Shown here: positions 1-64,000 of the stretch, in pieces
Position numbering within the stretch: position 1 is the first letter of the stretch
Layout of the letters: each line of letters opens with the position of its first letter
Assembly: GCF_016903815.1 (NCBI RefSeq)
Contig: NZ_CP069973.1
Strand: one strand, 5' to 3'
Source of the DNA: Escherichia coli
Lineage (GTDB): Bacteria; Pseudomonadota; Gammaproteobacteria; Enterobacterales; Enterobacteriaceae
Length of the DNA stretch: 64,000 nucleotides
The notes under the pieces: generated by a model
What the model was told of the DNA's origin: nothing
Database searches by the model: none
What the model saw: the letters and a program-made list of their open reading frames with translations, nothing else
Position numbers and translations under genes: made by a program

Positions 1-1769
1 CACCACCGTACGTGCGGTTCCGCATACGGCGGTTCATGTTAACTCTGGAACTGCCTCTACTGTTCCAGCAGTGATATCAGACCCTGCCTCCTGAACCATG
101 CATTCTTTATCGCCTGATTCATATGGCTTGACCCTGAGTTCCACCATGGCCCGTGGTTGTTGTACGCAGAGATCATTGCCCTGTCCTTACTCAGTCCTGC
201 TCTTTGCAGATTCTTTGCCCGGGTTCGCGGTCTCTTCCACTGCCGCTACAACAAGCAACGCAGTTTCCGTTTGATCCAGCCATCCAGCTCCTCCAGCACT
301 CCTCTGACTTCCGTCAGCCTGAAGTAGCTTATCCATCCACACAGCACTGGTGTCAGAGCATTGATTGTCGCTTTCACTGATTTGCTCCGGTTTCCCGTCG
401 TCAGACTGTGGACTTTCTCCTTCAGCCTGTTCACGCTCGTCAGGGCTATCTTCAGCTTCGCCTGTTTGTGCCATGTCACACTGTACCCGAGGAACTTCCG
501 ATCCCACGGGCGCGCCACCGCGCTCTTCTTCTCATTCACCTTCAGTTTGTTCTCCACGAACGCCCTGATGTTCTTCAGCAGATGGTCGCCCGCTTTCCGG
601 CTGCTTACGTAGATGTTGCAGTCGTCTGCGTAGCGGCAGAAGCTGTGTCCACGACGCTCTAGTTCTTTATCCAGTTCATCCAGCAGGATGTTCGACAGTA
701 ACGGCGACAGTGGGCCGCCCTGCAGCATGCCCGCCTGCCGTTTCTCCCTTTGCCCGTCTTTAACCATTTCCACTTTCAGGTAGCGGCGTATCAGTCACAG
801 CACCCGCCTGTCCTTTATCGTTCTGGCCAGACGCGTCATCAGGAGTCTGTGATCCACCCGGTCGAAGAACTTCTCCAGATCCATATCCACCACCCACCGT
901 TTGCCACCCCGTATGTAACGCTGTGCCTGTTGCACCGCCTGCTGGATAAGCCTGTCCACCACCGTCGGGATGCCTGAGGTTCTCACGCCGCCATCCGGCT
1001 TCGGGATATCCATCCGGCGTATTGCCCGCGGCTGGTAGTTTCCGTCAATCAATGCCTGCCTGACGCTGCGCCAGTTCTTCTTCAGCCACGGTTTCAACTC
1101 CGCCACGCTGAGGTTATCCACCCCCGCCGTGCCTTTGTTTTCCAGCACGCGCTGATAAGCCAGCATCAGGTTTTCTCTCGTTATCACCGCTTCCATCGTC
1201 AGCGGCACTTCCGCTTTCGTTTGCCCACCCGCCGCCGTGCTGATTTCAGCGCCATCATGCAGCCCTGACGGATACTGTCCGTCTCCTCTGCCGCTGGTCG
1301 CAGTTGCCTGCGCTTGTGCTTCATTAATCATCATCGGGTTCGGATGTCCTAATCACAGTTAATCATGTTCGGCCCTTCATGCTGCCGGTTTTGCAGCACT
1401 ACTACGGCGTCGGCTGACTTCTGCCGCCCCATCCCGGCGCCTCACGGCGCCGGTAGCACACTGGCAGGGCGACAGATCTCCCGGGGTAATTCACGTGACT
1501 TTCCTGCTTATGCCTGTCGGCTTTACGTCACAGCGTTCCGTGTGAGTATCGGGCTTTGGTGATTTGTGCCACCTTACCCTGCTGCGCCGCCTTAACCGCT
1601 TCCTGTTCGTCAGGCCAGCATTTTGCATCCAGCTTCCTTCAGATTTCACCTCGCGATGAACACCCTTGCCTTCCGCTAACACTTCCCCTCACCGGGTGTG
1701 TGGAGGACTTTCACCTCTTAGTCGTTCTTCTGCCACCACAGTTGAAGAACAGCGCCAGTCACGGCGCAC
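1..1769 (-). mobile_element. Group II intron, bacterial class C-like, partial (3' end beyond window start)
   Basis: Minus strand begins GTGCG (plus 1765-1769) 10 nt after a terminator hairpin; RT ORF in domain IV position; domain V-like hairpin at 1-35. Confidence 0.6.
57..1334 (-). pseudogene. Group II intron-encoded reverse transcriptase/maturase, one frame, interrupted by two in-frame stop codons (near 795-797 and 246-248)
   Basis: RT motifs incl. YADD (CRYADD), PQGGPLSPLL, and maturase tail GPWWNSGSSHMNQA read in one frame across two stops; track ORFs 795..1334 and 246..773 share the frame. Confidence 0.6.
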
Positions 1770-1778
1770 ATAACAAAA

Positions 1779-1808
1779 AGCCAGCAGGCAGACACTGCTG
1801 GCTTTTTG
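1779..1808 (-). terminator. Rho-independent terminator hairpin after membrane-protein gene; also the 5' exon context of the intron
   Basis: GCCAGCAG-loop-CTGCTGGC stem followed by TTTTTGTT on minus strand. Confidence 0.5.
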
Positions 1809-1819
1809 TTATGGCGGGA

Positions 1820-2725
1820 TTAAAACAGGGGAACCAAGGTAAATAATCCAATGGTCGCCAACAGATTAATCATCGTGGTCATAATGGTGATGACCATCGC
1901 CGGCGGGTCAATATGTGTATCGCCGTGGATCAGGAAGATACGCGACATCAGTTCACCCAATATCGCGCAAATTATGCCAACGATAGCAGCCCAAATCAGG
2001 CTACCTGATGGCACCGCTACCAACGCGGCAGGCAGCGAAATATGATGTGACACCGGTACCTGAGTATTGAAATGCAGGAAAATCAGTGAGAACGCGGAAA
2101 TACCAAACGCCAGCAGCGCGCCGTTGCCGCCAAACTTCAGGCCTAAAAAGCCTGCCATCAAGCCAATACCCAAGCCCAGCACGGAAAGCTGCGGAATGCG
2201 GCTATGGTAAGGTATCCAGCACTTATCCTGCGGCGGATAGCAGTGACGAATTCCCTGCTCCGGTTTTCCAAACAGGCCAGTTTTACCGAAAACCAGACGC
2301 GAGACCACGCCAGAAATCACCACGGTTAGTGCCACGGTATCGGTCCAAGCATTGCCGGACGGGAAGGCCGGAATCTGGTTCAACCCCCAGGCGATGATGT
2401 AACCAACCGCCCCAAAAACCCCGCCTACCAGCAGCACATCGTAAGCCGCCAGACCGCTCAACCCGGCAGTGATATCACGCCCGGAACCCAGCTTGCCTTT
2501 CTTCGCTGCATACGCCGTCGCCGCAACCCCAGCGGCAAAGCCGCCGGTGTGCGGGCCAAACAGTCCAAACGGAAAAGTAATAAAGTCCGATGATGCTCCG
2601 GTAATAATTTGCACTACCGTCATGGCGATAACCAGAAGCCCAACGAATTCAAACGCCGCCAGCGCGCCAACAGCCGCACCAAATATGCCGCCGCCGAAGG
2701 CAACTACAATATCTAAGCTATTCAT
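1820..2725 (-). CDS. Glycine-rich multi-pass membrane protein, function unknown
   Basis: 301-aa ORF, hydrophobic Gly/Ala-rich segments throughout; last gene of the minus-strand cluster. Confidence 0.5.
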   Translation of the reverse strand: MNSLDIVVAFGGGIFGAAVGALAAFEFVGLLVIAMTVVQIITGASSDFITFPFGLFGPHTGGFAAGVAATAYAAKKGKLGSGRDITAGLSGLAAYDVLLVGGVFGAVGYIIAWGLNQIPAFPSGNAWTDTVALTVVISGVVSRLVFGKTGLFGKPEQGIRHCYPPQDKCWIPYHSRIPQLSVLGLGIGLMAGFLGLKFGGNGALLAFGISAFSLIFLHFNTQVPVSHHISLPAALVAVPSGSLIWAAIVGIICAILGELMSRIFLIHGDTHIDPPAMVITIMTTMINLLATIGLFTLVPLF

Positions 2726-2861
2726 CTAGCTTACCTCTGTAATTAAATCAAATGACAATATAAGTAATGCAGATTGCTCTATATTTTTAAAATTGAAATA
2801 GTATTCATGCGTAACAAATAAACAAGTGCAGCATTTTTTCGCACTCTTATTACATCTTTTA

Positions 2862-3779
2862 TTAACCGCCGATATGGCAGTTAAAACCTAAGGATTCAAC
2901 CATTGCTTTTAACTCTGCCATTTGGGCTTCTTCGATACTTTTTGTATCGCCCATCGGATACTGGCGACCAAGCAGATTATATTTATTTTCACCGAAGCTG
3001 TGATAAGGCAATAAGTGAATGGTATCGACGTTCTGCATCAGGCGGGCGAACTCCGCAATATTATGGATTTCCTGCGAATTGTCATTCACTCCTGGGATCA
3101 CAGGAATACGCACAACCACTTTGGTTAAAAAGGAGATGCGCAGCAGATTCTCCAGAATCACTCTGTTATTCACGCCGGTGTTGCGCTCATGGATTTCCGG
3201 ATCGATGGCTTTAATATCGGTCAGAGCAAGATCGACATAGGGAAATACCTCATCAATCACCGCTTTGGTGGTGAAGCCGCTTGTTTCAATAGCGGTGTGC
3301 CAGCCTTTGGCTTTACAGGCTTTAAGCAACTCGCGGGCAAATTCCGGCTGCGCCAGCGGTTCACCACCGGACAGGGTAATCCCGCCGCCTGAACGCCGGT
3401 ATAAATTCTCTTCTTTTTCCAGTTCGCGCATCACTGCCGTTACCGACATACGCTTGCCCTTCATTTCCAGCGCACGGGTAGGGCAAATCTCAGTACATTT
3501 CCCACACTGAATACAGCGGTCGCGATTGATAAACCAGGCATTAGTAATGGAAAGAGCCTGTTGTGGGCAAGCATCAATACATTTTCCACAGCGGATGCAA
3601 TCATTCTTTTTAAATAATAACTCTGGGCTGTGACGTTGTGATTCAGGATTACTACACCATTTGCAGGACAGCGGGCAGCCTTTAAAAAAAGGAATGGTTC
3701 GAATGCCTGGACCATCATGCAAAGAATAGCGTTGAATATTAAATATGACGCCTTCGGTTTCGTATTCAACTTTATTCAT
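2862..3779 (-). CDS. Glycyl-radical enzyme activating enzyme (radical SAM, PflA/CutD-like)
   Basis: CPLSCKWC radical-SAM cysteine motif plus two ferredoxin-like Cys clusters; directly downstream of the GRE gene. Confidence 0.8.
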   Translation of the reverse strand: MNKVEYETEGVIFNIQRYSLHDGPGIRTIPFFKGCPLSCKWCSNPESQRHSPELLFKKNDCIRCGKCIDACPQQALSITNAWFINRDRCIQCGKCTEICPTRALEMKGKRMSVTAVMRELEKEENLYRRSGGGITLSGGEPLAQPEFARELLKACKAKGWHTAIETSGFTTKAVIDEVFPYVDLALTDIKAIDPEIHERNTGVNNRVILENLLRISFLTKVVVRIPVIPGVNDNSQEIHNIAEFARLMQNVDTIHLLPYHSFGENKYNLLGRQYPMGDTKSIEEAQMAELKAMVESLGFNCHIGG

Positions 3780-3887
3780 AACATCACTCTATATTTACCA
3801 GATGAATTACCTTTTCAGATAAAAGTAACAACCAGAAGTCGTGGAGAAAGTAACGGGCTATATATTGATACATAGCCCGTCTGGTAT

Positions 3888-6440
3888 TTACGACAGTTGT
3901 TGCTCAGTACGGCTGATTATGTCGTCCTGAACTTCTTTCGCTAAAACTACCCACTGGGCGCTATAGCCCGCAACGCGTACCACCAGATCCTGATGTTGCT
4001 CAGGATTTTTCTGGGCTTCGATCAAAGTGTTGCGGTCGATAACGTTAAATTGAACGTGCATCCCTTTCTTATCGAAGTAGTGACGTATCAGGCCGCTGAA
4101 GTTGCGCAGACCGTTCTCGCCAGCCAAAGAAGACGGCAGGAATTTCTGATTATAGAGCGTACCGTTGGAGGCGATAAAGTGATCCAGTTTGGCAACTGAG
4201 TTGGCTGCGGCGGTTGGGCCAAGGGTGTCTTTACCCTGACGTGGAGATACGCCATCCGCCAACGGCTCTTTCGCCAGACGGCCATCCGGCAGTGCGGCAA
4301 CGTCTTTACCAAACAGCACGTTCGCAGACACCGGATAGATACCAGCCTGGAACTGGCCACCGCGCGGGTTGGTATATTTCTCAACTTCCTGGCAGTAGAT
4401 CAGCGCACATTTACGCGCTACTAAATCCACGTCATCGATGTCGTTACCGAAGCACGGTGTGTTTTCCAGAATACGACGGATCTCCTCGTGACGGGACATA
4501 GTGCCGGATTGCACCGGTGCTGCACTGCCGGAAGTCAGCTGGCGATAAACTTCGTTTTTAATCGCTGCCGGATCCAGAGCGCCATGCTGTTCAATGATGC
4601 GTTTCACCACATCGTAGATATCCTGCTCGTTGAGCGAGGATTTCGCCGCTGGAGTGTGCGGGTTCGCACCCACCGGATAACCGAAGTTGGCGTCCAGTGC
4701 GCTTTTCAGTTCGCTCAAAGACAGTTTACGATCTTCGAATACCTGTTTCTGGATGGCATAGACGGAGTCGCCGGTATCGGCTACGCCGAATGCTTGCGGC
4801 CCAGTAAAGTTGTAAATCGCCCCGCCTTCCTGGAGAGATTTACCACGGCCGATACAGTCGTCGACCAGTGCTGATAGGAACGGCAGCGGGCAGCGTTCGC
4901 CGTGGGCAATATCCACGCTGTTACAGGCTTCAACCAGTTGATGAACGAAGTGCGCCATCTGTTTCTGGAACGCGGTGTAGAAGTCCTCCATGCTGGTGAA
5001 CTGAGTCAGTTCGCCAGTCACTGGGCCTAGCTGTTTATTGCCAACGCGACCGTTGTTCAGGGTGATTTCCAGCACTTTTGCAACGTTAAAGAACGCGGCG
5101 TCATGCCAGCCCTCGGTGCGATGCGGTGCCTGCGGCTCTACGCAGCCGATGATACAGTAATCACGCGCATCACGCAGCGAAATGCCACGGTTCTGCAGCG
5201 CCGGGATGATTACTTCATCGTTGTACATTGCCGGAACGCCCAGGCCCATACGCACCAGCTCGCAAGCGCGATACAGAAACTCATCCGGAGTACCCTGCCA
5301 TACGCGGATTGAGAAGGATGGCTGCGGCAGACGCACATGGGCAGTCGCTTCCATACACATGTAGCTCAGATCGTTAGTTGCGTCGCGACCGTCTTCTGTC
5401 TGGCCGCCACAGCACAGGTTCTGGAACACTGCGTAACCGGCAAACGCCTGGGCAGAGACTTCGTCACGCGTTTTGTTAATGTCGTTAAGCTTGATCCAGC
5501 AGCAATCCACCAGTTCCTGCGCGAATTCACGCGAGATAGATTTGTCCGACTCCAGATACGGGTACATATACTGGTCGAAACGCCCCGGGGAGATAGAATG
5601 ACCGCTGGATTCAATCTGTAACATGCTCTGAATAAACCAGAATGTCTGGCATGCTTCCCAGAATGTGGTAGCACCGTATTCCGGCACGCGAGTACAGTTT
5701 TGAGCAATCTGCTCCAGTTCGCGTTTACGGGTCGGATTGCTCTCCTGCTGCGCCAGACGGGATGCTTCTTCAGCGTAACGATGGGCGAAACGGATCGCTG
5801 CGTTATAACTGATCAGCACCGCATTATAGAACTGTTCTTTCTTTATATATCCTGGTTCAGTGCGATCTAATGATTCCAAGGCACGGCTAACTTCATTAAT
5901 GATACCACGGAAACCAATTTTCAGCACTTTACCGTAGTCAACACTGACATGACCGACGCCCCCGAAGAAGTAGTTACCAACAGTGAATACACCGCTCGCC
6001 ATACTCTCTTTAGTGCCTTCTGACATGTAAGATGCCGCCAGAGCACTGGTAGTTTTACCCGGCCAGTATTTAAATGCTTCATGAAGCTCCTGAGCAGTCT
6101 TTTTCGGGATAACAAACGGGTCGGCAATACGGTGTTCCATAGTCTCAAACTCTTTTTCCACCCAGTCGTAGGAGAACTCAGGGCAGATTTCAGTTGAGCG
6201 AGGATTAATAGTTACCGCTCCAACGATTAATTCGTCTGGGCGAATTGTTACCGGTAATTGGTTAAAGATTTTTTCCACCACTTTAGCACGACGCATAATC
6301 GCGGGCAGTTGTTCTGTTTCTTTATATGCTTCGGTTGCTAACACCGCGCGTTCTGATTCCACATACGGCTTCGCCGTCAGGATCATATTTCTCAGTCTTA
6401 CAACACGGTCTGTCGGATTAGAAAAGCCTTTCTCTAACAT
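3888..6440 (-). CDS. Glycyl radical enzyme of the pyruvate formate-lyase family (choline TMA-lyase CutC-like or related eliminase/dehydratase)
   Basis: 850 aa; C-terminal glycyl radical motif RVAGYSAQ; Cys loop GCVEP; paired with an activase. Confidence 0.8.
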   Translation of the reverse strand: MLEKGFSNPTDRVVRLRNMILTAKPYVESERAVLATEAYKETEQLPAIMRRAKVVEKIFNQLPVTIRPDELIVGAVTINPRSTEICPEFSYDWVEKEFETMEHRIADPFVIPKKTAQELHEAFKYWPGKTTSALAASYMSEGTKESMASGVFTVGNYFFGGVGHVSVDYGKVLKIGFRGIINEVSRALESLDRTEPGYIKKEQFYNAVLISYNAAIRFAHRYAEEASRLAQQESNPTRKRELEQIAQNCTRVPEYGATTFWEACQTFWFIQSMLQIESSGHSISPGRFDQYMYPYLESDKSISREFAQELVDCCWIKLNDINKTRDEVSAQAFAGYAVFQNLCCGGQTEDGRDATNDLSYMCMEATAHVRLPQPSFSIRVWQGTPDEFLYRACELVRMGLGVPAMYNDEVIIPALQNRGISLRDARDYCIIGCVEPQAPHRTEGWHDAAFFNVAKVLEITLNNGRVGNKQLGPVTGELTQFTSMEDFYTAFQKQMAHFVHQLVEACNSVDIAHGERCPLPFLSALVDDCIGRGKSLQEGGAIYNFTGPQAFGVADTGDSVYAIQKQVFEDRKLSLSELKSALDANFGYPVGANPHTPAAKSSLNEQDIYDVVKRIIEQHGALDPAAIKNEVYRQLTSGSAAPVQSGTMSRHEEIRRILENTPCFGNDIDDVDLVARKCALIYCQEVEKYTNPRGGQFQAGIYPVSANVLFGKDVAALPDGRLAKEPLADGVSPRQGKDTLGPTAAANSVAKLDHFIASNGTLYNQKFLPSSLAGENGLRNFSGLIRHYFDKKGMHVQFNVIDRNTLIEAQKNPEQHQDLVVRVAGYSAQWVVLAKEVQDDIISRTEQQLS

Positions 6441-6488
6441 ATAAAACTCCCGAATATATTTTGTTAACCTTGCGGAGATGCCAGGGTA

Positions 6489-7064
6489 TTAATGAATAAT
6501 GCTAGTGCCCATTTGAGTAATAAAGTGACGTAATATTGCTGGATGCCCCATCCAGGTAGTCGCGGTTATTAAATTACCATCCACAATGGCTTCATCATCT
6601 GCGGCAGTGACCCACTGGCCACCCGCCATTTCCACTTCCGGTTTTACCGTAAAATATCCCGTCAGTTTCCGGCCTTTTAATACCCCAGCAGCGGCCAGAA
6701 TTTGTGGGCCATGACAAATTGCAGCAACAGGTAATGTTAAATTCATCGCGTAATGCACGATATCCAATACTGACTTATTTAATCGCAAGTATTCCGATGA
6801 ACGCCCACCAGAAATATAAACACCACTATATTCCTGTAACCTTATGTCATCAAATGATGCAGTTAATCTAAAAAGATGTCCGGGTTTTTCGGTGTAGGTC
6901 TGATCACCTTCAAAATCATGAATCGCGGTTTTAATAAACTCGCCGGTACGTTTTCCCGGACACACTACATCCACTCTGAAACCTAACATGTTTAATGCCT
7001 GCCATGGCACCATGACTTCATAGTCTTCAGAGAAATCGCCTGTGATAAGTAATATCTTCTTCAT
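6489..7064 (-). CDS. DJ-1/PfpI family protein
   Basis: Start taken at MKKILLITGDFSEDYEV; conserved AICHGPQIL nucleophile-elbow-like segment. Confidence 0.5.
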   Translation of the reverse strand: MKKILLITGDFSEDYEVMVPWQALNMLGFRVDVVCPGKRTGEFIKTAIHDFEGDQTYTEKPGHLFRLTASFDDIRLQEYSGVYISGGRSSEYLRLNKSVLDIVHYAMNLTLPVAAICHGPQILAAAGVLKGRKLTGYFTVKPEVEMAGGQWVTAADDEAIVDGNLITATTWMGHPAILRHFITQMGTSIIH

Positions 7065-7074
7065 AAGCGGACTC

Positions 7075-7374
7075 TCAAAACTGGTTATCGTCTTCCTCAA
7101 TGATTCGCATGGCTTCATGCACCGCCGCGACTTCGCCAAAAATGGCCAATGTGGTGATATGCTGAGGGCAACTGCCAAAGATTTCTGATACCACCACATT
7201 GGCGCTTTTACTGGCTACGTCGGCATAAAAATAGAGATCCGGAACCGGCAGTATTAACAAACCAATGGCGTCGATGCGAATCAAATCCAAACGCGAACGA
7301 AACTCCCCGGGCATACGCCGTTTCAACATAGCCAAAATATCCGGGGTCGGTGCGTTTATGATTCGTTTTTTCAT
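7075..7374 (-). CDS. BMC shell protein, PduU/EutS-like
   Basis: 99 aa; pattern resembles circularly permuted BMC domain. Confidence 0.55.
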   Translation of the reverse strand: MKKRIINAPTPDILAMLKRRMPGEFRSRLDLIRIDAIGLLILPVPDLYFYADVASKSANVVVSEIFGSCPQHITTLAIFGEVAAVHEAMRIIEEDDNQF

Positions 7375-7397
7375 CTTTAAGTCACCCTTCGCGATAG

Positions 7398-8915
7398 TTA
7401 GCGAATATTCAGCGCTTCAACCATTACACAGCGACGACGGCGTGCAAACGAACGCGCTGACGTAAGTCCCTCGCCGGTCGGTCCGGCAATCGTAAAGGTG
7501 GCATGCCCTTCACCGCCCACCCCCAGCCCTGCATAAGAGGGACCATTTTTAACAAAGATGGTGGTCTGGATCAGGCGCGCCATTTTGGTCAGCTTTTCGA
7601 CGTTGGTGGAGTGCATAACCGCGGTATGACGATTGCCGTGCTCCACTTTCACCGCCAGCTCAATGGCTTCATCAACATTGTCTACGCGCACCACCGGCAG
7701 GACCGGCATCATCAGCTCATGCACCACAAACGGATGTGTTTTCTCAGCCTCAATTAAGATGACTTTGATATCGTCGCCAACCTGGATTCCCAGTTGTTGC
7801 AGGATATAGCGCGCATCTTTGCCGACAAAGGCGGTATTCGGCCCAGTGCCTTTTTCATTAAGCACCAACGATTGCAGTTGTTGACTTAACTTCTTATCGC
7901 ACAACAGATAGGCACCGCTTTTCTTCATGCAGTGAATCAGATAGTCCGCTACCTGGTTCACAACAATCACCTCTTTTTCCGCCACGCACGGCAGGTTGTT
8001 GTCGAAGCTACAGCCCTTAATGATGTCGCGGGCTGCTTTTTCGATATCCGCCGTTTCATCTACCACAGCTGGCGGGTTACCTGCGCCTGCACCAATCGCT
8101 TTTTTACCTGATGACATCACGGTTTTCACGATGGCTGGACCGCCAGTCGCTACCAGCATGTTGATACGTGGGTCGTTGATCAGGACGTTGGTATTGTCGA
8201 TGGACGGTTTGGTCACCGTTACCACCATGTTAGCCGGTGCGCCCAACTGGGCAAGCTTGTTGTTGATCAGCTCAACCGCGTACAGCGACACTTTGCGCGA
8301 GCGCGGATGTGGACTGAACACCACAGTGTTGCCTGCCGCCAGCATGCCTATGCTGTTGTTGATAATGGTTTCGGTCGGGTTAGTCGTTGGTGTAATCGAA
8401 CCAATCACTCCGAACGCAGAGTATTCGATCAACGTTAAACCCCCGTCTCCGGAAACCGCGCTGGTGGTCAGATCTTCGATACCTGGCGTTTTCAGCGCTG
8501 CGACGCGGTTTTTGATCAGTTTGTCCTCGTAATTCCCCATGCCGGTCTCTTCCACCGCCATACGGGAAAGGGCACACAGCACATCTTCCTGCAGGAAGAC
8601 ATCGCGAATGCCATTGATAAACGAGGCGCGGTCTTGCATAGAACAGTGGCGATACTGCACTTGTGCCAAGACGGCGGCGGAAATCGCCTCATCCATGGTA
8701 TCGAATGCTCCAGTGCTAGCATTCGCTACCTTCGCTACCTGAGAGATCGCACTGGCGTCGCGCACGGAAGAGTGCTGCGCCAACGCCTTAGCGACAATTT
8801 CATCCAACCCGTCGACCCGCGCTGCTTCTGACGTGGCGGGAGCTTCATCCGGTGTTGCTTTGGTGAATTTGCTCAGAATGGTCGAGACAGCCTGAGCGAT
8901 TTCAATATCATTCAT
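7398..8915 (-). CDS. CoA-acylating aldehyde dehydrogenase (PduP/EutE-like)
   Basis: 505 aa ALDH-fold ORF in BMC operon context. Confidence 0.8.
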   Translation of the reverse strand: MNDIEIAQAVSTILSKFTKATPDEAPATSEAARVDGLDEIVAKALAQHSSVRDASAISQVAKVANASTGAFDTMDEAISAAVLAQVQYRHCSMQDRASFINGIRDVFLQEDVLCALSRMAVEETGMGNYEDKLIKNRVAALKTPGIEDLTTSAVSGDGGLTLIEYSAFGVIGSITPTTNPTETIINNSIGMLAAGNTVVFSPHPRSRKVSLYAVELINNKLAQLGAPANMVVTVTKPSIDNTNVLINDPRINMLVATGGPAIVKTVMSSGKKAIGAGAGNPPAVVDETADIEKAARDIIKGCSFDNNLPCVAEKEVIVVNQVADYLIHCMKKSGAYLLCDKKLSQQLQSLVLNEKGTGPNTAFVGKDARYILQQLGIQVGDDIKVILIEAEKTHPFVVHELMMPVLPVVRVDNVDEAIELAVKVEHGNRHTAVMHSTNVEKLTKMARLIQTTIFVKNGPSYAGLGVGGEGHATFTIAGPTGEGLTSARSFARRRRCVMVEALNIR

Positions 8916-8975
8916 CTTTAAATTCCTTACTACTCTTCATCTGCCGACCGCGCCGCGTGCATCGTCATCAGATGC

Positions 8976-9761
8976 TTAGATATATGGCGTCGTGGTGGAT
9001 TTAATTTCCACCGGATCTAACGTGGAGAGCAGTTGTAGACCGACTTCACGCGCGGCAATCACCGCCTGACGTACTGCACCGGAATCACCGGAGAAGGTGA
9101 AGATCACTTCGTTACTAAAGCTGGTGCCTTGCGACGGGCTGGCATAACCCACCGGGTCAATCACGGCGGATTTCGCCGCAGCGTCGGCAATCACCAGGCC
9201 AATCGCCGCAGGCGAGGCACAGGTCATCCCGAAGGATTTACCAATCGGCGCACCCAGCGCTTTATTCAGCGCGTAGCTGGCACGAGCGGTGTACTGGAAT
9301 TCAAGATGTCCGGCTGACGAGCCATAAACGTCACCCATGGTGCGTTCAATTTCAGACAGCGCCACTTCAACCGCACGCCTGACGTCGGAAACATCAGACG
9401 CACCGAAAATAATTAAGCAACCGTGTCCGCCACCTCCTTCGGTATCGCGGGCCAGCTCAATAGAAATAATTTCGCTGTTGGTTGCTTTAATCGCTTCGTC
9501 AGCCGCAAAAATTTGCGGGCCTGCGCCAGTACGTGCGCCAAGAATACCGATAGAGCGATATTTCTTGTCGATATTCATGACTTCATGCAATTGATTATCA
9601 ACATTGGCAATCACTAGGCCGATAGTGTGGCCCAACGCAGTGCCGACAAATTCCGTAATACCGCAACCAGCGAAATTCGCTGCTGTTTTAGCTTCCGGTG
9701 AGATATCGGTTTGTTTATTCATTACGTCAGATATAATCTGCTCAACAAGATTATCTCTCAT
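8976..9761 (-). CDS. BMC-T shell protein, PduB-like (tandem BMC domains)
   Basis: 261 aa; segments EFVGTALGHTIGLVIANVD, RSIGILGARTGAGP, TARASYAL, GDSGAVRQAV match my recollection of PduB. Confidence 0.7.
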   Translation of the reverse strand: MRDNLVEQIISDVMNKQTDISPEAKTAANFAGCGITEFVGTALGHTIGLVIANVDNQLHEVMNIDKKYRSIGILGARTGAGPQIFAADEAIKATNSEIISIELARDTEGGGGHGCLIIFGASDVSDVRRAVEVALSEIERTMGDVYGSSAGHLEFQYTARASYALNKALGAPIGKSFGMTCASPAAIGLVIADAAAKSAVIDPVGYASPSQGTSFSNEVIFTFSGDSGAVRQAVIAAREVGLQLLSTLDPVEIKSTTTPYI

Positions 9762-9782
9762 GATCAGTATCCTTTATTGTTA

Positions 9783-10064
9783 TTAACCGATAGCCTTCGG
9801 TAGAATTTTTTCCACCTCAATGTGTGGGCGTGGAATAACATGTACGGAGACCAGTTCTCCCACTTTACTCGCAGCAGCGGAGCCCGCATCTGTCGCGGCT
9901 TTCACTGCGCCAACGTCGCCGCGAACCATCACAGTCACCAAGCCGGAGCCGATTTTTTCATAACCCACTAGGGTCACGTTGGCAGATTTCACCATGGTAT
10001 CTGCAGCTTCAATTGCAGAAACCAGACCTTTCGTTTCAACCATTCCTAATGCTTCTTGTTGCAT
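9783..10064 (-). CDS. BMC-H shell protein, PduA/EutM-like
   Basis: Start taken at [14 protein letters not shown]; single BMC domain. Confidence 0.75.
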
Positions 10065-10348
10065 AACGACCTCAATATTTCCGATAGAAAGAAAACGTGC
10101 ACAGAGGAATAGCAATCTACGGATTCACCCATGTGCATTAATTATTTAATTATCATAATGCTAAGGTTATTCAGACAAAATGTTTTGCGCGTCAGTGGGA
10201 CTATCTTGCTTTTGCATTCCCGCAATTGACAATAAAATCCACCCGAGGTTTGTAATAAAAGATCTGCGTTTAAACTTCCTTGCAAAATAGCCCCGCTCTG
10301 AATAGCGATCATAATTACTGTTAAAACTGTCGTATTTTTGCCAATTAG

Positions 10349-11545
10349 TTATGCCGTGCGGGCAATCTCCGCTGCATCTATAGCAATCATTTTTTCTTCA
10401 TTGGTTGGGATGACCGCAATCTTCGTGGTGTCGGTTTTAGAAATCAGTCCGCTACGTCCGCCGAACAGCTGCTGGTTACGTTCTTTATCCAGTTCCAATC
10501 CCAGCGCCTGAAGGCGTTGCACGGTAAGTTCTCGAATTAACGCCGAGTTTTCGCCAATTCCACCGGTGAAAATCAGCGCATCGAAGCGTTTAAGCGAGGT
10601 CACGTGGCCGCCGATATGTCGTGCGAGACGATGTACTAACACGTCGATGGCTAACGCTGCCCGTTCGTGGCCCTCATCACGCGCCTGCTGAAGGGTGCGG
10701 CAATCGCTGGATAAGCCGGAAATCCCCATTAGGCCGGACTGGTTATTGAGCATTTTGTACAGCGTGTCGAATGTTTGACCTGTGCGTTTCGCCAGATATG
10801 CGACGACACCAAAATCAAGATCCCCGCAGCGCGTGCCCATTACCAGCCCTTCCAGCGGGGTCATACCCATTGAGGTGTCAATGCTCGTGCCGTTTTGCAC
10901 CGCACATAGCGATGAACCGTTGCCCAAGTGGGCAATCACGATGCCATGATCCGCCGGGTCGAGATCTAGTGATGCAAGCGCTTCTGCGGCAATATAGCGG
11001 TGAGATGTTCCGTGAAAGCCGTAACGTCGCACCATATAATCTTGCTGGAACTCCAGCGGGATCGCATAGGTGTAAGCAGCCGGAGACAAGGTCTGGTGGA
11101 ACGCAGTATCGAACACCGCAATATGCGGCAACGCGGGCAACAGAGCCCGAGCCGCTTCAATACCAATCAGGTTGGCAGGGTTATGCAAAGGGGCCAGCAC
11201 CGACAGCGCGCGGACTTTTTCGATCACATCATCGGTAACCAGTACTGATCTTTTGAAGTCGCTGCCGCCATGAGCCACGCGGTGCCCAACGGCGTTGATG
11301 GCTTCCAACAGTTGCTGTTCGTCGAGCTTCGCGAAGAGCACTTTGAGCGCATGCTGATGGCTGGCGTCATCCAGCGCGACAGTGGATTTATGGCCGTCTC
11401 GGTCTTTAAACGTTATGACAGCATGATCAATACCCAGTCGTTCCGCTAGGCCCGACAGCAACGGCTGATCTGCATCCTGAGGAATGACGGAGAATTTCAT
11501 TGATGAGGAACCACAATTAATCACTAATACACAAGCTAAAGACAT
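10349..11545 (-). CDS. Acetate/propionate kinase
   Basis: N-terminal VLVINCGSSSMKF motif; start taken at MSLACVLVIN to avoid overlap with upstream gene. Confidence 0.75.
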   Translation of the reverse strand: MSLACVLVINCGSSSMKFSVIPQDADQPLLSGLAERLGIDHAVITFKDRDGHKSTVALDDASHQHALKVLFAKLDEQQLLEAINAVGHRVAHGGSDFKRSVLVTDDVIEKVRALSVLAPLHNPANLIGIEAARALLPALPHIAVFDTAFHQTLSPAAYTYAIPLEFQQDYMVRRYGFHGTSHRYIAAEALASLDLDPADHGIVIAHLGNGSSLCAVQNGTSIDTSMGMTPLEGLVMGTRCGDLDFGVVAYLAKRTGQTFDTLYKMLNNQSGLMGISGLSSDCRTLQQARDEGHERAALAIDVLVHRLARHIGGHVTSLKRFDALIFTGGIGENSALIRELTVQRLQALGLELDKERNQQLFGGRSGLISKTDTTKIAVIPTNEEKMIAIDAAEIARTA

Positions 11546-11573
11546 GATGCCCCCTGAAATGGACTGCAAAAAA

Positions 11574-12071
11574 TTAACGGGTTGTTGTGAGGGGATAACG
11601 CAGAACGCTAAACTGCGCCATCGCCTGGCGGGCGATGAGCATATCTTCCTCAACACTGCCGCCGCTGATGCCGATGCCGCCTAGTAAGCGCCTGCCCGAC
11701 CAGCAGGGAAAACCACCGCCGAAGCAGCAGATATCTTTTTCTTTCTCAAGGCCGTACAAATCACCACCCGGCTGTACCAGCGTTGCCAGTTCGTGAGTTG
11801 GCATTTTGAGAGCTACCGCGGTCCAGGCCTTTTGTGGTGCCAAGGTATGGCTGACCAGCAGGGCGTTATCCATGCTGAAGAAAAAACGCTGCTGACCGCA
11901 GGCATCCACTAGGCTAAAAACGATCGATACATTGCTGGACTGTGCCATTTCCCGGGCCAACTTTGCCAGCAGTTCACTGTCCTCCAGGCTCAGCGACATC
12001 CGGAGTTCCGGTAACTGCGTGGCAATAGCCTCATTAATCCAGTTGTCGAGTGAAGCCTCATTCGCAGACAT
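11574..12071 (-). CDS. DUF336/GlcG-like (PduO C-terminal domain-like) protein
   Basis: 165 aa; GGIGISGG-type motif. Confidence 0.55.
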   Translation of the reverse strand: MSANEASLDNWINEAIATQLPELRMSLSLEDSELLAKLAREMAQSSNVSIVFSLVDACGQQRFFFSMDNALLVSHTLAPQKAWTAVALKMPTHELATLVQPGGDLYGLEKEKDICCFGGGFPCWSGRRLLGGIGISGGSVEEDMLIARQAMAQFSVLRYPLTTTR

Positions 12072-12098
12072 AAGTATTCCTCAGCGTACGCGCCGCTA

Positions 12099-12368
12099 TT
12101 AACCGTTAAGTTCGAGCGTGTCGACGATACCCACCACGGCAGCGTCAATCACCGAGTGATCTTTGTTGTTGCTCATACGCGCCGAACTGCCGGTGGTGAT
12201 GATCACAATCTCTCCATTGCCCGCGCCGACAGTATCAACTGCCACCTGGGCATGGACAGTCGGCTGATAGTTTTCATCGAGCCGCGCCACTATCAGCAGT
12301 TTTGAGCCATTCAGCGAGGCGTGTTTGGTGGTGGAAACCAATGCGCCAGTAACTTTAGCGAGGTACAT
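12099..12368 (-). CDS. BMC vertex protein, EutN/PduN/CcmL family
   Basis: 89 aa with typical BMC-P size and pattern. Confidence 0.7.
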   Translation of the reverse strand: MYLAKVTGALVSTTKHASLNGSKLLIVARLDENYQPTVHAQVAVDTVGAGNGEIVIITTGSSARMSNNKDHSVIDAAVVGIVDTLELNG

Positions 12369-12379
12369 ATTTCCTCCGG

Positions 12380-13105
12380 TTAACCATGGATAACAGTGAG
12401 ATTACGCCGCTGGATTTCATCTCTGGCAGCAGGGGTAATCAGCGTGTCGCTCTCAATGCGCAGCACTGTGCCAATGGTCAGTAGGCGGATATCGCTCTGG
12501 GTGATTAAACGTTTTTTACCGGCTACTGTCAGGGTGGATTGGCTTCCTTGCACCGACTTGACATGGGCTGCACGTTTACCGAAAAGCGTAATGCCATAGC
12601 TCTCTAGGACCTGAGCGTAACCTTCCAGACAAGACAGCAGTGGCATCGGTAATTCGCTATCGACGCATTGTTGATGCAGCGTGGCGATAATCTGTTTACG
12701 GTGCTGTAACGCCTGAAATACAGTTTCACAGGCCAGATTATCGCGAATGCCCAGCGCAATTTTGCTCATGCTGTTGACAGAGAGCGCAGGCAGATAGAGC
12801 ACCTCATAGTGAGGCGGCGATCTGTCAAATCCAGCACGAGAACCACGCTGAATTAGCGCATCCATGCAGACAGATTTCAGCGCCGACTGGCTGGCGCTGT
12901 GAGAAAAATTTACCCACAACTGATAGCCCGCCAGCTCAAGCGCCTCAAGGCAGTTCAGCGTTTCCGGCAGCGAGGAGATATCCTCACCAGTCACCACTAC
13001 GCAGACATTTTTCTGCGCGACGGATTGTGCCAACACTTCAGCGATGACCCGGTCCAGCAGTTGCGATAAGGTTTGATTGTCCATTGATTTACCCCTGGTC
13101 CGCAT
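12380..13105 (-). CDS. Hypothetical microcompartment-locus protein (possibly PduM-like)
   Basis: 241-aa ORF embedded in the operon; no motif I can place confidently. Confidence 0.35.
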   Translation of the reverse strand: MRTRGKSMDNQTLSQLLDRVIAEVLAQSVAQKNVCVVVTGEDISSLPETLNCLEALELAGYQLWVNFSHSASQSALKSVCMDALIQRGSRAGFDRSPPHYEVLYLPALSVNSMSKIALGIRDNLACETVFQALQHRKQIIATLHQQCVDSELPMPLLSCLEGYAQVLESYGITLFGKRAAHVKSVQGSQSTLTVAGKKRLITQSDIRLLTIGTVLRIESDTLITPAARDEIQRRNLTVIHG

Positions 13106-13847
13106 TCATGGCGATGCCTAATGGTGTGACCAATAGTGGCTCTGCCGAAGGAATCACATTTTTACCGGTTTGTTTACTGAACACGTTGGCAAACTGGCTG
13201 AAGCTGCTCGCGCCACCTACCAAATAAATATTTTTTACCTGCTGGGTAGCGAACCATCCCGACACCAAGCTGGCCATTTTCTGGGCCACCGGTAGCACCA
13301 GGGTAAAGACCTGCGCTTCCTGCCCGTTTTTTTTCATTTCTTCCGCCTCGGCATAAGGCAAGCCCAGCGCGCCAGCGATCACCAACTTCATATGGCTTCC
13401 ACCGGTGGGCTCATCGGCACTGAACGTCACTTTACCGCTTTTCAAAATGCTCATGCCGGTGGTGCCTCCTCCGACATCCACCACCGCCCCGTTTTTAATA
13501 TTCAGCGCGCTGGCAGCGGCTACCGGTTCATCTAGTACTTGGGTCACGATAAAACCCGCCAACTCCACTACGTTGACGATCACTTTTGTGTTGCCTTCAG
13601 AGATCCCCGGTGGGACTGCGATCGCCGCGCGCTCCAGCGTGCAGCCCTGTTTCTGTTCAAGAATTTGTTTGAGACGTGCTACTACCCGGCTGGCGGTCAG
13701 GTAATCCACCACCACGCCGTCTTTCACCACATTGGAGGGATACATTACCCCTGCCACCGGCTGGTTATCTTCATCCAGCACCACGATTGCGATATTGGCG
13801 GTACCGAGATCCCCCCCACCTTCAACGCGCCGGAGTAGGGCCGACAT
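13089..13847 (-). CDS. EutJ-like actin-fold ATPase/chaperone
   Basis: DLGT near N-terminus, VVDVGGGTTG, DEPTGGSH segments typical of EutJ. Confidence 0.7.
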   Translation of the reverse strand: MSALLRRVEGGGDLGTANIAIVVLDEDNQPVAGVMYPSNVVKDGVVVDYLTASRVVARLKQILEQKQGCTLERAAIAVPPGISEGNTKVIVNVVELAGFIVTQVLDEPVAAASALNIKNGAVVDVGGGTTGMSILKSGKVTFSADEPTGGSHMKLVIAGALGLPYAEAEEMKKNGQEAQVFTLVLPVAQKMASLVSGWFATQQVKNIYLVGGASSFSQFANVFSKQTGKNVIPSAEPLLVTPLGIAMNADQG

Positions 13848-13901
13848 TCGCCGCTGTCAATCAGCGCGGCCAATTCGTGAAATCGGCAGTTTTCGGGGCT
13901 G

Positions 13902-14588
13902 TTAGCCATGGCGCGCAGCCTGTTTTATGCCGCGAACGGTATCGCCATTACGCAGACCGACGCCGTTAGCTTCTTCCATATCAATATGCAGTTCCAGCAC
14001 TGCATCCGCCGTGACGCGTACCACTACATGGCTGAGCACACCACCGCGCGGACCGTTTGTTTGCACATCGATTTCCATTCCGTCATGCAGGCCGTGCAAT
14101 TCGGCTTCTTCGGGCGAGATATGGATATGGCGCCAGGCGACAATCATGCCGTTGTGTTTCACCACCCGCCCTTTCGGACCGATGATTTCAATGCCCGGCG
14201 AATCCAGCAGATCCCCCGACATGCGCACCGGAGCTTTAGTGCCCAGCGCAAAGCCGTCGGCCACAGAGATTTCCACCTGCGTGGCATTACGCAGTGGCCC
14301 TAACACGCGCACTTTGTTGAGCTCGCCTTTTGGCCCGCGCAGCGTCACCATCTCTTCGGCGGCATACTGACCGGGCTGTTTCAACGCTTTAGAACGGGTT
14401 AGCGTAGAGCCGTAGCCAAACAGAATGTCCATATCTTCACGGCACAGATGAACATGGCGGTTGGACACGCCCACCGGAATATTCAGCGCGACGGGCGCGG
14501 CAGCAGGCGCTGCCGTTTTTTTACTGGTGGCAAGTTCCTGCAAAATTTGTTGGGTAATCCACTCGGCTTGTTGTTCGGTGTAATTCAT
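13902..14588 (-). CDS. PduL-type phosphotransacylase
   Basis: 228 aa with two PduL-like repeats (HVHL...; HIHIS...). Confidence 0.7.
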   Translation of the reverse strand: MNYTEQQAEWITQQILQELATSKKTAAPAAAPVALNIPVGVSNRHVHLCREDMDILFGYGSTLTRSKALKQPGQYAAEEMVTLRGPKGELNKVRVLGPLRNATQVEISVADGFALGTKAPVRMSGDLLDSPGIEIIGPKGRVVKHNGMIVAWRHIHISPEEAELHGLHDGMEIDVQTNGPRGGVLSHVVVRVTADAVLELHIDMEEANGVGLRNGDTVRGIKQAARHG

Positions 14589-14727
14589 AATGGGTACGAC
14601 CTGATTATTGGGTTATCTTATGGGTAATGGGCGTCTAACGATCAGGATAGGGAGTAACGACGCCCGGTTTTTGTTTATCAGCAGGACTTTTTTGACTGCT
14701 TCACGGAGGCTGAACAAAGTTATCCAG

Positions 14728-15846
14728 CTAGCCGGTAATCAGGTCGATCAACCCTTCGACATCATGCGTCGTCACCTGCCGCGGGTTCGACGCGGTACAA
14801 CCGTCGGCCAGCGTCGAATTCACCAGTGCGCTGCGCAACTCGATGATTTTTGCACGGTCGATACCCAGTTCGCTGAGAGTGACGGGGATGCAGAAATGGC
14901 GATTGATCTGGCGGATCTCCTGAGTCATCAGCGCGATGGCCTGCTCCGGTACCGCATGGTCAATGCCTATGATTTGCGCGCAACGGTGATAGCGATCGCG
15001 GGTTTCAGTGCTGGCCCGTTTGCTGTTGAAGTCGATGACAATCGGCAGCAGCATGGCGTTAATTTTGCCATGAGGAATATGCAGCATCCCGCCGATGGCG
15101 TGTGCCATGCCGTGTACCAACCCCAGCCCGGCGGAGTTAAATGCCATGCCTGCCATACAGGAGGCATTGTGCATGTGGGTGCGCGCCGCAATGTCTTTTT
15201 CGTCGTTAAACACCTGCGGCAGATAGCGCCAGGTCAACGCGATGGCTTTTTCCGCCAGCGCATCGCTAAAGTCATTTGAGCCAGTAGAGACAAAGGCTTC
15301 AATGGCATGGGTCAGCACGTCCATGCCGGTATCTACCGCGACATGACGCGGCGCGGTTAACACTAGGTTAGGATCGAGAATGGCGATTTCCGGCACCAGT
15401 TGCCCGGAGATCAACGGATATTTGCGGCCATTTTGCGGATCAGAGATGATCGCGTAGGACGTCACTTCAGAGCCGGATCCGCTGGTTGTGGGAATAGCAA
15501 TGAGATCGATTTGATGATCTCCAAAATACTCTTCCAATGTGACTTTAATTCCTTTCGCAGCGTCCAGCGACGAGCCGCCGCCGAGGGCGATAATAACGTC
15601 GGGCTTAAAGGCTTTAAAACGCGCCGCGCCGGAAGTCAGAATATCAATATCTGGATCCGGAGTAACCTCGCCGAAAATGCATACCGATGCCTCAGGCATA
15701 TGGCTTATTAAATAACGAGTTTTACCTGATGACATCATAAAATCATCGGTGACAATACCGACTCGTTTATTATTAAATTGGCATAGAGAGGTTATTGCCT
15801 CTTCACCAAAATAAATTTTGGGGCACGAAAAATAATAGCGGGCCAT
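14728..15846 (-). CDS. Iron-containing alcohol dehydrogenase (PduQ/EutG-like)
   Basis: 372 aa; GGGSSLD and metal-binding His-rich segment; first gene of the minus-strand cluster. Confidence 0.8.
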   Translation of the reverse strand: MARYYFSCPKIYFGEEAITSLCQFNNKRVGIVTDDFMMSSGKTRYLISHMPEASVCIFGEVTPDPDIDILTSGAARFKAFKPDVIIALGGGSSLDAAKGIKVTLEEYFGDHQIDLIAIPTTSGSGSEVTSYAIISDPQNGRKYPLISGQLVPEIAILDPNLVLTAPRHVAVDTGMDVLTHAIEAFVSTGSNDFSDALAEKAIALTWRYLPQVFNDEKDIAARTHMHNASCMAGMAFNSAGLGLVHGMAHAIGGMLHIPHGKINAMLLPIVIDFNSKRASTETRDRYHRCAQIIGIDHAVPEQAIALMTQEIRQINRHFCIPVTLSELGIDRAKIIELRSALVNSTLADGCTASNPRQVTTHDVEGLIDLITG

Positions 15847-16064
15847 GTGTAACTACCTTAATCATGGTAAACGACCAAATTTGATGTCGTTAACCTAACA
15901 TGGCGATTTTTTTAATGGACTGAGGATGTTTGTGCAGGTGAAGGATTATTTTGCGGTATTGTTTTGCCTTGAGCAAAAAAGTCCTTTTCTAGGAAATACC
16001 TAAAATCTGATACAGTCAAACTCAATATTTATTGTCAGAGAATGAATAAAAGCGGGGTGTTTTT

Positions 16065-16703
16065 TTGCCGCTGCACTGCTTCAGGAATGTATTCACCCCT
16101 CATAAAGGCTTCAATGACTCTCCGCCATGGCAAACATGCCATAGGGGGAGATTTTCAGATAATGATAATAATGTTCGCCCACATCCGATTGTAAATGGAT
16201 CAGAAAAACGGCCGCGTATTGCCCTGCTGAATGTGGATTACGTCACCAGTTTTGAACTGCCTTTTCGCTTGCTGCTTACCCGGACACCACAACTGATTGC
16301 CGCGCTGCGTGAAGAATGGGGCATCAGCCAGAAAAATGTGGTGTTTAACGATAAACGGTTTGGTTGCGTGTACAGCCTGAAGGCCAGCCTTTCTGGTGTG
16401 CCGGATACATTCCGGTATCATCTGTCTCACCGTATTCGTCGCGTGGTTGGGAATGAAAACACATCATTGCCATATCAGCAGGTTGCCCGGGAAGTGAAAG
16501 CGCCCCGTGAACGGCTGAAGTATGCACTGGAGGCGGGTTTACTGGTGACTGCACTGGACGGCCTGTTCTGGTTTGGCAGTCAGCGTATTGCGGCTGATGT
16601 TCTGAGGCTGAGAAAGGCCGGAATGCCGGTGGTGACCACGACCGTGGAGGTGCACGATAACCTGACAGGAACAACCCGCAAAGTACCGGCATACCATCTC
16701 TGA
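16065..16703 (+). CDS. Hypothetical protein, start codon uncertain
   Basis: Long open frame with no internal ATG until near the end; likely a GTG/TTG start. Confidence 0.3.
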   Translation: MPLHCFRNVFTPHKGFNDSPPWQTCHRGRFSDNDNNVRPHPIVNGSEKRPRIALLNVDYVTSFELPFRLLLTRTPQLIAALREEWGISQKNVVFNDKRFGCVYSLKASLSGVPDTFRYHLSHRIRRVVGNENTSLPYQQVAREVKAPRERLKYALEAGLLVTALDGLFWFGSQRIAADVLRLRKAGMPVVTTTVEVHDNLTGTTRKVPAYHL

Positions 16704-16723
16704 TACAACCATCAAGGGGAATA

Positions 16724-17032
16724 TTGCTCTGGCAGCAGCAGTACGACATTCTTTATACTTTATCCCCGTGCCTGAAAATATGTGCTAAGGAAACGGGAAT
16801 GGCAAGGTCCGATTATGATATTATTAATCTGTCTCTGAAACATGAACTGAATGAGTGGCTGACAGAGAGAGGTTATGCCGGACTGGCGGATAACCGGAAC
16901 CGCTTGGCAGAGGTGGTTACCCGGAAATTGCAGGACAGCTTTTATATAAACGTTTCCTGGGATGCGCTGAACACGGCATACAGTGAACACCCTGAGTGGT
17001 TTTCAGGGCTTGTCTCCGGAGATGAGAATTAA
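16724..17032 (+). CDS. Hypothetical small protein (likely starts at MARSDYD)
   Basis: ORF track only. Confidence 0.3.
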   Translation: MLWQQQYDILYTLSPCLKICAKETGMARSDYDIINLSLKHELNEWLTERGYAGLADNRNRLAEVVTRKLQDSFYINVSWDALNTAYSEHPEWFSGLVSGDEN

Positions 17033-17084
17033 TAAGTGGATTATGCTGCCATCAGGCAGTGTGATTGCCGGCAGGGATTTCGTT

Positions 17085-17276
17085 TTATTCTGTTTCTTCC
17101 CGGGGGGCGGGTTTGAATTTTCCCAGAAAGTTGTACATCGGTCGCATGCAGGGATGCGGATAGCCGTCCCGCATAAACACCACCCGGGTTTCCTCAACAC
17201 TGGTCACGGTGACAAGCGCACCATGATCGTCTTTGTATCGCTGATTGACTTTCGGTAATGGAACATCTTCTGACAT
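17085..17276 (-). CDS. Hypothetical small protein
   Basis: 63-aa ORF; ORF track only. Confidence 0.25.
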   Translation of the reverse strand: MSEDVPLPKVNQRYKDDHGALVTVTSVEETRVVFMRDGYPHPCMRPMYNFLGKFKPAPREETE

Positions 17277-17899
17277 AAATTTTAGTACGGTAACAGTTAA
17301 CTAAATTTTCATGTGGTAGCACTGAATCAGGAGACTGCGTTTCCTGATGTGCGCTGTTAATTTTCTGTTTTTACGAAACATTTTCCCCTTCTTCCTGTAT
17401 ATTTTATTGCGCTCCTCCTTTCATGTCCTTCCCATATCCTGAAACTCACTTAAATGCTGTTGAATCGTCATGCATTGCAATTTTCAATGACTGAAATCAA
17501 AAATTGCTATTTTTTTAGCTAACCAACTGTATTAAAAGCATTCAGTGGAATAATTTTCTGCACTTTTCCATTAATTATGGTTATAAATTTTGCAATGTGC
17601 TGTTTTTGCGATATATGGCAGAATAAAGAACTGTTCATTTGTGTTATATCGATCGATAAATCTGTCACATTGCTGTAGTTCAGATCATTATTCTATAATG
17701 ATCAAAAATAAGTCAGCTAAAAATTGGCAGATTTATTGCTCAGCATTCTGGTACCGGTTGATGCGGGTAAATACCGGAAGGGCGGTAGCGTGCCATCGCA
17801 AAACATGGTGGGAGGTATCGTCAGGAGGCTGGTGATTGTTGGTATGACATGAATAAAAGGTTTTTCGTTTGACTGGAAAATTATGTTGCAGGAACGAGA

Positions 17900-18265
<366 letters not shown>

Positions 18266-18357
18266 GTTTTTTTATTTCTGAATAAAGCGACATCCACGAT
18301 ATAACGTCGTGGGTGTCGGTGATGATTCTTTTTTTGTTCGCAGATTAAGGTGCGTTT

Positions 18358-20145
<1,788 letters not shown>

Positions 20146-20538
20146 TACCGGACCATTTCTTTATTCCGGACTTTCCCCATACTGTTATTATCAGGTTTAT
20201 TTAATTCGCCATGAACCCGTTATTTAACGATATTCAGATGCGTCTTTTTCATCTGAACCACTCGCCGTACTCCTGGTACTGGAATGTAAGATTCATACCT
20301 CTGGAAGCCGTGTATATTGGCAACGATACCTGTCATATCACCATTACCTGTAATCAGTCCGGTTTTCACTGAGCGTTATATCAGAAACCTTAATGAGCTG
20401 TTACCGGTTCTGAAACGGCGGTGGGATGTGACACCGGCAATCATCTGCGCAGTGGAATACCTTTCCTGGGTAACGGTATCGCACTGACTCTCTCCCTATA
20501 ATTAACAATGGTTTAATACCTAAACACTGAATCTGCCG

Positions 20539-20979
20539 ATGACTTCTGAAGTGAAACTGAAAACCGGTGGTGACCCCCGGTCATTACCGGATTATGCTGC
20601 CCTGCGCGATGAAATCAGCAAACTGACCCACCCGGCACGCCCTGATGTGGACTGGCGTTACGTGGAAACGCTCTGCCTGCGTCTGTATGAACACAATGGC
20701 GTGGAATTACAGACGGCATCCTGGTACACCATTGCCCGGATGCATACAACAGGGTTAAGTGGTCTGAATGAAGGGCTGGCTCTGATTGCTGCGCTGACCC
20801 GGCATCACTGGTCAGTGATGTGGCCGCTGAATACACACTCCCGGCTGGAAATTATTACCGGTCTGTTCAACCGTCTGCAAAAAACGCTCCGGGCCATGCC
20901 TCCGGATAACCGTGACAACCTGCCCCTGCTGTATCAGACCGAAACATTCCTGAAGACACTGAGTGATCTCCTTCCATGA
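20539..20979 (+). CDS. ImpA_N-like domain protein (T6SS TssA/VasL N-terminal domain family)
   Basis: Pattern [13 protein letters not shown]...[15 protein letters not shown]...[13 protein letters not shown] resembles ImpA_N; stop lies 45 bp before IS2. Confidence 0.45.
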
Positions 20980-21114
20980 AAATACGCAGGCTTGGCACGA
21001 ACTTAAACAGAGCAGTAAAGTGGTAGACTGGCCCCCTGAATCTCCAGACAACCAATATCACTTAAATAAGTGATAGTCTTAATACTAGTTTTTAGACTAG
21101 TCATTGGAGAACAG

Positions 21115-21480
21115 ATGATTGATGTCTTAGGGCCGGAGAAACGCAGACGGCGTACCACACAGGAAAAGATCGCAATTGTTCAGCAGAGCTTTGAACCGGG
21201 GATGACGGTCTCCCTCGTTGCCCGGCAACATGGTGTAGCAGCCAGCCAGTTATTTCTCTGGCGTAAGCAATACCAGGAAGGAAGTCTTACTGCTGTCGCC
21301 GCCGGAGAACAGGTTGTTCCTGCCTCTGAACTTGCTGCTGCCATGAAGCAGATTAAAGAACTCCAGCGCCTGCTCGGCAAGAAAACGATGGAAAATGAAC
21401 TCCTCAAAGAAGCCGTTGAATATGGACGGGCAAAAAAGTGGATAGCGCACGCGCCCTTATTGCCCGGGGATGGGGAGTAA
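21115..21480 (+). CDS. insC: IS2 transposase OrfA (InsC)
   Basis: Starts [26 protein letters not shown]. Confidence 0.85.
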
Positions 21481-22343
21481 GCTTAGTCAGCCGTTGTCTC
21501 CGGGTGTCGCGTGCGCAGTTGCACGTCATTCTCAGACGAACCGATGACTGGATGGATGGCCGCCGCAGTCGTCACACTGATGATACGGATGTGCTTCTCC
21601 GTATACACCATGTTATCGGAGAGCTGCCCACGTATGGTTATCGTCGGGTATGGGCGCTGCTTCGCAGACAGGCAGAACTTGATGGTATGCCTGCGATCAA
21701 TGCCAAACGTGTTTACCGGATCATGCGCCAGAATGCGCTGTTGCTTGAGCGAAAACCTGCTGTACCGCCATCGAAACGGGCACATACAGGCAGAGTGGCC
21801 GTGAAAGAAAGCAATCAGCGATGGTGCTCTGACGGGTTCGAGTTCTGCTGTGATAACGGAGAGAGACTGCGTGTCACGTTCGCGCTGGACTGCTGTGATC
21901 GTGAGGCACTGCACTGGGCGGTCACTACCGGCGGCTTCAACAGTGAAACAGTACAGGACGTCATGCTGGGAGCGGTGGAACGCCGCTTCGGCAACGATCT
22001 TCCGTCGTCTCCAGTGGAGTGGCTGACGGATAATGGTTCATGCTACCGGGCTAATGAAACACGCCAGTTCGCCCGGATGTTGGGACTTGAACCGAAGAAC
22101 ACGGCGGTGCGGAGTCCGGAGAGTAACGGAATAGCAGAGAGCTTCGTGAAAACGATAAAGCGTGACTACATCAGTATCATGCCCAAACCAGACGGGTTAA
22201 CGGCAGCAAAGAACCTTGCAGAGGCGTTCGAGCATTATAACGAATGGCATCCGCATAGTGCGCTGGGTTATCGCTCGCCACGGGAATATCTGCGGCAGCG
22301 GGCTTGTAATGGGTTAAGTGATAACAGATGTCTGGAAATATAG
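21438..22343 (+). CDS. insD: IS2 transposase OrfB (InsD), DDE domain
   Basis: 301 aa overlapping OrfA in -1 frame. Confidence 0.85.
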
Positions 22344-22355
22344 GGGCAAATCCAA

Positions 22356-23084
22356 GTGGCTTTACCGGAAGCCATGGTGAAGGGATATATCACCCGCCTG
22401 GAGAACCAGCCTGTGCAGGGGGAAGTATCGTCTCCGGTAACGCTACTGGCGCAGGCACTCAGGCTTGAAGCTCCGGATGTGCAGGAACATCAGACCCTGC
22501 CGCACTCCCGTCTGGTGTATGTTGTTTCTGAAACAAAAACAGAGCCCACACTCTTCCTTCAAAAATCCCCGCTCACGTTTCTGAAAACGTTTGTTACAGG
22601 TGTCTGTACGGCATTGCTGGCGGTCTGCGTGGCCATTCCGGGATGGCAGTTTCTGACACAGCCATCACCGGCGGAGCAGCAACTCAGGGCGCTGCTGACA
22701 CCCTCACCGGATGTGCTTTCAGCAGACCAGATGATGCAGCTCAGCAGAACACTGTTAAATCATGCGTCAGAGTGGATAACCCTTTCCGGTCAGCAGATAA
22801 CGCGACTGACAGAATTCCCCCCGGCATACAACCTGCAACGCAGTGTGCAATTGCTGCAGCAACTGATGGTACTTTTCCCCGACAATCCTCGTGTTCAGGA
22901 AATGGTGGATAACTGGCAGAAGAGTGCAAGGAGTCGTGCGCTCCCGGAAGAGGCGATGACTGGCTGGAACGAAGGCATGACCCGCTTACAGCTGTTGGCT
23001 GAGCGCCTGAACCGTCCGGATGAACAGCGGGGAAAATACATGACGGTCAGTGAGCTGAAAACGGAGGTGTCTGGCATCATGTAG
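22356..23084 (+). CDS. Hypothetical membrane protein immediately downstream of IS2 (start ambiguous: GTG at 22356 or ATG at 22374; frame stays open upstream across the IS2 site)
   Basis: One predicted TM helix (FVTGVCTALLAVCVAIPGW); possibly C-terminal part of the ImpA_N gene. Confidence 0.4.
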   Translation: MALPEAMVKGYITRLENQPVQGEVSSPVTLLAQALRLEAPDVQEHQTLPHSRLVYVVSETKTEPTLFLQKSPLTFLKTFVTGVCTALLAVCVAIPGWQFLTQPSPAEQQLRALLTPSPDVLSADQMMQLSRTLLNHASEWITLSGQQITRLTEFPPAYNLQRSVQLLQQLMVLFPDNPRVQEMVDNWQKSARSRALPEEAMTGWNEGMTRLQLLAERLNRPDEQRGKYMTVSELKTEVSGIM

Positions 23085-23275
23085 GCTTTTAACCGGCATA
23101 TCCTGGCAGAAGAACAGTTGTGTCACTATGGTGAAGTCCGCAACCAGAATGGAAGCGAGCAGCAGCAAAAACAAATGAAAGATGCATTTGTTAAGCTGAT
23201 TCACGTTTACTGTTTTATATAAAGCCTTTAGGATGTGGGGGAAGGGGAGTGTTGCAATTTATTCGGTGAGATAGT

Positions 23276-23983
23276 TTGTTTGTGGAGTGTTTAAGCGCTT
23301 TTGGATGTTCGTCTGTTGTTTCGAATAGTATGGTGAATATGAATGGTAAATATAATGTCAGGAGTGAATTGTTAGCTCGTTGTATCGGAACTGGTAGATT
23401 GAAAGGAGATGTGAGAAGTGATTTTATTGGGTTTAATGGTAGTAAACAGGTAGGTTATGTTTTATTAACTTTGTTCTTAACGAAAGTAATAAATTCTGAT
23501 TTGCTCTCTCATTATCGTATATTTAATCGTTTTTTGCATTATGAGAGAAAAGTTATGGACATATATAATTCTTTGAGTGATATAGAAGTTGATTGTATTT
23601 GCCAGGAAGTGATGGCTATATATGAACATACTCAGCGATGCTGCAACGAAAAGAAAATCACAACTATCCAGTTAGGCAGGAAACTTAATGGCAGGTATGC
23701 AGATACGATTGCTGAGTTAAAAGAAACAGCAGAGATAAGAGGGGAGGATGTGATTTCTTTTGAGATGGATATATTGAATTCTTTTAATGATGCGGATGAA
23801 TATCACGGACGTGTTAAACTGGAGTTGGATATACCTGCTTCAGATATATTATATTGCCATGATTTTATTGATTCAAAACATGTAAACTCCTGGTTGGTTG
23901 AACCACATGAGTGGGTGGTTATAAATCGTTCTCTCAATGGGATTGTTACAGTGCCAGTATCATCAATAAAGATTCTTTATTGA
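23276..23983 (+). CDS. Hypothetical protein in AT-rich segment, start uncertain
   Basis: 235-aa ORF with visibly low GC compared with neighbours. Confidence 0.35.
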   Translation: MFVECLSAFGCSSVVSNSMVNMNGKYNVRSELLARCIGTGRLKGDVRSDFIGFNGSKQVGYVLLTLFLTKVINSDLLSHYRIFNRFLHYERKVMDIYNSLSDIEVDCICQEVMAIYEHTQRCCNEKKITTIQLGRKLNGRYADTIAELKETAEIRGEDVISFEMDILNSFNDADEYHGRVKLELDIPASDILYCHDFIDSKHVNSWLVEPHEWVVINRSLNGIVTVPVSSIKILY

Positions 23984-24123
23984 TAAATATGTTTGTAATA
24001 TGTTTTATATGTTCATCAGGATGAAAGTAAGCAATTTTAGTAGTGGCTAATTAAACGTCATTTAATGTTTGTTGCTATATGTTGAAAGCATAAACAGGTT
24101 TCTTTTGCATAAAGTAAAAATAA

Positions 24124-25356
24124 ATGAATGATAATTTTTTAACGGAGAAAGTCCTTACTGGAGAGAATGTTCTGCGTGCAGCAATTGCTCGTATTGAGTG
24201 GATTTTTGAAATATTTCCATCAGTTTGTCTCTCTTTTTCCGGTGGTAAAGATTCCACCGTGCTTTTCCATCTTGTGGCTGATGTGGCCCGCAGGAAAAGA
24301 CGTCGTTTCTCTGTACTGTTCATTGACTGGGAGGCTCAGTACCAGTGCACCATTGAACATATTCAGAAGATGCGGGAAATGTACCATGATGTGACGGAAA
24401 CCTTTTACTGGGTGGCGCTTCCCCTGACCACGGTAAACGGTGTCTCGCAGTTTCAACCGGAGTGGATATGCTGGGAGCCTCGTGTGACCTGGGTTCGCCA
24501 GCCACCGGAAGAGGCCATTACGGATATGGCGTATTTTCCCTTTTACCGGTATGCCATGACGTTTGAAGAATTTGTTCCGGCATTTTCTTCCTGGTTTGCT
24601 GGCAACCGGTGTGGAGTGGCAGTGCTGACCGGTGTCCGGGCGGATGAATCCCTCAACCGCTTTATGGGACTGGTGTCCCAGCGCAAACTGAGATATGCCG
24701 ATGATAAGCCTTGGACCACGGCATCGCCTGAAGGGTTTTACTACACTATGTATCCGCTGTATGACTGGAAAACTCGTGATATCTGGATATATCACACCAG
24801 AACCCGTGCCATCTACAATCCCCTGTATGATCTGATGTACCGTGCCGGCGTACCGTTACGCAACATGCGTGTCTGTGAACCTTTTGGTCCTGAACAACGT
24901 AAGGGACTGTGGCTTTACCATGTTCTGGAACCGGAAACCTGGGCCAGGATGTGTGAGCGGGTGTCAGGGGCTGCCAGCGGGGCACTTTATGCCAATGAAA
25001 GCGGGGCTTATTTTGCCCTGCGTAAGCGCATATCAAAACCAGCCCATCATACCTGGCGCAGCTATGCGATGTTTCTGCTGGATGTGATGCCGGAAAGAAC
25101 GGCAGAACATTACCGCAACAAGATAGCTGTCTATCTGCGCTGGTATCAGACGCGGGGCTTCCCGGATGACATCCCGGATGAACAGGAGAATGACCTGGGG
25201 AGCCGGGATATTCCGTCCTGGCGACGTATCTGTAAGACTCTCATAAAGAATGATTTCTGGTGCCGTACCCTCTCCTTCAGTCCGAACAAACCCCGGCACT
25301 ATGAACGTTATCTGCAGCGTATGAAAGAAAGGAGGAAGGAATGGGGGATTCTGTGA
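24124..25356 (+). CDS. ibrA: IbrA-like PAPS-reductase/DndC-like ATP pyrophosphatase family protein
   Basis: PP-loop SFSGGKDS near N-terminus; 410 aa; overlaps downstream ParB-like gene by 16 bp. Confidence 0.7.
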   Translation: MNDNFLTEKVLTGENVLRAAIARIEWIFEIFPSVCLSFSGGKDSTVLFHLVADVARRKRRRFSVLFIDWEAQYQCTIEHIQKMREMYHDVTETFYWVALPLTTVNGVSQFQPEWICWEPRVTWVRQPPEEAITDMAYFPFYRYAMTFEEFVPAFSSWFAGNRCGVAVLTGVRADESLNRFMGLVSQRKLRYADDKPWTTASPEGFYYTMYPLYDWKTRDIWIYHTRTRAIYNPLYDLMYRAGVPLRNMRVCEPFGPEQRKGLWLYHVLEPETWARMCERVSGAASGALYANESGAYFALRKRISKPAHHTWRSYAMFLLDVMPERTAEHYRNKIAVYLRWYQTRGFPDDIPDEQENDLGSRDIPSWRRICKTLIKNDFWCRTLSFSPNKPRHYERYLQRMKERRKEWGIL

Positions 25357-25979
25357 CACCGGAGATACTGAGCAACATGATTCGTCAGTACTTCAGCCAG
25401 GAACGACCAGAAGAAGAGGCCATACAGGCCCTGAATCATCTGCGCAGGGTGCTTCATGAGGTCAGTCCATTTGCACAGGAGCCTGTGGACTGTGTGCTGT
25501 GGGTGAAAGCAGATGAGGTGGTGGCCAACGATTATAACCCCAATGTCATGGCGCCGGGTGAGAAGAAACTGCTGAAACATTCACTGGAGCAGGATGGGTT
25601 CACGCAGCCTGTGGTTGTCTCGGAAGAGAAGGAGCATTATCTGGTCGTGGATGGTTTTCATCGTCAATTACTGGGCAGGGAAGCAGGTACGGGAAAACGC
25701 CTGAAGGGCTGGTTGCCAGTGACCTGTATTAATCCGGAAAGAAAGGGACAGGCCTCACGTATTGCTGCAACCATTAGACATAACCGGGCCAGGGGGAAGC
25801 ACCAGATAACTTCAATGTCTGATATTGTCAGGGACCTGTCGCGGCTGGGCTGGACGGATGAACGTATTGGTACGGAGCTGGGTATGGACCAGGATGAAGT
25901 TCTCAGGTTGAAACAGATTAGCGGGCTGACGGAGCTGTTTCTGGAAGAGGATTTCAGTCCGGCATGGACGATTCGCTGA
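25341..25979 (+). CDS. ibrB: IbrB-like ParB/sulfiredoxin-fold (DGQHR-like) protein
   Basis: VVDGFHRQ motif (DGQHR-like) in a 212-aa ORF. Confidence 0.65.
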   Translation: MGDSVTPEILSNMIRQYFSQERPEEEAIQALNHLRRVLHEVSPFAQEPVDCVLWVKADEVVANDYNPNVMAPGEKKLLKHSLEQDGFTQPVVVSEEKEHYLVVDGFHRQLLGREAGTGKRLKGWLPVTCINPERKGQASRIAATIRHNRARGKHQITSMSDIVRDLSRLGWTDERIGTELGMDQDEVLRLKQISGLTELFLEEDFSPAWTIR

Positions 25980-26018
25980 GACCGTCATATATGTATATTA
26001 TTTCAGTGAGTTAATGTT

Positions 26019-26327
26019 TTGAGCAGGAAAAAGAGTACCCCGGAAGTCGTGGAATACATGGTTGCACAGAAGCTGGAGGCTGCGGGTTGCTGGCGCAGAG
26101 CTTCCGCCCGCTGGCTTTTTGTTATGGGAAATGTTGAATGTACAGAAGCACAACGGGAGTGGTTGTTGTTGCGCAGGAATTATTGCCTGGCGCAGATATC
26201 GTCCCCGCCGCTACCTGAAAAGCTGGATATCAGCGAAGTGGCGAAAGCTGCAGATGCCACGCTGAGGCGAATGGGGATTGCCAGTCCGTCCGGGGAGGTA
26301 TTCAGAAAAGGTACACCGGTCTGTTGA
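26019..26327 (+). CDS. PerC-family transcriptional regulator homolog
   Basis: LEAAGCWRRASARW segment resembles PerC/Pch family. Confidence 0.5.
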   Translation: MSRKKSTPEVVEYMVAQKLEAAGCWRRASARWLFVMGNVECTEAQREWLLLRRNYCLAQISSPPLPEKLDISEVAKAADATLRRMGIASPSGEVFRKGTPVC

Positions 26328-26347
26328 TATTCAGGTAACAGGTATTA

Positions 26348-26992
26348 ATGATGAAGAAAGGAATGGCAAACAGTATATCAATGACATGGCAACTTTTATG
26401 CGATGATCATGGTTTTACCCGGGAGCACTACAATCAGCTGAAGAAATTCAGCCCGGAGGCATTACGTGAAATTATTGCTGAAATAGCCTGCTGCCATCCG
26501 TCAACCAGTATATTGCTCAGGAATAAGTGGCTGACACTGCCGGAGGATATTCCGGAGCAGGTTACCCGTGAATACGAACGAAGAATACAGAACTGTCCAT
26601 CTTTCAGGAGCGAGAAAGAGGCGGAATCCTGGCTAAATGAACTGTTTTTTGCTGTGATTGCGCCGCTATACCGGGTTGTCCCCGGACAATCAGAACAGGT
26701 TGAATCCTTTGTTCTGCAGCTTATTGCCGAACAGGAGCGGGTTTGGGAGCTTATTCTAACCAATGATGGTTATTCATGGCATTGCGCACTTTATGATATA
26801 TTATTTCATCTGGTTTTACGAAATATGGAAGACCAGCCTGAACATCAGAGACAGCGAATAACAAAAATACTTAATGAGTCCGATACAAGGCGGGTTGCAG
26901 AAGAGATTAAATTCCGGATTCAATATCTTCAGGATGAAGAACAAAAGAGAGTTTTAAGTGAGTTGGTAAATGTCCTGATTTCAAAAAGATAA
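26348..26992 (+). CDS. Hypothetical protein
   Basis: 214-aa ORF 20 bp downstream of the PerC-like gene. Confidence 0.4.
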   Translation: MMKKGMANSISMTWQLLCDDHGFTREHYNQLKKFSPEALREIIAEIACCHPSTSILLRNKWLTLPEDIPEQVTREYERRIQNCPSFRSEKEAESWLNELFFAVIAPLYRVVPGQSEQVESFVLQLIAEQERVWELILTNDGYSWHCALYDILFHLVLRNMEDQPEHQRQRITKILNESDTRRVAEEIKFRIQYLQDEEQKRVLSELVNVLISKR

Positions 26993-27427
26993 AACATGTC
27001 GGAGTAATTTTTCTATATATTAAAAAAACAGGTTTGTATTACCATAAAGGAGATCGGTGAATAACCGTTATTGGATGATCTCCTTCCATAAAAATACGCG
27101 CAATCTAACGGTTCGCTCTGTGCCAAAAAAAGACATTGCTCACAATATCGAGTTAATCATTCGGCCGTTGAACATTCCCATTGAAAAATTTCTCAGTATA
27201 GAATATACCAATGTTGAGGGCATTCCTCTTACATCTCGAAGGATAACTATCATGGGTCTAAAACCAGGTCCAAAACCAATTGCTAAGTCAACAGGAAAAC
27301 CGGATCAACGCCGACGCGATAATAAAGATACTCCTGGCAATACTCCGGGATTAAAGCCAAGTAAGTCCACAGGTAAGTAAAAAATAAGGGTATAAATACT
27401 TATTTATACCCTGACTACATATCCAGT

Positions 27428-28252
27428 CTACTGAAGGTGTTTCTGCAGCCAGATGCACGTTCCTTCTATATCATACGCCTGTGCCCCATACCCTTTAGCA
27501 AGCAAAGTCTCTGGTAAATACTCGTCATATTTATCCAGATACTTGTCGGGAACAACTGCAGCAAGCTCAAACTCTGAAGGTAGCCCCGACAATAGCATTT
27601 TCTTAAGTGCACGCTGGACAGAGGCAACGCCTGAGTCCTCTACCTCTATCACACCTGCAAATGAACTGGCTTTAAAGCCACAACGTATAATCAGGGACGT
27701 AATTGTATTGACAATTTTATCCCCCATCCACGGGATCACGTAGCAGTTCTGACCACTGGCAATAAAACAGTCATTTTGTAGATTGTAGCGTTGGAAGTTG
27801 TCACTTCCTTCCGCGAAGAGGCTTCTGGCTGCGGCATCAGCATAATCGACTCTCTTGTTGCCTACCGCGATACGGTAATCATTTTCCCTGTAGATAGTGA
27901 GCATTTCCTGGCGAACAACATCATGAACAGACATCCCGGTACCACTGAATAGTGGCGGCTGACCGCCTTTAGTCGTCTCAACATAGATAACCTTTTTTTC
28001 AACCTCGATCTCTGTCACTTTCCAGCGCCGTCCGCCGAAGATGATGTGCTGCTCCGGCAAAAGTGGGGAGTCTACAGGCACTGTGCCAAGAGTTCGGTTT
28101 CCCGTTACAATGCGAAACTCCTCAGGTGTATTGAATACGGCATAAAACGTGTAGTGATTAGTCAGCTTCTCCCCCTCAGCCCCGACAACTATTTCACCGC
28201 TGGTTAGTTGAGTGAGCAGTACGGGGTCGGACCGGTATGCAGCGAACTGCAT
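27428..28252 (-). CDS. Hypothetical protein abutting an IS junction (possibly N-terminally truncated)
   Basis: 274-aa ORF whose 5' end overlaps the start of the IS3-family OrfB frame on the opposite strand. Confidence 0.4.
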   Translation of the reverse strand: MQFAAYRSDPVLLTQLTSGEIVVGAEGEKLTNHYTFYAVFNTPEEFRIVTGNRTLGTVPVDSPLLPEQHIIFGGRRWKVTEIEVEKKVIYVETTKGGQPPLFSGTGMSVHDVVRQEMLTIYRENDYRIAVGNKRVDYADAAARSLFAEGSDNFQRYNLQNDCFIASGQNCYVIPWMGDKIVNTITSLIIRCGFKASSFAGVIEVEDSGVASVQRALKKMLLSGLPSEFELAAVVPDKYLDKYDEYLPETLLAKGYGAQAYDIEGTCIWLQKHLQ

Positions 28253-28604
28253 ATTGCCCCGTCAACGTATTACCATTGTCAGCAACAGCGACATCATCCG
28301 GATAAACGCAGTGCCCGTGTGCAGCACGATGACTGGCTGAAGAGAGAGATACAGCGCGTATACGATGAAAATCATCAGGTGTACGGTGTGCGTAAAGTCT
28401 GGCGTCAGTTGTTACGGGAAGGAATCAGGGTGGCCAGATGTACAGTGGCGCGCCTCATGGCGGTTATGGGACTTGCCGGTGTTCTCCGGGGTAAAAAGGT
28501 CCGTACGACCATCAGCCGGAAAGCCGTTGCCGCAGGCGACCGCGTAAACCGTCAGTTCGTGGCAGAACGTCCTGACCAGTTGTGGGTGGCTGATTTTACT
28601 TACG
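28208..28604 (+). CDS. IS3-family transposase OrfB, 5' exon
   Basis: Ends ...ERPDQLWVADFTY just before GTGTG. Confidence 0.6.
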
Positions 28605-31347
<2,743 letters not shown>

Positions 31348-31389
31348 GTTCACAGATAAAACACTCTCCAGGAAACCCGGGGCGGTTCA

Positions 31390-31539
31390 TTCCTAAAAAG
31401 ACATGTCTTGCCCAATATACTCAACATGAACTAGATCTGGTTGCTGCTCAGCTAAACAACAGACCGAGAAAGACACTGAAATTCAAAACACCGAAAGAGA
31501 TAATTGAAAGGGGTGTTGCATTGACAGATTGAATCTACA
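31390..31539 (+). mobile_element. IS30 3'-terminal fragment
   Basis: Encodes ...[34 protein letters not shown] and ends in terminal repeat ...TTGACAGATTGAATCTACA. Confidence 0.5.
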
Positions 31540-31874
31540 GTAGCCTTTTTTAATATTTCATTCTCCATTTCAATGCGTTGTAGCTTTTTCCTCAGCTTAC
31601 GTATTTCGATTTGTTCTGGTGTTATCGGAGAGGCTTTTGGTGTTTTGCCCTGATGCTCATCACGCAGTTGTTTGACCCATCTTGTCATTGTGGAAAGGCC
31701 AACATCCATAGCTTTGGCGGCATCTGCCACCGTGTATTTCTGGTCAACAACCAGTTGAGCGGATTCGCGTTTAAACTCTGCGCTAAAATTTCTTTTTTTC
31801 ATTGGAGCACCTGTGTTGTTCTGAGGTGAGCATATCACCTCTGTTCAGGTGGCCAAATTCAGTGTGCCACTTCA
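31540..31874 (-). mobile_element. IS911 5' fragment (left inverted repeat plus most of OrfA), truncated by the IS30 fragment
   Basis: Orf[22 protein letters not shown]...EILKKAT then divergence; IRL TGAAGTGGCACACTGAATTTGGCC at 31851-31874. Confidence 0.6.
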
Positions 31875-32219
31875 AGCCGGGAGCGGCGTCAGCCAGTCTC
31901 CCTTTACCCGCGCTTTTTCGGAAAGCCCACCCCAATGTTTTTCTCCTACACCCCAGCCGGTCAGCAGGACCTTATCCCCGGTCTGATATTCAGGATGTGA
32001 GCTGGCGGACACTGTACCGGCAAAATCAATGCCTGGCACCATTGGAAAGTGCCGGACGATAGGCCCGCGGCCCGTAATAGCCAGTGCGTCTTTGTAGTTG
32101 ATAGATGAACAGTCGACATTGACCTCCACATCCCCCTGTGGCAGCTCGCTTTCAGCGATTTCAGCAATTTGGGCACTGTGGCGGTCATCCATCTTACTGA
32201 TTAATAATGATTTAAACAT
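31872..32219 (-). pseudogene. N-terminal fragment of a YhdH/AcuI-like zinc-type oxidoreductase, truncated by IS911
   Basis: 115-aa ORF (...[33 protein letters not shown]...) runs directly into the IS911 end. Confidence 0.5.
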
Positions 32220-32823
32220 TTTTTTTCTCGTCTTTCTGGTTTGATGTCATTGAGCTATAAAGTAGTCAATAAACAATATTGACCGATCGTCTAATAATCA
32301 ACGCTGATATCCCAGTGTTTGTCAGAAAACAAGAATTGCTTTTCTTTTCATCAGGTTAAATCTATCTTTTTTGATTTATATCAAACCAGATTCGGTCTTC
32401 AATTATATAGGCATCAATGTTAGCGGTCCTACAAGATACGCAGTCGATGCTTCAGGGCGTACTGATGAAATAAAACAAGTAGGCTGAGATTAGTTGGTCT
32501 GCTCATCGCTCACAGCGGACCTTCAGCTTCGTTAGCCAAGCGCTGACATAGTTACCGATGTAGCGTGTTAATCTGTCGGGAGCATAGCCGAAATCACTTA
32601 ATCCATTAGACTTCACCTAAAACTGCAAAAATTACCGTCTTTGTCACACTCACCGAGTTTAATCAAACTAACACTGTACATAGTGCGAACAAGAGCCAAC
32701 CAGAAAGACTGTTCAGCATCAACAGTGAAGTTTTTCCCCGCCACTTCCCCGCAATTCCTCCGCAGTTTTCCCACTAGAGAGTTCGACACATCCCTTGCAT
32801 ACCAACGCTTTGATTCAAATCTC

Positions 32824-33588
32824 GGTAGTGCATCCAATTAGTAGAATATGTGTTTTTCGATAAATGCTCCGATCACTTTTTCGTGGATCTCAACTGAGCG
32901 TGAGAAGCAGATTGTTTACGAGCCAACCGCTTAATGTGGGTGCGTAGCGTCAGATTATTACGCTCAATGCGTTGGGTGAATATTTTGCCGGTCAGATGCT
33001 TATTCTTCGGCACCACCCGGCCATAGCTGTCCCAGTCATCGCTGGTGAGCATGCCGATGTTGAAGGGTGTAAGCAGTGCCAGTAGCTCCCGGCACGTTTG
33101 ATTGGTTCGGGGACCAAAAGTGTAGGCCAGTACACCGCCTGTTTTGGTGTTGTACGCGTACCAGAGCCAGTGTAGCCGGGCTTTACTGCCAACGTAGCTC
33201 CATTGCTCATCAAGCTCGCAGATAAGCGCCACATCAGCATGGGCAACAGGCGAAGAAGTTATTTGCGTTGGCGCGAGTTTTTTAAAGTCCGGATGATGGT
33301 GTTAATACCAATTTTCAGTGTCCTGGCGGTATCGCGAACCCCGGCACCATTAAAGGCCATTTCAGTGATCATCTCTTTCATACCCGGCTTACGTGCTTGA
33401 TAAGTATAAGTGAGCTGAAACACACGGTGGCAGTCACGGCAGCGAAATCTGTCACGGCCTTTAGGGTTCTGACCATGGCGGTAAACCTGAGCTGACTGAC
33501 AACGGGGACAATGAATATTAACGCTGGCCATGAGATAACCTCAAAAGCCCGTATTATACATCAGATTCAACCAATTAGAGGCATCACC
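32824..33588 (-). mobile_element. IS1-family insertion sequence, divergent isoform (InsA-like 33259-33531, InsB-like 32873-33232)
   Basis: InsA-like zinc-finger ORF and InsB-like ORF; terminal repeats GGTAGTGCATCC... and ...GGCATCACC. Confidence 0.7.
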
Positions 33589-33783
33589 CTTTCCTACATT
33601 CGTAGGACTTTGATTACATATAGCAAGGGTTAATTCTTATATACATAGAATAAATTAGGAATATAATGAATTTTATCGTGACGACCTTATTTATAATTAA
33701 TTTATATCGTCAGAGAAATTAGTGTCCACAACATGAAGCCTTACAAAGAGATTCTATGATTTAAAAAAAATAAGAGCCAGCTT

Positions 33784-35253
33784 ATGCATATCGATTCGAC
33801 TGAAAAAAATAATAAACAAAAGTTGGGCTTGCTTGCGCTAACATCCATTGTCGTGAGCTCGATGATCGGCAGCGGCGTTGACGGACTCCCCCAGAATATG
33901 GCGGAGAATTCTGCCGTGGGCCCGGTGGCGATAGCATGGATAGTCTGTGGTATCGGCATGTTTTTCATCTCCAGAACTTTTATCGTGCTGTCAAACATTA
34001 GACCTGATCTCCAGTCAGGAGTTTATATGTATGCCCGGGAAGGGTTCGGCCGATTTACGGCATTTAACGTCGCCTGGGGCTACTGGCTGATGACTATATT
34101 CAGCAACGTCGCCTTTGCCATTATGGTGATGGATACGCTGAATTATTTCTTACCAGGTGATTTCAAGGGAGGGAACAATATTCCTTCCGTTATCGGTGCC
34201 TCTTTGCTGATATGGGGATTCAACTTTTTAGTCCTCTCCGGTACCCGCATTGCCGGGTCGATTAACATCGTCGGCACGCTGGCCAAACTGATCCCGCTGG
34301 TGGCCTTTATTATTATTCTCATGCTGTTTATGAAGTACACCACGTTCGCAGATAACGTCTGGGGGCACAGCGCGAGTAAGGCCAGTCAGGACCTAGGCTC
34401 TATTTTCTCACAGGTAACTTCACCGCTTAGCGTGGCACTCTGGAGCTTCATCGGCGTTGAGGGGGCTGTCGCTCTTTCCGGTCGGGCCAAAAATAAACGC
34501 GACGTGGGTAAAGCCACATTCATTGGCTTCGTTGTATCACTGATTATCTGTCTGCTGGTCTCCATCCTGCCGTTTGGCGTGCTGACTCAACATGAGCTCA
34601 GCGCAATTCCAACCCCATCCACCGCCGGTATTCTGAAGATTGTTGTCGGTGAATGGGGGAAGATTATGATTATCTTGGGGGTGCTGATTTCGGTGCTTAC
34701 CAGCTGGCTGGCGTGGACCATCATCTGCGCCGAACTGCCTATGGTGGCCGCGCAGAACGGCACATTCCCGAAACCGTTCAGCAAAAAAAATGTGAAGGGT
34801 TCGGCCTCGGTTTCGCTTTATATAAGCAGTGCGTTTATGCAAATCGTCGTACTTCTGGTCTACTTTTCTAACGATGCCTGGCTTGCAATGCTGGCTATCT
34901 CTACCCTGACCGTTTTACCTGCGTATTTAATGACCACGGCATACCTGTTTAAACTATGTATTAGCGGCGAGTATGCCAGCTATACCACGAATCACAGCCG
35001 CAGCGCCGCGCTGGTCAGCAGTATTATCGGCTTTGTATTCTGCCTGTTTATGTTCTACGCCAGTGAAATCAAATATCTGGCGATGGTTCCGGTGCTGCTT
35101 ACGCTGGGCGTGCCCCTGTTTATCTGGGCAAGAAAAAAAGACGATCGCGCAGATAAAATATTTACGCTACGCGAACTGGCATTTTTTATTTTACTGCTGG
35201 TCCTCGACATCATTGTTTTTATTCTACTGCATTATAAAACGATACATTTTTAG
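33784..35253 (+). CDS. APC-superfamily amino acid/polyamine antiporter (CadB/PotE/AdiC-like), copy 1
   Basis: 489 aa, about 12 TM segments; N-terminal SMIGSGV-type motif. Confidence 0.8.
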   Translation: MHIDSTEKNNKQKLGLLALTSIVVSSMIGSGVDGLPQNMAENSAVGPVAIAWIVCGIGMFFISRTFIVLSNIRPDLQSGVYMYAREGFGRFTAFNVAWGYWLMTIFSNVAFAIMVMDTLNYFLPGDFKGGNNIPSVIGASLLIWGFNFLVLSGTRIAGSINIVGTLAKLIPLVAFIIILMLFMKYTTFADNVWGHSASKASQDLGSIFSQVTSPLSVALWSFIGVEGAVALSGRAKNKRDVGKATFIGFVVSLIICLLVSILPFGVLTQHELSAIPTPSTAGILKIVVGEWGKIMIILGVLISVLTSWLAWTIICAELPMVAAQNGTFPKPFSKKNVKGSASVSLYISSAFMQIVVLLVYFSNDAWLAMLAISTLTVLPAYLMTTAYLFKLCISGEYASYTTNHSRSAALVSSIIGFVFCLFMFYASEIKYLAMVPVLLTLGVPLFIWARKKDDRADKIFTLRELAFFILLLVLDIIVFILLHYKTIHF

Positions 35254-35357
35254 TCCAGATTAATTCACAGCAAGTTAAGGTGACGATAATGTCTGTTTCT
35301 TGGGCATGACATCCTCACAGTTAAATACTATCTGAACAGTAACAGTGGAGACACCTA

Positions 35358-37727
35358 ATGAAATTTAACCACAATCTTTTATTTATTTCCTCACAATATC
35401 TTGATGGCGACAACCCTTCGCAGCAGGTACTGGAAGAGCTTCAAACCGAACTCGCGGAACGCGGTTTTAAAATTCATATCACGCACCAGATCTCTGATGG
35501 ATTAAAAATCATCGAAAAAAGCCCCCAATACAGCGGGATTGGTTTTTACTGGGAGCCAGACAATCCGACCTTTGCAGAAGAGCTACAGCACTTTATCAGC
35601 ATATTCCGCAAAAGAAATGCCACGACGCCGCTGATAATTTTCTCAGAACAGAATATTACCGATCGTATCCCACTCGACGTCTTAAAAGAGGTCAGCGAAT
35701 ATGTTTATCTGTTCTCTGAATCCGCAGCCTTCACTGCCAATCGACTGTACTCCTTAGTCCACCGCTATGCGGATAAGCTTCTTCCTCCCTACTTTAAAAC
35801 CCTTAAGGACTTTACCGAGGACGGTGACTATTACTGGGACTGCCCGGGGCATATGGGGGGAATGGCCTATCTGAAACATCCTGTTGGCATTGAGTTCATT
35901 AACTTCTTTGGCGAAAACATGATGCGCGCTGATATTGGCGTGGCTACCGCGGAGATGGGGGATTATCTGATCCACGCCGGACCGCCTAAAAAATCGGAAG
36001 AAATTGCGGCCCGACTGTTTGGCTCTGATTGGACCTTCTACGGTGTTTCCGGCTCATCGGGGTCGAACCGTATTGTGGCCCAGGCTGCGGTTGGCGCAGA
36101 TGAAATTGCCATTATTGACCGAAATTGCCACAAGTCACTTAATCATGGCCTGACCTTGTCTCAGGCAAGGCCGGTTTACCTGAAACCTACCCGCAACGCG
36201 TGGGGGCTGATTGGGCCTATCCCGACCGGACGCCTGAAGAAGGCCAGTATTGATGCGCTGGTGGCAAACAGCCGACTGGCATCTGGTGCGGTCAGCCAGT
36301 CCCCGTCCTACGCCGTGGTAACCAACTGCACCTATGATGGCTTCTGTTATAACGTGAACGATGTAGTCAGACACCTGGGTGAAAGCGCACCGCGCATCCA
36401 TTTTGATGAAGCATGGTATGCCTATGCGCGTTTCCATCCGCTATACCAGAGTCGCTATGCAATGGACGCGGAGGAAACGCCAAATCGTCCAACCCTATTC
36501 GCCGTACAGTCCACCCATAAAATGCTGCCCTCACTCTCCATGGCCTCAATGATTCATGTGAAGAAAAGCGATCGCGCGCCGCTTAATTTCGATGACTTTA
36601 ACGATGCCTTTATGATGCACGGCACGACCTCACCCTACTACCCGATCATTGCATCAATTGATGTGGCAGTAAGCATGATGGAGGGTGAATCCGGTTATTC
36701 GCTTGTGCAGGAGTCAATTGAAGAAGCGATTGCCTTCCGTAAAGCCGTGGTCAGCGTCAAGCGCCAGCTCCAGGAGCAGGAAGGTGGTGACGCCTGGTTC
36801 TTCGATGTGCTTCAGCCAACCGAAGTGCAGGACAGCGATTCTGGGCAGCGATACAGTTTTGAAGAGGCACCCGTATCGCTGCTGAGCCACAGCGCCGACT
36901 GCTGGTCGCTGCGCTCCGGTGAGCGCTGGCACGGTTTTGCCGATGATGATCTGGTCGAAACCAACAGTATGCTCGATCCAGTAAAAGTGACCCTGACTTG
37001 TCCAGGGATCGGCCCGAAGGGAGAATACCAGAAAAACGGTATTCCGGGATATTTGCTGACCCGTTTTCTCGATGACCGTCGCATTGAAATTGCCCGTACT
37101 GGTGACTACACCGTGCTGATCCTGTTCTCCGTCGGCATCACCAAAGGCAAATGGGGAACTCTGATTGAAAGCCTGCTGGCCTTTAAAAAGCATTACGACA
37201 ATGACGATCTGGCCACAGATGCTATCCCGTCGCTGAAAGCGCATTCTCCACACTACGACACGCTAACCCTCAAGGAGCTATGTCAGATAATGCATGAAAA
37301 AATGGATGAGCTGGAGCTGATGTCGCATATCAACGACGCGGTAAACACCGATCCGGAACCAGTTATGACCCCGGCAGAAGCCTATCAGAAAGTCGTACGC
37401 TACAAAACCGAGCATATCCGGCTGGATGATTTTAGCGGCAGAATTGCCGCCAGCATGCTCGTCCCATATCCCCCAGGCATTCCTGTACTGATGCCGGGCG
37501 AACGGATGCCGCAAGGTAACAAGGGCATTATTGGCTATCTGCGCGCCCTGCAGGAATTCGATAAGCAATTCCCAGGTTTTGAACATGAGATCCAGGGCGT
37601 TAACGTCGATGAAGACGGGGACTTCTGGGTCAGAGCGATTGTGGAAGAAGAACGCGATGGGCAGTCGCTACCCGGCCACATAACCTTTAAACGCCAGGTC
37701 TCTGGTATTAAAAAGGGCCGCCAGTAG
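35358..37727 (+). CDS. Orn/Lys/Arg decarboxylase family protein (fold-I PLP, wing domain), substrate unknown
   Basis: 789 aa; PLP-lysine motif QSTHKMLP; N-terminal wing domain; overall similarity to AdiA/SpeF/CadA. Confidence 0.85.
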   Translation: MKFNHNLLFISSQYLDGDNPSQQVLEELQTELAERGFKIHITHQISDGLKIIEKSPQYSGIGFYWEPDNPTFAEELQHFISIFRKRNATTPLIIFSEQNITDRIPLDVLKEVSEYVYLFSESAAFTANRLYSLVHRYADKLLPPYFKTLKDFTEDGDYYWDCPGHMGGMAYLKHPVGIEFINFFGENMMRADIGVATAEMGDYLIHAGPPKKSEEIAARLFGSDWTFYGVSGSSGSNRIVAQAAVGADEIAIIDRNCHKSLNHGLTLSQARPVYLKPTRNAWGLIGPIPTGRLKKASIDALVANSRLASGAVSQSPSYAVVTNCTYDGFCYNVNDVVRHLGESAPRIHFDEAWYAYARFHPLYQSRYAMDAEETPNRPTLFAVQSTHKMLPSLSMASMIHVKKSDRAPLNFDDFNDAFMMHGTTSPYYPIIASIDVAVSMMEGESGYSLVQESIEEAIAFRKAVVSVKRQLQEQEGGDAWFFDVLQPTEVQDSDSGQRYSFEEAPVSLLSHSADCWSLRSGERWHGFADDDLVETNSMLDPVKVTLTCPGIGPKGEYQKNGIPGYLLTRFLDDRRIEIARTGDYTVLILFSVGITKGKWGTLIESLLAFKKHYDNDDLATDAIPSLKAHSPHYDTLTLKELCQIMHEKMDELELMSHINDAVNTDPEPVMTPAEAYQKVVRYKTEHIRLDDFSGRIAASMLVPYPPGIPVLMPGERMPQGNKGIIGYLRALQEFDKQFPGFEHEIQGVNVDEDGDFWVRAIVEEERDGQSLPGHITFKRQVSGIKKGRQ

Positions 37728-37801
37728 GCGGGGGAAAGAACAATACCGTCGGATCGCCTGCAATCCGACGGCAATATTATAGAATAGCTGAGGGAAACGT
37801 T

Positions 37802-39301
37802 ATGGCAGAGCAATCTTCAGATGTAAAAAATAGTGACAATAGCGCCGGAGGACATAAGCTGGGGCTTATATCCCTCATCGCTATTGTCGTTAGCTCCATG
37901 CTGGGAGGCGGCGTTTTCAGTCTGCCGCAAAACACGGCGGCCTCTTCTGCACTAGGGCCAGTAATCATTGCATGGATTATTGCCGGGATCGGTATTTATT
38001 TTATCGCAAACTCCTTTCGCGTACTATCAGATCTGCGCCCGGACCTTCAGGCTGGAGTGTATATGTATGCCCAGGAAGGTTTTGGTTCCTTTATTGGCTT
38101 TAACGTCGCCTGGGGCTACTGGCTGATGACCGCATTTGGCAACGTTGCCTTTGCGGTAATTTTAATGGATGCTTTTAATCAGTTTATGCCGGGGGTTTTT
38201 ACGGATGGTAATAATCTGAACTCCATTATCTGCGGCTCAGTGCTGATCTGGGGCTATAATTTTCTTGTTCTGTCCGGGACGAAAGTGGCCGGATTTGTTA
38301 ACACCTTGGGAACCATCGCCAAGCTCGTCCCTCTGATCCTATTCGTATTACTGCTGGGTGTGCTGATCGATTATTCGGACCTGTTTAAAAACTTTTGGGG
38401 AGAATCACCCGCGATCCTCAGTGGCAACGGAAATGACGCCGCACCAGTATCGCTGCTGTCTCAGATTCTGGCACCGATGACCGTAACGCTCTGGGCCTTT
38501 ATTGGCGTCGAGGGAGCGGTTGTTCTATCCGGACGTGCCAAAAATAAACAGGACGTAGGGAAAGCCACACTGATCGGCTTTCTGCTGGCGCTAATTATTT
38601 ATATGTTAATGTCCATTCTGCCGTTCGGTGTAATGCCTCAGGCAGAACTAGCGCAGGTCAGTAACCCCTCTACCGCAGGCGTGCTCGCCCACGTTGTCGG
38701 TCAGTGGGGCGACTGGCTGATGAGCGCGGGGCTGATTATTTCTGTTCTGGCCGGCTGGCTTGCCTGGACCATGCTATGCGCTGAAATACCGATGGTAGCA
38801 GGACAGAAAGGCGCTTTCCCGCGCGCGTTTGCCCGAACGAACAGTAAACAGGCGGCCAATGTGTCACTGTGGGTTAGTAGCTTTGTGATGCAGGCGGCCA
38901 TGTTACTTGTTTATTTTTCAAATAATGCTTGGACCACCATGTATAATATCAGTGCGCTGATGGTTGTTCCGGCCTATATTACCACCACGCTGTATCTGAC
39001 CAGTATTTGCAGAAACGGAAAATATGATCAGTATGCAAAAAAAGGCCGCAGGCTGGCTTTGTCCAGCGGTGTTTTAGGCTCGCTATTCTGTCTGTTTATT
39101 CTTTACGCCAGCCAGATTGAGTATGTTGCATTAATTCCTATCCTGTTGACCTGTGGTCTGCCGGTCTTTATCTGGTCAAGAAAAGAAAAAAATGATGGTC
39201 AGCCGATATTTACCAAAAAAGAGCTGATTTATCTGATTATGCTGTTGCTGTGCGATATTATCGTCGTTGCCCTGTTTATTGGTGGATATTTAAAGGTATA
39301 A
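37802..39301 (+). CDS. APC-superfamily amino acid/polyamine antiporter, copy 2 (paralog of 33784-35253)
   Basis: 499 aa; collinear with copy 1 (e.g. RPDLQAGVYMYAQEGFG vs RPDLQSGVYMYAREGFG). Confidence 0.8.
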   Translation: MAEQSSDVKNSDNSAGGHKLGLISLIAIVVSSMLGGGVFSLPQNTAASSALGPVIIAWIIAGIGIYFIANSFRVLSDLRPDLQAGVYMYAQEGFGSFIGFNVAWGYWLMTAFGNVAFAVILMDAFNQFMPGVFTDGNNLNSIICGSVLIWGYNFLVLSGTKVAGFVNTLGTIAKLVPLILFVLLLGVLIDYSDLFKNFWGESPAILSGNGNDAAPVSLLSQILAPMTVTLWAFIGVEGAVVLSGRAKNKQDVGKATLIGFLLALIIYMLMSILPFGVMPQAELAQVSNPSTAGVLAHVVGQWGDWLMSAGLIISVLAGWLAWTMLCAEIPMVAGQKGAFPRAFARTNSKQAANVSLWVSSFVMQAAMLLVYFSNNAWTTMYNISALMVVPAYITTTLYLTSICRNGKYDQYAKKGRRLALSSGVLGSLFCLFILYASQIEYVALIPILLTCGLPVFIWSRKEKNDGQPIFTKKELIYLIMLLLCDIIVVALFIGGYLKV

Positions 39302-39443
39302 GTCCGAGTTAAATCTTTACTGGGCTAGTAATGCCGCCTTTTAAACAAGAAGGGCGGCAATCTTACTGAAATTAGTATGCTGCAAATCGGTAATGCTGCC
39401 AACTTACTGATTTAGTGTATGATGGTGATTTTAAGGTGCTTGC

Positions 39444-39719
39444 GTGGCTTCCATTTCCATCAGATGTCCTTCCTGCTCCGCTACTGAAGGCGTGGTGCGT
39501 AACGGCAAAAGCACTGCCGGACATCAGCGCTATCTCTGCTCTCACTGCCGTAAAACATGGCAACTGCAGTTCACTTACACCGCTTCTCAACCCGGTACGC
39601 ACCAGAAAATCATTGATATGGCCATGAATGGCGTTGGATGCCGGGCAACTGCCCGCATTATGGGCGTTGGCCTCAACACGATTTTACGTCACTTAAAAAA
39701 CTCAGGCCGCAGTCGGTAA
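39444..39719 (+). CDS. insA: IS1 InsA
   Basis: [40 protein letters not shown]. Confidence 0.9.
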
Positions 39720-40141
39720 CCTCGCGCATACAGCCGGGCAGTGACGTCATCGTCTGCGCGGAAATGGGCGAACAGTGGGGCTATGTCGGGGCTAAATCGC
39801 GCCAGCGCTGGCTGTTTTACGCGTATGACAGGCTCCGGAAGACGGTTGTTGCGCACGTATTCGGTGAACGCACGATGGCGACGCTGGGGCGTCTTATGAG
39901 CCTGCTGTCACCCTTTGACGTGGTGATATGGATGACGGATGGCTGGCCGCTGTATGAATCCCGCCTGAAGGGAAAGCTGCACGTAATCAGCAAGCGATAT
40001 ACGCAGCGAATTGAGCGGCATAACCTGAATCTGAGGCAGCACCTGGCACGGCTGGGACGGAAGTCGCTGTCGTTCTCAAAATCGGTGGAGCTGCATGACA
40101 AAGTCATCGGGCATTATCTGAACATAAAACACTATCAATAA
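39638..40141 (+). CDS. insB: IS1 InsB
   Basis: 167-aa ORF identical to the InsB of copy B. Confidence 0.9.
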
Positions 40142-40142
40142 G

Positions 40143-40949
40143 TTGGAGTCATTATCTAACCGTAGCGTTTATTACGCGCAGGTGACGCGTCCTGTTAATG
40201 TGCAAAGAATTGACTTACGAAGTCGGGTGAGGGCTTTCCATGCTCTCAGTCGTGGCGCAGCCGGTAGCCGTGCAATCAGTCAGATGTTGCGCCAGAGTAG
40301 CGTTGATGCAGGCCGGTGGCTGGCACGACGACTGATGCGGGAATGCGGGCTGACAAGTCGACAGATGGTTAAACATCACTACCGGGTCAACGAAGACAAA
40401 AGTCCGCCATTGCCAAATTTACTGAACCGGCAATTTCACCCCGCCGCACCAGACCGCGTCTGGTGCGGCGACATCAGTTTTATTCGCCTGCATGACAAAT
40501 GGTGTTAGCTCGCGCTCGTTGTTGATTTATATTCACGGCGGATTACCGGTTCAGCCCTCTCATTAACCGCTGATGCTGAGTTGGTGTGTAGGGCTTTGCG
40601 TAATGCACTGGAAACACGATCACGTGATGGCCGTCTGCTGTTTCATTCAGATCAAGGTGTTCAGTATAAAAGCAATAAATACAGAAAGTTACTCTGGCGT
40701 TATGGGGTAATGCAAAGTATGAGTTGCAGAGGGAATGGCCTGGATAATTCGCCGATGGAAAGAGTCTTTCGCAGCCTTAAAAATGAATGGCTTCCGAAAG
40801 GTGGTTATGGTGATTTTATCCATGCGGTACGTGATATAAACCAGTGGATTAATGGTTATTACAACGTTTATCGACCTCACACGAACAACGATGGTTTACC
40901 GCCTTGCTTACATGAAGAAAAGTGGAAACAGGTTATTCCGGTGTCCTGA
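40143..40949 (+). pseudogene. IS3-family transposase remnants (two ORF fragments)
   Basis: Fragments ...RVWCGDISFIRL and ...[20 protein letters not shown]...YNVYRPH in different frames. Confidence 0.5.
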
Positions 40950-41151
40950 TTTTGTGAACCACTACAATAATCCTTTTTCACAGACTTGTCAGCAGCCAGC
41001 ATTTATGTTCTTTTACCTGCGGGAATTTATCCGTCTGCCTGTCGGGACTACTCTGTCATACAGAAATCAGGTAGGAATAAATTGTAGTGGAAAGTCGATG
41101 TTTACCGGATGACTGATGCGCGCTTGTACACAGACAGTGTGTTTCAGTAAT

Positions 41152-41667
41152 ATGGAGAATAATGAAATGAATAACACAGACACATTAGAAAAAATAATCA
41201 GACACCAAAAAAACAAAGACCCCGCATATCCCTTTCGGGAACATTTGTTGATGCAGCTCTGTATTCGCACAAATAAAAGAATGCAGGATAATATATCTGA
41301 ATTTCTGGGGGCGTATGGAATAAATCACTCAGCATATATGGTTCTCACCACATTATTCGCAGCGGAGAACCATTGTCTGTCACCTTCAGAGATAAGCCAG
41401 AAACTTCAGTTTACCAGAACTAATATTACCCGCATTACAGATTTTTTAGAAAAAGCCGGATATGTAAAAAGGACGGATAGCAGGGAGGATCGCCGTGCTA
41501 AAAAAATCAGTCTGACATCTGAAGGTATGTTTTTTATTCAGAGGCTCACTCTTGCACAAAGCATGTATCTGAAAGAAATCTGGGATTATCTGACTCATGA
41601 TGAACAGGAACTGTTTGAAGTCATTAATAAAAAATTACTGGCACATTTTTCTGATGCCAGCTCATAA
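41152..41667 (+). CDS. MarR-family transcriptional regulator (PapX/SfaX/FocX-like)
   Basis: Winged-helix MarR pattern; start taken at MENNEMNNTDT; resembles fimbrial-operon-associated regulators from memory. Confidence 0.55.
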   Translation: MENNEMNNTDTLEKIIRHQKNKDPAYPFREHLLMQLCIRTNKRMQDNISEFLGAYGINHSAYMVLTTLFAAENHCLSPSEISQKLQFTRTNITRITDFLEKAGYVKRTDSREDRRAKKISLTSEGMFFIQRLTLAQSMYLKEIWDYLTHDEQELFEVINKKLLAHFSDASS

Positions 41668-42133
41668 AGTGCGAAATATCTGAGGATGCTGGATAGCTTC
41701 AGGCAAGAGAATAATGATTCTTGCAGATGTGTTTTTCCGGATACAAAAACAAAAGTAAAAAATTGCAGCGCCAGGCCACCTTTCAAAGCAGGGAGGCTTG
41801 TACCGCGTCGAAAATTTCAGCCAGTTAATGTAATTGTCTGAACCAGGCACTTCGCCCGGGCAGGAGAAGGAGCGTGGTTGCGGTCATCCTGTATACTGAA
41901 GTCGTTATGAAGGAATAATACAAATAATTGCCCGTTTTCTCTGTACGATAGAGGCAGGTGTGTATGATTGCATCACTATGTTTTTGTGATATAAAAAACT
42001 AAATGGTGAGATATGCATTTTAAAATATAACAAAAATCACCATGAAATAAGAATAATTATCCACGGAGAACATAAACTGCAGACTGTTACAATGCATGCT
42101 GTTCATCTTGACAATGTCGGTAATGACTCCAAC

Positions 42134-42637
42134 TTATTGATAGTGTTTTATGTTCAGATAATGCCCGATGACTTTGTCATGCAGCTCCACCGATTTTGAG
42201 AACGACAGCGACTTCCGTCCCAGCCGTGCCAGGTGCTGCCTCAGATTCAGGTTATGCCGCTCAATTCGCTGCGTATATCGCTTGCTGATTACGTGCAGCT
42301 TTCCCTTCAGGCGGGATTCATACAGCGGCCAGCCATCCGTCATCCATATCACCACGTCAAAGGGTGACAGCAGGCTCATAAGACGCCCCAGCGTCGCCAT
42401 CGTGCGTTCACCGAATACGTGCGCAACAACCGTCTTCCGGAGCCTGTCATACGCGTAAAACAGCCAGCGCTGGCGCGATTTAGCCCCGACATAGCCCCAC
42501 TGTTCGCCCATTTCCGCGCAGACGATGACGTCACTGCCCGGCTGTATGCGCGAGGTTACCGACTGCGGCCTGAGTTTTTTAAGTGACGTAAAATCGTGTT
42601 GAGGCCAACGCCCATAATGCGGGCAGTTGCCCGGCAT
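42134..42637 (-). CDS. insB: IS1 InsB
   Basis: Identical translation to copy A InsB. Confidence 0.9.
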
Positions 42638-42831
42638 CCAACGCCATTCATGGCCATATCAATGATTTTCTGGTGCGTACCGGGTTGAGAAGCGGTGTAA
42701 GTGAACTGCAGTTGCCATGTTTTACGGCAGTGAGAGCAGAGATAGCGCTGATGTCCGGCAGTGCTTTTGCCGTTACGCACCACGCCTTCAGTAGCTGAAC
42801 AGGAGGGACAGCTGATAGAAACAGAAGCCAC
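42556..42831 (-). CDS. insA: IS1 InsA
   Basis: Near-identical to copy A InsA. Confidence 0.9.
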
Positions 42832-43360
42832 TGGAGCACCTCAAAAACACCATCATACACTAAATCAGTAAGTTGGCAGCATCACCCAATCTGCTGACAG
42901 ACGAAGATAATGAACCCGTTATGGTTTTTAACGGAGAGAGGAATGTACTGGCAGACAGTCTGAAACCACAGCCTCTGATTCTTCCGGTCAAGGGAAAATA
43001 AGCGTAATGTTCATCACCAGATTATGTACGATGAGTTTTCCACTGTTTATAGCAATTATCTTGCTAATAACCAGACAGGAGTAACCAGACCAACCGAAAA
43101 CACCGGGAAGGTGATTACCCGCTGGCAGAGGAAATCCGGTTTTTTTTGATGTCAGCCATAACGTGTTTGACAATAAAGCATCATGAAAGGGTGTTAATGA
43201 GTCCATGGGATAATTCATAAAAATAATTTACTGTGTTATCCTTTTCAAAAGAAATATTCAGAAGATAACCCCTGGCTGACAACCAGGGGAAGGGGGCATT
43301 AACAGTGTTATTATTGGTGAATAAATTATTACTTGTGTGCAGGATACACTAATGCAATAT

Positions 43361-44434
43361 CTACTGATACTGTATGCCAGTATGTTTCATGCCTGCCGCT
43401 GAAAACGGCAATATCCAGGGCCAGACATATTCACCATTCATATTTCTGCATTTCTGTACAATTTTCTCAGAAAGCGTCTCATCAATTCTTTCACGCAACT
43501 TCTCCTGCTGTCTTAAAATACTTTCGCATATTTCGAAATCATCTTCCTGCATCAGCATTTCGGCGCATTTAATGATTTCTGCCCGTTCATGCAGCACAGA
43601 GGAATGATTATAGAGCCAGTTTACAAACAGCAATGCTTCCGGATATTGCCCCCATAACGGGTGGTATGTGGCATAATAATCTTCGGCAGTATCCGGACCG
43701 CCTGAAAAGTTATGCCATACAGCAAGTGGAAATGGATGCAGATTTCCGCACAGTATTTCTGCGATGTAAGTATTTGCCGCAAAGCCGCGACGAAATGCAG
43801 TTGCAGCTTTTACCAGTTCCCCATTAAGAAAATGCAGAAGGCCGAGTTCATACCAGTAAGGTGAAAATTCATCTGCATGTTCCTGCAGTATATGGCGTGC
43901 CTGTTCATGAGCGCCAGTGCGTAACAGTTCCGGTCCCAGTAGCCAGCGTGCACCATGATTATCTTCGGGATTGTAATCCAGTATTTTTTCAATGAGCATG
44001 ATGGCATCCTGATGACGCCGTAAATGTGCATTTGCCAGGATTGCCGCATAGAGGGCACGAAGAAAAGGTCGGTTGTCAGGATGTATCCAGATGATTCTGC
44101 CACTGAAACCTTCAGGGATAAGACGATTGCCAACTGCCAGCCCTTTAAGGGCAGCATTCAGCGCCTTACGCGGGGCATTCTGCTCCAGAAATACGTATGC
44201 CAAGTGAGCGTGTACATCAATAAAGTCATTCTCCTGTCGGGCAAGGCGCCTGAGTTTGTTGATGTAACTTGTTTCGCTGATTTCATCCGCATCGTATGCA
44301 TCAATCAGTTCTTCAAACTCATCCAGCAACGAGCCAAACCAGGTTTCCGGAAATATGAAACAGCCCTGGTTATCGTTCACTTCAAAGCGTAATTTGCCAG
44401 TCATATTCTGAACCTGTAAAAAAGGATGGACCAT
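43361..44434 (-). CDS. Hypothetical protein, possibly TPR-like helical repeats
   Basis: 357-aa ORF between IS1 copy B and the integrase gene. Confidence 0.4.
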   Translation of the reverse strand: MVHPFLQVQNMTGKLRFEVNDNQGCFIFPETWFGSLLDEFEELIDAYDADEISETSYINKLRRLARQENDFIDVHAHLAYVFLEQNAPRKALNAALKGLAVGNRLIPEGFSGRIIWIHPDNRPFLRALYAAILANAHLRRHQDAIMLIEKILDYNPEDNHGARWLLGPELLRTGAHEQARHILQEHADEFSPYWYELGLLHFLNGELVKAATAFRRGFAANTYIAEILCGNLHPFPLAVWHNFSGGPDTAEDYYATYHPLWGQYPEALLFVNWLYNHSSVLHERAEIIKCAEMLMQEDDFEICESILRQQEKLRERIDETLSEKIVQKCRNMNGEYVWPWILPFSAAGMKHTGIQYQ

Positions 44435-44659
44435 AACCTGCAGGCTATAAAAATTGTGATGCCTGGCATCGGTGTCCTTTTATTGTCCGGGATTAACGTT
44501 GCCCATGATAATACAGTGAATTCTGTTCTGTGGTAAGACGTTGAGTTATTGAATGAGAACCTCAGCCTGGCTGATGGTTCCGCCGGCATAAAAAAGAAAT
44601 TGATTGAGGCGGGTGCTCTTCCCCTTAAGAGGAAGAGCATGTGTGTAAATGGCGTTCAG

Positions 44660-45925
44660 TCACCTTTTCAGTGGATTGTTAACTTTTGCATATTCAAACG
44701 GACTGATACACTCCTCCCTGTTTGCATCCAGAAAATCTGCCCACCATTGCAGCATAAGCCGACGTTCTTCCAGATGTTCTGCTTTATGAATATACGCGGC
44801 ACGTACTCCGTTGCGCTCCTGATGACTCATCTGACGTTCAACCGCATCTCTTGACCATAAGCCGGATTCAATCAATGCACTGCACGCCATCGCCCGGAAT
44901 CCATGGCCACAGACTTCCTTGGTTGTGTCATACCCCATCACCCTCAGGGCTTTATTTACAGTATTTTCACTGATTGGTTTACGCGGGTCATGTGCACCCG
45001 TAAATATCAGACCATTTTCACCTGCCCATGTCTGAAGTTCTGTCAGTATGGCTACAGCCTGTTTACTGAGTGGCACAAGATGTGGTGTCCGCATCTTGGA
45101 GCCCCGGTGTGAGAATTTTACGCCAGGCAGAGGTTCGCGTTCGGCTGGAATAGTCCACATGGCATTGTCAATATCAATTTCAGACCAGCGGGCATATCTG
45201 AGTTCACTGGAACGAATAAAAACCAGTAAATTCAGCATAACGGCAAGCCGGGTGACAGGCTGGCCTTTATAACCGTCAATACGCGACAGAAGTTCAGGCA
45301 GGCGTGAAAGATTCAGAGCGGGGCGATGCTGGCGTTTTACCGTGGTCAATGCACCAGCCATATCCAGAGCCGGGTTATATCTGATGATGCCAGACTGTAC
45401 GGCGTAACGCATTACAGCAGATATTCTTTGCTGCAGACGACTAGCGATTTCATAAATTTGTTTTGCTTCTGCAGCACGAACAGGGATAAGCAGGTCCGGG
45501 GTATTGAGTGTTGTGATATCCCGGTTGCCGATAAAGGGGAAAACGTGTGTCTCGAGGCTTTTGAGTACTTTATCGCTGTGTGATTGTGCCCATTGTTTAT
45601 TACTGGCATGCCAGCGTCGTGCAATATGTTCAAAAGAGAGCTGTAAATCAGGGACTACTTTTTTAACTCTTTTCTGTTCGCAAGGGTCAATCCCCTCTGA
45701 AATCAGTTTTCGGGCCTCATCCCGTTTTGTACGAGCTTCGGAGAGAGAAACTTCTGGATACACACCAAGTGCCAGAGTCTTCTCCTTACCCAGAATACGA
45801 TAACGGAGACGCCAGTAACGGGAACCATTAGGATGAACCAGCAGGAACATGCCGGCCCCGTCAGTGAGTTTATAAGCCTTGTCAGTGGGCTTTGCAGCCC
45901 GGATTTTTGCGTCAGTCAGTGCCAT
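44660..45925 (-). CDS. int: P4-type tyrosine integrase
   Basis: 421 aa; C-terminal catalytic segment HGFRAMA...RQMSHQERNGVRAAYIH; sits about 200 bp from the 3' end of tRNA-Phe. Confidence 0.9.
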   Translation of the reverse strand: MALTDAKIRAAKPTDKAYKLTDGAGMFLLVHPNGSRYWRLRYRILGKEKTLALGVYPEVSLSEARTKRDEARKLISEGIDPCEQKRVKKVVPDLQLSFEHIARRWHASNKQWAQSHSDKVLKSLETHVFPFIGNRDITTLNTPDLLIPVRAAEAKQIYEIASRLQQRISAVMRYAVQSGIIRYNPALDMAGALTTVKRQHRPALNLSRLPELLSRIDGYKGQPVTRLAVMLNLLVFIRSSELRYARWSEIDIDNAMWTIPAEREPLPGVKFSHRGSKMRTPHLVPLSKQAVAILTELQTWAGENGLIFTGAHDPRKPISENTVNKALRVMGYDTTKEVCGHGFRAMACSALIESGLWSRDAVERQMSHQERNGVRAAYIHKAEHLEERRLMLQWWADFLDANREECISPFEYAKVNNPLKR

Positions 45926-46085
45926 AGTTCAGCCTTCTGAATGCGTTAAAGAGGGTATAAATTCTGTCGAACTGGGGTATGCCCACAATTATACCCACAC
46001 AATGAGGTTGATGTGGGGGGAATCTGGTTGAGTTCGGTAGAATTGATTTGGAGGCAGGACGCTTAAATCGTGGCGTCCTGGAATG

Positions 46086-46113
46086 AAAAACGGACCTCCG
46101 TGGAGGTCCGTTG
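46086..46113 (-). terminator. Hairpin terminator downstream of pheU
   Basis: CGGACCTCC-ACG-GAGGTCCG followed by T-run on minus strand. Confidence 0.5.
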
Positions 46114-46122
46114 ATATGAATT

Positions 46123-46198
46123 TGGTGCCCGGACTCGGAATCGAACCAAGGACACGGGGATTTTCAATCCCCTGCTCTACCGACTGAGCTATCCGGGC
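46123..46198 (-). tRNA. pheU: tRNA-Phe (anticodon GAA)
   Basis: Reverse complement reads GCCCGGATAGCTCAGTCGGTAGAGCAGGGGATTGAAAATCCCC...GGGCACCA, 76 nt. Confidence 0.9.
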
Positions 46199-46304
46199 AA
46201 CGGGGCGCATTAAACCGTAATCTGCACATCTCGTCAACCTAATTTCAGTAAAAGCGATTCAACTGCTTAAGATTGCGGCAAATCGCTTCTTTTCTGTGTT
46301 TCTG

Positions 46305-46880
46305 TCAGGTCAAAGCACCACCCTGGCGGCAGCGGGCGAAGCGCAGGATATCTTCCGCCAGCCGATGTGCGGTGTCGACATCCGCCTGGCTACGATTCAC
46401 CAGCATTCGGCTTAAACAGCCTTCCAGCACCAGTTCCATCTGCTTTGCTACCATCGCCGGATCGTCAACTTCCAGTGTGGTTAACAGTTCGTGGGTGAAA
46501 TCGTAGGCCGCGCTTTTTTGCTGATCGGCCAGTTGATGAATAGGGTGGCCAGGATCGGGATAAAACGTACAGGCAGCGATAAACAGACAGCCCGGATAGC
46601 GGTTGTTTTTAACGCACTCCGATAACGCCTGATAACGTGCCAGCAACTTTTGTTCGGCGGTTTGCGTTTCGTCCAGCATCAGCTGACGACGCCAGACATC
46701 TATCTGTTGGCTAAGATAACGCAGCGCATCGTAGAGGATTGCCTCTTTGTCTGGCCAGAAGCGGCGTAGCTCGTCCAGTGGATAATCCACACGTTCAGCA
46801 ACCATCTCCAGCGTGGTGTTGGCAATCCCTTGTAATTCTAATAATTTCAGGGCTTCTCCCAGTACATCTTCACGTTGCAC
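46305..46880 (-). CDS. yjdC: TetR-family transcriptional regulator YjdC
   Basis: GTG start with GAGGA Shine-Dalgarno gives 191 aa beginning (M)[17 protein letters not shown]. Confidence 0.75.
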
Positions 46881-46916
46881 GCTATTTTCCTCCGTCTTTC
46901 CCACTGCAAGTGTCGT

Positions 46917-48614
46917 TCACGGTTGGCGATCGCGCAAATGTGCGCTGAAGGTTTCAGCATCCATAAAGCCCGTGACGCGTGCTTGTGGATGCTCCTGGCC
47001 TTGTCCGTCAAAAAAGAGAATTGTCGGTAGGCCAAGGACATTAAGATGCTTTAACAGCGCCACATCTTGTGCGTCGTTGGCAGTGACGTTGGCCTGAAGT
47101 AATACCGTGTCTGCTAACGCTTTTTGCACCTGCGGGTCGCTGAAGGTGTATTTCTCAAACTCTTTACAGGCGACGCACCAGTCGGCATAGAGATCTAACA
47201 TCACTGGTTTGCCTTTGGCTTCAACGAGCGCCTGATTTAACTCATCTACCGTTTTGATTTGTGTAAAGTTGAGATGCGTCTGAGTTTGCGCGGTATGCGT
47301 CGCACCAAATGCCCAATCCTGAAGTGGGCGCACGCTAACCAATGCCGCTGCCAGCAGGATTATTTGCACCACGCGCATCCAGCCGCGTTTGGCCTGTAGG
47401 CTGGTGATAAAGGCCCAGCCAAAGAATGCGACACCAAGCGCCGACCACAAGCGTAATCCCCATATATCACCAATCACTCGCTCCAGCAGGAAGACCGGCA
47501 GTGCGAGGATCACAAAACCAAACGCGGTTTTGACTTGTTCCATCCACGGGCCGCTTTTCGGCAGCAAGCGGTTACCAAAGACGGTAATTAGCATCAGCGG
47601 CAGGCCCATGCCCAACGCATAGAGATAAAGCGTGCCGCCCCCCAGCCACATGTTCCCGCTTTGGGCGATATACAGCAGAATCGCGCTAAGCGGTGCGGTG
47701 GTGCATGGTGAACAGATCAGTCCGGCAATCGCCCCCATAACAAACACACCGCCAGGTGAGCCGCCCTGTTGGCGATTGCTCATCAGCGTGAGACGTGTTT
47801 GCAGCGAAGAGGGGAGTTGCAGAGTAAACAAGCCAAACATTGACATCGCCAGCAAGGTAAAGACGATAGCGAGGCCAATGAGCACGTATGGGTGCTGTAG
47901 CGCCGCCTGGAACTGTAACCCTGCGGCGGCAACCACCAGACCCAGTGCCGTGTAAGTCAGCGCCATCCCCTGCACATAAATAAAGGTCAGCAACAATGCT
48001 CTGGCAGTGGAGAGCCGCTGTTTACCGCCCAGCACGATACCAGAAATCAGTGGGTACATTGGCAGCACGCATGGCGTAAAGGCGATACCAATACCGATCA
48101 ACAACGCCCAGAGCGCGGAAAAGGGCAATTGCGCGGTGGGCTGCTCTTGCTGCGGAACAGACACAGGCTGTGACGCTGCGTTGTTGGCGACCACTTCGCT
48201 TAACGGAACGGTTTTGGTTTCTGGCGGATAACAGAAACCGGCATCAGCACAGCCCTGGTAGGTGATAGTTAACGTCGCTCCCGCACTCGCCTGGTTGATG
48301 GTGACGGGAAGCGTCAGCCGATCGCGGTAAATCTCGCTTTTGCCGTAAAACTCATCTTCATGCCAGACGCCTTGCGGCAGCTGCACGTCGGCAATTTTCG
48401 CGTGTTCCGGCGTAATGCGGATCTGTTTACGGTAGAGGTAGTAACCGTCTTTGATCTGCCAGGTCAGATTCAGGTCATGTTGGTTTTGCTGAAAATCAAA
48501 AGCAAAGGCTTGATCCGCGGGGACAAATTGTGAACGTCCCGGCGCGTCGAATAATCCGGCAAAAACGGAAGTGCTGCAAAGTAGCAGGATCAGCGTAAAG
48601 ATGCGTTGAGCCAT
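46917..48614 (-). CDS. dsbD: Thiol:disulfide interchange protein DsbD
   Basis: 565 aa from [12 protein letters not shown]; CVAC thioredoxin-like motif; overlaps cutA. Confidence 0.9.
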
Positions 48615-48928
48615 GAGAGGTAATCTGTGTCTCCGTGTGTAACAGGTAAAACCAGAAGTTCCGGGGTTTGATATGGATGATGAGACTTCAGGCATTCCAG
48701 CAGTGCCTGCTGGTGAGATACGGTAGTTTTTAAAATCATCTGCACTTCGTATTCTTGCTCCAGCTTACCTTCCCAGTAATAGAGAGAGGTAGCGCCGGGG
48801 ATCAAGGTCGCGCAGGCCGCCAGTTTTTCCGCCAGCACTTTGGCGGCTAAATCCTGGGCTGTCGCTTCATCCGGTGCCGTACATAGCACCACGACAGACG
48901 CGGTATTCGAACTTTTTTCATCAAGCAT
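48590..48928 (-). CDS. cutA: Divalent-cation tolerance protein CutA
   Basis: 112 aa from [21 protein letters not shown]. Confidence 0.9.
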
Positions 48929-49042
48929 AAACACCTCGCAAGAACAGATGGAACCGCAAGAGAGAGGTCACTATACAACGGACGGGGGAAGGATGTTAGT
49001 CGGCGGGAAAGAAAGCGGGGCCTGAAGCCCCGCGATTGGTCA

Positions 49043-50344
49043 TTACAGCATGAAGCTACCCAGCACGAAGCCGAAGCAAACGGCAAGGGCAACACCCAGA
49101 GTACCCGGGATGAAGAACGGATGGTTGAAGACGAATTTACCGATACGGGTAGTACCCGTGTCATCCATCTGTACCGCAGCAACCAGCGTCGGGTAGGTTG
49201 GCAGAATGAACAGACCAGACACCGCAGCGAAAGAAGCAACAGCGGTCAGCGGAGAAACGTTCAGTGCCAGAGCCATCGGCATCAGTGCTTTTGCGGTTGC
49301 AGCCTGAGAGTACAGCAGAGCAGAAGCAAAGAAGAAGATGACGGCCAGCAGCCACGGATGACCCTGAATCACTTCACCAGCGGTATCTTTGATCCAGTCG
49401 ATGTTGTTGGAAACGAAAGTATCGCCCAGCCATGCAACACCCAGGATACAAATACAGGCGCTCATACCTGCTTTGAAGGTGCTGGAGTTGAGGATGTTGT
49501 CGGTATCGACTTTACAGATAACGGTGGTCAGAGTTGCAACGCTGAGCATGATGATCAGGATTGCGTTGGTGGTGTTCATCAGCGGTTTTTCAACCAGACC
49601 CATGCTTGGGCTGTTGATGATTGCATAGATAACAACGCCAACTACGCCCAGCAGGAACAGCCAGACGGACGTTTTTGCACCGGATTTGATTTCAATCTGC
49701 TTTTCACCGCGCAGTTCAACCAGGCCTTCTTCCAGACGCTTGCGATAAATCGGATCGTCAGAGAGTTTGGAGTTGAACAGCATAGTGACCAGGAAGGACA
49801 TCACCAGAACCGCCAGCAGGGTGGACGGGATGACCACGGAGAGCAGATGGAGGTAGCTGATGCCATGACCTTCCATTACGGAAGACATGTAAACCACTGC
49901 CGCTGAGATTGGCGATGCGGTGATCGCAATCTGCGCGGATACCACTGCAGTAGACAGCGGACGGCAAGGTTTAACGCCTTGTTCCTTCGCAACTTCAGCG
50001 ATAACTGGCAGTGTCGCCAGAGAGATGTTGCCAGTACCAGCAAAGATAGTCAGGAAATAGGTCACGATCGGTGCGAGGATCGTGATGTATTTCGGGTTAC
50101 GGCGCAGCAGCTTTTCTGTCTGATGAACCAGATAGTCCAGACCGCCAGCAACCTGCATGGCAGAAATAGCGGCGATAACCGCCATGATAATGGAAATGAC
50201 ATCGAACGGGATGTTACCGGGTTTAACGCCAATAGCGGCAAGAACCAGCACCCCCAATCCGCCTGCAAAACCAATACCTATTCCCCCCAATCTGGCGCCC
50301 AAGAAGATCGCCAGCAAAACTATGATGAGTTCTACAACTAGCAT
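49043..50344 (-). CDS. dcuA: Anaerobic C4-dicarboxylate transporter DcuA
   Basis: 433-aa membrane protein MLVVELIIVLLAIFLGARLGG. Confidence 0.9.
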   Translation of the reverse strand: MLVVELIIVLLAIFLGARLGGIGIGFAGGLGVLVLAAIGVKPGNIPFDVISIIMAVIAAISAMQVAGGLDYLVHQTEKLLRRNPKYITILAPIVTYFLTIFAGTGNISLATLPVIAEVAKEQGVKPCRPLSTAVVSAQIAITASPISAAVVYMSSVMEGHGISYLHLLSVVIPSTLLAVLVMSFLVTMLFNSKLSDDPIYRKRLEEGLVELRGEKQIEIKSGAKTSVWLFLLGVVGVVIYAIINSPSMGLVEKPLMNTTNAILIIMLSVATLTTVICKVDTDNILNSSTFKAGMSACICILGVAWLGDTFVSNNIDWIKDTAGEVIQGHPWLLAVIFFFASALLYSQAATAKALMPMALALNVSPLTAVASFAAVSGLFILPTYPTLVAAVQMDDTGTTRIGKFVFNHPFFIPGTLGVALAVCFGFVLGSFML

Positions 50345-50461
50345 ATTAGCCTTCCTTGTTTTTTAACAAGTTGATATTAGATTGTTATTTTTAAGTTACT
50401 GCTCACAAGAAAAAAGGCACGTCATCTGACGTGCCTTTTTTATTTGTACTACCCTGTACGA

Positions 50462-51898
50462 TTACTGTTCGCTTTCATCAGTATAGCGTTTTGCTTTGTA
50501 AGCCGGGTGCATCAGATTCTGTACGGAGAAAATATCGTCAAGTTCCGCTTCAGTCAACAGACCGCGTTCCAGAACGACTTCACGTACACTCTTACCGGTT
50601 TCGGCACAGATTTTACCCACGATGTCACCGTTGTGGTGACCGATGAACGGGTTCAGGTAAGTAACGATACCGATAGAGTTGTAAACGTAACCTTCGCACA
50701 CTTCTTTGTTAGCAGTGATGCCGTTAATGCATTTTTCCAGCAGGTTGTAGCAAGCGTTGGTCAGAATGTGAACGGATTCGAACATAGCCTGGCCAATGAC
50801 CGGCTCCATAACGTTCAACTGCAGCTGACCTGCTTCTGCTGCCATGGTAACAGTGGTGTCGTTACCGATGACTTTGAAGCATACCTGGTTAACCACTTCC
50901 GGAACAACCGGGTTTACTTTAGCTGGCATGATGGAAGAGCCCGCCTGCAGTTCCGGCAGGTTGATCTCGTTCAGGCCGGCACGTGGACCAGAAGAGAGCA
51001 AGCGCAGGTCGTTACAGATTTTGGACATCTTCACAGCCAGGCGTTTCAGCGCGCCGTGAACCATTACATAAGCGCCGCAGTCAGAGGTCGCTTCGATCAG
51101 GTCTTCAGCCGGTACGCATGGGAAGCCAGTGACTTCAGCCAGTTTTTTCACTGCCAGCGGAGAGTACTCTTTCGGCGTGTTCAGACCAGTACCGATTGCT
51201 GTTGCGCCAAGGTTAACTTCCAGCAGCAGTTCAGCGGTACGTTGGATATTTTTCACTTCTTCTTTCAGCAGGATGCTGAAAGCGCGGAATTCCTGACCGA
51301 GGGTCATCGGTACTGCGTCCTGCAGCTGGGTACGACCCATTTTCAGGATGTCCTGGAATTCGACAGCTTTACGTTCAAAGCCTTCACGCAGTTGGTTAAT
51401 CGCATCTACCAGCTTAATCAGGGAAGAGTAAACTGCGATACGGAAACCGGTCGGGTAGGCGTCGTTAGTGGACTGACATTTGTTAACATGGTCGTTCGGG
51501 TTCAGGTACTGATATTCACCTTTCTGGTGACCCATCAGTTCCAGACCGATATTGGCCAGCACTTCGTTGGTGTTCATGTTTACGGAAGTACCTGCGCCGC
51601 CCTGGTAGACGTCTACCGGGAACTGATCCATGCATTTTCCGTTGTTCAGGACTTCATCACATGCGGCAATGATGGCATTCGCTACACTTTTAGGAATGGT
51701 TTGCAGCTCTTTGTTTGCCATAGCTGCGGCTTTTTTAACCATTACCATACCGCGAACAAATTCAGGAATATCACTGATTTTGTTGTTGCTGATATAGAAG
51801 TTTTCAATCGCTCTCAGAGTGTGAACACCATAGTAGGCATCAGCTGGAACTTCCCTGGTACCCAACAGATCTTCTTCGATACGAATGTTGTTTGACAT
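50462..51898 (-). CDS. aspA: Aspartate ammonia-lyase
   Basis: 478 aa from [18 protein letters not shown]; fumarase/aspartase signature [10 protein letters not shown]. Confidence 0.9.
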
Positions 51899-52234
51899 GT
51901 GAACCTTCTTTTTCAAGCTGCCAATGATTTGCTTTAAACACACAGAATATATGTGGTTTCGAATGTTTTTCGACCGACGATTATCCCCTGCATCGACCGA
52001 ATACCCGAGATCATATGCTGCTTGAGGATTTCTACCGTAATCTGGATCACTTTAAGTGTCGGTTTTTACCCCTTAATTATTAATTTGTGAAATAGATCAC
52101 CGCTTTGGGATTACTACCAAAAATAGTTGCGCAAACATCTTGAAATTTTGCTAATGACCACAATATAAGCTGAACGCGATTCGCAACCCATTCAGGTAGC
52201 CGGGGTTAACCGGCTGCTATTACAGGAGAAACCT

Positions 52235-52711
52235 TTGCGCTGGTTACCTTTTATTGCCATTTTCCTTTATGTCTATATTGAGATTTCAATCTTTATTCAG
52301 GTTGCCCATGTATTGGGGGTATTGCTGACCCTCGTGCTGGTTATATTCACGTCAGTTATCGGTATGTCACTGGTACGTAACCAGGGCTTTAAGAATTTCG
52401 TGCTGATGCAGCAAAAAATGGCGGCGGGTGAAAACCCAGCGGCGGAGATGATTAAAAGTGTTTCGCTGATCATTGCCGGTTTGCTGCTTTTATTACCGGG
52501 CTTTTTCACCGACTTCCTTGGTCTTCTGCTTTTATTACCGCCGGTGCAAAAGCATCTGACAGTGAAGTTGATGCCACATTTGCGCTTTTCTCGCATGCCA
52601 GGCGGCGGTTTTAGCGCCGGGACCGGTGGCGGTAATACTTTTGATGGTGAGTACCAGCGAAAGGATGATGACCGCGACCGCCTTGATCATAAAGACGATC
52701 GCCAGGATTAA
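52235..52711 (+). CDS. fxsA: FxsA (F exclusion suppressor) inner membrane protein
   Basis: 158 aa MRWLPFIAIFLYVYIEISIF with acidic C-terminal tail. Confidence 0.9.
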   Translation: MRWLPFIAIFLYVYIEISIFIQVAHVLGVLLTLVLVIFTSVIGMSLVRNQGFKNFVLMQQKMAAGENPAAEMIKSVSLIIAGLLLLLPGFFTDFLGLLLLLPPVQKHLTVKLMPHLRFSRMPGGGFSAGTGGGNTFDGEYQRKDDDRDRLDHKDDRQD

Positions 52712-52726
52712 TGTCGAAACGCCGGA

Positions 52727-53983
52727 TTATGTGGTTATGCCATTTTCCGGCGTTTTTCGTTTTGGCAGAAACAGCCATAACCCCGCCAGCATGATCAGCG
52801 CATAGAGACTTTTCCAGCCGACCATTGCCAGTAACAGAACGCATAACAGCCCGCCAACCACCGCCAGTAGTCGATAACGTCCTTGCAATAATTTACAGCC
52901 TGCCAGCATGCATAACAGATAAATCATAATAAAGATGCCATTGGCATAGATGATAAGTGCGTCCAGATTGATCTCTAAAGCATGAATCACCAACGTGCTC
53001 ACCACGCAGCAGCCGAGCACCGCATTGAGGGCATTATTCGGGATATGACGAGAAGAGAGGCGTGCCAGGTAGTGGTCAGGATTATGTTGCGCCTGCGACC
53101 AGACCAGGCGGGCGAAGCTCTGTATATAAATGTTGAGGCTGGCAAAGCAGGCCAGATAGCCAATCACGCAGGCAATCCATAACGCTCCTACACCGAACAA
53201 CTGCACTACAATTTTTGGAAGCGATGCTGCTGCCGCCATTTGTTCACCATAGGCGTCGAAGTGTAAGACGACTACCGTACAGCCCCAGTAGACTAATCCT
53301 GCCAGCAGCAGACCAATCATCAAAGCACGAGGAAAATCACGCTCTGGATTTTTAAATTCCGAGGCAAGATGGGCAAATGCTTCCAGACCGACAAAGCACC
53401 AGAACATCACTGATAACGCAGCAAATAACCCGGTAAGTTCGATATTACCAGGTGCAGGGAAGGGGATATTCGCAGGTTTGATATCGCCCGCCCACCAGAT
53501 AGCGACAATCAGCGCGACGATAAGTCCGGCAATAACTGTTTGTAGATTAGCACTGGAACTAGCACCGCGAGTACCGATATACCACACCAGCGCCAGCGTA
53601 CCGAGTTCTGCCAACAACAGTTGCCAGCTATGCCAGCCAAACATTGCCTGGCCGAACCCGGCGGCAATTTGTAGCGCGGCAGGCAAACCCACGGGAATGA
53701 CCGATAAAAACAACCAGCCGGTGACTCGCTCAAGCCGCGAACCAAACGCCATACCGACGAAGTGCGCGACACCGCCTGCGCTGGGATAGTGGCGACCCAG
53801 AATCGCAAACACAATCGCAATCGGGAACACTAAGATAATCAAAACGGGCCACGCCCACAGGCTGTTATTGCCCGCTACCAGCGCAGCTAACGCAGGAACG
53901 GCAAACACGCCAGTGCCTAATAATGACGTCGATAGCAGGCCAATGCCCTGGGCCAGCCCCAGTTCTTGTTTGAGTCTACTCAT
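52727..53983 (-). CDS. yjeH: Amino acid exporter YjeH (APC superfamily)
   Basis: 418 aa from MSRLKQELGLAQGIGLLS. Confidence 0.85.
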   Translation of the reverse strand: MSRLKQELGLAQGIGLLSTSLLGTGVFAVPALAALVAGNNSLWAWPVLIILVFPIAIVFAILGRHYPSAGGVAHFVGMAFGSRLERVTGWLFLSVIPVGLPAALQIAAGFGQAMFGWHSWQLLLAELGTLALVWYIGTRGASSSANLQTVIAGLIVALIVAIWWAGDIKPANIPFPAPGNIELTGLFAALSVMFWCFVGLEAFAHLASEFKNPERDFPRALMIGLLLAGLVYWGCTVVVLHFDAYGEQMAAAASLPKIVVQLFGVGALWIACVIGYLACFASLNIYIQSFARLVWSQAQHNPDHYLARLSSRHIPNNALNAVLGCCVVSTLVIHALEINLDALIIYANGIFIMIYLLCMLAGCKLLQGRYRLLAVVGGLLCVLLLAMVGWKSLYALIMLAGLWLFLPKRKTPENGITT

Positions 53984-54145
53984 GGGTTGATGTCCGATTG
54001 CGCCCAAATTATGGGCAACTGCGTAGATTTTCGATGGTAGCACAATCAGATTCGCTTATGACGGTGATGAAGAAATTGCGATGAAATGTGAGGTGAATCA
54101 GGGTTTTCACCCGATTTTGTGCTGATCAGAATTTTTTTTCTTTTT

Positions 54146-54180
54146 CCCCCTTGAAGGGGCGAAGCCTCATCCCCATTTCT
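54146..54180 (+). promoter_or_regulatory. groE heat-shock (sigma-32) promoter
   Basis: CCCCCTTGAAGG (-35) and CCCCATTTC (-10) about 80 bp upstream of groS. Confidence 0.7.
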
Positions 54181-54207
54181 CTGGTCACCAGCCGGGAAAC
54201 CACGTAA

Positions 54208-54552
<345 letters not shown>

Positions 54553-54583
54553 TCCGCGCACGACACTGAACATACGAATTTAA

Positions 54584-56242
<1,659 letters not shown>

Positions 56243-56269
56243 TTGCCCTGCACCTCGCAGAAATAAACA

Positions 56270-56300
56270 AACCCCCGGGCAGAAATGTCTGGGGGTTTTT
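56270..56300 (+). terminator. groEL rho-independent terminator
   Basis: CCCCCGGGCAG...CTGGGGG hairpin followed by TTTTTCTTTT. Confidence 0.6.
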
Positions 56301-56379
56301 CTTTTGGTCATCTTTCTAGTATAAGATTCAGACACGGACGACGCGAGTGGCGTCCAGCTCATTGATTATGGGGAATAAC

Positions 56380-56733
56380 ATGCACGTAAAATACTTAGCA
56401 GGGATTGTCGGTGCCGCGCTACTGATGGCGGGTTGTAGCTCCAGCAACGAATTGAGTGCTGCCGGTCAGAGTGTACGCATTGTGGACGAGCAGCCAGGCG
56501 CAGAGTGCCAGCTGATTGGTACTGCGACAGGTAAGCAAAGCAACTGGCTTTCCGGGCAACACGGTGAAGAGGGCGGTTCTATGCGCGGCGCAGCAAACGA
56601 TCTGCGCAACCAGGCGGCTGCAATGGGCGGTAACGTGATTTATGGCATCAGCAGCCCGTCGCAGGGGATGTTGTCCAGTTTTGTCCCGACGGATAGCCAG
56701 ATTATCGGCCAGGTATATAAGTGCCCGAACTGA
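56380..56733 (+). CDS. yjeI: Lipoprotein YjeI
   Basis: 117 aa from MHVKYLAGIVGAALLMAGCSS (lipobox). Confidence 0.8.
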   Translation: MHVKYLAGIVGAALLMAGCSSSNELSAAGQSVRIVDEQPGAECQLIGTATGKQSNWLSGQHGEEGGSMRGAANDLRNQAAAMGGNVIYGISSPSQGMLSSFVPTDSQIIGQVYKCPN

Positions 56734-56782
56734 TGGGATCCAGAGGCTGGATACTTCCAGCCTCGTAGTAAAACAGATGGGA

Positions 56783-57652
56783 TTATTTCGCCTGTGGTGC
56801 AGTTTTGCTGGTGGATTGAACACGTAAGTGATGCAGCGCGCGTAAGCATTGATCCTGGGTTAGCGGTTGGGCGTTATTTGCCGCTACGGTGCGAACATAG
56901 ACCTGACATGGTACACCCGCGAGTTTTTTCAGTCGTGGGCTGAAATCAAGCATTCGGCGAGTGATCGCCTCCACTTCTTTACCCGGCGTTGCTTCACGCG
57001 TTTTCACCACTGCGCCGCTAAATTGTTCTTTGCCACTTTCATCTTTAAAGCGGTAAAGCACCGCCAGATAATGGTTGAACAAGTTATGTTTCCATTCCGG
57101 TTGGGAATAGGTGTCATATTCCAGATTGCCATTGTCCTGGCAGTCAACGTCGTATAACGGCAGGAAATCTAACAGTGAAGTAATACGTAATGCCAGTTCA
57201 CGCATTTCCGCATTATTAATTGCATGAATGATTGCTCGCGCCAGCATTTCAATCTGCAATTCATTGATGACTAACTCACATTTGCTACTGTCATGTAGCG
57301 TTAATACGAAGGTAAGATTTTCACCCTGATTATCGGTAAGTTCCAGCGTGTTAACCCGACGATTAATATCGGCATTTTTAAGCTCATCAACCAGAATTTC
57401 TGGTATATTTTCTGCCATTTTCTTAATGACTTTATCGCGAGCTTGCTCATACTGAAGGCGTGCAGCAGCATCCAGTTTATGCTTTTGATGCAGACGGCTT
57501 TCCAGCGCAATCAGAAGGTCGCGCAGTTCCATGACAGACAGAAAGAACAACGATTCTTTATTGCGAGGCTCTTTAATTTTCAGCGCCAGTGCAATGAAAT
57601 TATTACTCTTGCGAATAACACCGGTATTAACACCCTTGATGCTTATGGCCAT
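56783..57652 (-). CDS. yjeJ: Uncharacterised protein YjeJ
   Basis: 289-aa ORF in conserved position between yjeI and epmB. Confidence 0.75.
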   Translation of the reverse strand: MAISIKGVNTGVIRKSNNFIALALKIKEPRNKESLFFLSVMELRDLLIALESRLHQKHKLDAAARLQYEQARDKVIKKMAENIPEILVDELKNADINRRVNTLELTDNQGENLTFVLTLHDSSKCELVINELQIEMLARAIIHAINNAEMRELALRITSLLDFLPLYDVDCQDNGNLEYDTYSQPEWKHNLFNHYLAVLYRFKDESGKEQFSGAVVKTREATPGKEVEAITRRMLDFSPRLKKLAGVPCQVYVRTVAANNAQPLTQDQCLRALHHLRVQSTSKTAPQAK

Positions 57653-57886
57653 GTAGGTTCTCCCTAACCATTTCTCAATTCAATAATTAATTTTAATTTA
57701 TAAGCCAGATAAATGGGCTTGGTAGTAATAGTTGTTAAAATAACATAAATAGCCGTGCTCACTCTATATAAACAGAAAAGAAAGGTTAATTATTGGTGTT
57801 GGTTATATAAAAAGTAATAACAGCAATGTATATGAATAATTAAAGGTTATGCAACGTGCAAAGATTAAACTTCCCTGTTTAATCAG

Positions 57887-58915
57887 TTACTGCTGGCGTA
57901 GCTGGAGATCCAGCGGCGTTTTGCTGGGTTCGCCGCCAATTTCTCGCGCCAGTTTAGGCACCAGATATCCCGACACCAGTGTCAGCAACTCACGCATAAT
58001 CTGCCGTGCTTCGTCATCACTCACCATAAAATGCGCCGCGCCCTGTACTTTATCGAGCACATGCAGGTAATACGGCATCACGCCGGCATCGAACAACGCA
58101 TTACTCAGGTTTGCCAGCGTTTGTGCGTTATCGTTCACGCCACGTAACAGAACGCTCTGGTTGAGCAAAGTAACGCCTACCCGGCGCAACTTAGCCATCG
58201 CCTGACGGAATGTTTCATCTATCTCATTGGCATGGTTGATGTGATTCACCAGCAAGATTTGCAGCGTAGAATGTGAAAAGCGTTCAACCAGCGCATCTGT
58301 GATGCGTGCCGGGATCACAATCGGCAGACGGCTGTGAATCCGCAGACGTTTGATATGCGGGATGGCTTCCAGTTGTGTGAGCAACCAGTCCAGCTCGTGA
58401 TCTTTCGCCATCAGCGGATCGCCGCCGGAGAAAATCATCTCGTCCAGTTCCGGATGCGCAGCAACATACTCAAGTGCAGTCTGCCAGTTACGCTTGTTGC
58501 CCTGATTTTCGGCATAGGGGAAGTGGCGACGGAAGCAATAGCGGCAATTTACCGCGCAGCCGCCTTTGACCAGCAAAAGCGCCCGGTTGTGGTATTTATG
58601 CAACAAACCTGGCACTACGCTGTGCTGTTCTTCCAGCGGGTCGGTGGAGAATCCGGGCGCGACGACAAACTCATCTTGCGAGGTAATTACCTGACGCAAA
58701 AGCGGATCGTTCGGATTGCCTTTCTCCATGCGATCGATAAATGAGCGGGGCACACGCAGGGCAAACAGCTTTTTGGCGCTGCATCCGGCCAACAGTTTTT
58801 CGTCCGCGTCTATATTCAAAAGACGCAGAAGTTCATCAGGATCGGTCACAACATCGGCAAGTTGCGTTAACCAATCTTCTCTGGATGGGGTATTTAGGGT
58901 TACAATATGCGCCAT
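57887..58915 (-). CDS. epmB: EF-P beta-lysylation enzyme EpmB (lysine 2,3-aminomutase family, radical SAM)
   Basis: 342 aa; CAVNCRYCFRR radical SAM motif. Confidence 0.9.
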   Translation of the reverse strand: MAHIVTLNTPSREDWLTQLADVVTDPDELLRLLNIDADEKLLAGCSAKKLFALRVPRSFIDRMEKGNPNDPLLRQVITSQDEFVVAPGFSTDPLEEQHSVVPGLLHKYHNRALLLVKGGCAVNCRYCFRRHFPYAENQGNKRNWQTALEYVAAHPELDEMIFSGGDPLMAKDHELDWLLTQLEAIPHIKRLRIHSRLPIVIPARITDALVERFSHSTLQILLVNHINHANEIDETFRQAMAKLRRVGVTLLNQSVLLRGVNDNAQTLANLSNALFDAGVMPYYLHVLDKVQGAAHFMVSDDEARQIMRELLTLVSGYLVPKLAREIGGEPSKTPLDLQLRQQ

Positions 58916-58956
58916 TTTGTGGCTTAGCTACCAATTAACAAATTTCAGAGGGCCTT

Positions 58957-59523
58957 ATGGCAACGTACTATAGCAACGATTTTCGTGCTGGTCTTAAAAT
59001 CATGTTAGACGGCGAACCTTACGCGGTTGAAGCGAGTGAATTCGTAAAACCGGGTAAAGGCCAGGCATTTGCTCGCGTTAAACTGCGTCGTCTGCTGACC
59101 GGTACTCGCGTAGAAAAAACCTTCAAATCTACTGATTCCGCTGAAGGTGCTGATGTTGTCGATATGAACCTGACTTACCTGTACAACGACGGTGAGTTCT
59201 GGCACTTCATGAACAACGAAACTTTCGAGCAGCTGTCTGCTGATGCAAAAGCAATTGGCGACAACGCCAAATGGTTGCTGGATCAGGCAGAGTGTATCGT
59301 AACTCTGTGGAATGGTCAGCCGATCTCCGTTACTCCGCCGAACTTCGTTGAACTGGAAATCGTGGATACCGATCCGGGCCTGAAAGGTGATACCGCAGGT
59401 ACTGGCGGCAAACCGGCTACCCTGTCTACTGGCGCTGTGGTTAAAGTTCCGCTGTTTGTACAAATCGGCGAAGTCATCAAAGTGGATACCCGCTCTGGTG
59501 AATACGTCTCTCGCGTGAAGTAA
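58957..59523 (+). CDS. efp: Elongation factor P
   Basis: 188 aa [42 protein letters not shown]. Confidence 0.95.
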
Positions 59524-59574
59524 TGCGGTTGTGGTGCGGCCTGCAGGCTGCACCATCACTTATTCAGGTCAGAG

Positions 59575-59700
59575 ATGATGAAACGCCTTATCGTTCTTGT
59601 TTTGCTTGCCAGTGCGCTGCTCACGGGCTGTAACACCGCTCGCGGTTTTGGTGAAGACATTAAACATCTCGGTAATTCCATCTCCCGCGCTGCCAGCTAA
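59575..59700 (+). CDS. ecnA: Entericidin A lipoprotein
   Basis: 41 aa MMKRLIVLVLLASALLTGCNTARGFGEDIKHLGNSISRAAS. Confidence 0.8.
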   Translation: MMKRLIVLVLLASALLTGCNTARGFGEDIKHLGNSISRAAS

Positions 59701-59810
59701 TTTTTCTTCTCTTCCGAAAAATCATCAGATTTCCATCATTTTTGGTGATGTTGTCTATTATTAATTTGCTATAGGCAAACATAAATAACATTACCTAAAA
59801 GGAAGACGTT

Positions 59811-59957
59811 ATGGTGAAGAAGACAATTGCAGCGATCTTTTCTGTTCTGGTGCTTTCAACAGTATTAACTGCCTGCAACACCACGCGTGGCGTTGGTGAA
59901 GACATTTCTGATGGCGGTAACGCGATTTCTGGCGCAGCAACGAAAGCGCAGCAGTAA
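59811..59957 (+). CDS. ecnB: Entericidin B lipoprotein
   Basis: 48 aa [48 protein letters not shown]. Confidence 0.8.
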
Positions 59958-59962
59958 GCAAT

Positions 59963-59996
59963 AACGGTACGACAGTTATGTCGTGCCGTTTGTTGT
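59963..59996 (+). terminator. ecnB terminator hairpin
   Basis: CGGTACGACA-GTTA-TGTCGTGCCG followed by TTTGTTGT. Confidence 0.5.
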
Positions 59997-59997
59997 G

Positions 59998-60710
59998 CAC
60001 AGAAAACCCCCAGCTAGGCTGGGGGTTCCGGAAAGCTTTCAGCTTTGAGCCAGTTATTAAAACCCCTTTTGATTTGTTAAAACACCTTGCGGTCTGGCAA
60101 CTGCAAGTGTCAAACAAGAAATCAAAAGGGGGTCCCAATGGGGAACGAAAAGAGCTTAGCGCACACCCGATGGAACTGTAAATATCACATAGTTTTTGCG
60201 CCAAAATACCGAAGACAGGTGTTCTACAGAGAGAAGCGTAGAGCAATAGGCAGTATTTTGAGAAAGCTGTGTGAGTGGAAAAGCGTACGGATTCTGGAAG
60301 CTGAATGCTGTGCAGATCATATCCATATGCTTGTGGAGATCCCGCCCAAAATGAGCGTATCCGGGTTTATGGGATATCTGAAAGGGAAAAGCAGTCTGAT
60401 GCTTTACGAGCAGTTTGGTGATTTGAAATTCAAATACAGGAACAGGGAGTTCTGGTGCAGAGGGTACTACGTCGATACAGTGGGTAAGAACACGGCGAAG
60501 ATACAGGATTACATAAAGCACCAGCTTGAAGAGGATAAAATGGGAGAGCAGTTATCGATTCCCTATCCGGGCAGCCCGTTTACGGGCCGTAAGTAACGAA
60601 GTTGGATGCAAATGTCAGATCGTGTGCGCCTGTTAGGGCGCGGCTGGTAAGAGAGCCTTATAGGCGCATTTGAAAAACCTCCGGCTATGCCGGAGGATAT
60701 TTATTTTTTT
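59998..60710 (+). mobile_element. IS200-like element (IS200/IS605 family), ends approximate
   Basis: 5' hairpin CCCCCAGC-TAGG-GCTGGGGG; Y1 transposase gene; 3' hairpin CCTCCGGC-TAT-GCCGGAGG plus T-run. Confidence 0.65.
60138..60596 (+). CDS. tnpA: IS200 TnpA (HUH/Y1 transposase)
   Basis: 152 aa MGNEKSLAHTRWNCKYHIVFAPKYRRQVFY ... HIHMLVEIPP (HUH motif). Confidence 0.9.
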   Translation: MGNEKSLAHTRWNCKYHIVFAPKYRRQVFYREKRRAIGSILRKLCEWKSVRILEAECCADHIHMLVEIPPKMSVSGFMGYLKGKSSLMLYEQFGDLKFKYRNREFWCRGYYVDTVGKNTAKIQDYIKHQLEEDKMGEQLSIPYPGSPFTGRK

Positions 60711-60778
60711 GCGATAGTCACAAAGGTAATAGTTGAAATTCCCCTGCCACCTGGCAAAATATCCGTTCAACCATCAGC

Positions 60779-60826
60779 TTTGCAGGACGACCTGCAAACG
60801 CCTCTTTTCACCGGGGACGGCCCCAA
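60779..60826 (+). ncRNA. Guanidine-II riboswitch (mini-ykkC) in the gdx leader
   Basis: Two hairpins with ACGR loops: TTGCAGG-ACGA-CCTGCAA and GGGG-ACGG-CCCC, 14-nt linker, second hairpin about 8 nt from the GGAG Shine-Dalgarno. Confidence 0.7.
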
Positions 60827-60842
60827 TTCTCCGGAGCCTGAT

Positions 60843-61160
60843 ATGTCCTGGATTATCTTAGTTATTGCTGGTCTGCTGGAAGTGGTATGGGCCGTTGGCC
60901 TGAAATATACCCACGGCTTTAGTCGTTTGACGCCAAGTGTTATTACCGTGACGGCGATGATTGTCAGTATGGCGCTACTTGCCTGGGCGATGAAATCGTT
61001 ACCAGTAGGGACGGCTTATGCCGTGTGGACGGGTATTGGCGCAGTCGGCGCGGCCATCACCGGCATTGTGCTGCTCGGCGAGTCCGCTAACCCGATGCGC
61101 CTGGCGAGTCTGGCGTTAATCGTATTGGGGATTATTGGTCTGAAACTCAGCACTCACTAA
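60843..61160 (+). CDS. gdx: SMR-family guanidinium exporter Gdx (SugE)
   Basis: 105 aa [26 protein letters not shown]. Confidence 0.9.
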
Positions 61161-61690
61161 CTACCGGGCTGCTGTACCCAAATAAACTTACTGACATCAA
61201 ACCCTTCCTGGGTCGCGACTGCCAGCATCTCCTGTTTCACTTCGTCAGAAATGGTTGGTGTGCGGGAGAGTATCCACAGGTAGTCGCGGTCCGGGCCGCA
61301 AACCAGCGCATGGCGGTATTCCCGATCGAGTGCAATAACGTTATAACCGCCATAGAAAGGACCAAAGAATGACACTTTCAGCGCAGCGCGAGTTGGTGCG
61401 CCGGTAAAGTACGCTTTCCCTTCACTCTGCTGCCACATTTCTCTGTCAGGGTTATAGCCTTTATTAATGACATTCAGGCCGCCGTCATCCCGCAGGCTGT
61501 ATGTTGCGGTGACTTTTTCCAGTCCACGTTCAAAGCGGTGATCAAAACGGGCAATCTCATACCAGGTACCGAGATAGCGTTTAGCATCGAAATTATTCAC
61601 TACGGTCACGCCACGGGGCGGCGTAGGAGAACTGCAGGCAACGACCAGAAATGCAGCTGTCGCTGCGGCAACGAGAGGGAGCAGGCGCAT
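61157..61690 (-). CDS. blc: Outer membrane lipocalin Blc
   Basis: 177 aa [21 protein letters not shown] (lipobox); overlaps gdx stop. Confidence 0.9.
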
Positions 61691-61777
61691 AAATGTTTCC
61701 TTACTGGTTTTTTCTAAGTGTAGATGACAGCAAGGAAAAGCGCAGAAAAGGTCCGAAAATTCGGACCCGATGAAATT

Positions 61778-63333
<1,556 letters not shown>

Positions 63334-63343
63334 CTCAGGCTCC

Positions 63344-64000
<657 letters not shown>

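Follow-up and report, generated by a model that had tools for sequence, protein, structure and literature searches.

Class C group II introns recognise a terminator stem-loop plus 3-4 nt of IBS1, have no EBS2/IBS2 pairing and insert in sense orientation, 3-11 nt past an intrinsic terminator or a comparable stem-loop. By definition, their domain V (DV) carries a basal CGC in place of AGC and is 2 bp shorter, and an 11-nt bulge with a conserved AGGAA is found in the epsilon' region (PMC1702495). The closest element already catalogued is E.c.I6, named after the nomenclature of the bacterial group II intron database and listed as E.c.I6-1a and E.c.I6-1b by Leclercq and Cordaux (2012, PLoS One 7:e52268, Tables S3 and S4; PMC3522654), where E.c.I6-1a of strain CFT073 spans NC_004431 4320108-4321914, with a class C ORF and the remark "disrupted ORF".

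We analysed a window of 64,000 nt of Escherichia coli DNA (GCF_016903815.1, contig NZ_CP069973.1). We are highly confident that the element at window positions 1-1769 is the bacterial class C (IIC) intron E.c.I6, in a copy that no longer moves and is decaying. It measures 1,807 nt in total and lies on the minus strand, from position 1769 to 38 nt outside the window, these last 38 nt (domain VI, DVI, and the 3' splice site ...CUCGAU) falling beyond position 1; for this part, a 100% identical genome locus (L001) was used. A first-pass annotation had proposed a class C intron in sense orientation just behind an intrinsic terminator, a reading supported by the Rfam matches, DV, the encoded protein (IEP), the insertion sites and PMC3522654. 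The element sits between grpO and grpP, within the propanediol-utilisation cluster of the grp genomic island, and its 5' flank contains the following features:

1820..2725, minus strand: grpO (propanediol utilisation permease), the upstream "exon" gene (ORF list; RefSeq annotation of L001)
1822-1820, minus strand: grpO stop codon TAA
1775..1802, minus strand: intrinsic terminator of grpO, the target motif of the intron (sequence and RNAfold)
1770..1774, minus strand: last 5 nt of the 5' exon, GUUAU

The terminator consists of the stem GCCAGCAG (1802-1795), a loop (1794-1788), the complementary stem CTGCTGGC (1787-1780) and a T5 run (1779-1775), all on the minus strand, with a folding energy of -26.6 kcal/mol (RNAfold). 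The GTGCG that opens the intron is at 1769-1765 on the same strand, and the GC stem of the terminator ends 10 nt before the G at 1769, exactly as first described. At this site, the 5' exon ends in ...GCUUUUUGUUAU and the 3' exon starts with CAAUUUUAAAAC (...UUGUUAU / CAAUUUU...). The 5' exon ends in UAU at six of the eight E. coli sites of the family, which is compatible with a 3-nt IBS1, and UAU is the likely IBS1 here. In addition, every copy, namely the one at the grp site, those at five other E. coli sites and those of six relatives in other taxa, showed a stable hairpin or terminator about 4-10 nt upstream. A simple terminator scan missed the grpO terminator on the strand of the intron: with the A5/T5 extension, the T-run counts as part of the stem. 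The same flanking A5/T5 give this terminator a bidirectional look. Sub-threshold Thr_leader matches from Rfam at 1711-1852 were discarded, as they reflect only similarity to the terminator hairpin.

The ribozyme is split by the IEP gene in domain IV into these parts:

1335..1769, minus strand: 5' part of the intron (domains I-III and the 5' side of IV), starting GUGCG (RF02001, RF01998)
1..34, minus strand: DV with the CGC catalytic triad (truncated RF00029 match of 29.7 bits, only the DV half lying within the window)
1-38 nt beyond the window edge, minus strand: DVI, bulged branch A and 3' splice site

On the reverse strand, the D1-D4 and DV-DVI models matched in the correct order and orientation. 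RF02001 was matched over the full length of the model at 1660-1491 (141 bits, E 3e-30), and so was RF01998 at 1456-1372 (74 bits, E 2e-12), scores that set aside a chance match to group II introns. The DV-like hairpin noticed at 1-35 was borne out, as positions 34-1 correspond to the DV half of RF00029, cut by the window edge; in L001, the entire DV-DVI was recovered at 4797-4868 (model positions 1-77 of 77, 50.4 bits, gathering score 40). The DVI of L001 folds with a bulged branch A 7 nt from the 3' end, and the intron finishes in ...CUCGAU at L001 4868, giving a GUGYG 5' terminus and an AY 3' terminus. These boundaries rest on the comparison of independent insertion sites: the 5' boundary is common to copies at six of them, and the 3' boundary ...CTACTCGAT to five, the flanks diverging thereafter. 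DV reads aaCCGCCGUAUGCGGAACCGCACGUACGGUGG, with CGC where the RF00029 consensus has AGC, and its upper stem and loop show a 4-nt gap, i.e., they are about 2 bp shorter than the consensus. The AGGAA bulge, AUCUGAAGGAA (window about 1644-1634), is left unpaired by the RF02001 alignment, with a helix on either side, and was invariant in 11/11 aligned family members.

The features of the IEP (RT/maturase) gene are as follows:

39..1334, minus strand: IEP gene remnant in domain IV, a pseudogene (translation; alignment to intact 462-aa ltrA genes)
1334-1332, minus strand: start codon ATG
942..943, minus strand: junction of an 87-nt in-frame deletion (alignment to intact copies)
795..797, minus strand: nonsense codon 1, AGA (Arg209) to TGA (translation and alignment)
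549..550, minus strand: junction of a 6-nt in-frame deletion, one AAACTG repeat unit, 2 aa (alignment)
246..248, minus strand: nonsense codon 2, TGG (Trp394) to TAG, in the maturase (X) region (translation and alignment)
57..59, minus strand: nonsense codon 3, CAG (Gln457) to TAG, six codons before the natural stop (alignment)
41-39, minus strand: natural stop codon TAA

The first-pass annotation had reported one frame from 1334 to about 57 with two internal stops. The frame from the ATG at 1334 stands, and the TGA at 797-795 and the TAG at 248-246 are real, with sense codons in intact relatives (AGA or ATA, Arg or Ile, at the first). Position 57 is not the natural end, as the TAG at 59-57 is itself a nonsense codon ahead of the TAA, and the list of lesions was incomplete, missing this third stop, both deletions and a P to L change (P233L) in the PQGG motif. 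The larger deletion removed 29 aa from the ancestral 462-aa protein, QAIAQQLSAIVDKSFSDSSYGFRPGRNAW, corresponding to RT motif 2/2a and including GFRPGR (GFRPGRNA); it is bracketed by GCAGGCG microhomologies, and the lost block is conserved in the GsI-IIC RT alignment. By contrast, R363C was rejected as a lesion of a conserved RGW motif, as the GsI-IIC RT has Met at this position. The IEP of an intact relative contains RVT_1 (110-316) and GIIM (332-410) as its only Pfam domains, with the HNH/endonuclease domain absent, and matched the GsI-IIC RT (6AR1), the E. rectale IIC RT (7UIM) and LtrA with 466, 357 and 145 bits, respectively. Against TIGR04416, the two IEP fragments of the window copy reached 134 and 166 bits, compared to 405 bits for the intact relative (cut-off 300). 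This inventory supports the earlier proposal that the protein is inactive, and we predict an RT/maturase devoid of activity. RefSeq/PGAP annotates two ORF fragments (179 aa and about 160-175 aa) as separate CDSs, named "hypothetical protein" or "maturase" and "reverse transcriptase domain-containing protein", whereas they belong to one pseudogene.

The possibility that the stops are sequencing or assembly errors in an intact intron had been raised in general terms by the first reading, and nothing beyond this speaks for it. The same 1.8 kb was found at 100% identity in dozens of independently sequenced and assembled complete genomes, and at ≥99% identity in roughly 500 (about 480-530 records). 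Base-by-base comparison of four grp-locus copies (CFT073, APEC E18055, an O100:H21 pig isolate and strain 7/2) detected both stops, as well as both deletions, in 4/4. Read errors are ruled out by the recurrence of the stops across hundreds of independent assemblies, and the disrupted ORF was reported independently in PMC3522654. These population data already refute the artefact, and we regard its probability as practically nil. The third nonsense codon is younger than the other lesions, as APEC E18055 retains CAG in its grp copy.

A further lesion affects the ribozyme itself. Directly after the 5' splice site region, following GUGCGCC (nt 7/8, about 1762), the window copy lacks 19 nt that are conserved in nine long-form sequences, with relatives from Providencia, Pseudomonas, Citrobacter and an IncP plasmid keeping the segment; the active B.h.I1 starts in the same way as these relatives, GTGTGCCAGGCATGCGC (primer sequences, PMC1702495). 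The missing segment provides the 5' strands of the basal domain I helices 6-10/314-318 and 15-19/302-306, which are 99% paired in the nine long-form relatives compared to 29-55% for slid controls, the evidence for these helices consisting of one covarying pair (8-316, with five A-U and four G-C) plus invariant pairs. In the window copy, the 5' strands of both helices are gapped, and the basal stem of domain I is not intact; this defect bears on function, not on ancestry. Single-sequence MFE folding closed the basal stem in only one of five long-form relatives, since the GC-rich 5' end folds locally. An apparent compensatory pair between nt 139 (C to U) and nt 274 (G to A) was dropped: nt 274 lies in the CGCGC strand, whose partner is deleted, and its change is better accounted for by drift.

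The earlier idea of an intact ribozyme is therefore probably wrong for the window copy. Apart from the 19-nt deletion, however, the ribozyme looks as good as in copies with an intact ORF, with RF02001, RF01998 and RF00029 scores of 141.1, 73.8 and 50.4 bits versus 132.6-139.3, 62.5-71.4 and 47.5-50.4 bits. Such equal or higher scores, which include DV, the branch A of DVI, the AGGAA bulge and the D1-D4 cores, would be expected if the intron had lost its ORF but could still splice, alone or with a maturase provided in trans, as a potential non-autonomous retroelement. In the same direction, the grp lineage has just 4 specific substitutions in the 512 nt of non-ORF ribozyme (against 33 in the 1,295 nt of the ORF, p = 0.016), and intact ltrA copies of about 95% identity exist on E. 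coli plasmids and chromosomes, so that help in trans from the maturase of a second E.c.I6-family copy in the cell is conceivable, the family occupying 1,571 places in all and up to five in some genomes; the other intron of the window belongs to a different family and was rejected as an implausible helper. Moreover, such a deletion may not abolish activity, because another E.c.I6-family copy (L002) combines an intact 462-aa ORF with a similar 17-nt 5' deletion. Nevertheless, the deletion takes away the 5' strand of the basal domain I helices and draws the GUGCG of the splice site into a hairpin formed locally, and the 3' partner strand has begun to drift (CGCGC to CACGU). The presence of the short form at several sites is not evidence of mobility either, because the same deletion arises in place, as seen at the occupied bcs-plasmid site (L022 versus L004). 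No copy with the same lesion set was seen at a second site, and polymorphisms since insertion are spread evenly, with 5 over the 512 nt of ribozyme and 16 over the 1,295 nt of dead ORF, so that the ribozyme shows no deficit. Altogether, we consider a splicing-competent intron unlikely.

The ORF changes of the grp lineage comprise 18 synonymous, 12 nonsynonymous and 3 nonsense substitutions, a synonymous excess (p = 1e-4) pointing to an earlier active phase followed by decay. Consequently, the low density of substitutions in the ribozyme was rejected as a sign of present-day constraint: the excess stems from that earlier phase, and the later polymorphism is even. Two further readings seem decidedly improbable to us. 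In one, the 5' deletion would be no random decay but a recurrent, repeat-mediated "off switch" belonging to the intron family itself, which silences the ribozyme once the intron has inserted. The GCGCCG repeats at nt 3-8 and 22-27 could provide the route by slippage, with independent origins at the grp site, at the bcs-plasmid site (again L022 versus L004) and probably elsewhere, and L002 as a 17-nt variant. In the other, the ribozyme core kept between grpO and grpPQ, otherwise pristine, might regulate the grp locus in cis.

About 540 genomes match the grp flanks at ≥99%, and the element separates the flanks wherever both occur. An unoccupied grpO-grpP junction was found in 0/5,426 complete E. 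coli genomes (600-nt joined junction query), and the exact 26-mer of the junction was absent from 100,044 species-representative genomes. This presence in every grp-positive complete genome, the well-preserved ribozyme core and the annotation of the fragments as CDSs are what a domesticated element might be expected to show, either as a structured spacer or insulator that separates the structural genes of grp from the regulators grpPQ, or as the source of a truncated RT-like protein. However, retention is expected without selection, as introns stay in place at the DNA level and divergence among the copies does not exceed 1.1%. In addition, the intron does not change more slowly than its flanks (between-strain divergence of 0.61%, compared to 0-0.38% for the flanking grp genes), RT motif 2 is missing from the fragments, which also have P233L in PQGG and score far below the family cut-off, and the third nonsense codon is still segregating, as is typical of ongoing decay. 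Domestication therefore appears very improbable, and we return to the fossil intron as the preferred reading.

From the known class C mechanism, the history of this fossil intron could be as follows. An active ancestor would have been transcribed and spliced with its own RT/maturase, and its RNA would have entered the DNA by reverse splicing, immediately past the stem-loop of the grpO terminator. The intergenic, post-terminator site would have cost the host nothing, grp expression never having needed splicing, and the element would have been carried along with the grp genomic island. Sequence comparison shows that the IEP gene has since gained the 87-nt and 6-nt deletions, the three nonsense codons and damaging missense changes, and that slippage between the GCGCCG direct repeats has cost the ribozyme 19 nt at its conserved 5' end. 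The result would be the absence of RT/maturase and a domain I whose base is very probably unable to fold, with neither efficient splicing nor movement, leaving presumably neutral DNA between grpO and grpP.

In conclusion, the element is an ordinary fossil retroelement, already known and catalogued. It follows textbook class C biology, in which a "safe" spot behind a terminator is targeted and the unmaintained copy decays, and this decay agrees with earlier descriptions of how introns go extinct in enterobacteria. Its importance is small beyond annotation, where the RefSeq fragments should be taken as pieces of one pseudogene and not as independent proteins; it is also a convenient lineage marker for the grp island, because it proved to be fixed there, all the grp-positive complete genomes of E. 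coli that were examined carrying it.

Compared to the active class C introns B.h.I1 of Bacillus halodurans (Toor et al. 2006, PMC1702495), GsI-IIC (PDB 6AR1) and the E. rectale IIC RNP (PDB 7UIM), the element shares the insertion a few nt past a terminator stem-loop, a putative short IBS1, the CGC triad, the shortened DV, the AGGAA bulge and an En-less RT/maturase of about 420-460 aa, the IEP of the intact E. coli relative aligning end to end with the GsI-IIC RT (the 466-bit match above). It differs from them in its pseudogenised IEP and in lacking the conserved 5' GUG(Y)GCCRGGCAUG... beyond nt 7/8. The intact E.c.I6-family copies, annotated as ltrA (e.g., downstream of hdaA in plasmid JE86-ST02_p1 and in the bcs region of pHH194M-140K), are 94-96% identical in nucleotides over the whole element, with the same termini and the same hairpin-proximal insertion, but they occupy other sites, keep an ORF of 448-462 aa and, in most cases, the long 5' end. 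Di.ze.I1 and So.gl.I1 from Enterobacterales, compared by their description (PMC3522654), are likewise class C introns behind Rho-independent terminators, with low copy numbers and decaying fragments, although they belong to other species and sequence families than E.c.I6. With respect to the published E.c.I6-1a, there are no essential differences. PMC3522654 does not itemise lesions for E.c.I6; what is new here is the lesion map (the 87-nt and 6-nt deletions, the three nonsense codons and the 19-nt 5' ribozyme deletion) and the presence of the element throughout the grp-positive complete genomes, about 540 in number. Between the window copy and that of CFT073, 8 called positions differ, and the record of CFT073 has an N at one more; the boundaries that we derived in CFT073, the length of 1,807 nt and the class C assignment are all identical to those published, and the location in a genomic island, the single copy per genome and the disrupted ORF are shared as well.

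The element lies on the minus strand between grpO and grpP, co-oriented with both genes of an E. coli glycyl-radical propanediol-utilisation (grp) island, and its GTGCG start at 1769 falls 10 nt past the GC stem of the hairpin that follows grpO.

3888-6440, minus: grpM, grp island
2862-3779, minus: grpN, grp island
1820-2725, minus: grpO, grp island
1802-1795 / 1787-1780, minus: stem of the hairpin after the grpO stop, with a T-run at 1779-1775 (-26.6 kcal/mol)
1660-1491, minus: Rfam RF02001 match, 141 bits, E 3e-30
1456-1372, minus: Rfam RF01998 match, 74 bits
34-1, minus: Rfam RF00029 match, domain V half only, cut by the window edge

The three Rfam group II intron models follow each other in the correct order. 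At the 100% identical locus of strain 7/2 (L001), the complete match to the model of domains V and VI (DV and DVI; 50.4 bits) ended in ...CUCGAU, 38 nt past window position 1, with the bulged branch A of DVI 7 nt from the intron 3' end; the whole intron measures 1,807 nt. Alignment of the grp copy with a copy following hdaA on a plasmid, one on a chromosome, one in the bcs region of a plasmid, and those at the L011, L012, L020, and L023 sites showed similarity starting exactly at GTGCG and ending exactly at CTACTCGAT, with unrelated flanks outside. In the intron-grpP spacer beyond the window (L001 4950-4964), 82 nt downstream of the intron, a terminator-like hairpin, CGCCAGTAACTGGCG and then TTTGTATT, is similar to the 5' hairpin of the intron itself, GCGCCGTGACTGGCGC; probably this likeness is a coincidence or the hairpin is a second terminator.

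The first-pass annotation, which took the element for an intron of class C inserted past a terminator, was confirmed. Class C introns present a DV 2 bp shorter with CGC instead of AGC, an 11-nt bulge containing AGGAA in the epsilon' region, and a short IBS1 without EBS2, and they insert 3-11 nt past a terminator-like stem-loop (Toor et al. 2006, PMC1702495). The DV of the grp copy, CCGCCGUAUGCGGAACCGCACGUACGGUGG, has the CGC triad and, aligned to the RF00029 consensus, shows a gap of 4 nt. The AGGAA bulge, AUCUGAAGGAA, stays unpaired in the alignment to RF02001, and its sequence does not vary among 11 family members. A stable hairpin or classic terminator was found just upstream of the intron at six out of six independent E. 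coli sites, as well as in all six relatives (Providencia, Pseudomonas, Citrobacter, an IncP plasmid). The intact intron-encoded protein (IEP) of the family, of 462 aa, contains only RVT_1 and GIIM domains and has its best matches among solved IIC enzymes, scoring 466 bits against the GsI-IIC RT, 357 against the E. rectale IIC RT, and 145 against LtrA.

Scoring of the IEP frame against the consensus of intact copies revealed the following lesions, in minus-strand window coordinates:

between 943 and 942, minus: 87-nt in-frame deletion, flanked by GCAGGCG microhomologies
797-795, minus: nonsense, AGA to TGA
724, minus: P233L in the PQGG motif
after 549, minus: 6-nt repeat contraction
248-246, minus: nonsense, TGG to TAG
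59-57, minus: nonsense, CAG to TAG
41-39, minus: natural stop, TAA

The two in-frame stops first noticed (TGA 797-795 and TAG 248-246) and the dead RT were thus borne out, recurring in independent genomes, but that list had missed both deletions, P233L, and the third nonsense mutation. The latter had been taken for the end of the frame, at about 57; the natural stop is the TAA at 41-39. The 87-nt deletion takes out QAIAQQLSAIVDKSFSDSSYGFRPGRNAW, corresponding to RT motif 2, conserved in the GsI-IIC RT. All the IEP lesions are common to CFT073, an O100:H21 pig isolate, and strain 7/2, whereas the grp copy of APEC E18055 (L006) keeps CAG at the third site, making CAG to TAG the youngest mutation. 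Sequences at least 99% identical are present in roughly 500 complete genomes, so the stops are not read errors. Changes in the ORF of the grp lineage comprise 18 synonymous, 12 nonsynonymous, and 3 nonsense ones, a synonymous share of 55% against 23% expected (p = 1e-4), which shows a phase of purifying selection while the intron was active, with decay afterwards.

The RefSeq/PGAP annotation includes no intron feature at the element and presents pieces of the dead IEP as two separate intact CDSs instead of one pseudogene (window 249-1334 (-); L001 3497-4036 and 4103-4585), labelled "hypothetical protein" or "maturase" and "reverse transcriptase domain-containing protein". In L006, intron nt 1593-1758 (window 177-12), within the 3' 170 nt, form a run of "ancestral" alleles that includes the CAG of the third site and the DV variant of L002 and L003, two other E. 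coli copies; this run is either a retained ancestral polymorphism or a gene conversion from another family copy. In the "intact" ltrA of the chromosomal copy L003 (2938-4326), a GAC to GGC change turns the catalytic YADD into YADG, and the product may be RT-dead although the frame is open.

The proposal that the ribozyme may be intact is probably wrong. Over the modelled regions, the Rfam scores of the grp copy equal or exceed those of intact-ORF copies, and its DV and DVI are unblemished, though a conserved, paired 5' segment is missing. The intron starts GUGCGCCRGGCAYGGCGCGU... at four of the six E. coli sites and in all six relatives from other taxa, and B.h.I1, which is active in experiments, opens with GUGUGCCAGGCAUGCGC according to the primers given in PMC1702495. 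In the grp copy, GUGCGCC is joined directly to GUGACUGG, with 19 nt gone between GCGCCG direct repeats. An 11-sequence alignment shows two partner strands towards the 3' end of domain I: CCCYGG, which pairs with nt 6-10, and the CGCGC immediately upstream of it, which pairs with nt 15-19; 99.3% of the cells of this basal helix are paired, versus 29-55% with the partners slid. Pair 8-316 (G-C in four sequences, A-U in five) is the sole covarying one, and MFE folding of domain I closed the basal stem in one of five long-form relatives. The grp copy lacks the 5' strands of both helices, and the orphaned 3' strand is changing, from CGCGC to CACGU. The ribozyme is probably impaired.

The same 19-nt loss was found in L022, at a site that holds the long form in L004, L009, and L010 (L022 121-170 versus L004 2480-2530), so this is a recurrent deletion made in place after insertion; therefore, the short form at several sites is no proof of mobility. 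The loss also concerns L020, L023, and L002, with GTACG instead of GTGCG in L020, and a similar 17-nt deletion in L002, whose ORF is nevertheless intact, a caveat to the reading of the short form as disabled.

No unoccupied grpO-grpP junction was detected in 5,426 complete E. coli genomes, and the exact-junction 26-mer was absent from species-representative genomes. In the approximately 540 genomes with grp flanks at >=99%, the two halves are separated by the element, which is fixed in the island. When strain 7/2 is compared with Res13-Lact-ER07-18, the intron shows 0.61% difference and grpO, grpP, and grpQ show 0-0.38%; taken with post-insertion polymorphisms spread evenly over ribozyme and ORF, these figures suggest a hitch-hiking fossil that drifts neutrally. 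Going by what is established for class C introns (PMC1702495; PMC3522654), the original insertion would have occurred through reverse splicing, with the terminator stem-loop and IBS1 as its target, presumably without host cost given an intergenic position past a terminator, and the element would now be incapable of splicing or moving.

Other elements were noticed in the window. A further group II intron, 2,270 nt long and unrelated to the first (28605-30874, +), interrupts an IS3-family transposase orfB after ...LWVADFTY; it has an intact 507-aa RT/maturase ORF (29261-30784, 341 bits to TIGR04416) and matches the DV-DVI model in full (30788-30874). It agrees in length and target type with E.c.I4 copies (PMC3522654) and, unlike E.c.I6, looks potentially active. 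An STnc490 sRNA (60005-60128, +, 146 bits) and a guanidine-II riboswitch (60779-60825, +, 50 bits) were also detected; STnc490 appears too directly downstream of the L004 intron copy (L004 4367-4490), adjoining an IS200/IS605 tnpA.

The element is already known: Leclercq & Cordaux 2012 (PMC3522654) list the CFT073 copy in their supplementary tables, at exactly the coordinates obtained here (NC_004431 4320108-4321914), as "E.c.I6-1a ... ORF class C ... in PAI SelC-Island". There, the CFT073 copy was placed in the "SelC island" and the S88/APEC_O1 island at a different locus; since a tRNA-Phe (GAA) gene sits at window 46123-46198 (-), some 44 kb away from the intron, the grp island of this strain may lie near a phe tRNA. 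The drift of a fossil fits the earlier suggestion in PMC3522654 of an island gained with its intron inactivated beforehand.

Follow-up and report, generated by a model that had tools for sequence, protein, structure and literature searches.

The grpA-grpO unit of an Escherichia coli genome is predicted to encode a GRM3-type microcompartment for B12-independent 1,2-propanediol fermentation

Introduction

Between positions 1820 and 15846 of a 64,000-nucleotide stretch of Escherichia coli DNA (here called the window), a gene for a glycyl radical enzyme (GRE) lies among genes for microcompartment shell proteins, dehydrogenases and a membrane protein. The original prediction recognized an aldehyde-generating GRE metabolosome, a call of the correct kind, and left open whether the enzyme is a choline trimethylamine-lyase or a 1,2-diol dehydratase. 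This raises the question of which substrate the locus serves and whether the system is a known one. We consider it very probable that the span is the transcription unit grpA-grpO, part of the grp (glycyl radical propanediol) locus of E. coli, which is predicted to encode a GRM3-type microcompartment for B12-independent 1,2-propanediol fermentation. The grp locus is real, not new; it already carries a name in RefSeq and has been the subject of genetic work in uropathogenic-type E. coli.

Identity and extent of the locus

The span contains 15 intact co-directional genes: the 14 predicted genes, all recovered in place, and the gene for a 241-aa protein that had been left without a call. They and the other window features given coordinates below are on the minus strand. 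E. coli strain 222 (NZ_CP020516.1) matches the whole window with 100% identity, and its RefSeq record labels genes grpA to grpO across exactly this span. The RefSeq starts replace the too-early starts of three mechanical open reading frames, namely grpL (6489-7064, 191 aa, not 236), grpH (9783-10064, 93 aa) and grpG (10349-11545, 398 aa). At least 80% of the span is present in 536 of the 5426 complete E. coli genomes, nearly always at 99% identity or more, which makes about 10% of complete genomes carriers of the grp locus.

The span is one transcription unit within a larger locus. The genes for the regulators (grpPQ), a SAM synthetase (grpR) and a fifth shell protein (grpS) are located off the left edge of the window, beyond position 1, and are separated from grpO by a terminator and a group II intron. 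According to Lundin 2020, as cited in PMC11724981 and PMC13210347, the locus in strain CFT073 reportedly encodes 1,2-propanediol fermentation and depends on GrpP/GrpQ to be expressed. We predict the function in the strain of the window from the identity to the CFT073 proteins and from the homologs.

The glycyl radical enzyme and its substrate

GrpM (3888..6440; WP_000890295.1, the same accession as GrpM of CFT073) scores 788 bits against the GRE profile TIGR01774 (cut-off 678) and also matches PF02901 and PF01228. CutC, HypD and sulfopropanediol dehydratase were rejected as identities for GrpM, with model scores that all fell far under the cut-offs. The glycyl radical and Cys loops that the GRE call implied are both present, as RVAGY at 822 (Gly825) and GCVEP at 432, and H164, H281/S282, C433, E435 and D447 are conserved. 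GrpM is 90% identical to the GRM3 propanediol dehydratase of Raoultella (PDB 9RCO), for which a crystal structure with bound 1,2-propanediol is available. Residues F339 and V704 form the same pair as in the Roseburia propanediol enzyme, whereas the glycerol dehydratase has Y339/S642. Furthermore, an internal insertion of about 55 residues (594-648), typical of propanediol-type GREs, corresponds to the insertion of about 60 residues described in a review for all GRM3/4/5 enzymes.

Taken with the failed CutC model, these residues and the identity to the Raoultella enzyme narrow the earlier choice to a 1,2-propanediol dehydratase, and on sequence grounds we regard the predicted substrate, 1,2-propanediol and not choline, as settled. 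The Raoultella GRM3 enzyme is also stabilized by ethylene glycol, and the physiological substrate range of GrpM may therefore be wider than 1,2-propanediol. The radical-SAM activating enzyme GrpN (2862..3779; TIGR02494, 414 bits vs. 174) has a CX3CX2C motif at residue 35, followed at residues 61 and 89 by Cys motifs of the ferredoxin type.

Downstream enzymes and shell proteins

GrpJ (7398..8915) is a PduP-like, CoA-acylating propionaldehyde dehydrogenase (NF011927, 732 bits vs. 403) with an N-terminal extension of about 60 residues; it matches PDB 5JFL/5JFN with E 1e-212, and the alignment with 4C3S, a Clostridium enzyme that lacks an EP, starts only at residue 60. GrpB (13902..14588) is a PduL-type phosphotransacylase (NF011652, 257 bits vs. 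a cut-off of 209), in which the profile match begins at residue 37 and the match to PDB 5CUO (E 2e-70) at residue 36; the preceding extension of about 35 residues is probably an encapsulation peptide. The best PDB matches of GrpJ and GrpB are thus 5JFL (aldehyde dehydrogenase) and 5CUO (PduL), both of which we take to be Rhodopseudomonas palustris GRM3 proteins. GrpA (14728..15846; WP_000135343.1, the same in CFT073) is named as such in RefSeq and is an iron-type alcohol dehydrogenase (PF00465, PF25137). The ATP-yielding step falls to the propionate/acetate kinase GrpG (10349..11545), for which the earlier acetate kinase call gives way to the propionate kinase model NF009045 as the best fit (694 bits vs. 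a cut-off of 580).

All the shell proteins match either a BMC profile or a BMC protein of solved structure. GrpH (9783..10064) is a PduA/EutM-like BMC-H hexamer protein (PF00936; EutM model 129 bits, E 7e-38) and GrpI (8976..9761) a PduB-type tandem BMC-T protein (TIGR04501, 391 bits vs. 310; NF011944, 423 vs. 173). The BMC-P pentamer (vertex) protein GrpE (12099..12368; PF03319) matches the CcmL and EutN models with E 4e-26 and 5e-20, both under the equivalog cut-offs. GrpK (7075..7374) had been called PduU-like but is a permuted BMC-H protein of the GrpU type, with a match over residues 1-99 to PDB 4OLP, the 'GrpU microcompartment shell protein' (E 1e-48), and a GSCPQ sequence at residue 67 that belongs to the Fe-S pore motif G-S-C-P-Q-H as defined in PMC6325248.

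Accessory proteins

The earlier PduL, EutJ-like, PduA-, PduB- and PduN-like shell, DUF336, DJ-1/PfpI and membrane-protein calls are all borne out by matching profiles. GrpO (1820..2725), a polytopic membrane protein of the DUF7973 family (PF25928), is probably a diol channel or facilitator. GrpC, GrpD, GrpF and GrpL are conserved accessory proteins with putative roles. GrpC (13089..13847) is an EutJ-like protein of the actin/Hsp70 fold (TIGR02529, 384 bits vs. a cut-off of 152), and GrpF (11574..12071) is HbpS-like with a DUF336 domain (PF03928; 'heme-binding protein GrpF' in RefSeq).

The 241-aa protein that lacked a call is GrpD (12380..13105), for which a flavoprotein-like domain of the UbiX/HFCD fold is predicted at residues 33-175 and a small PduM-like C-terminal domain at 200-241. 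The PF02441 match covers residues 33-142 (E 6e-6), a weak PDU_like match covers 189-236 and TIGR02536 matches with E 4e-9. The AlphaFold2 model has a mean pLDDT of 85, and its best Foldseek matches are UbiX, CoaC, EpiD-like proteins and DmrB (E 1e-5, TM to target 0.55-0.6); a PALSxNS...DN motif is unchanged in 42 homologs. Model and profiles point to a flavoprotein-like protein with a PduM-like tail.

GrpL (6489..7064) has one DJ-1/PfpI domain (TIGR01382, 153 bits vs. 139), in which Glu16, Cys117 and His118 are present, and belongs to the plant DJ-1D type. It matches the two halves of Arabidopsis DJ-1D (4OFW) with E 5e-55 and 2e-62 and PfpI-type proteases with 2e-24, and is far closer to the plant DJ-1D glyoxalase III than to the proteases. 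In other genera, the slot of grpO in the locus can be filled by MIP channels.

Regulatory elements and the group II intron

Two sets of sequence blocks are conserved across five genera. One lies upstream of grpA (15925..15983; TTTTTTGCTC ... GCAAAATAATCC ... GCACAAAC) and is probably the main grp promoter/operator. The other, a promoter-like element in the 284-nt grpG-grpH spacer (10182..10236; TTTATTGTC ... CAAGATAGTCC ... GCGCAAAAC(ATTTT)), is probably a GrpQ-dependent internal promoter. The composite-motif regular expression has exactly one match in the 64-kb window and one match each in three of four other loci, always at the grpG-grpH spacer; the 20-mer has one match vs. 0.02 expected, and a weak -35/-10 pair at 10178-10149 lies immediately downstream. 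The E. coli regulators were confirmed by domain as a PocR-domain kinase (GrpP) and an AraC-type response regulator (GrpQ).

The grpA-grpO unit is closed by an intrinsic terminator at 1775..1807, read from the sequence as a hairpin followed by a U-run (-25.5 kcal/mol, z -7.1). Directly after it comes the group II intron (1..1769; Rfam RF02001 141 bits, RF01998 74 bits), which is outside the pathway and splits grpO from grpP. It has GTGCG at 1769-1765 and a reverse transcriptase frame (246-1334) interrupted by an in-frame stop at 795-797; its 3' end lies beyond the window, and domain V/VI is whole only in the longer locus L005.

Proposed pathway

We hypothesize that 1,2-propanediol would enter the cell, probably via GrpO, and cross a shell of GrpH (hexamer), GrpI (PduB-type trimer), GrpK (GrpU-type Fe-S hexamer), GrpE (pentamer) and GrpS, the gene for which lies outside the window. 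GrpN would generate a radical at Gly825 in GrpM; as in the solved homologous enzymes, this radical would move to Cys433, which would take a hydrogen from C1 of the diol, and Glu435, His164 and Asp447 would aid the loss of the C2 hydroxyl to yield propionaldehyde, a toxic aldehyde that the shell would keep inside. GrpJ would convert propionaldehyde to propionyl-CoA and NADH, while GrpA would reduce a second aldehyde to 1-propanol and recycle NAD+. GrpB would then make propionyl-phosphate and recycle CoA, and GrpG would yield propionate and ATP. Expression would probably be driven by GrpP and GrpQ, encoded past the window edge, from the elements upstream of grpA and grpH.

Alternative explanations

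We also considered a choline-utilization (cut, GRM1/GRM2) microcompartment, in which the GRE would be a choline trimethylamine-lyase that produces acetaldehyde and trimethylamine. The aldehyde and alcohol dehydrogenases, phosphotransacylase, shell proteins and EutJ belong to an accessory set common to all GRM types, and CutC structures are distant homologs of GrpM (E 1e-140 to 1e-152), but with the CutC equivalog TIGR04394 GrpM reaches 555 of the 1050 bits required, and with the CutC activase model the activase reaches 329 of 360. GrpM shares His164 and Asp447 with diol dehydratases, where CutC reportedly has Asp and Thr, and it has the internal insertion and not an N-terminal extension; together with the 90% identity to a propanediol dehydratase, this leaves the choline reading with almost no probability. 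If the substrate were instead glycerol or ethylene glycol, likewise small vicinal diols, the compartment would handle 3-hydroxypropionaldehyde or acetaldehyde and not propionaldehyde. The second-best PDB match of GrpM is indeed the C. butyricum glycerol dehydratase (1063 bits), and ethylene glycol occupies the active site of the Raoultella enzyme and protects it against proteolysis. However, glycerol gives that enzyme only minor protection, at 1.5 M, residues 339/704 are Phe/Val and not Tyr/Ser, the R. palustris GRM3 enzyme is reported to be exclusive for 1,2-propanediol and the R. palustris aldehyde dehydrogenase prefers propionaldehyde. The PocR domain in GrpP and the fit of GrpG to the propionate kinase model likewise speak against a different diol as the physiological substrate, which we consider very unlikely.

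Even less likely, although ahead of choline, is that the locus has lost its function in this strain and is decaying as a passenger of a mosaic genomic island. The neighborhood is rich in IS elements, pseudogenes and T6SS fragments, an intron with a broken reverse transcriptase separates grpO from grpP, and RefSeq annotates grpH of CFT073 as frameshifted. Against this, all 15 open reading frames are intact, most with protein accessions identical to those of CFT073, the intron follows the terminator and is inside no gene, and 537 records hold the span at 99% identity or more, a sign of recent spread or constraint.

Comparison with known systems

The grp locus of uropathogenic E. coli CFT073 (Lundin et al. 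2020, J Bacteriol 202:e00017-20) matches this locus in gene content and order, and an intron remnant likewise lies between its grpO and grpP genes. Protein accessions are identical for GrpA, B, C, D, G, I, J, K, L, M and O, GrpE, F and N have other accessions and so differ by a few substitutions, and grpH is intact in the window but not in the CFT073 annotation. The window copy is in an island adjoining tRNA-Phe, dsbD and cutA, and the CFT073 copy is at 4.306-4.326 Mb. Loci in Vibrio, Pectobacterium, Celerinatantimonas and Brenneria follow the E. coli gene order, and every one of them also has an additional BMC gene, a SAM synthetase and a PocR kinase paired with an AraC regulator.

The GRM3 loci of R. 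palustris BisB18 and Rhodobacter capsulatus (Zarzycki 2017, PMC5311937; Schindel 2019) share the GRE propanediol dehydratase, with an encapsulation insertion that is internal, extra Fe-S motifs in the activase, a long N-terminal extension on the PduP-type aldehyde dehydrogenase, PduL, a DJ-1 gene beside the GRE gene and an EutJ-X-EutN-HbpS block; DUF7973 homologs occur in both genera. The gene order differs in the one alphaproteobacterial-type locus compared, L009, which holds a DJ-1 protein named for Rhodospirillum rubrum. The E. coli type has a GrpU-type shell protein, which a review (PMC6325248) places mainly in the GRM3b subgroup.

The GRM5 propanediol dehydratase of Roseburia inulinivorans (PDB 5I2A) aligns with GrpM end to end, including the insertion, and has the same active-site residues, including Phe and Val at the methyl pocket. 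GRM5 loci, according to the review that describes the insertion, have an added fuculose-phosphate aldolase and lactaldehyde reductase, always PduS and PduT, and an activase without the ferredoxin-like insertion. The cut (GRM2) locus of E. coli and Klebsiella is likewise a GRE metabolosome in the Enterobacteriaceae with similar accessory enzymes, but its CutC, whose model GrpM fails, has an N-terminal extension of about 350 residues and the locus lacks an Fe-S shell protein (PMC6325248).

The Pdu system (pduA-X) of Salmonella enterica shares with grp the substrate, the downstream chemistry (PduP, PduQ, PduL and PduW equivalents), a PocR-type sensing domain and shell proteins of the PduA, PduB and PduN types. 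Pdu has a MIP-family diffusion facilitator, PduF, where grp has the DUF7973 protein as the probable equivalent, and the signature enzyme of Pdu is the B12-dependent PduCDE with a reactivase and cobalamin-recycling genes, whereas grp has a glycyl radical enzyme with its activase and a SAM synthetase.

Results

The region between positions 1820 and 15846 holds 15 intact genes on the minus strand; the original prediction of fourteen co-directional genes was right about the direction and one short in the count. Over its full 64 kb, the window shows 100% identity with the chromosome of Escherichia coli strain 222 (NZ_CP020516.1, 4573668-4637667, reverse-complemented), a urine isolate in which the 15 genes carry the RefSeq names grpA to grpO, and CFT073 contains the same gene set in an unchanged order. 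The protein accessions for GrpA, B, C, D, G, I, J, K, L, M and O are common to the two strains. Because the window matches named grp genes in strain 222 and CFT073, the observation is confirmed with small corrections: the genes are those of the previously described grp locus, which encodes a propanediol microcompartment of the GRM3 type and probably of the GrpU-bearing subgroup GRM3b. The span was recovered at a coverage of at least 80% from 536 of the 5426 complete E. coli genomes, nearly all with an identity of at least 99%. The true starts of grpL (7064), grpH (10064) and grpG (11545) are located downstream of the longest-ORF starts. The major BMC-H shell gene grpH (9783-10064, minus strand) is intact in the window, and its counterpart in the reference genome of CFT073, the strain used in the genetic study, is annotated by RefSeq as a frameshifted pseudogene (positions 21812-22095 of L007, the CFT073 locus).

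All of the gene classes that had been named passed their profile tests. The glycyl radical enzyme (GRE) gene grpM scored 788 bits against TIGR01774 (cut-off 678) and also matched PF02901 and PF01228, while the activase gene grpN scored 414 against TIGR02494 (cut-off 174), the CoA-acylating aldehyde dehydrogenase gene grpJ 732 against NF011927 (403), the PduL gene grpB 257 against NF011652 (209), the EutJ gene grpC 384 against TIGR02529 (152), the PduB-type shell gene grpI 391 against TIGR04501 (310) and the DJ-1/PfpI gene grpL 153 against TIGR01382 (139). Pfam assigned grpA to the iron alcohol dehydrogenases (PF00465), grpH to BMC-H (PF00936), grpE to BMC-P (PF03319) and grpF to HbpS/DUF336 (PF03928), and grpO encodes a DUF7973 membrane protein. 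The kinase GrpG, previously called an acetate kinase, is best fitted by the propionate kinase model NF009045 (694 vs. 580).

A microcompartment locus is recognized when a BMC-P gene (PF03319) and one or more genes for BMC-H or BMC-T proteins (PF00936) are found in a cluster with enzyme genes, and this is the arrangement of the grp genes: PF00936 was matched by GrpH, GrpI and GrpK and PF03319 by GrpE, the PduB models scored above their cut-offs, and no shell gene failed its BMC profile. The GRM3 type is defined by a GRE and its activase accompanied by genes for AldDH, PTAC, ADH and shell proteins, without the aldolase and reductase of GRM5 and without CutC. This gene content was found at 1820-15846, a region with no aldolase or lactaldehyde reductase gene. 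The prediction of an aldehyde-generating GRE metabolosome is supported.

The 99-aa protein GrpK was first read as PduU-like, a reading that we replace. It aligns over its full length with the solved GrpU shell protein 4OLP (E = 1e-48) and has the pore motif GSCPQH at residues 67-72. GrpU-type proteins are permuted BMC-H proteins with the pore motif G-X-C-P-Q-N/H, and the family binds Fe-S (PMC6325248). By its sequence, GrpK is a GrpU-type, predicted Fe-S shell protein. The shell would consist of GrpH, GrpI, GrpK and GrpE along with GrpS, which is encoded outside the window. Compared to structures of homologs that lack encapsulation peptides, GrpJ and GrpB have N-terminal extensions of 60 and 35 residues, respectively, which fits with targeting of these enzymes to the lumen.

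The substrate of GrpM had been left open between choline and a 1,2-diol. GREs of the PFL-like superfamily are identified by a C-terminal RVxG[FWY] motif and a Cys loop in the middle of the protein, and neither is missing from GrpM, which has RVAGY at 822 (Gly825) and GCVEP at 432 (Cys433, Glu435). GrpM shares 90% identity across 792 aligned residues with 9RCO, a propanediol dehydratase of the GRM3 type from Raoultella planticola whose crystals had 1,2-propanediol bound at the active site (PMC12756279). Its alignment with residues 1-586 of the glycerol dehydratase of Clostridium butyricum (1R8W) is free of gaps, and the alignments to 1R8W and to the propanediol dehydratase of Roseburia (5I2A) show that His164, His281/Ser282, Cys433, Glu435 and Asp447 (C. 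butyricum numbering) are retained. Tyr339 and Ser642 of the glycerol dehydratase correspond to Phe339 and Val704 in GrpM, and the Roseburia enzyme likewise has Phe and Val. According to work by LaMattina from 2016, this Phe and Val reportedly form a methyl pocket that discriminates propanediol dehydratase from glycerol dehydratase. Neither 1R8W nor the crystallized construct of 9RCO contains the 55-residue insertion (594-648) of GrpM, which aligns with the insertion in 5I2A. All GRM3, GRM4 and GRM5 enzymes have such an internal insertion of about 60 residues, a predicted encapsulation peptide, rather than an N-terminal extension (PMC6325248, PMC5311937), and the enzymes of R. palustris and Roseburia have been shown to convert 1,2-propanediol to propionaldehyde in vitro (PMC6325248).

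The alternatives were compared with the aid of curated model cut-offs. GrpM scored 555 bits against the CutC model TIGR04394, which has an equivalog cut-off of 1050, and GrpN scored 329 against the cut-off of 360 for the CutC activase (TIGR04395). Among the PDB matches of GrpM, CutC ranked sixth. The scores of GrpM were also below the cut-offs for HypD (608 vs. 1100) and for the sulfopropanediol dehydratases HpfG (704 vs. 1000) and HpsG (560 vs. 1000), so that the CutC, HypD and sulfopropanediol dehydratase models reached only about half to 70% of their cut-offs. The pocket residues, the insertion and the 90% identity to 9RCO support the 1,2-diol dehydratase option, and the comparisons point to 1,2-propanediol, not choline, as the substrate of GrpM.

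Downstream of grpO is a strong hairpin terminator (1775-1807), with a folding energy of -25.5 kcal/mol and a z-score of -7.1. It was absent from the minus-strand list in a terminator scan of 1500-2900 and was confirmed by folding instead. Only 6 nt after the U-run of the terminator begins a group II intron (1-1769, minus strand), which starts with GTGCG at 1769-1765 on the strand of the operon. RF02001, RF01998 and RF00029 are above gathering, with domain matches at 1372-1660. Domain V/VI is cut by position 1 of the window and the 3' end is located beyond it; the full extent is 101-1906 in L005, a longer version of the locus that continues past this edge. A stop codon in frame at 795-797 interrupts the reverse transcriptase ORF (246-1334). 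Copies with 94-96% identity and an intact ltrA are found on E. coli plasmids, and this remnant is also present between grpO and grpP in CFT073. Terminator-targeting group II introns are characterized by ribozyme domains and by insertion immediately 3' of an intrinsic terminator, and both features are seen here; following Robart's work from 2007, the intron presumably belongs to class C. Past the intron, outside the window, are grpP, grpQ, grpR (SAM synthetase) and grpS (BMC), where GrpP combines a PocR sensor domain with a histidine kinase and GrpQ a receiver with an AraC-type HTH. The segment 1820-15846 is therefore described here as one transcription unit, not as the entire grp locus. When positions 1-18400 were scanned with Rfam (E = 0.1), the grp operon yielded neither a riboswitch nor a leader, and the group II intron was joined by one further match. 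This sub-threshold match, to Thr_leader (1711-1811, plus strand), scored 37 bits against a gathering threshold of 55 and overlaps the bidirectional hairpin of the grpO terminator, and was taken as a chance hit.

The 284-nt spacer between grpG and grpH contains the blocks TTTATTGTC, CAAGAnAGTC and GGGCAAAACATTTT, which are conserved across the grp-type loci of five genera: E. coli, Vibrio, Pectobacterium, Celerinatantimonas and Brenneria. In the window, the composite pattern has a single match (10182-10236, minus strand); Vibrio, Pectobacterium and Brenneria have one match apiece, and every match falls within the grpG-grpH spacer. The strict motif has no match in the Celerinatantimonas locus. 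A similar three-part pattern is located upstream of grpA (about 15925-15983, minus strand), and the block GGCAAAAC belongs to the conserved elements upstream of grpA and grpH. Since the grpA variant does not match the regular expression for the grpH spacer, the two elements are similar, not identical. Both are likely to be promoters and binding sites of the AraC-type regulator GrpQ, and the location of one of them upstream of grpH would imply an internal promoter for the shell and GRE half of the operon. A scan of 9700-16800 for the sigma-70 consensus yielded 8 matches compared to 6.7 expected, and is thus uninformative on its own.

The segment 18400-25979 has the content typical of a mosaic island and includes a NERD and UvrD-helicase protein (18400-20145, plus strand; "3'-5' exonuclease" in RefSeq) followed at 20500-25979 by type VI secretion remnants (ImpA_N, VasL and POTRA fragments), IS2 and a trio of PAPS-reductase-like, IbrB-like and PerC genes. 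Another group II intron (29276-30784), whose ltrA reverse transcriptase/maturase gene is intact, is embedded among IS3 and IS30 fragments. At 32838-40141, an Orn/Lys/Arg decarboxylase gene (35358-37727) is located between two genes for basic amino acid/polyamine antiporters and bracketed by copies of IS1 (32838-33531, frameshifted, and 39444-40141), with an additional IS1A at 42134-42831; this looks like an IS1-mobilized module of the acid-resistance type. The right border of the island that carries the grp locus is marked at 44660-46198, where tRNA-Phe (46123-46198, minus strand) adjoins a tyrosine integrase gene; beyond this are the core genes dicD, dsbD, cutA, dcuA, aspA, groSL, efp, ampC and frd. 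To the left, the island continues past the edge of the window. The copy in CFT073 is located at 4.306-4.326 Mb, with partly similar flanks.

Discussion

The breakdown of fucose and rhamnose in the gut yields 1,2-propanediol. The grp locus would provide ATP from this compound without oxygen or cobalamin in about 1 in 10 sequenced E. coli strains, including CFT073, for which polyhedral compartments and B12-independent fermentation of 1,2-propanediol have been reported (Lundin, 2020, as cited in PMC11724981 and PMC13210347). The regulators GrpP and GrpQ have been tied to the expression of type 1 fimbriae and bladder invasion (PMC11724981). Since the locus is already described in the literature and annotated in RefSeq, no new biology is added by its identification; the comparative observations provide testable leads on GrpC, D, F, L and O, the conserved accessory proteins, and on the electron route to the encapsulated activase.

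By analogy with the GRM3 enzymes of R. palustris characterized in vitro (PMC5311937) and the reported genetics of CFT073, the pathway would start with GrpN, which has a CX3CX2C motif at residue 35 and two ferredoxin-type motifs, using SAM and an electron to generate the radical at Gly825. Cys433 would then take the C1 hydrogen from the diol, and elimination of the C2 hydroxyl would give propionaldehyde. GrpJ would convert the aldehyde to propionyl-CoA and NADH, and GrpA would reduce it to 1-propanol with NAD+ being regained. GrpB would form propionyl-phosphate and free CoA, and GrpG would finally produce propionate and ATP.

The 241-aa protein GrpD (12380-13105), for which there was no previous call, is named flavoprotein in RefSeq. 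It matches PF02441 at residues 33-142 (Pfam, E = 6e-6) and the eut-associated TIGR02536 (NCBIfam, E = 4e-9), and has a weak PduM-like match at the C-terminus. A sequence search against the PDB gave only a match to EpiD at E = 0.7. An AlphaFold2 model built from a 42-sequence alignment has a mean pLDDT of 85, and in a Foldseek search its N-terminal domain grouped with UbiX, CoaC, decarboxylases of the EpiD type and DmrB, a redox cage (E about 1e-5, probability 1.0, TM to target 0.55-0.6). The HFCD/UbiX family (PF02441) is characterized by a Rossmann-like fold and the flavin-site motif PA(S/T)xNT...DN. In GrpD, the motif PALSxNS...DN (PALSVNS...RDN) is invariant in the 42-sequence family and aligns with the EpiD motif, and TGxDxxTLP takes the place of the usual glycine-rich phosphate loop at the N-terminus. 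With this non-canonical loop, flavin binding by GrpD is no more than plausible. A gene in the slot of GrpD (EutJ, X, EutN, HbpS) is present in all related loci compared, including one from an alphaproteobacterium. One hypothesis is that GrpD may be a flavin carrier anchored in the lumen by its PduM-like tail, and that it may relay electrons between the Fe-S pore of GrpK and the activase GrpN. How electrons reach the activase inside the shell was flagged as an open question in a review from 2019 (PMC6325248), and such a relay, if true, would explain the activation or re-activation of a GRE that is encapsulated.

GrpL (6489-7064, minus strand) is named protease in RefSeq. By a wide margin, its closest relatives in the PDB are the two halves of Arabidopsis DJ-1D (4OFW, E = 5e-55 and 2e-62), compared to 2e-24 for proteases of the PfpI type and 6e-15 for E. 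coli YhbO. Glu16, Cys117 and His118 are present, and the Cys-His pair aligns with both DJ-1D halves. Work by Kwon from 2013 is said to have identified AtDJ-1D as a glutathione-independent glyoxalase III that converts methylglyoxal and glyoxal to lactate and glycolate. Homologs with about 60-65% identity to GrpL are widespread and mostly standalone, and a DJ-1 gene is located directly upstream of the GRE gene in both gamma- and alphaproteobacterial GRM3 loci. The likeness to DJ-1D and this conserved place suggest a role in carbonyl detoxification or adduct removal, not proteolysis, which we offer as a lead only. We found no paper in the open-access literature linking PfpI or DJ-1 to GRMs, and no assay of GrpL in the literature. 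More specifically, GrpL may be a glutathione-independent glyoxalase or an aldehyde-adduct hydrolase that clears reactive carbonyl side products near the GRE. GrpO, in turn, may found a new family of diol channels with a urea-transporter/Amt-like fold in place of the aquaporin-type PduF. On this view, the database names of these three accessory proteins may not describe what they are. That GrpL, GrpD and GrpO jointly represent a carbonyl remover of the DJ-1D type, a flavin electron relay and a new diol channel is a speculative combination that we consider unlikely to hold in full.

Among the known systems, the B12-dependent Pdu compartment overlaps in function with the grp compartment, and the two are in this sense redundant. 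The cut compartments for choline are distinct from the grp compartment.

Follow-up and report, generated by a model that had tools for sequence, protein, structure and literature searches.

The locus at 20539-23222 of the window, by which we mean the whole 64-kb stretch of Escherichia coli DNA that was analyzed, is very probably an intact and ordinary IS2 lying in a tagA gene that was already inactivated and orphaned. Judged from its sequence, this copy of tagA (20539-23222) is a pseudogene of the TagA family and not a functional member. An N-terminal ImpA_N domain, a central hydrophobic segment and a truncated C-terminal VasL domain can all be recognized in it. They are not carried on one uninterrupted polypeptide (a 16-nt insertion, IS2 and a premature stop intervene), and no T6SS gene cluster is encoded together with them in the window. 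In the sequence of events that we propose, a complex 16-nt insertion would first have shifted the tagA frame after codon 143, a CAG>TAG mutation would then have cut off the last 46 codons, and an intact IS2 would finally have transposed into AGTGG, 10 codons past the frameshift, with the usual 5-bp duplication.

The boundaries of the IS2, set from the sequence, enclose a complete element of 1331 bp at 21024-22354, in the + orientation, the same as tagA. Its left end begins TAGACTGG at 21024 and its right end finishes CAAATCCA at 22354; when aligned, these ends form imperfect terminal inverted repeats of 42 bp (IRL, 21024-21065) and 41 bp (IRR, 22314-22354). The element encodes orfA (21115-21480, + strand, 121 aa, with its ATG at 21115) and orfB (21438-22343, + strand, 301 aa), which overlaps orfA in the -1 frame, and the A6G slippery motif (AAAAAAG) lies at 21432 in the orfA/orfB overlap. 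Perfect 5-bp copies of the target site AGTGG stand on both sides, at 21019-21023 and 22355-22359, the right copy enclosing the GTG that was listed as the start of the downstream ORF. The element thus combines a length of ~1.3 kb, imperfect terminal repeats, a 5-bp duplication and overlapping orfA and orfB with A6G, as is characteristic of IS2, and the description in the earlier note of a complete IS2 with a perfect AGTGG duplication is confirmed. The same note correctly saw a short gap between the stop of the ImpA_N ORF and IS2; the distance to the first IS2 base is 44 bp, not 45 bp. In a genome with the identical sequence, PGAP labels the element an 'IS3-like element IS2 family transposase, programmed frameshift' and does not flag it as a pseudogene. 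A promoter and terminator consensus scan around the locus found no outward IS2 hybrid promoter, and consensus sites of these kinds were fewer there than in shuffled controls.

IS2 separates two ORFs. The first, ORF1 (20539-20979, + strand), is a 146-aa ATG ORF with the ImpA_N domain and represents the 5' fragment of the tagA pseudogene; the second, ORF2 (22356-23084, + strand), is a 242-aa GTG ORF comprising a linker, a predicted transmembrane segment and the truncated VasL domain, and represents the 3' fragment. When IS2 and one AGTGG copy were removed in silico, the ORF2 frame remained open upstream across the junction as far as a TGA at 20960-20962, as had been claimed for this membrane-protein ORF, and it then overlapped ORF1 by 17 nt in a different frame. 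A profile search of the IS2-excised product, a check suggested in the earlier note, found both domains: the Pfam scan placed ImpA_N (PF06812) at residues 8-109 of the joined product, within ORF1 (E 1.6e-17), and VasL (PF12486) at residues 306-402 (E 6.5e-24). The VasL match covers model positions 2-97 of 147 in the window product, whereas in the intact protein P0001 it covers positions 2-141 of 147. The transmembrane segment was predicted from Kyte-Doolittle hydropathy and corresponds to the 19-residue hydrophobic stretch LKTFVTGVCTALLAVCVAI at ORF2 residues 76-94 (~22581-22637; mean hydropathy 2.08). An assignment of the product to TssA proper was rejected, the NCBIfam TssA equivalog models matching the N-terminal part only and scoring 82.9 bits against a cut-off of 230 bits.

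We are highly confident that ORF1 and ORF2 are fragments of a single gene, the orthologue of TagA of EAEC 042 (by position EC042_4550). In tblastn comparisons, ORF1 shares 95.9% amino acid identity with residues 1-145 of 042 TagA, and the ORF2 region shares 83.4% identity with residues 155-449 in an alignment that reads through the stop. EC042_4550 we take to be TagA, its number having been obtained by counting locus tags. The counting starts from TssA, EC042_4540 (PMC6745524), and Tle1, EC042_4534 (PMC6730261), and puts the tagA orthologue at EC042_4550.

Compared with intact 443-aa alleles, the window tagA carries three lesions: the 16-nt insertion, IS2 and a CAG>TAG nonsense mutation. The first was mapped by alignment to the intact alleles L005, L009 and L011 and to the Sci-1-linked alleles L002-L004. 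It is a +1 frameshift at ~20966-20983 (+ strand; its placement is ambiguous by 1-2 nt), in agreement with a frameshift that had been suspected near 20960-20980, and the intact form of the sequence from 20963 onward reads GTGACACACTGGCCCGG. The final four codons and the stop of ORF1 are out-of-frame products of this insertion. The divergent alleles of 55989, CE0026f and DSM 103246 and those encoding the Salmonella proteins are all without the 16 nt and maintain a single frame across the site; therefore the 16 nt are a derived, frame-shifting insertion. Just downstream, five substitutions are clustered at 20986-21004, so that the lesion complex at 20966-21004 consists of 16 inserted nucleotides and five substitutions within ~20 nt. 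A 30-mer search of the 64-kb window for a donor of the insertion and its altered flank, allowing up to 3 mismatches, recovered nothing but the site itself.

The second lesion, IS2, lies 10 codons downstream of the frameshift, its target falling within the ancestral tagA coding sequence at the codons for Lys154-Val155 (KV) of ...QSSKVALPE.... The third is a C>T change at 23082 that converts a CAG Gln codon into a premature TAG (23082-23084, + strand) and deletes the last 46 tagA codons and with them about a third of the VasL domain. It leaves an untranslated remnant at 23085-23222 (+ strand), made up of the last 45 codons and the original TAA (23220-23222), in which a further substitution, T>G at 23205 (Phe>Val), is found. 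This nonsense codon had not been recorded in the earlier note, which also did not identify the gene as tagA or place the frameshift and the nonsense change before IS2.

A protein homologue search of a database of 5.8 billion proteins returned many matches of ~430-465 aa from E. coli and Salmonella, with the whole query covered. Among the homologues listed, ~100 of 120 are single proteins of 430-465 aa with both domains, the rest being partial or truncated, and the intact alleles are single ORFs of 443-465 aa bearing both ImpA_N and VasL. The closest intact alleles among the matches listed (P0001, P0004 and P0009) are 443 aa long, 97-98% identical and from independent assemblies. These single-ORF alleles support the proposal, made in the earlier note, that a frameshift split one VasL-like gene into the two ORFs. 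All intact copies of this particular allele came from draft or metagenome assemblies. The intact 443-aa allele of this lineage was absent from 5426 complete E. coli genomes, in which all full-length matches had the 16-nt insertion; the best matches to an intact-allele query in complete genomes had 98.5% identity and exceeded the query in length by 16 bp.

The lesions could be ordered by comparing genomes with and without IS2. Over 1210 bp, the IS2-excised window sequence agrees at 100% identity with IS2-free alleles in at least 40 complete genomes; at ≥99% identity, the number of matching records is 364. The 2546-bp segment that includes IS2 is covered to at least 80% in 35 of the 5426 complete genomes, with ~30 of those among the matches listed being essentially 100% identical; this sharing is consistent with one insertion inherited clonally. 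The 16-nt insertion also occurs in IS2-free genomes (L001 and L008). One of these, the copy in the pheV island of 042 (L008; NC_017626.1 3402041-3403388; L008:20001-21348), differs from the excised window sequence by 2 nt and has the 16-nt insertion, CAG instead of TAG, and no IS2. Four allele states can accordingly be distinguished: intact (L005, L009, L011), with the indel (042 pheV), with the indel and TAG (for example TCM3e1), and with the indel, TAG and IS2 (the window). The indel and the TAG predate IS2, because IS2-free alleles already carry both, and since those alleles were already broken, IS2 entered a gene that was already dead. EAEC 042 itself has two tagA copies, the intact one linked to Sci-1 and the frameshifted orphan in the pheV island.

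A different account, in which ORF1 and ORF2 are two naturally separate operon genes and IS2 merely occupies the spacer between them, is very unlikely. It draws on the RefSeq/PGAP annotation, which models IS2-free alleles as separate genes for an 'ImpA family N-terminal domain-containing protein' and a 'VasL domain-containing protein', and on the GTG at 20963, which could start ORF2 after excision with a 17-nt overlap. However, both domains lie on a single ORF in every intact relative, and the split coincides exactly with the 16-nt insertion, which is missing from all other alleles, the divergent Sci-1-linked and Salmonella ones included. The IS2 target, moreover, lies inside the ancestral coding sequence. 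IS2-free alleles of the locus, which the earlier note had proposed to look for, were found; they carry the same frameshift and so do not refute a single gene, and the evidence does not support the alternative offered in that note, two operon genes with IS2 between them.

The annotation carries no weight in this question, because PGAP also splits continuous tagA ORFs, and the two-gene models are thus an annotation artefact that does not refute a single gene. In RefSeq, IS2-free alleles appear as an ImpA_N gene and a VasL gene, between which stands a short pseudogene labeled 'POTRA domain' or 'ShlB/FhaC/HecB'. The same three-piece split is applied to 042 (L006:44071-45438), to 55989 (L002:5001-6368) and to L003 and L004, CE0026f and DSM 103246 being among these alleles. 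On translation, the tagA of 042, 55989, CE0026f and DSM 103246 each proved to be one continuous ORF of ~455 aa. The mis-split ORFs include the experimentally studied 042 gene, and the 'POTRA domain-containing' or 'ShlB/FhaC/HecB family' label of the middle piece is spurious. The 146-aa ImpA_N fragment, a clean ORF, is kept in RefSeq as the protein WP_001403216.1.

The surroundings of the pseudogene explain in what sense it is orphaned. When all 31 Sci-1-region proteins of EAEC 042 were used as tblastn queries, no T6SS core genes were detected in the 64-kb window, which bears out an earlier remark that no other T6SS genes are present there, and the only proteins matched were the exonuclease, the small ORF (in two frames), tagA, ibrA, ibrB and perC. 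In EAEC 042, the genes after the Sci-1 cluster (tssB...tssA...tssE) are, in order, those for a hypothetical protein, a GIY-YIG nuclease and a NERD/UvrD exonuclease, then the small ORF, tagA, two hypothetical genes, ibrA, ibrB and perC; the tagA orthologue follows tssJ/tssE in E. coli 55989 and DSM 103246. By blastn, window positions 16201-17716 correspond to the 042 genes that immediately precede tssB, the DUF4222 gene among them, and positions 18268-21023 to the stretch from the 042 exonuclease through the 5' part of tagA. In place of the ~29-kb Sci-1 T6SS cluster of 042, the window has ~550 bp (17717-18267), within which blastn, annotation and translation identify the 3' end of an IS3-family transposase gene (17997-18257, + strand). 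The cluster was probably lost by an IS-mediated deletion, of which these ~550 bp would be the scar.

Of the Sci-1 accessory operon, the T6SS-less island retains no more than the end (exonuclease, small ORF and tagA), after which come ibrA-ibrB-perC. What is left of the operon begins with the gene at 18358-20145 (+ strand), which encodes a NERD/UvrD-type '3'-5' exonuclease' homologous to EC042_4548. Next comes the homologue of the small gene EC042_4549 (20211-20487, + strand), which tblastn matched as two pieces in different frames and PGAP marks as 'frameshifted'; this homologue of a 101-aa small ORF that precedes tagA is a second pseudogene, adjoining tagA. EC042_4547-4549 have been described as part of the Sci-1 accessory operon (bioRxiv 10.1101/2025.02.08.637259). 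No plain match to the RfaH ops2 motif GGTAGNNT lies on the + strand of the retained intergenic region upstream of the exonuclease, either in the window or in 042.

Several other features of the island were observed. The ibrA (PAPS-reductase-like, DUF3440)-ibrB (ParB-like)-perC module, at 24124-26330, follows tagA in both T6SS-linked and T6SS-less islands. At ~27428-31350, an IS3-family remnant truncates a DEAD-box helicase gene and is in turn split by a group II intron (ltrA); this helicase belongs, in 042 and L009, to a trio whose other members are a BrxC/BrxD-like ATPase and a TerB_N protein. The same island also contains, upstream at ~1820-15850 (- strand), a complete grpA-grpO operon for a glycyl-radical propanediol-utilization microcompartment. 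In another genome (L009:1-11332), an intact 443-aa tagA comes immediately after a gsp type II secretion cluster and a truncated exonuclease gene, and T6SS genes are absent within 10 kb of it. Such intact orphan alleles indicate that loss of T6SS neighbors does not always lead to decay.

That the fragments keep a function, for instance as a free ImpA_N polypeptide that binds TssA or the sheath in trans and modulates a T6SS encoded elsewhere, appears highly improbable. ORF1 is uninterrupted and has a complete ImpA_N domain, the frameshifted allele is found at ≥99% identity in 364 records and coexists with a functional Sci-1 T6SS in EAEC 042, and overexpressed TagA has been reported to block sheath assembly in V. 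cholerae (PMC6745524). Against this, the lesions pile up in tagA (indel, nonsense codon and IS2) and the EC042_4549 homologue is frameshifted too, a pattern of neutral decay; the high identity of the carriers reflects their recent shared ancestry; the window lacks the native upstream T6SS operon together with its promoter; and window-type genomes have one tagA-like place each. It is just as doubtful that the orphan tagA or its ImpA_N fragment is expressed and acts as a trans modulator or decoy of TssA-dependent sheath assembly where a T6SS works, although if true, the tagA remnant would be a domesticated regulator, not junk. The reading of a dead, orphaned tagA with an IS2 inside it, the fragments being presumably without function, is the one that we prefer. 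The least tenable alternative, that sequencing or assembly introduced the frameshift and/or the stop in error and left IS2 as the sole real lesion in an otherwise intact tagA, is hardly credible: errors are possible in single-contig data and the earlier note had called for the reads at 20960-20980, but the 16-nt insertion is present in the EAEC 042 pheV copy and in every full-length allele-specific match, the TAG also occurs in at least 40 IS2-free genomes with 100% identity, a complex 16-nt insertion is unlike a typical homopolymer error, and the recurrence of insertion and TAG in hundreds of independent assemblies makes an assembly error unlikely.

The gene decay at this locus is ordinary and already annotated, and nothing in it lies outside known biology. 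It is a textbook example of an accessory gene that decays in steps once the machinery it served has been lost, or where that machinery was never in this island, and that finally receives an IS in DNA already without function; its biological weight is small. For annotation, the ImpA_N and VasL 'genes' and the 'POTRA domain' fragment of the island should be merged into one tagA pseudogene, and ImpA_N and VasL matches here must not be taken to indicate a T6SS. In the 35 genomes that have it in common, the identical IS2 junction could be used as a clonal marker.

Among known systems, the element compares directly with standard E. coli IS2 of the IS3 family, of which it is a standard copy with no notable difference. 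One of the closest counterparts of the gene is TagA of EAEC 042/17-2, a membrane-anchored, class B TssA-like protein also proposed as TsmA. In EAEC, TagA reportedly attaches to the TssA cap at the distal membrane, stops sheath polymerization and holds the extended sheath, and a tagA mutant reportedly retains only part of the killing activity (PMC6745524, PMC6730261). VasL/TagA of Vibrio cholerae (VCA0121) is likewise membrane-localized and limits sheath polymerization, although it is only ~19% identical to E. coli TagA (PMC6745524). The window copy shares with 042 TagA the order of genes (exonuclease, small ORF and tagA, then ibrA-ibrB-perC) and the order of domains (ImpA_N, hydrophobic segment, VasL). 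Unlike 042 TagA, it has a frameshifting insertion, IS2 and a nonsense codon, has no adjoining T6SS genes, and ends in a C-terminal tail of the 443-aa allele type, not the 455-aa type of 042. Another close counterpart is the remnant in the pheV island of 042, which has in common with the window the allele, the 16-nt insertion, the T6SS-less context, the IS3-family remnant and the frameshifted upstream small ORF, and which, lacking IS2 and the TAG, represents an earlier stage of the same decay.

Follow-up and report, generated by a model that had tools for sequence, protein, structure and literature searches.

The ibrA and ibrB genes of Escherichia coli ECOR-9 reportedly activate silent prophage eib genes, as is said to have been described by Sandt, Hopper and Hill in 2002 (J Bacteriol 184:3640), and IbrAB is linked in the literature to the expression of immunoglobulin-binding adhesins. 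VirB and KorB control the transcription of horizontally acquired genes, and SbnI, a protein of the ParB/sulfiredoxin fold, is both a regulator and a kinase. Assimilatory PAPS/APS reductases carry a conserved C-terminal catalytic cysteine (ECGLH-type), and APS reductases carry Fe-S cysteines in addition. In Dnd phosphorothioation systems, DndC binds a 4Fe-4S cluster through three cysteines and has a distinct cysteine dyad, and the DndD/DndE pair forms the universal core (PMC10853773). A DGxxR motif has been described as key to NTP hydrolysis in the ParB-like protein DndI (PMC11662687). For IbrAB, no mechanistic study was found in the literature searched, and the sole published phenotype is transcriptional.

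The ibrA-ibrB cassette and its genomic setting

The window analysed here is a stretch of 64,000 nucleotides from an E. coli chromosome. Within it, two co-oriented plus-strand ORFs in a decayed tRNA-Phe island encode proteins of 410 and 212 aa (Table 1). RefSeq CDSs in a 100% identical record of strain 7/2 have the same coordinates, confirming the two overlapping genes with a 16-bp overlap that a preliminary description of this DNA had reported. The overlap is common to all enterobacterial alleles, and the Shine-Dalgarno sequence of ibrB lies within the 3' end of ibrA. Both ORFs are real genes rather than chance ORFs, because their dN/dS of 0.04-0.11 among E. coli alleles reflects strong purifying selection.

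Table 1. Features of the ibrA-ibrB locus and its flanks in the window
Feature	Coordinates	Strand	Description
AT-rich orphan	23276-23983		upstream of ibrA; GC 0.34-0.40
ibrA	24124..25356	+	predicted PP-loop ATP pyrophosphatase domain, PAPS-reductase/CysD/FAD-synthetase clade (~16-240), and helical DUF3440 domain (242-410)
PP-loop motif SFSGGKDS	24232..24255	+	IbrA residues 37-44; read in translation
Translational-coupling junction	25330..25356	+	Shine-Dalgarno AGGAGG 25330-25335, ibrB ATG 25341, ibrA stop TGA 25354-25356
ibrB	25341..25979	+	predicted N-terminal helical hairpin, ParB/sulfiredoxin-fold NTP-binding domain (~48-150) and C-terminal helix-turn-helix (~156-199)
DGFHR motif	25650..25664	+	IbrB residues 104-108; at position of ParB GERR motif; resembles sulfiredoxin / serine kinase / DndB variant
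PerC-family regulator gene	26058..26327	+	RefSeq CDS; PHROG 994/10396 (transcriptional activator)
orf214	26348..26992	+	ORF; RefSeq hypothetical protein; conserved orphan travelling with ibrAB-perC

The earlier naming of the pair as IbrA/IbrB-like agrees with the RefSeq and UniRef names and with the 91% identity of IbrA to a gene of Escherichia phage PhiR5_2, in which the genes are annotated IbrA and IbrB. RefSeq names the identical sequences 'phosphoadenosine phosphosulfate reductase' (IbrA) and 'IbrB-like domain-containing protein' (IbrB), and relatives at 67-81% identity are called 'Co-activator of prophage gene expression' in UniRef. Since homologous pairs occur in ~40% of complete E. coli genomes, the locus is almost certainly the known ibrA-ibrB ('immunoglobulin-binding regulator') cassette in intact form. 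Many E. coli chromosomes match the ibrAB region at 100% identity, the exact proteins are present on >1000 sequenced contigs, and E. coli alleles diverge by up to ~19% in DNA. The two genes of the cassette are translationally coupled and form a module that originated in phages and is carried here as cargo in the island. In the 2002 study the two genes together are reported to activate eib genes, and the window allele may do so too. The locus is already annotated, its exact proteins are widespread and the pair was named in 2002, so that nothing is new in the locus itself; the point of interest is the chemistry of a strictly conserved PP-loop enzyme and a ParB-fold partner found in E. coli and in many unrelated phages.

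As had been described, the pair lies between an AT-rich orphan and a PerC-like regulator, the latter recognized by its PerC-family annotation and PHROG. The AT-rich orphan had no match in NCBIfam, PADLOC or PHROGs, and orf214, also found in the O157 allele, had none in NCBIfam, PADLOC, PHROGs or Pfam. A perC gene and then the orphan directly follow the pair in about half of the enterobacterial copies; in E. coli, ibrB-perC-orf214 is contiguous in ~978 genomes versus ~2029 with ibrAB. No terminator-like site was detected between ibrB and the perC-family gene in a promoter/terminator scan that overall performed no better than on shuffled sequence. The perC-family gene is probably co-transcribed with ibrAB, and probably the pair, this gene and the orphan are transcribed together; the perC-family gene is nevertheless accessory to the pair and not a core part of it. 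When STEC adheres to cells, ibrB and perC increase jointly with the downstream orphan (PMC7649339).

Predicted functions of IbrA and IbrB

Pfam matches in IbrA comprise PAPS_reduct (residues 34-89 and 165-240), DUF3440 (242-390), for which a profile check had been proposed, and a weak PP-loop ATP_bind_3 match, and the protein belongs to PHROG 2302 (E 1.5e-83). Together with the PAPS_reduct match, the SFSGGKDS loop establishes the PAPS-reductase-family PP-loop protein recognized earlier. Among 39 homologues, G41, K42 and S44 of the loop are invariant and S39, G40 and D43 are at least 90% conserved, and D68/E70, R172/E175/S176/R179 and D214/D219 are invariant or nearly so in homologues at 26-55% identity. 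In structural comparison, IbrA came closest to FAD synthase, APS/PAPS reductases and CysD; further PP-loop relatives are the tRNA-modifying TilS, TtuA and NcsA and the protein N-terminus-modifying Cap9. No cysteine is invariant in the 39-member alignment: C251 is present in 22/39, and the best-conserved cysteine column (98) holds Cys in 33/39 and Ala in the window protein. Against the CysH models of NCBIfam, IbrA scored 30-35 bits versus cut-offs of 154-254. An assimilatory PAPS/APS reductase (CysH) was rejected on the non-conserved cysteines and on these scores far below the cut-offs, and the RefSeq product name is probably a misnomer, misleading for inference about sulfur metabolism. IbrA is thus assigned from its sequence to the PP-loop ATP pyrophosphatases of the PAPS-reductase/CysD/FAD-synthetase clade, with an intact ATP-binding loop and no conserved cysteine. 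Longer IbrA homologues yielded no informative domain fusion; nothing beyond insertions, a possible intein and chimeric ORFs was seen in them.

The preliminary description had placed the two proteins in the same folds as DndC and DndB, which holds at the level of the superfamily; the specific analogy did not, given the lack of an invariant cysteine and of any significant DndC or DndB match. For IbrA, the PADLOC DndC models gave E values of 1.8e-4 and 1.3e-3 and no stretch passed, a result no better than for CysH, CysD or BrxP, and the DndC family was not among its NCBIfam matches. IbrB had no match to DndB/DGQHR models at E<=0.01 in NCBIfam or PADLOC and has just the short DGxHR motif in common with them. 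The absence of DndA/D/E-like genes, stated before, was upheld: none is annotated at 3200-64000 of the window, and PADLOC found none among nine neighbouring proteins. Likewise, DndD/DndE, SspB/SspC and cysteine desulfurase are neither annotated at 3200-64000 nor present in the recurrent neighbour families of 92 related loci. A minimal Dnd-like system, in which IbrA as DndC and IbrB as DndB would place sulfur in the DNA backbone via the housekeeping IscS, could appeal to the shared superfamilies (a PAPS-reductase PP-loop protein with a ParB-like protein bearing a DGxHR-type motif) and to the weak DndC and BrxP matches. It is extremely unlikely, as DndC needs its 4Fe-4S cluster and cysteine dyad (PMC10853773), for which IbrA offers no invariant cysteine, and as DndD and DndE are absent from the window, no DndC match is better than about E 2e-4 and IbrB gave no DndB match.

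For IbrB, a single-sequence search gave a weak ParB_N match (E=0.013), whereas the family profile matched ParB/Noc N-domains (E 1.6e-6) and the predicted fold matched KorB, ParB-N, Spo0J, VirB, SbnI and sulfiredoxin; the protein is PHROG 2159 (E 9e-82). The profile and the predicted fold substantiate the ParB/sulfiredoxin-fold protein with a DGFHR motif that had been noticed earlier. In 37 homologues, D104, G105, H107 and R108 of this motif are invariant, as are a TIRHNRARGxH motif and the helix-turn-helix, and DGFHR aligned to the GERR of ParB and Noc. The model of the 212 aa ends after the helix-turn-helix, at about residue 199, and a C-terminal dimerisation domain would not fit. Alignment and model predict for IbrB a ParB/sulfiredoxin fold, an invariant nucleotide-binding signature (DGxHR/RHNRARG) and a helix-turn-helix.

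The fold matches to KorB and VirB, together with the helix-turn-helix, bear on a reading without DNA chemistry, in which IbrB, as a VirB/KorB-like DNA-binding protein with a nucleotide switch, would spread on AT-rich acquired DNA and relieve the H-NS silencing of prophage and virulence genes, with IbrA as an ATPase in an accessory role, either loading or regulating IbrB or producing its ligand. The phenotype ascribed to the pair, activation of silent prophage eib genes, fits this reading, as do the ParB/sulfiredoxin-fold match to the regulator and kinase SbnI, the perC gene after about half of the E. coli copies and the joint rise of ibrB and perC on host-cell contact. Pch/PerC regulators are described to act by the remodelling of H-NS nucleoprotein complexes (PMC4764244), which would also suit it. 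Homologs consistently embedded as transcriptional regulators of unrelated operons, which the preliminary description had named among the things that would speak against a modification module, are in part what E. coli shows: there the cassette adjoins perC and virulence loci (adhesin, siderophore), not DNA-metabolism genes, a context that again favours counter-silencing. However, in IbrB DGFHR replaces the CTP-binding GERR motif of ParB, the dimerisation domain has no room, and an alignment of seven alleles revealed no conserved operator or parS-like repeat upstream of ibrA. Moreover, a strictly conserved catalytic PP-loop partner is hard to see as a mere accessory, and virulent phages often carry the pair, in replication/recombination modules and with SNF2, HNH and exonuclease partners (see below). 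We consider counter-silencing rather unlikely. If IbrB were nonetheless a ParB-type counter-silencer with an enzymatic cofactor, the VirB/KorB paradigm would be extended.

Phage-borne relatives and a possible DNA-directed mechanism

Family context was sampled in 92 related loci, outside E. coli from viral contigs and annotated phages. An IbrB-type gene is adjacent to ibrA on the same strand in 88 of them, and in most phage loci the two genes overlap by 4 to 19 bp or are separated by a very short gap. The family is mainly phage-borne and abundant in phage genomes; the pair occurs in virulent and temperate phages, usually inside replication/recombination or packaging modules. Recurrent neighbours are a DNA helicase, a Sak4-like annealing protein, RecE/ExoVIII-like exonucleases, a primase, a DNA methyltransferase and the large terminase. 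In Flavobacterium phage FCL-2, the pair lies between the large terminase and the portal, and in mycobacteriophage Pipefish and Arthrobacter phage LiSara just upstream of the terminase, with or without a methyltransferase. One HNH-IbrB fusion was found. A role of IbrAB as phage late-gene activators beside structural genes was dropped because the recurrent neighbours are replication/recombination genes and the position varies.

A third partner of the phage pairs is either a compact SNF2-like helicase, adjoining the pair in 18-19 loci, or an X domain of ~140 aa, and almost never both; the enterobacterial copies have neither. The X domain had no match in Pfam, PHROGs, NCBIfam or PDB sequences, nor to orf214 or IbrA profiles. 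It was considered as a source of the missing Fe-S cysteines, an idea abandoned because X has no invariant Cys or His.

These neighbours also bear on a target other than DNA. IbrA might adenylate a small molecule, RNA/tRNA or a protein, for example with IbrB as a sulfiredoxin- or serine-kinase-like phosphotransferase making the phosphorylated substrate, and the product would then have indirect effects on transcription or on the physiology of the host. Among solved proteins, the nearest to IbrA have small molecules as substrates (FMN, sulfate, APS/PAPS), its other PP-loop relatives modify tRNA or a protein N-terminus, the IbrB motif is of the sulfiredoxin/serine kinase type, and PHROGs places IbrA in the category 'moron, auxiliary metabolic gene'. 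Yet the helix-turn-helix of IbrB is invariant, and the partners to which the pair is linked are SNF2 helicase, HNH nuclease, exonucleases, methyltransferase and terminase rather than metabolic genes, and we regard a non-DNA target as improbable.

The phage context weighs equally on anti-phage defence, in which the pair would sense or modify invading DNA and protect the cell. In the same island, a candidate defence gene (NERD+UvrD) precedes the pair by 4 kb and a SngC/BrxH-like helicase, in truncated form, lies downstream of it, and in the O157 allele a Mokosh-like helicase lies immediately upstream. These defence-like neighbours, however, vary between alleles and are partly pseudogenes, no effector-like partner was seen, and PADLOC-DB v2 gave no meaningful match (for IbrA, one to BrxP at E 1.2e-7 limited to the PP-loop region; for IbrB, none). 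With the family abundant in phages, virulent ones included, defence of the host island is very unlikely, and a conflict role, if any, is more likely to be phage-side. The minimal nucleic-acid modification or conflict module envisaged in the preliminary description therefore stands in part: family-wide context argues indirectly for an enzymatic, DNA-directed module, whereas the conflict or defence component lacks a PADLOC match and its carriers are mainly phages.

As a whole, the known ibrAB cassette with a DNA-directed enzymatic mechanism is the best explanation of these data, to which we give nearly an even chance. For the mechanism itself, we tentatively propose, by analogy and at somewhat less than that, an NTP-gated DNA-binding IbrB and an adenylyl-transferase IbrA acting on DNA. 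IbrB, as the NTP-dependent DNA-binding subunit, would place or activate IbrA on DNA, and IbrA would use ATP to attach AMP to an oxygen nucleophile; CysD and FAD synthetase, as analogues, point to the oxygen of a phosphate as the most likely acceptor. The target would be DNA itself or one bound to DNA, and either a covalent mark or an activated intermediate would result. Phages may use this activity for DNA metabolism, for modification or for packaging; in E. coli, the reported eib activation would be a downstream consequence on horizontally acquired DNA. A broader and more doubtful possibility is that IbrAB forms the conserved core of a widespread phage system that covalently marks or activates DNA by adenylation with a ParB-fold NTPase as guide, in three architectures (with SNF2-like helicase, with X domain, or bare), the bare form in E. 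coli islands epigenetically switching on silenced prophage and virulence genes. If the pair does modify DNA, this would be a new kind of epigenetic mark in phage and host, directly tied to the expression of virulence genes.

Comparison with described systems

The pair shares with IbrA/IbrB of ECOR-9 the overlapping ibrA-to-ibrB arrangement, the PAPS_reduct and DUF3440 versus ParB-like and helix-turn-helix composition and the location in an E. coli genomic island, and its relatives bear the IbrA and IbrB names. With DndC/DndB (and SspD/SspE) it has in common a PAPS-reductase-family PP-loop enzyme paired with a ParB-superfamily protein and a DGxxR-type NTPase motif, and a DNA-directed function is plausible; different from these, IbrA has no conserved cysteine or Fe-S site but has DUF3440, DndA/D/E are missing, and the pair is mainly phage-carried. 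BrxP of BREX type 4 and the CysH-like protein of type IV-B CRISPR-Cas are likewise PAPS-reductase-family proteins in nucleic-acid conflict systems, but the BrxP match is limited to the PP-loop region of IbrA (residues 33-98, E about 1e-7), and PglZ, BrxC or Cas partners are absent.

Taken singly, IbrB follows ParB, Noc, KorB and VirB in having a ParB N-domain and then a helix-turn-helix, and departs from them in DGFHR for GERR, the lack of a C-terminal dimerisation domain, the lack of a detected parS-like site and the obligatory enzyme partner. It resembles the sulfiredoxin, free serine kinase and SbnI branch in its (D/G)GxHR-type motif and structural matches, with an extra helix-turn-helix and N-terminal hairpin. 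Different from CysD and FAD synthetase, IbrA carries DUF3440 and an insertion with a Trp-rich beta-hairpin (~98-145), and is found with no CysN-like GTPase or FMN context; these two enzymes are still its best structural and sequence matches, sharing the intact PP-loop, the lack of a catalytic cysteine and the GxRxDES..R and P-x-x-D-W motifs.

The ibrA-ibrB cassette in Escherichia coli

The locus in the window is a known, annotated and very common IbrA/IbrB cassette and is in itself ordinary. The names ibrA and ibrB originate with Sandt, Hopper and Hill (2002), who reportedly found that the overlapping ibrA and ibrB of ECOR-9 jointly activated otherwise silent prophage eib genes. Relatives carry the UniRef name 'Co-activator of prophage gene expression', and the window IbrA shares 91% identity with a product of Escherichia phage PhiR5_2, where the genes bear the annotation IbrA/IbrB; no study of the IbrA/IbrB mechanism was found in the literature searched. 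As the preliminary description had it, the two genes overlap, by 16 bp on the same strand, and an AGGAGG 5' of the ibrB start codon, within the 3' end of ibrA, points to translational coupling. The motifs it had read were also located, SFSGGKDS at IbrA residues 37-44 and DGFHR at IbrB residues 104-108, as were the flanking genes, an AT-rich orphan on the 5' side, which matched nothing in NCBIfam, PADLOC or PHROGs, and a PerC-family regulator on the 3' side. Strong purifying selection acts on both ibrA and ibrB (dN/dS 0.04-0.11 at dS 0.3-2.2).

The window is chromosomal E. coli DNA. In the RefSeq annotation, the pair is part of a mosaic island that has integrated at tRNA-Phe, by dicD and dsbD, and that also carries a P4-type integrase, fragments of type VI secretion genes, a group II intron, several IS remnants and a propanediol operon of the glycyl-radical type. 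Strain 7/2 and many others share a 4.2-kb region with the window at 100% identity, and the exact IbrA and IbrB proteins each occur on at least 1000 contigs. Homologous pairs (81-100% DNA identity) were found in 2163 of 5426 complete E. coli genomes; a single genome may have as many as four copies, and plasmids account for 78 matches. The alleles occupy different settings: an OI-43/48-like island by cah in O157:H7, a site adjoining a TonB-dependent receptor gene in ST131, a position between fec and iro on a virulence plasmid, and another flanked by genes for F17 fimbriae and a YadA-like adhesin. No conserved sequence was found 5' of ibrA between E. coli alleles, and because these upstream sequences vary, the mobile unit is essentially two genes; in the window, the AT-rich orphan fills this variable slot. 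Directly 3' of the pair, perC and orf214 are kept in about 978 E. coli genomes, as in the window, and in O157, while the pair stands alone in the rest. Searches of Pfam, NCBIfam, PADLOC and PHROGs gave no hit for the orf214 product. After adherence of STEC to epithelial host cells, the transcripts of ibrB, perC and this downstream orphan were reported to rise together (PMC7649339), which fits one operon.

Features of the ibrAB region (window coordinates) and of selected loci in the 92-locus context set (locus:coordinates)
Feature	Location	Strand	Remarks
NERD + UvrD-like helicase	18358-20145	+	595 aa; RefSeq '3'-5' exonuclease'
TssA/ImpA N-terminal fragment	20539-20979	+	type VI secretion cluster remnant (20539-23084)
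IS2	21070-22343		interrupts type VI remnant
POTRA + VasL-domain fragments	22356-23084	+	type VI secretion cluster remnant
AT-rich orphan	23276-23983	+	GC 0.34-0.40; RefSeq start 23339
ibrA	24124-25356	+	ORF, 410 aa; RefSeq 'phosphoadenosine phosphosulfate reductase'
ibrB	25341-25979	+	ORF, 212 aa; RefSeq 'IbrB-like domain-containing protein'
orf214	26348-26992	+	orphan 3' of perC
Second orphan	27057-27380	+	3' of perC
SngC (Shango)/BrxH-like helicase, C-terminal fragment	27428-28252	-	pseudogene, truncated by IS3 remnant
Group II intron reverse transcriptase/maturase (ltrA)	29261-30784	+	intact; inside IS3-family transposase remnant
Domain X	L034:3384-3806		example; 48 more loci beyond the three listed
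Domain X	L043:6874-8001		example; C-terminal 150 aa
Domain X	L005:7549-7944		example
HNH-IbrB fusion	L087:9259-10260		N-terminal HNH endonuclease domain; viral contig; one locus

Phage contexts and the candidate function of the pair

At 90% identity the IbrA family falls into more than 5800 clusters, and at 50% identity it has 1837 representatives (E<=0.001). It is well represented in viruses, with members in 224 GenBank phage records and 260 relatives confirmed among the first 600 pattern matches in IMG/VR. In a context set of 92 loci (80 viral contigs, plus phage records and E. coli alleles), ibrA had a same-strand IbrB-type neighbour in 88, on its 3' side in 47 and on its 5' side in 41, the two genes mostly overlapping or lying a few bases apart. 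Apart from IbrA and IbrB themselves, the only gene family to recur widely was a compact SNF2-like helicase. A helical domain of about 140 aa, termed X, was present at 51 loci, most of the viral ones among them, as a C-terminal fusion to IbrB or a separate small ORF next to the pair; searches of Pfam, PHROGs, NCBIfam and PDB sequences found no homologue. Loci almost never combine X with the SNF2-like helicase (X only, 50 loci; SNF2 only, 18; both, 1; neither, 23), and every enterobacterial copy, the window's included, has neither. At L087, the viral locus with the HNH-IbrB fusion, an SNF2-like helicase gene lies directly upstream of ibrA.

Other recurrent neighbours encode a DNA helicase, a Sak4-like annealing protein, RecE/ExoVIII-like exonucleases, a primase, a Holliday-junction resolvase, a DNA methyltransferase and the large terminase. 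Virulent Streptococcus phages carry the pair and an SNF2-like gene after the lysis module, Flavobacterium phage FCL-2 has the order large terminase, pair, portal, and mycobacteriophage Gaia has the pair in its replication region with an exonuclease adjoining. More distant relatives lie just upstream of the terminase in Pipefish and LiSara, the latter also with a methyltransferase, and in a Bacillus phage the pair is found at the right genome end, next to a methyltransferase gene.

These neighbours are DNA-acting enzymes. A plain transcription-factor pair is hard to reconcile with them, and the context associations favour a DNA-directed enzymatic function for IbrAB, in which IbrB would bind DNA in a nucleotide-gated manner and IbrA would contribute the adenylation chemistry; a base, backbone or end modification are the candidate outcomes. 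In the main rival explanation, a VirB/KorB-like IbrB spreads on and counter-silences H-NS-bound foreign DNA with IbrA as a cofactor; this agrees with the published eib phenotype, with the link to perC and with the virulence islands in which E. coli carries the pair, but leaves both the conserved catalytic partner and the phage contexts unexplained.

A role of the pair in anti-phage defence has little support. Defence-like genes do lie nearby: the NERD + UvrD protein matches the PADLOC candidate defence model C3a187 over its full length (E 4e-140), the helicase fragment matches PADLOC SngC (E 1e-71, profile positions 468-719 of 720), and in the O157:H7 island the position just 5' of ibrA is taken by a Mokosh-like (MkoA/MkoC C-terminal) helicase. 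However, such neighbours vary between alleles or are pseudogenes, and the pair itself has no meaningful PADLOC match. Since the genes upstream of ibrA differ between the window and O157:H7, the region 5' of ibrAB may be a variable cargo or defence slot. Of the earlier idea of a modification or conflict module, the enzymatic, nucleic-acid-directed form is reasonable, the defence form is weak and the Dnd-like form, treated below, is wrong. The remaining interest lies in the biochemistry of the family and its accessory-partner pattern in phages.

IbrB and IbrA compared with known systems

The ParB_N match of IbrB is weak with the single sequence, but both its family profile and its predicted fold clearly match, the former ParB/Noc N-domains and the latter the ParB-type fold. 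The model (pLDDT 85.4) matches KorB, pNOB8 ParB-N, Spo0J, SbnI, PadC, sulfiredoxin and VirB. Across 37 homologues, the invariant or near-invariant positions fall in three blocks, NxYNPN..AppE..LL..S...DGyTqP, vvDGfHR and RmasTiRHNRARGxH, the last followed by an HTH. Where DGFHR aligns, ParB has GERR; the IbrB motif is similar to the form in sulfiredoxin, serine kinase and DndB, and a key role in NTP hydrolysis is ascribed to a DGxxR motif in the ParB-like DndI (PMC11662687). The arginine patch and C-terminal dimerisation domain of ParB are missing. From these blocks, the HTH, the fold and the motif comparison, IbrB looks like a nucleotide-binding, DNA-binding protein.

The specific likeness to DndC and DndB first proposed for the pair failed on its defining features. 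In DndC, three cysteines bind a 4Fe-4S centre and there is also a Cys dyad, and Dnd systems are built around the DndD-DndE pair (PMC10853773). Neither cysteine feature is present in IbrA, no DndD/DndE-type gene is annotated across window positions 3200-64000, in line with what had been noted at the outset, and neither IbrA nor IbrB meaningfully matches the DndC or DndB models.

IbrA shows a Pfam PAPS_reduct match in two pieces around an insertion, followed by DUF3440. Among 39 aligned homologues (26-55% identity; 4 from phages), the conserved positions comprise G41, K42 and S44 of the PP-loop, D68/E70, a GxRxDES..R motif (R172, E175, S176, R179), P211, D214, W215, D219, Y235 and several tryptophans. 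None of the cysteines is invariant: C251 is kept in 22 of the 39, and the best-kept cysteine column (33 of 39) has alanine in the window protein. In some homologues, a large insertion separates the PP-loop domain from DUF3440 (631 aa in total for homologue P0387), and a faint intein-splicing signal in one long homologue suggests that its gene may contain an intein or homing element. The AlphaFold model of IbrA is confident (pLDDT 88.7), with FAD synthase, APS/PAPS reductases and CysD among its best structural matches, none of those listed covering the helical DUF3440 domain. NCBIfam CysH scores are far under the curated cut-offs, and RefSeq has probably misnamed the product. In the reactions of CysD and FAD synthetase, AMP passes to an oxygen of sulfate or phosphate. 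Like these two enzymes, IbrA has an intact PP-loop and neither catalytic nor cluster cysteines, and by this analogy we infer that it is an adenylyl-transferase, neither a reductase nor a sulfur-transferase.

Follow-up and report, generated by a model that had tools for sequence, protein, structure and literature searches.

A pchD allele and a gene for a predicted helical-repeat protein downstream of ibrAB homologs in an Escherichia coli genomic island

Two adjoining genes in a 64,000-nucleotide stretch of Escherichia coli DNA (contig NZ_CP069973.1; hereafter, the window) form a pchD–ECs1389 pair, as judged from protein identities to O157:H7 strains EDL933 and Sakai and from the Sakai annotation of the same block. 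We propose, with about even confidence, that this pair ends an island block of mosaic origin whose genes are transcribed together, in which PchD would serve as an anti-silencer acting away from the LEE and its predicted helical neighbor would tune PchD or an IbrB/PchD complex. The identity of the genes contributes little to the uncertainty in this proposal, most of which concerns the partnership and the targets. The gene pchD is already known and named, and the block is a widespread island module, already annotated in some thousand complete genomes. New here are the link between the 214-aa downstream protein and the N-terminal region of DUF6880, together with its predicted helical-repeat fold; the finding that its gene repeatedly lies near PerC genes, in permuted orders, but can also occur apart from them; the apparent cassette structure of the block; and firmer support for one of the candidate start codons of the PerC gene. 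The sequence gives no hint of a new kind of system, and what the analysis offers is a set of annotations and a testable hypothesis on the phenotype of PchD.

Organization of the gene block

The original prediction had placed a 102-aa PerC-like open reading frame (ORF) and, 20 bp further on, a 214-aa ORF directly downstream of an IbrAB-like pair. Re-derivation of the ORFs and of the gap returned the same coordinates, lengths, and spacing, and the two IbrAB-like genes do adjoin the pair on its upstream side (Table 1). The ibrA homolog matched Pfam DUF3440 (1e-33) and PAPS_reduct (5.8e-17) in a profile search. The ibrB homolog, named "IbrB-like domain-containing protein" in RefSeq, matched PHROG 2159 (E = 9.4e-82) and, weakly and under the cut-off, Pfam ParB_N (2e-3). 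An overlapping PAPS-reductase/DUF3440 gene and ParB-like gene, the arrangement that defines an IbrAB pair, are thus both present.

Table 1. Features of the ibrA–ibrB–pchD–ECs1389 block and its surroundings, in window coordinates
Feature	Position	Strand	Details
Segment orf235, ibrA, ibrB, perC	23174..26369	+	Missing from the collinear E. coli locus L013; apparent cassette boundaries; blastn collinearity
AT-rich intergenic region, 5' of ibrA	23984..24123	+	25% GC; composition
ibrA homolog	24124..25356	+	410 aa; PAPS-reductase-like N-type ATP pyrophosphatase domain and DUF3440
ibrB/ybdM homolog	25341..25979	+	212 aa; ParB-like; overlaps ibrA by 16 bp
perC translation-initiation region	25980..26018	+	Conserved; TTTCAGTGAGTTAATGTT preceding the TTG
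pchD-type perC ORF	26019..26327	+	TTG start; 102 aa
perC/214-aa gene spacer	26328..26347	+	20 bp; AGGT Shine-Dalgarno-like motif; no terminator
214-aa ORF (ECs1389 ortholog)	26348..26992	+	ATG start

All four genes lie on one strand, with gaps of −16 bp (ibrA/ibrB), 39 bp (ibrB/perC, measured to the TTG start), and 20 bp (perC/214-aa gene), and a scan of the + strand from 25431 to 26992 detected no terminator-like site. This layout of a single strand, short gaps, and no internal terminator is that of an operon, although as evidence it is permissive only. In strain C5, the perC stop codon is lost, so that the perC and 214-aa ORFs abut. A promoter for the whole block probably lies in the AT-rich region upstream of ibrA, a suggestion drawn from its composition and position; a consensus scan of these 140 bp returned no strong sigma-70 site, the number of sites in a promoter scan was not above shuffled expectation, and we claim no specific promoter. 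The four genes ibrA–ibrB–pchD–ECs1389 would, on our proposal, be transcribed together from this region; indirect support for a shared transcript comes from the joint rise of ibrB, perC, and hyp3 on adherence (PMC7649339, Table 4). An Rfam scan of positions 22000–29500 detected no RNA family.

The first gene is assigned to the PchD subgroup of the PerC family

The PerC-family assignment made in the original prediction was borne out by profile search, in which the 102-aa ORF matched Pfam PerC (PF06069) at E = 6e-35 (119.8 bits against a gathering cut-off of 22.6; profile positions 5–89 of 90), and RefSeq labels the gene a "PerC family transcriptional regulator". Over the 89 residues annotated by RefSeq, the protein is 96.7% identical to PchD (ECs1388) of EDL933/Sakai, from which it differs by three substitutions, and the block DNA is 93.2% identical to that of Sakai over 99% of its length, with the same flanking genes, as expected of a PchD ortholog. 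On these identities the gene is a pchD allele. An AlphaFold model predicts helices at residues 14–21, 25–38, 43–59, and 71–84, with block-mean pLDDT of 83–92 across residues 14–59, and the protein is basic (pI 9.3). It is therefore, like other members of the family, a small (89–102 aa) helical protein borne on an island, in this case one inserted at tRNA-Phe with an integrase and insertion sequence (IS) elements; the expectation that PerC homologs ride on prophages or islands holds for this pair, which sits in a genomic island behind the IbrAB pair. Likeness of the PerC N-terminus to the ANR family was considered and set aside as insufficient (NCBIfam NF033650, E = 0.045, 13.6 bits against a cut-off of 32), and a sequence search against solved structures returned no match for PerC even at E ≤ 10.

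PerC homologs had also been expected to activate virulence regulators, which applies to other members, namely PerC and PchA/B/C, but should not be assumed for the PchD subgroup. Whereas pchA/B/C are required for full expression of LEE virulence genes, PchD reportedly influences them little (PMC6265319). Among the five perC homologs of EHEC, the locus tags of which are given in PMC1890555, pchD is the sole "group 2" member; its function "remained elusive", and assays of LEE, curli, and biofilm revealed no clear phenotype (PMC6265319).

Start codon of the PerC gene

Three starts are candidates for the gene, namely TTG 26019 (102 aa), GTG 26049 (92 aa), and ATG 26058 (89 aa). RefSeq (PGAP) begins the gene at ATG 26058, and for strain C5 at a GTG equivalent to 26049. 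The ATG 26058 codon is not conserved, being Lys in C5, Thr in locus L026, and Ala in the plasmid allele L020. Alleles down to 56–70% protein identity, by contrast, keep the TTG at 26019, the preceding 20 bases, and the residues SRKKSTPEVVE, and several of the N-terminal changes are synonymous third-position changes even in those distant alleles. The sequence TTTCAGTGAGTTAATGTT before the TTG is kept in all alleles compared, the plasmid alleles L020 and L021 included, and 102-aa PerC forms are common in databases. Because the TTG, its upstream sequence, and the N-terminal residues are conserved and ATG 26058 is not, comparison of alleles makes TTG 26019 (102 aa) the better-supported start than the RefSeq ATG (89 aa).

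The downstream protein resembles the N-terminal region of DUF6880

The 214-aa protein is 87% identical to ECs1389 of EDL933. It had been listed as of unknown function, and it indeed belongs to no Pfam, NCBIfam, PHROG, or PADLOC family; Pfam matches to ZER1-like, Arm-DNA-bind_4, and Crr6 were dismissed as sub-threshold noise, and a profile of the family found no match in the PDB by sequence even at E ≤ 10. Searched exhaustively with HMMER, a set of 1.84 billion cluster representatives gave 36 homologous proteins, many of them fragments, and the weakest phmmer matches were three proteins of ~460 aa (E = 3.5e-5 to 5e-4), all of which Pfam assigns to DUF6880. When the 214-aa family was aligned with the N-terminal ~190 residues of DUF6880, hhalign returned a probability of 99% and E = 5.4e-18 over 182 columns, and both share the motifs L-x-N-x-W-L-x-x-P-x-D-I-L ... 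E-Y. The DUF6880 profile itself (PF21810) did not match the 214-aa protein even at E ≤ 0.1. The full-length DUF6880 architecture (about 415–480 aa) is lacking here: the 214-aa protein corresponds to the N-terminal ~190-residue region only, and the C-terminal ~270 residues of the ~460-aa DUF6880 proteins, where the Pfam model matches best, are missing. On profile comparison, then, the protein is related to the N-terminal domain of DUF6880 but falls outside the family as defined. Its structural model is confident and all-alpha, with only generic helical-repeat structural matches, and the pI is acidic, in contrast to the basic PerC. Accordingly, the prediction is for an acidic helical-repeat protein, all-alpha and with no catalytic signature. 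Literature on DUF3440, DUF6880, DUF6933, and PRiA4_ORF3 yielded nothing informative.

Distribution and selection

The block is common among E. coli. The whole of it (≥80% coverage, in one place) occurs in 969 of 5,426 complete E. coli genomes, the pchD-type perC in 1,095, and the 214-aa gene in 1,061 (19.6%), while the ibrAB part alone was matched in roughly as many further genomes, such as UTI89, Nissle 1917, and EC958. Many E. coli chromosomes match a 4.3-kb region at 100% identity, among them that of strain 7/2, whose copy of the block belongs to an island at tRNA-Phe, together with an integrase and numerous IS elements. Beyond E. coli, a search of 100,044 species-representative genomes for the 214-aa family returned two loci, one on an E. 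coli-like contig in a metagenome-assembled genome and one in Pantoea, the latter with no PerC, and a scan of viral contigs detected no member of the family.

Pairwise Nei-Gojobori estimates of dN/dS between alleles were 0.04–0.08 for ibrA/ibrB (0.06–0.08 for ibrA alone), 0.14–0.40 for perC, and 0.21–0.45 for the 214-aa gene; perC values against L026 were invalid, as an in-frame stop broke the codon alignment. One outlier of 0.90 for the 214-aa gene came from the close alleles of EDL933 and an APEC strain, which have only 7 synonymous differences. Since dN/dS is well below 1 in nearly all allele pairs, the ORFs are real genes rather than chance ones, and by this measure all four are under purifying selection, with the 214-aa gene the fastest evolving.

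Apparent mosaic origin of the block

In the collinear E. coli locus L013, 42 bp separate an intact tssA from a downstream homolog 54% identical to the 214-aa protein, and the 3.2 kb carrying orf235–ibrA–ibrB–perC are missing between the two. The genes also differ in composition, as ibrA, ibrB, and perC have 51%–54% GC and the 214-aa gene has 42.5%. Based on the collinearity with L013 and this difference in GC, ibrA–ibrB–perC looks like a cassette that was inserted directly upstream of a resident gene in a variable region flanking the type VI secretion system (T6SS) gene tssA.

Association of PerC genes with the 214-aa family

Beyond E. coli, distant homologs of the 214-aa protein recur near PerC genes in two further arrangements, both of them devoid of ibrAB. 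In one, a 44%-identical homolog stands between PRiA4_ORF3 and PerC, with the order reversed, a 4-bp stop/start overlap, and a non-T6SS context; in the other, the order is VasL, an HTH protein, PerC, DUF6933, and a 47%-identical homolog, two genes after PerC. The association is not obligate. Other homologs of the 214-aa protein follow tssA, DUF2913, a Crp-like gene, or a ClpX-zinc-finger gene with no PerC, and ibrAB–perC trios with no 214-aa gene occur on the plasmid locus L020 and at L030 and L031 (strain C11), the last of which has a YadA-family adhesin gene following perC. At L026 and L027, perC carries an in-frame stop and the downstream 214-aa gene is intact. As a weak proxy for complex prediction, an AlphaFold model of PerC and the 214-aa protein fused through a (GGGGS)6 linker gave a pTM of 0.51, lowered confidence at the N-terminus of the 214-aa protein, and no confident complex, from an alignment of six natural pairs plus unpaired homologs and with no PAE output. 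The description of the second gene as a partner of the first is only partly supported: co-expression and recurrent linkage speak for it, and the different compositions and histories of ibrAB–perC and the 214-aa gene, each of which is found alone, speak against it.

Proposed function and alternative explanations

Pch (PchA) has been demonstrated experimentally to relieve silencing by H-NS/StpA/Hha/YdgT at its targets (PMC4764244). By analogy with this relative, PchD may loosen the silencing that H-NS imposes on horizontally acquired genes. We would expect its targets outside the LEE; genes for adhesin-type surface proteins, such as those that IbrAB reportedly activates, are plausible candidates. 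A role for PchD in the IbrAB regulatory circuit is suggested by the tight and repeated linkage of perC with ibrAB, by the report of eib activation, and by the YadA-family gene beside one of the trios. The helical-repeat protein would bind another protein, most probably tuning PchD or an IbrB/PchD complex, rather than perform catalysis. A broader generalization, which we consider rather doubtful, is that PerC and DUF6880-N-like helical proteins form a recurrent regulatory unit of Enterobacterales, a basic anti-silencer gated by an acidic partner, which was assembled independently in at least three gene orders and controls adhesin genes or adjacent T6SS-hotspot genes during adherence. If such a two-protein unit were real, the missing PchD phenotype would be explained by earlier tests having been made without ECs1389 and IbrAB.

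The main alternative is that the two genes are accidental neighbors, in that an ibrAB–perC cassette landed before a resident post-tssA gene and read-through produced co-expression with no functional partnership. The structure of L013, the difference in GC, the separate occurrence of each gene, the perC pseudogenes of L026/L027 beside an intact partner, and the lack of a confident AlphaFold2 complex (from only six paired rows) all favor this explanation. However, chance insertion does not readily account for PerC near distant homologs of the 214-aa protein in two ibrAB-less arrangements, one of which has overlapping stop and start codons away from any T6SS; PerC is a rare family, and three independent co-occurrences in about eight lineages are unlikely by chance, on a rough estimate that is not a formal test. 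We regard accidental neighborhood as possible but on the unlikely side, and retain the reading in which the helical protein tunes PchD or IbrB/PchD.

Two functional alternatives concern the surroundings of the block, and both appear improbable. An accessory role in the T6SS, in which the 214-aa protein, perhaps with PerC, would be a regulator, adaptor, or immunity-type protein of the neighboring cluster, is consistent with a tssA/VasL gene or remnant just upstream in the window, in C5, and in L013–L016, and within 3 kb in L010. Yet the T6SS is in fragments, with tssA split by IS2, in the window and in O157, and the 214-aa gene is nevertheless intact and selected in about 1,000 genomes; its homologs also occur in contexts with no T6SS genes, and the position they have in common could stem from the descent of a single chromosomal hotspot rather than from function. 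We give this explanation little credence. The block might instead be an anti-phage defense or DNA-modification module, with IbrA as a DndC/BrxP-like ATP pyrophosphatase and IbrB as a DndB/ParB-like DNA binder, in which PerC would regulate and the helical protein would sense. IbrA does have weak matches to BrxP (1.2e-7) and DndC; the window holds a NERD+UvrD candidate (C3a187, 4e-140) and a remnant of Shango SngC (1.4e-71); and AAA ATPases, an ATP-dependent nuclease, and a type I restriction-modification system lie beside the block in other strains. Nonetheless, no PADLOC model matches PerC, IbrB, or the 214-aa protein (PADLOC-DB v2; none at E ≤ 0.01 for PerC and the 214-aa protein), the 214-aa family is absent from the viral contigs scanned, and phages of many phyla commonly carry IbrAB pairs, often next to antirepressors or close to genome ends. 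Moreover, the sole activity reported for IbrAB, as Sandt et al. (2002) are cited in PMC7649339, is the activation of prophage eib genes. A defense function is accordingly very unlikely in our assessment.

Comparison with known systems

The closest known counterpart is the pchD locus of O157:H7 Sakai and EDL933, which has the same neighbors, with ibrA and ybdM/ibrB upstream and ECs1389 downstream, and lies in an acquired island as well. In the Sakai RefSeq record the block is part of element SpLE1, as ibrA (ECs_1386), ybdM (ECs_1387), pchD (ECs_1388), and a hypothetical gene (ECs_1389), and the window proteins are 95% (IbrA) and 94% (IbrB) identical to those of EDL933. The two loci differ in their insertion site, which is tRNA-Phe beside dsbD in the window-type locus and SpLE1/OI-43,48 in O157, and in the gene upstream of ibrA, which encodes a 235-aa orphan in the window and a helicase/AAA protein in O157. 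With PerC of EPEC and PchA/B/C of EHEC, which are activators of LEE1/ler and counter H-NS, PchD shares PF06069, a small basic helical protein, and carriage on mobile DNA, a likeness that we compared at the family level; the little effect of PchD on the LEE (PMC6265319) sets it apart from them. DUF6880 genes, by comparison, lie in neighborhoods unrelated to the pchD–ECs1389 block in the two cases examined.

With the IbrAB island of ECOR-9, whose products are described as "co-activators of prophage gene expression", the block shares the overlapping PAPS-reductase-like and ParB-like pair; according to the citation of Sandt et al. (2002) in PMC7649339, ibrAB co-activate the eib genes of prophages, which encode adhesins that bind immunoglobulins. 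Many ibrAB loci, such as those of the UTI89/Nissle type and of phage PhiR5_2, have no perC or 214-aa gene.

A probable match to the downstream gene comes from an RNA-seq study of two STEC strains adhering to gut epithelial cells (T84 or Caco-2). In it, ibrB, perC, and the hypothetical gene that comes after them, "hyp3", with consecutive locus tags, were up 2.4- to 7.6-fold on adherence (PMC7649339, Table 4). The gene hyp3 (ECO26_1340) lies within the tellurite-adherence island, was found in 21% of E. coli genomes, and was proposed as a novel STEC virulence gene (PMC7649339). The closed genome of 97_3250, one of the STEC strains in that study, carries the block. Like the 214-aa gene, hyp3 comes right after ibrB and perC, and from the order of locus tags, the island, and the similar prevalence (21% compared with 19.6% here) we infer that the two are the same gene. 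PchD, the one group of EHEC PerC homologs with an elusive role, would thus have as its downstream neighbor in about 1,000 genomes a gene already flagged as a candidate virulence gene, and if the helical-repeat protein is the working partner of PchD, this would provide a concrete reason for the missing phenotype.

Variation around the ibrA-ibrB-perC block

The 214-aa gene, which encodes a predicted helical-repeat protein and adjoins perC, has a different gene in its place in E. coli strain C11 (locus L031), where the ibrA-ibrB-perC trio, at ~80% DNA identity, is directly followed by a gene for a YadA-family autotransporter adhesin. The Eib proteins, reported targets of IbrAB, are members of the YadA-family adhesins. 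Interrupted perC frames were also found: in the allele group of L026 and L027, a Trp codon has become a TGA stop, with the 210-aa gene 3' of this perC remaining unbroken, and the plasmid allele L021 likewise carries an in-frame stop in its PerC frame. A PRiA4_ORF3 (PF07929) gene stands immediately 5' of two distinct genes that are distantly homologous to the 214-aa one (L005/L006 and L009), the order in L005 being DUF4011-helicase, PRiA4_ORF3, 214-aa homologue and PerC.

Secretion and defence genes in the neighbourhood

A tssA/VasL gene or its remnant repeatedly lies just 5' of the 214-aa gene family (strain C5 and loci L013–L016), and within 3 kb of a family gene in L010. In the collinear E. 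coli locus L013, tssA is unbroken and encodes 452 aa, in contrast to the IS2-split copy in the window, and the NERD and UvrD-helicase gene likewise stands before it. The product of the latter gene matched a candidate defence model, C3a187, from end to end (E=4e-140; PADLOC defence-system profiles). Based on the same profile set, the 274-aa ORF aligns with positions 468–719 of 720 in the Shango SngC profile, that is, its C-terminal part, and RefSeq labels it an N-terminally truncated ATP-dependent helicase; this remnant is broken by an IS3-family transposase fragment.

Searches of Pfam, NCBIfam, PHROGs and PADLOC gave no match for either of the two orphan ORFs that border the block, the shorter of which has a tail rich in Lys, Pro and Gly. 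Both the 235-aa and the 107-aa ORF are kept in an APEC O2:K1 strain (88% and 96%, respectively), and both are absent from O157.

Features of the window and of the compared loci
Feature	Location	Strand	Remarks
NERD + UvrD-helicase protein, 595 aa	window 18358-20145	+	PADLOC C3a187
tssA (T6SS; ImpA_N + VasL domains)	window 20539-20979, 21070-22343, 22356-23084		split by IS2
Orphan ORF, 235 aa	window 23276-23983	+	34.5% GC
Orphan ORF, 107 aa	window 27057-27380	+	40.7% GC
SngC helicase remnant, 274-aa ORF	window 27428-28252	-	PADLOC 1.4e-71
IS3-family transposase fragment	window 28208-31347		intron gene inside
ltrA, group II intron reverse transcriptase/maturase	window 29261-30784		interrupts IS3-family transposase fragment
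Divergent ibrA-ibrB-perC trio + adhesin gene	L031 3926-9519		
perC reading frame	L026 4669-4977; L027 100-408		in-frame TGA
PRiA4_ORF3 gene + 214-aa homologue	L005/L006 5374-6917; also L009		

IbrAB-like pairs in phages

When window 24124-25979 was compared with phage records, 225 were found to carry an IbrB-like ParB gene paired with a PAPS-reductase-like gene, frequently near the genome end, in phages whose hosts include Flavobacterium, Mycobacterium, Streptococcus, Arthrobacter and others.

Follow-up and report, generated by a model that had tools for sequence, protein, structure and literature searches.

A minus-strand reading frame beside an IS629-like element in Escherichia coli is very probably a pseudogene remnant of the Shango helicase gene sngC

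Within a 64-kb stretch of E. coli DNA (hereafter, the window) we analysed a 274-aa minus-strand open reading frame (ORF) that adjoins an insertion sequence (IS). The frame is very probably a non-functional remnant of sngC, the helicase gene of a Shango system on a tRNA-Phe island, produced by a microhomology-guided deletion that ran into an IS629-like element. Shango is a three-gene TerB/ATPase/helicase system whose protection against phages is modest, 10-100-fold, a figure that concerns complete three-gene systems (Millman et al. 2022, bioRxiv 10.1101/2022.05.11.491447; Johnson et al. 2022, bioRxiv 10.1101/2022.11.11.516204). A remnant of this nature is ordinary, belongs to a kind already known, and does not surprise a specialist. 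Its main value is for annotation: the appropriate label is a Shango sngC pseudogene remnant, in place of a hypothetical protein.

Identity of the reading frame

The ORF listing gave a 274-aa frame with an ATG start at 27428..28252 on the minus strand and, on the plus strand, a frame at 28208..28669 with a TTG start and an IS3-family OrfB-like translation. The first-pass annotation, made from the sequence alone, had described a 45-bp overlap between these two frames, which is indeed present at 28208-28252, and had not been able to place the protein in a family by eye. It is nevertheless classifiable as Shango SngC. The PADLOC SngC profile (PDLC03960) matched ORF residues 12-271 with E = 1.4e-71, with a weaker PADLOC match to the C-terminal part of BrxHI, a BREX accessory helicase (E = 6.7e-14, profile positions 437-691 of 698). 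The SngC match was confined to profile positions 468-719 of 720, so the ORF represents the last third of a protein of about 720 aa; the intact allele matches the same profile from 3 to 719 with E = 3.5e-278.

With tblastn, ORF residues 12-274 were found to be residues 470-732 of a 732-aa DEAD/DEAH helicase at 100% amino acid identity (263/263), the helicase being the E. coli SngC of a complete sngABC operon. Because 263 of the 274 residues match this C-terminus perfectly and the SngC profile recognizes them so strongly, the ORF is not a chance frame. PGAP, as used for RefSeq, labels the same stretch as an 'ATP-dependent helicase' that is incomplete and missing its N-terminus, which is to say a pseudogene. 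The remaining codons, 1-11, are antisense IS629-like orfB: in a three-way alignment of the window, intact sngC, and IS629, sequence beyond 28219 had identity to the IS and none to sngC. Both earlier suspicions, that the gene might be a truncated C-terminal fragment and that its first codons might derive from the IS, were therefore correct. The features of the ORF and its 3' end are as follows.

27428..28219, minus strand: sngC remnant, codons 470-732 plus the stop codon (Shango SF2 helicase, Lhr/BrxHI-like), from blastn and tblastn against the intact locus of strain M217 (L002), PADLOC, and PGAP
28220..28252, minus strand: eleven IS-derived codons, MQFAAYRSDPV, beginning with a fortuitous ATG, from the three-way alignment
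27387..27412, minus strand: terminator-like hairpin 16 nt past the sngC stop, between sngC and the convergent 107-aa gene, from a pattern scan (an 11-pair stem followed by a T-run; a consensus match only)

Searches of the 274-aa ORF against Pfam and NCBIfam returned zero matches, and neither collection holds a curated domain model for the C-terminal region of SngC. In particular, Pfam detected no SF2 helicase motor (DEAD/ResIII plus Helicase_C) in the ORF; both domains lie upstream of the breakpoint at residue 470. What is retained is the C-terminal part that follows the DEAD, Helicase_C, and winged-helix domains.

Intact Shango alleles and the missing parts

The first-pass annotation had suggested looking for an IS-free allele to see the full-length gene and its neighbours. 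Using megablast with the non-IS part of the ORF against 5,426 complete E. coli genomes, we found copies with 100% identity whose annotation is a full 'DEAD/DEAH box helicase', including in E. coli M217 (L002) and strain 1435 (L006), where the complete gene and its neighbours are visible. In both strains the 732-aa helicase is the third gene of an operon, after genes for a 769-aa TerB N-terminal domain protein and a 438-aa ATP-binding protein. This succession of TerB protein, ATPase, and DEAD/DEAH helicase is therefore the published Shango architecture. PADLOC recognized all three proteins of the intact locus (SngA, E = 6.7e-100; SngB, E = 8.7e-187; SngC, at the E-value given above), and Pfam assigned TerB_N/TerB/TerB_C to SngA and BrxC_BrxD to SngB. 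Intact SngC carries DEAD at 25-200, Helicase_C at 261-363, and a weak WH_Lhr match at 406-464. A full-length homolog beginning at the same methionine in a non-defence context, the refuting result named in the first-pass annotation, was not found, four of the six database hits of similar length having been traced.

The intact sngABC operon belongs to a tRNA-Phe island, where an integrase is encoded upstream of it. On its 3' side are the same convergent genes as in the window, encoding 107-aa and 214-aa hypothetical proteins, PerC, an IbrB-like protein, and a PAPS reductase (IbrA-like). Besides M217 and strain 1435, sngA and sngB are also present together in a metagenomic locus (L010). Genomic-island families of E. 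coli in which SngABC Shango occurs together with apsAB antiplasmid operons, complete or truncated, have been described (PMC11096173, Nat Commun 2024, Fig. 8b legend).

None of SngA, SngB, or SngC residues 1-469 had a tblastn match anywhere in the 64-kb window, where only SngC residues 470-732 were found; thus neither SngA nor SngB stands upstream of the remnant as operon membership would entail. Unlike a working SngC, the remnant is without the DEAD, Helicase_C, and winged-helix domains (residues 1-469) and begins with 11 foreign codons, and unlike a Shango system its locus is without SngA and SngB. Lacking an ATPase/helicase core and its two partners, the remnant would be unable to provide Shango defence, judging from its gene content. 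Inventories of defence systems should accordingly not count Shango as present in strains that carry the sngC remnant.

The retained region was also compared with helicases of known structure. The best PDB sequence matches of full-length SngC were Lhr (M. smegmatis, 5V9X) and MrfA/YprA (B. subtilis, 6ZNP), both via the motor core only, and the fragment itself returned only noise against PDB sequences (E > 1). A Foldseek search with a structure model of the fragment produced no significant match; the similarity was marginal, too slight to show that the C-terminal region is homologous. The results are consistent with, and not proof of, an equivalence between the C-terminal region of SngC and the 'domain 4' that follows the winged helix in Lhr. 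In helicase phylogeny, SngC groups with BrxHI, DruE, and DpdJ.

The breakpoint lies inside the IS

The boundary of the remnant had been described as an IS junction. It does adjoin an IS, but it is not an IS terminus; it is a deletion breakpoint inside a 5'-truncated IS629-like element, which consists of the following parts.

28212..28219: breakpoint microhomology GTGAGCAG, 8 bp, common to sngC and to codons 8-10 of the IS629-like orfB, from alignment
28220..28604, plus strand: first segment of the 5'-truncated IS629/IS1203-like element (IS nt ~410-795, 5' part of orfB), from blastn to L005, L003, and L004
28605..30874, plus strand: group II intron in the IS orfB, starting GTGTG, from Rfam and the interrupted IS homology
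30875..31391, plus strand: 3' segment of the IS629/IS1203-like element with an intact right inverted repeat (...CCCGGGGCGGTTCA), from blastn to L005 1691-2216 at 95% identity

As a reference we used an uninterrupted IS1203 copy of 1310 bp (L005 905-2214). The element in the window resembles IS1203/IS629 (IS3 family, 1310 bp) at 95-98% identity over IS nt ~410-1310. A complete IS3-family element has two terminal inverted repeats as well as orfA and orfB, which a -1 frameshift links. The window retains the right repeat (31378-31391), whereas by alignment and blastn the left inverted repeat (IRL), orfA, and the first ~8-10 codons of orfB are absent from the window element, its homology starting at IS nt ~402-410. 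PGAP annotates the 28220..28604 segment as 'IS3 family transposase, missing N- and C-terminus'. The plus-strand OrfB frame appears to begin at 28208 only as an artefact of mechanical ORF calling: orfB of intact IS629/IS1203 starts ~27 nt further upstream, and that start (ATGCCACTGCTGGATAAGCTGCGTGAGCAG...) is missing from the window. Unlike intact IS629/IS1203, the element is without nt 1 to ~401-409 (IRL, orfA, and the orfB start), its left boundary being the deletion breakpoint, and for that reason it is immobile.

The position of the breakpoint could be fixed closely. In blastn of the window against the M217 locus, sngC homology stops exactly at 28219 (L002 11982), where sngC codon 470 begins, and in the alignment perfect IS629 identity holds from 28212 on. 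The two overlap in GTGAGCAG, which in sngC corresponds to codons ~467-469, antisense, and which is part of a 25-bp stretch (28195-28219) with 19 matches (76%), so that blastn to IS copies reaches back to 28195. Relative to the uninterrupted IS1203 copy, the breakpoint falls at IS nt ~402-409 of 1310, inside orfB codons 8-10. Since IRL, orfA, and the true orfB start are missing and the breakpoint is inside orfB, the junction is not a transposition boundary. An exact 8-bp match would arise at a random junction with a probability of about 1e-4, from which we infer that microhomology-guided illegitimate recombination made the sngC/IS junction, probably as a deletion in a single step. The 8-bp match could in principle be a coincidence after a rearrangement in several steps.

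A more familiar route would be transposition of an IS3-family element into sngC at codon ~470, with the N-terminal part of the gene lying beyond the IS. This is very unlikely. An IS3-family orfB does immediately adjoin the remnant, and IS-interrupted Shango loci are known, such as the operon of strain 22270 (H106) with ISEc52 inside it. However, no inverted repeat is found at the junction, which is at IS nt ~402-409, and the element has neither IRL nor orfA. Past the right end of the IS at 31391, moreover, the window continues with IS30, IS3-family, and IS1 fragments, an alcohol-dehydrogenase fragment, and an antiporter/decarboxylase cluster, with no sngC 5' sequence among them; nor did the tblastn searches find SngA, SngB, or SngC 1-469 elsewhere in the window. 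The internal IS breakpoint, the missing IRL and orfA, and the missing 5' part of sngC together contradict canonical insertion.

We therefore return to deletion, for which the following course of events can be proposed. The ancestral island would have carried, after the integrase, sngA (TerB_N/TerB/TerB_C, 769 aa), sngB (BrxC/D-type ATPase, 438 aa), and sngC, the last encoding 732 aa with DEAD, Helicase_C, an Lhr-like winged helix, and the C-terminal region. Beyond sngC there would have followed the convergent module of two hypothetical genes, perC, ibrB, and ibrA. Illegitimate recombination, presumably RecA-independent and guided by the GTGAGCAG microhomology within its 25-bp patch of 76% similarity, would then have joined sngC at codon ~469/470 to the interior of the IS629-like element, ~nt 402-409, inside orfB. 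Such a deletion would have removed sngA, sngB, and sngC up to codon 469, together with the left end of the IS and its orfA, leaving a stretch that codes solely for the region past the motor and winged-helix domains. A chance ATG in the antisense IS sequence would have extended this leftover to a 274-codon frame. The locus may thus be a clean example of how a defence system is lost on tRNA-Phe islands, by microhomology deletion into the interior of an IS and not by transposition. The deletion is recent, given that the remnant is 100% identical to intact alleles, and its lack of decay is consequently no guide to selection in either direction.

The IS is itself interrupted. Its homology in blastn breaks off between 28604 and 30866/30875, Rfam placed RF00029 (Intron_gpII) at 30788-30874 with 64.9 bits, and the intron contains an ltrA reverse transcriptase/maturase ORF (29261-30784 as listed; 29276-30784 per PGAP). 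This intron insertion is shared with IS629-like copies in other E. coli chromosomes and plasmids. Two IS629-like copies that retain orfA, one on an E. coli plasmid (L003) and one on a chromosome (L004), have the same intron (ltrA) at the same orfB site. The intron-bearing IS629 is therefore older than the deletion and circulates as a unit. For the right-hand IS629/IS30 junction, 208 genomes had at least 80% coverage, but these counts join pieces of multi-copy IS30 and IS1203 and are hence uninformative about the progenitor.

Distribution among E. coli genomes

A 141-bp probe spanning the junction matched 88 of 5,426 complete E. coli genomes at 100% identity, among them TCM3e1 and ST648, whose right-hand context agrees with that of the window. 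At least 80% of the sngABC operon was present in 443 of the 5,426. This recurrence also bears on whether the junction is an artefact, a chimeric contig having fused an IS copy to the 3' end of a helicase gene. Regions rich in IS are prone to misassembly and the window holds many IS fragments, but the identical junction, at 100% identity, recurs in all 88 of these independently finished genomes, with matching flanks in Swedish and Chinese strains. Such recurrence across independent complete assemblies contradicts misassembly, the chance of which we consider negligible.

The deletion in the window is one of several truncated forms of Shango. In ~237 complete E. coli genomes the match was limited to the final ~200 bp of the query (90-95% identity). 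One of them, ATCC 11775 (L013, NZ_CP033092.2), was inspected and has a 93-nt sngC stub at 7002-7094 comprising the last ~30 codons, which adjoins a different transposase fragment and then the same module of two hypothetical genes, PerC, IbrB, and IbrA. As this stub and the window junction were cut at different points, there have been at least two independent truncations of Shango at the island. Other partial or IS-disrupted forms exist as well, that of strain 22270 being an example.

Could the fragment act alone?

We considered whether the start codon given by the IS creates an expressed, stand-alone protein from the C-terminal domain of SngC, which might bind nucleic acid or serve as a decoy or dominant-negative against SngA/SngB of incoming Shango-bearing elements. 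If this were so, selection and not recency would account for the persistence of the allele in several pathogenic E. coli lineages. The 274-aa frame is intact, with an ATG preceded by a weak G-rich SD-like stretch (GGGG, 4 nt spacer), and it could possibly be translated given antisense transcription through the IS and intron. However, no promoter-like (sigma-70-like) site was found on the minus strand within 450 nt upstream of the ORF. The retained region is conserved among homologs (27 invariant columns) and is predicted to fold, an AlphaFold2 model of the 263 residues having a mean pLDDT of 75 and values of 80-97 over residues ~100-260. In the same model the first ~32 residues (1-32) are disordered (pLDDT 25-37), as expected of a domain cut from its context. 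The junction allele does persist in 88 genomes of several lineages, but recency, not selection, explains why it is 100% identical to intact alleles. Overall, we regard a stand-alone product as highly improbable.

A search of a large protein database with the fragment returned mostly short proteins, six of which had lengths of ~267-275 aa and near-complete query coverage, as a stand-alone family would. Four of the six were traced, and all were artefacts or a remnant rather than true stand-alone homologs. Two are cut by contig ends (P0001 and P0011 start 14 and 43 nt from the end), and one (P0030) is an alternative gene call inside the 735-aa SngC of a full SngABC operon. The fourth (P0002) is another remnant, located on an IncFII plasmid contig with an IS5/IS903-like transposase gene on either side.

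A conserved internal Met-Gly, at SngC M464 ('HMG'), stands just before the C-terminal region and was seen in P0001, P0011, P0018, and P0030. The contig-end and alternative-call proteins are similar in length because all start at this methionine, and the ~270-aa 'proteins' called from M464 on truncated contigs are a database artefact that mimics a stand-alone family. It is a remote possibility that M464 is a natural internal start for a short SngC isoform. In the window, the equivalent of residue 464 (~28235) has been deleted.

The P0002 locus (L007 8001-8807; GCA_902166905.1, contig CABHKM010000007.1) is IncFII plasmid-like and encodes a 268-aa protein with 82% identity. Its sngC C-terminal remnant has a foreign N-terminus, is flanked by two 326-aa DDE_Tnp_1 (IS5/IS903-like) genes, and was cut at almost the same place as the sngC copy of the window.

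Island context

The island integrase and tRNA-Phe are at 44660-46198 on the minus strand. As in strain 1435, the island sits at the tRNA-Phe beside dicD/dsbD/cutA-type genes (the pheU side). In M217 it occupies the other tRNA-Phe, beside yqgA/speC, and the window integrase is only 93% identical to that of M217.

At 21023-22354 there is a 1.3-kb insertion, annotated as IS2 in the identical strain 7/2, that interrupts a region with a degraded T6SS ImpA/VasL remnant; the otherwise identical islands of TCM3e1, ST648, and M217 are without it. A plus-strand gene at 18358-20145 encodes 595 aa annotated as a '3'-5' exonuclease'. It matches the PADLOC candidate C3a187 (NERD+UvrD) with E = 4e-140, has GajB-like helicase similarity, and may represent a further defence candidate of this island, consisting of one intact gene.

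The plus-strand module at 24124-26327 comprises an IbrA-like PAPS reductase with weak BrxP/DndC similarity (E = 1e-7), an IbrB-like ParB-domain protein, and a PerC regulator. In all loci inspected, this ibrAB-perC module was kept beside Shango, whether the latter was intact, truncated, or nearly gone.
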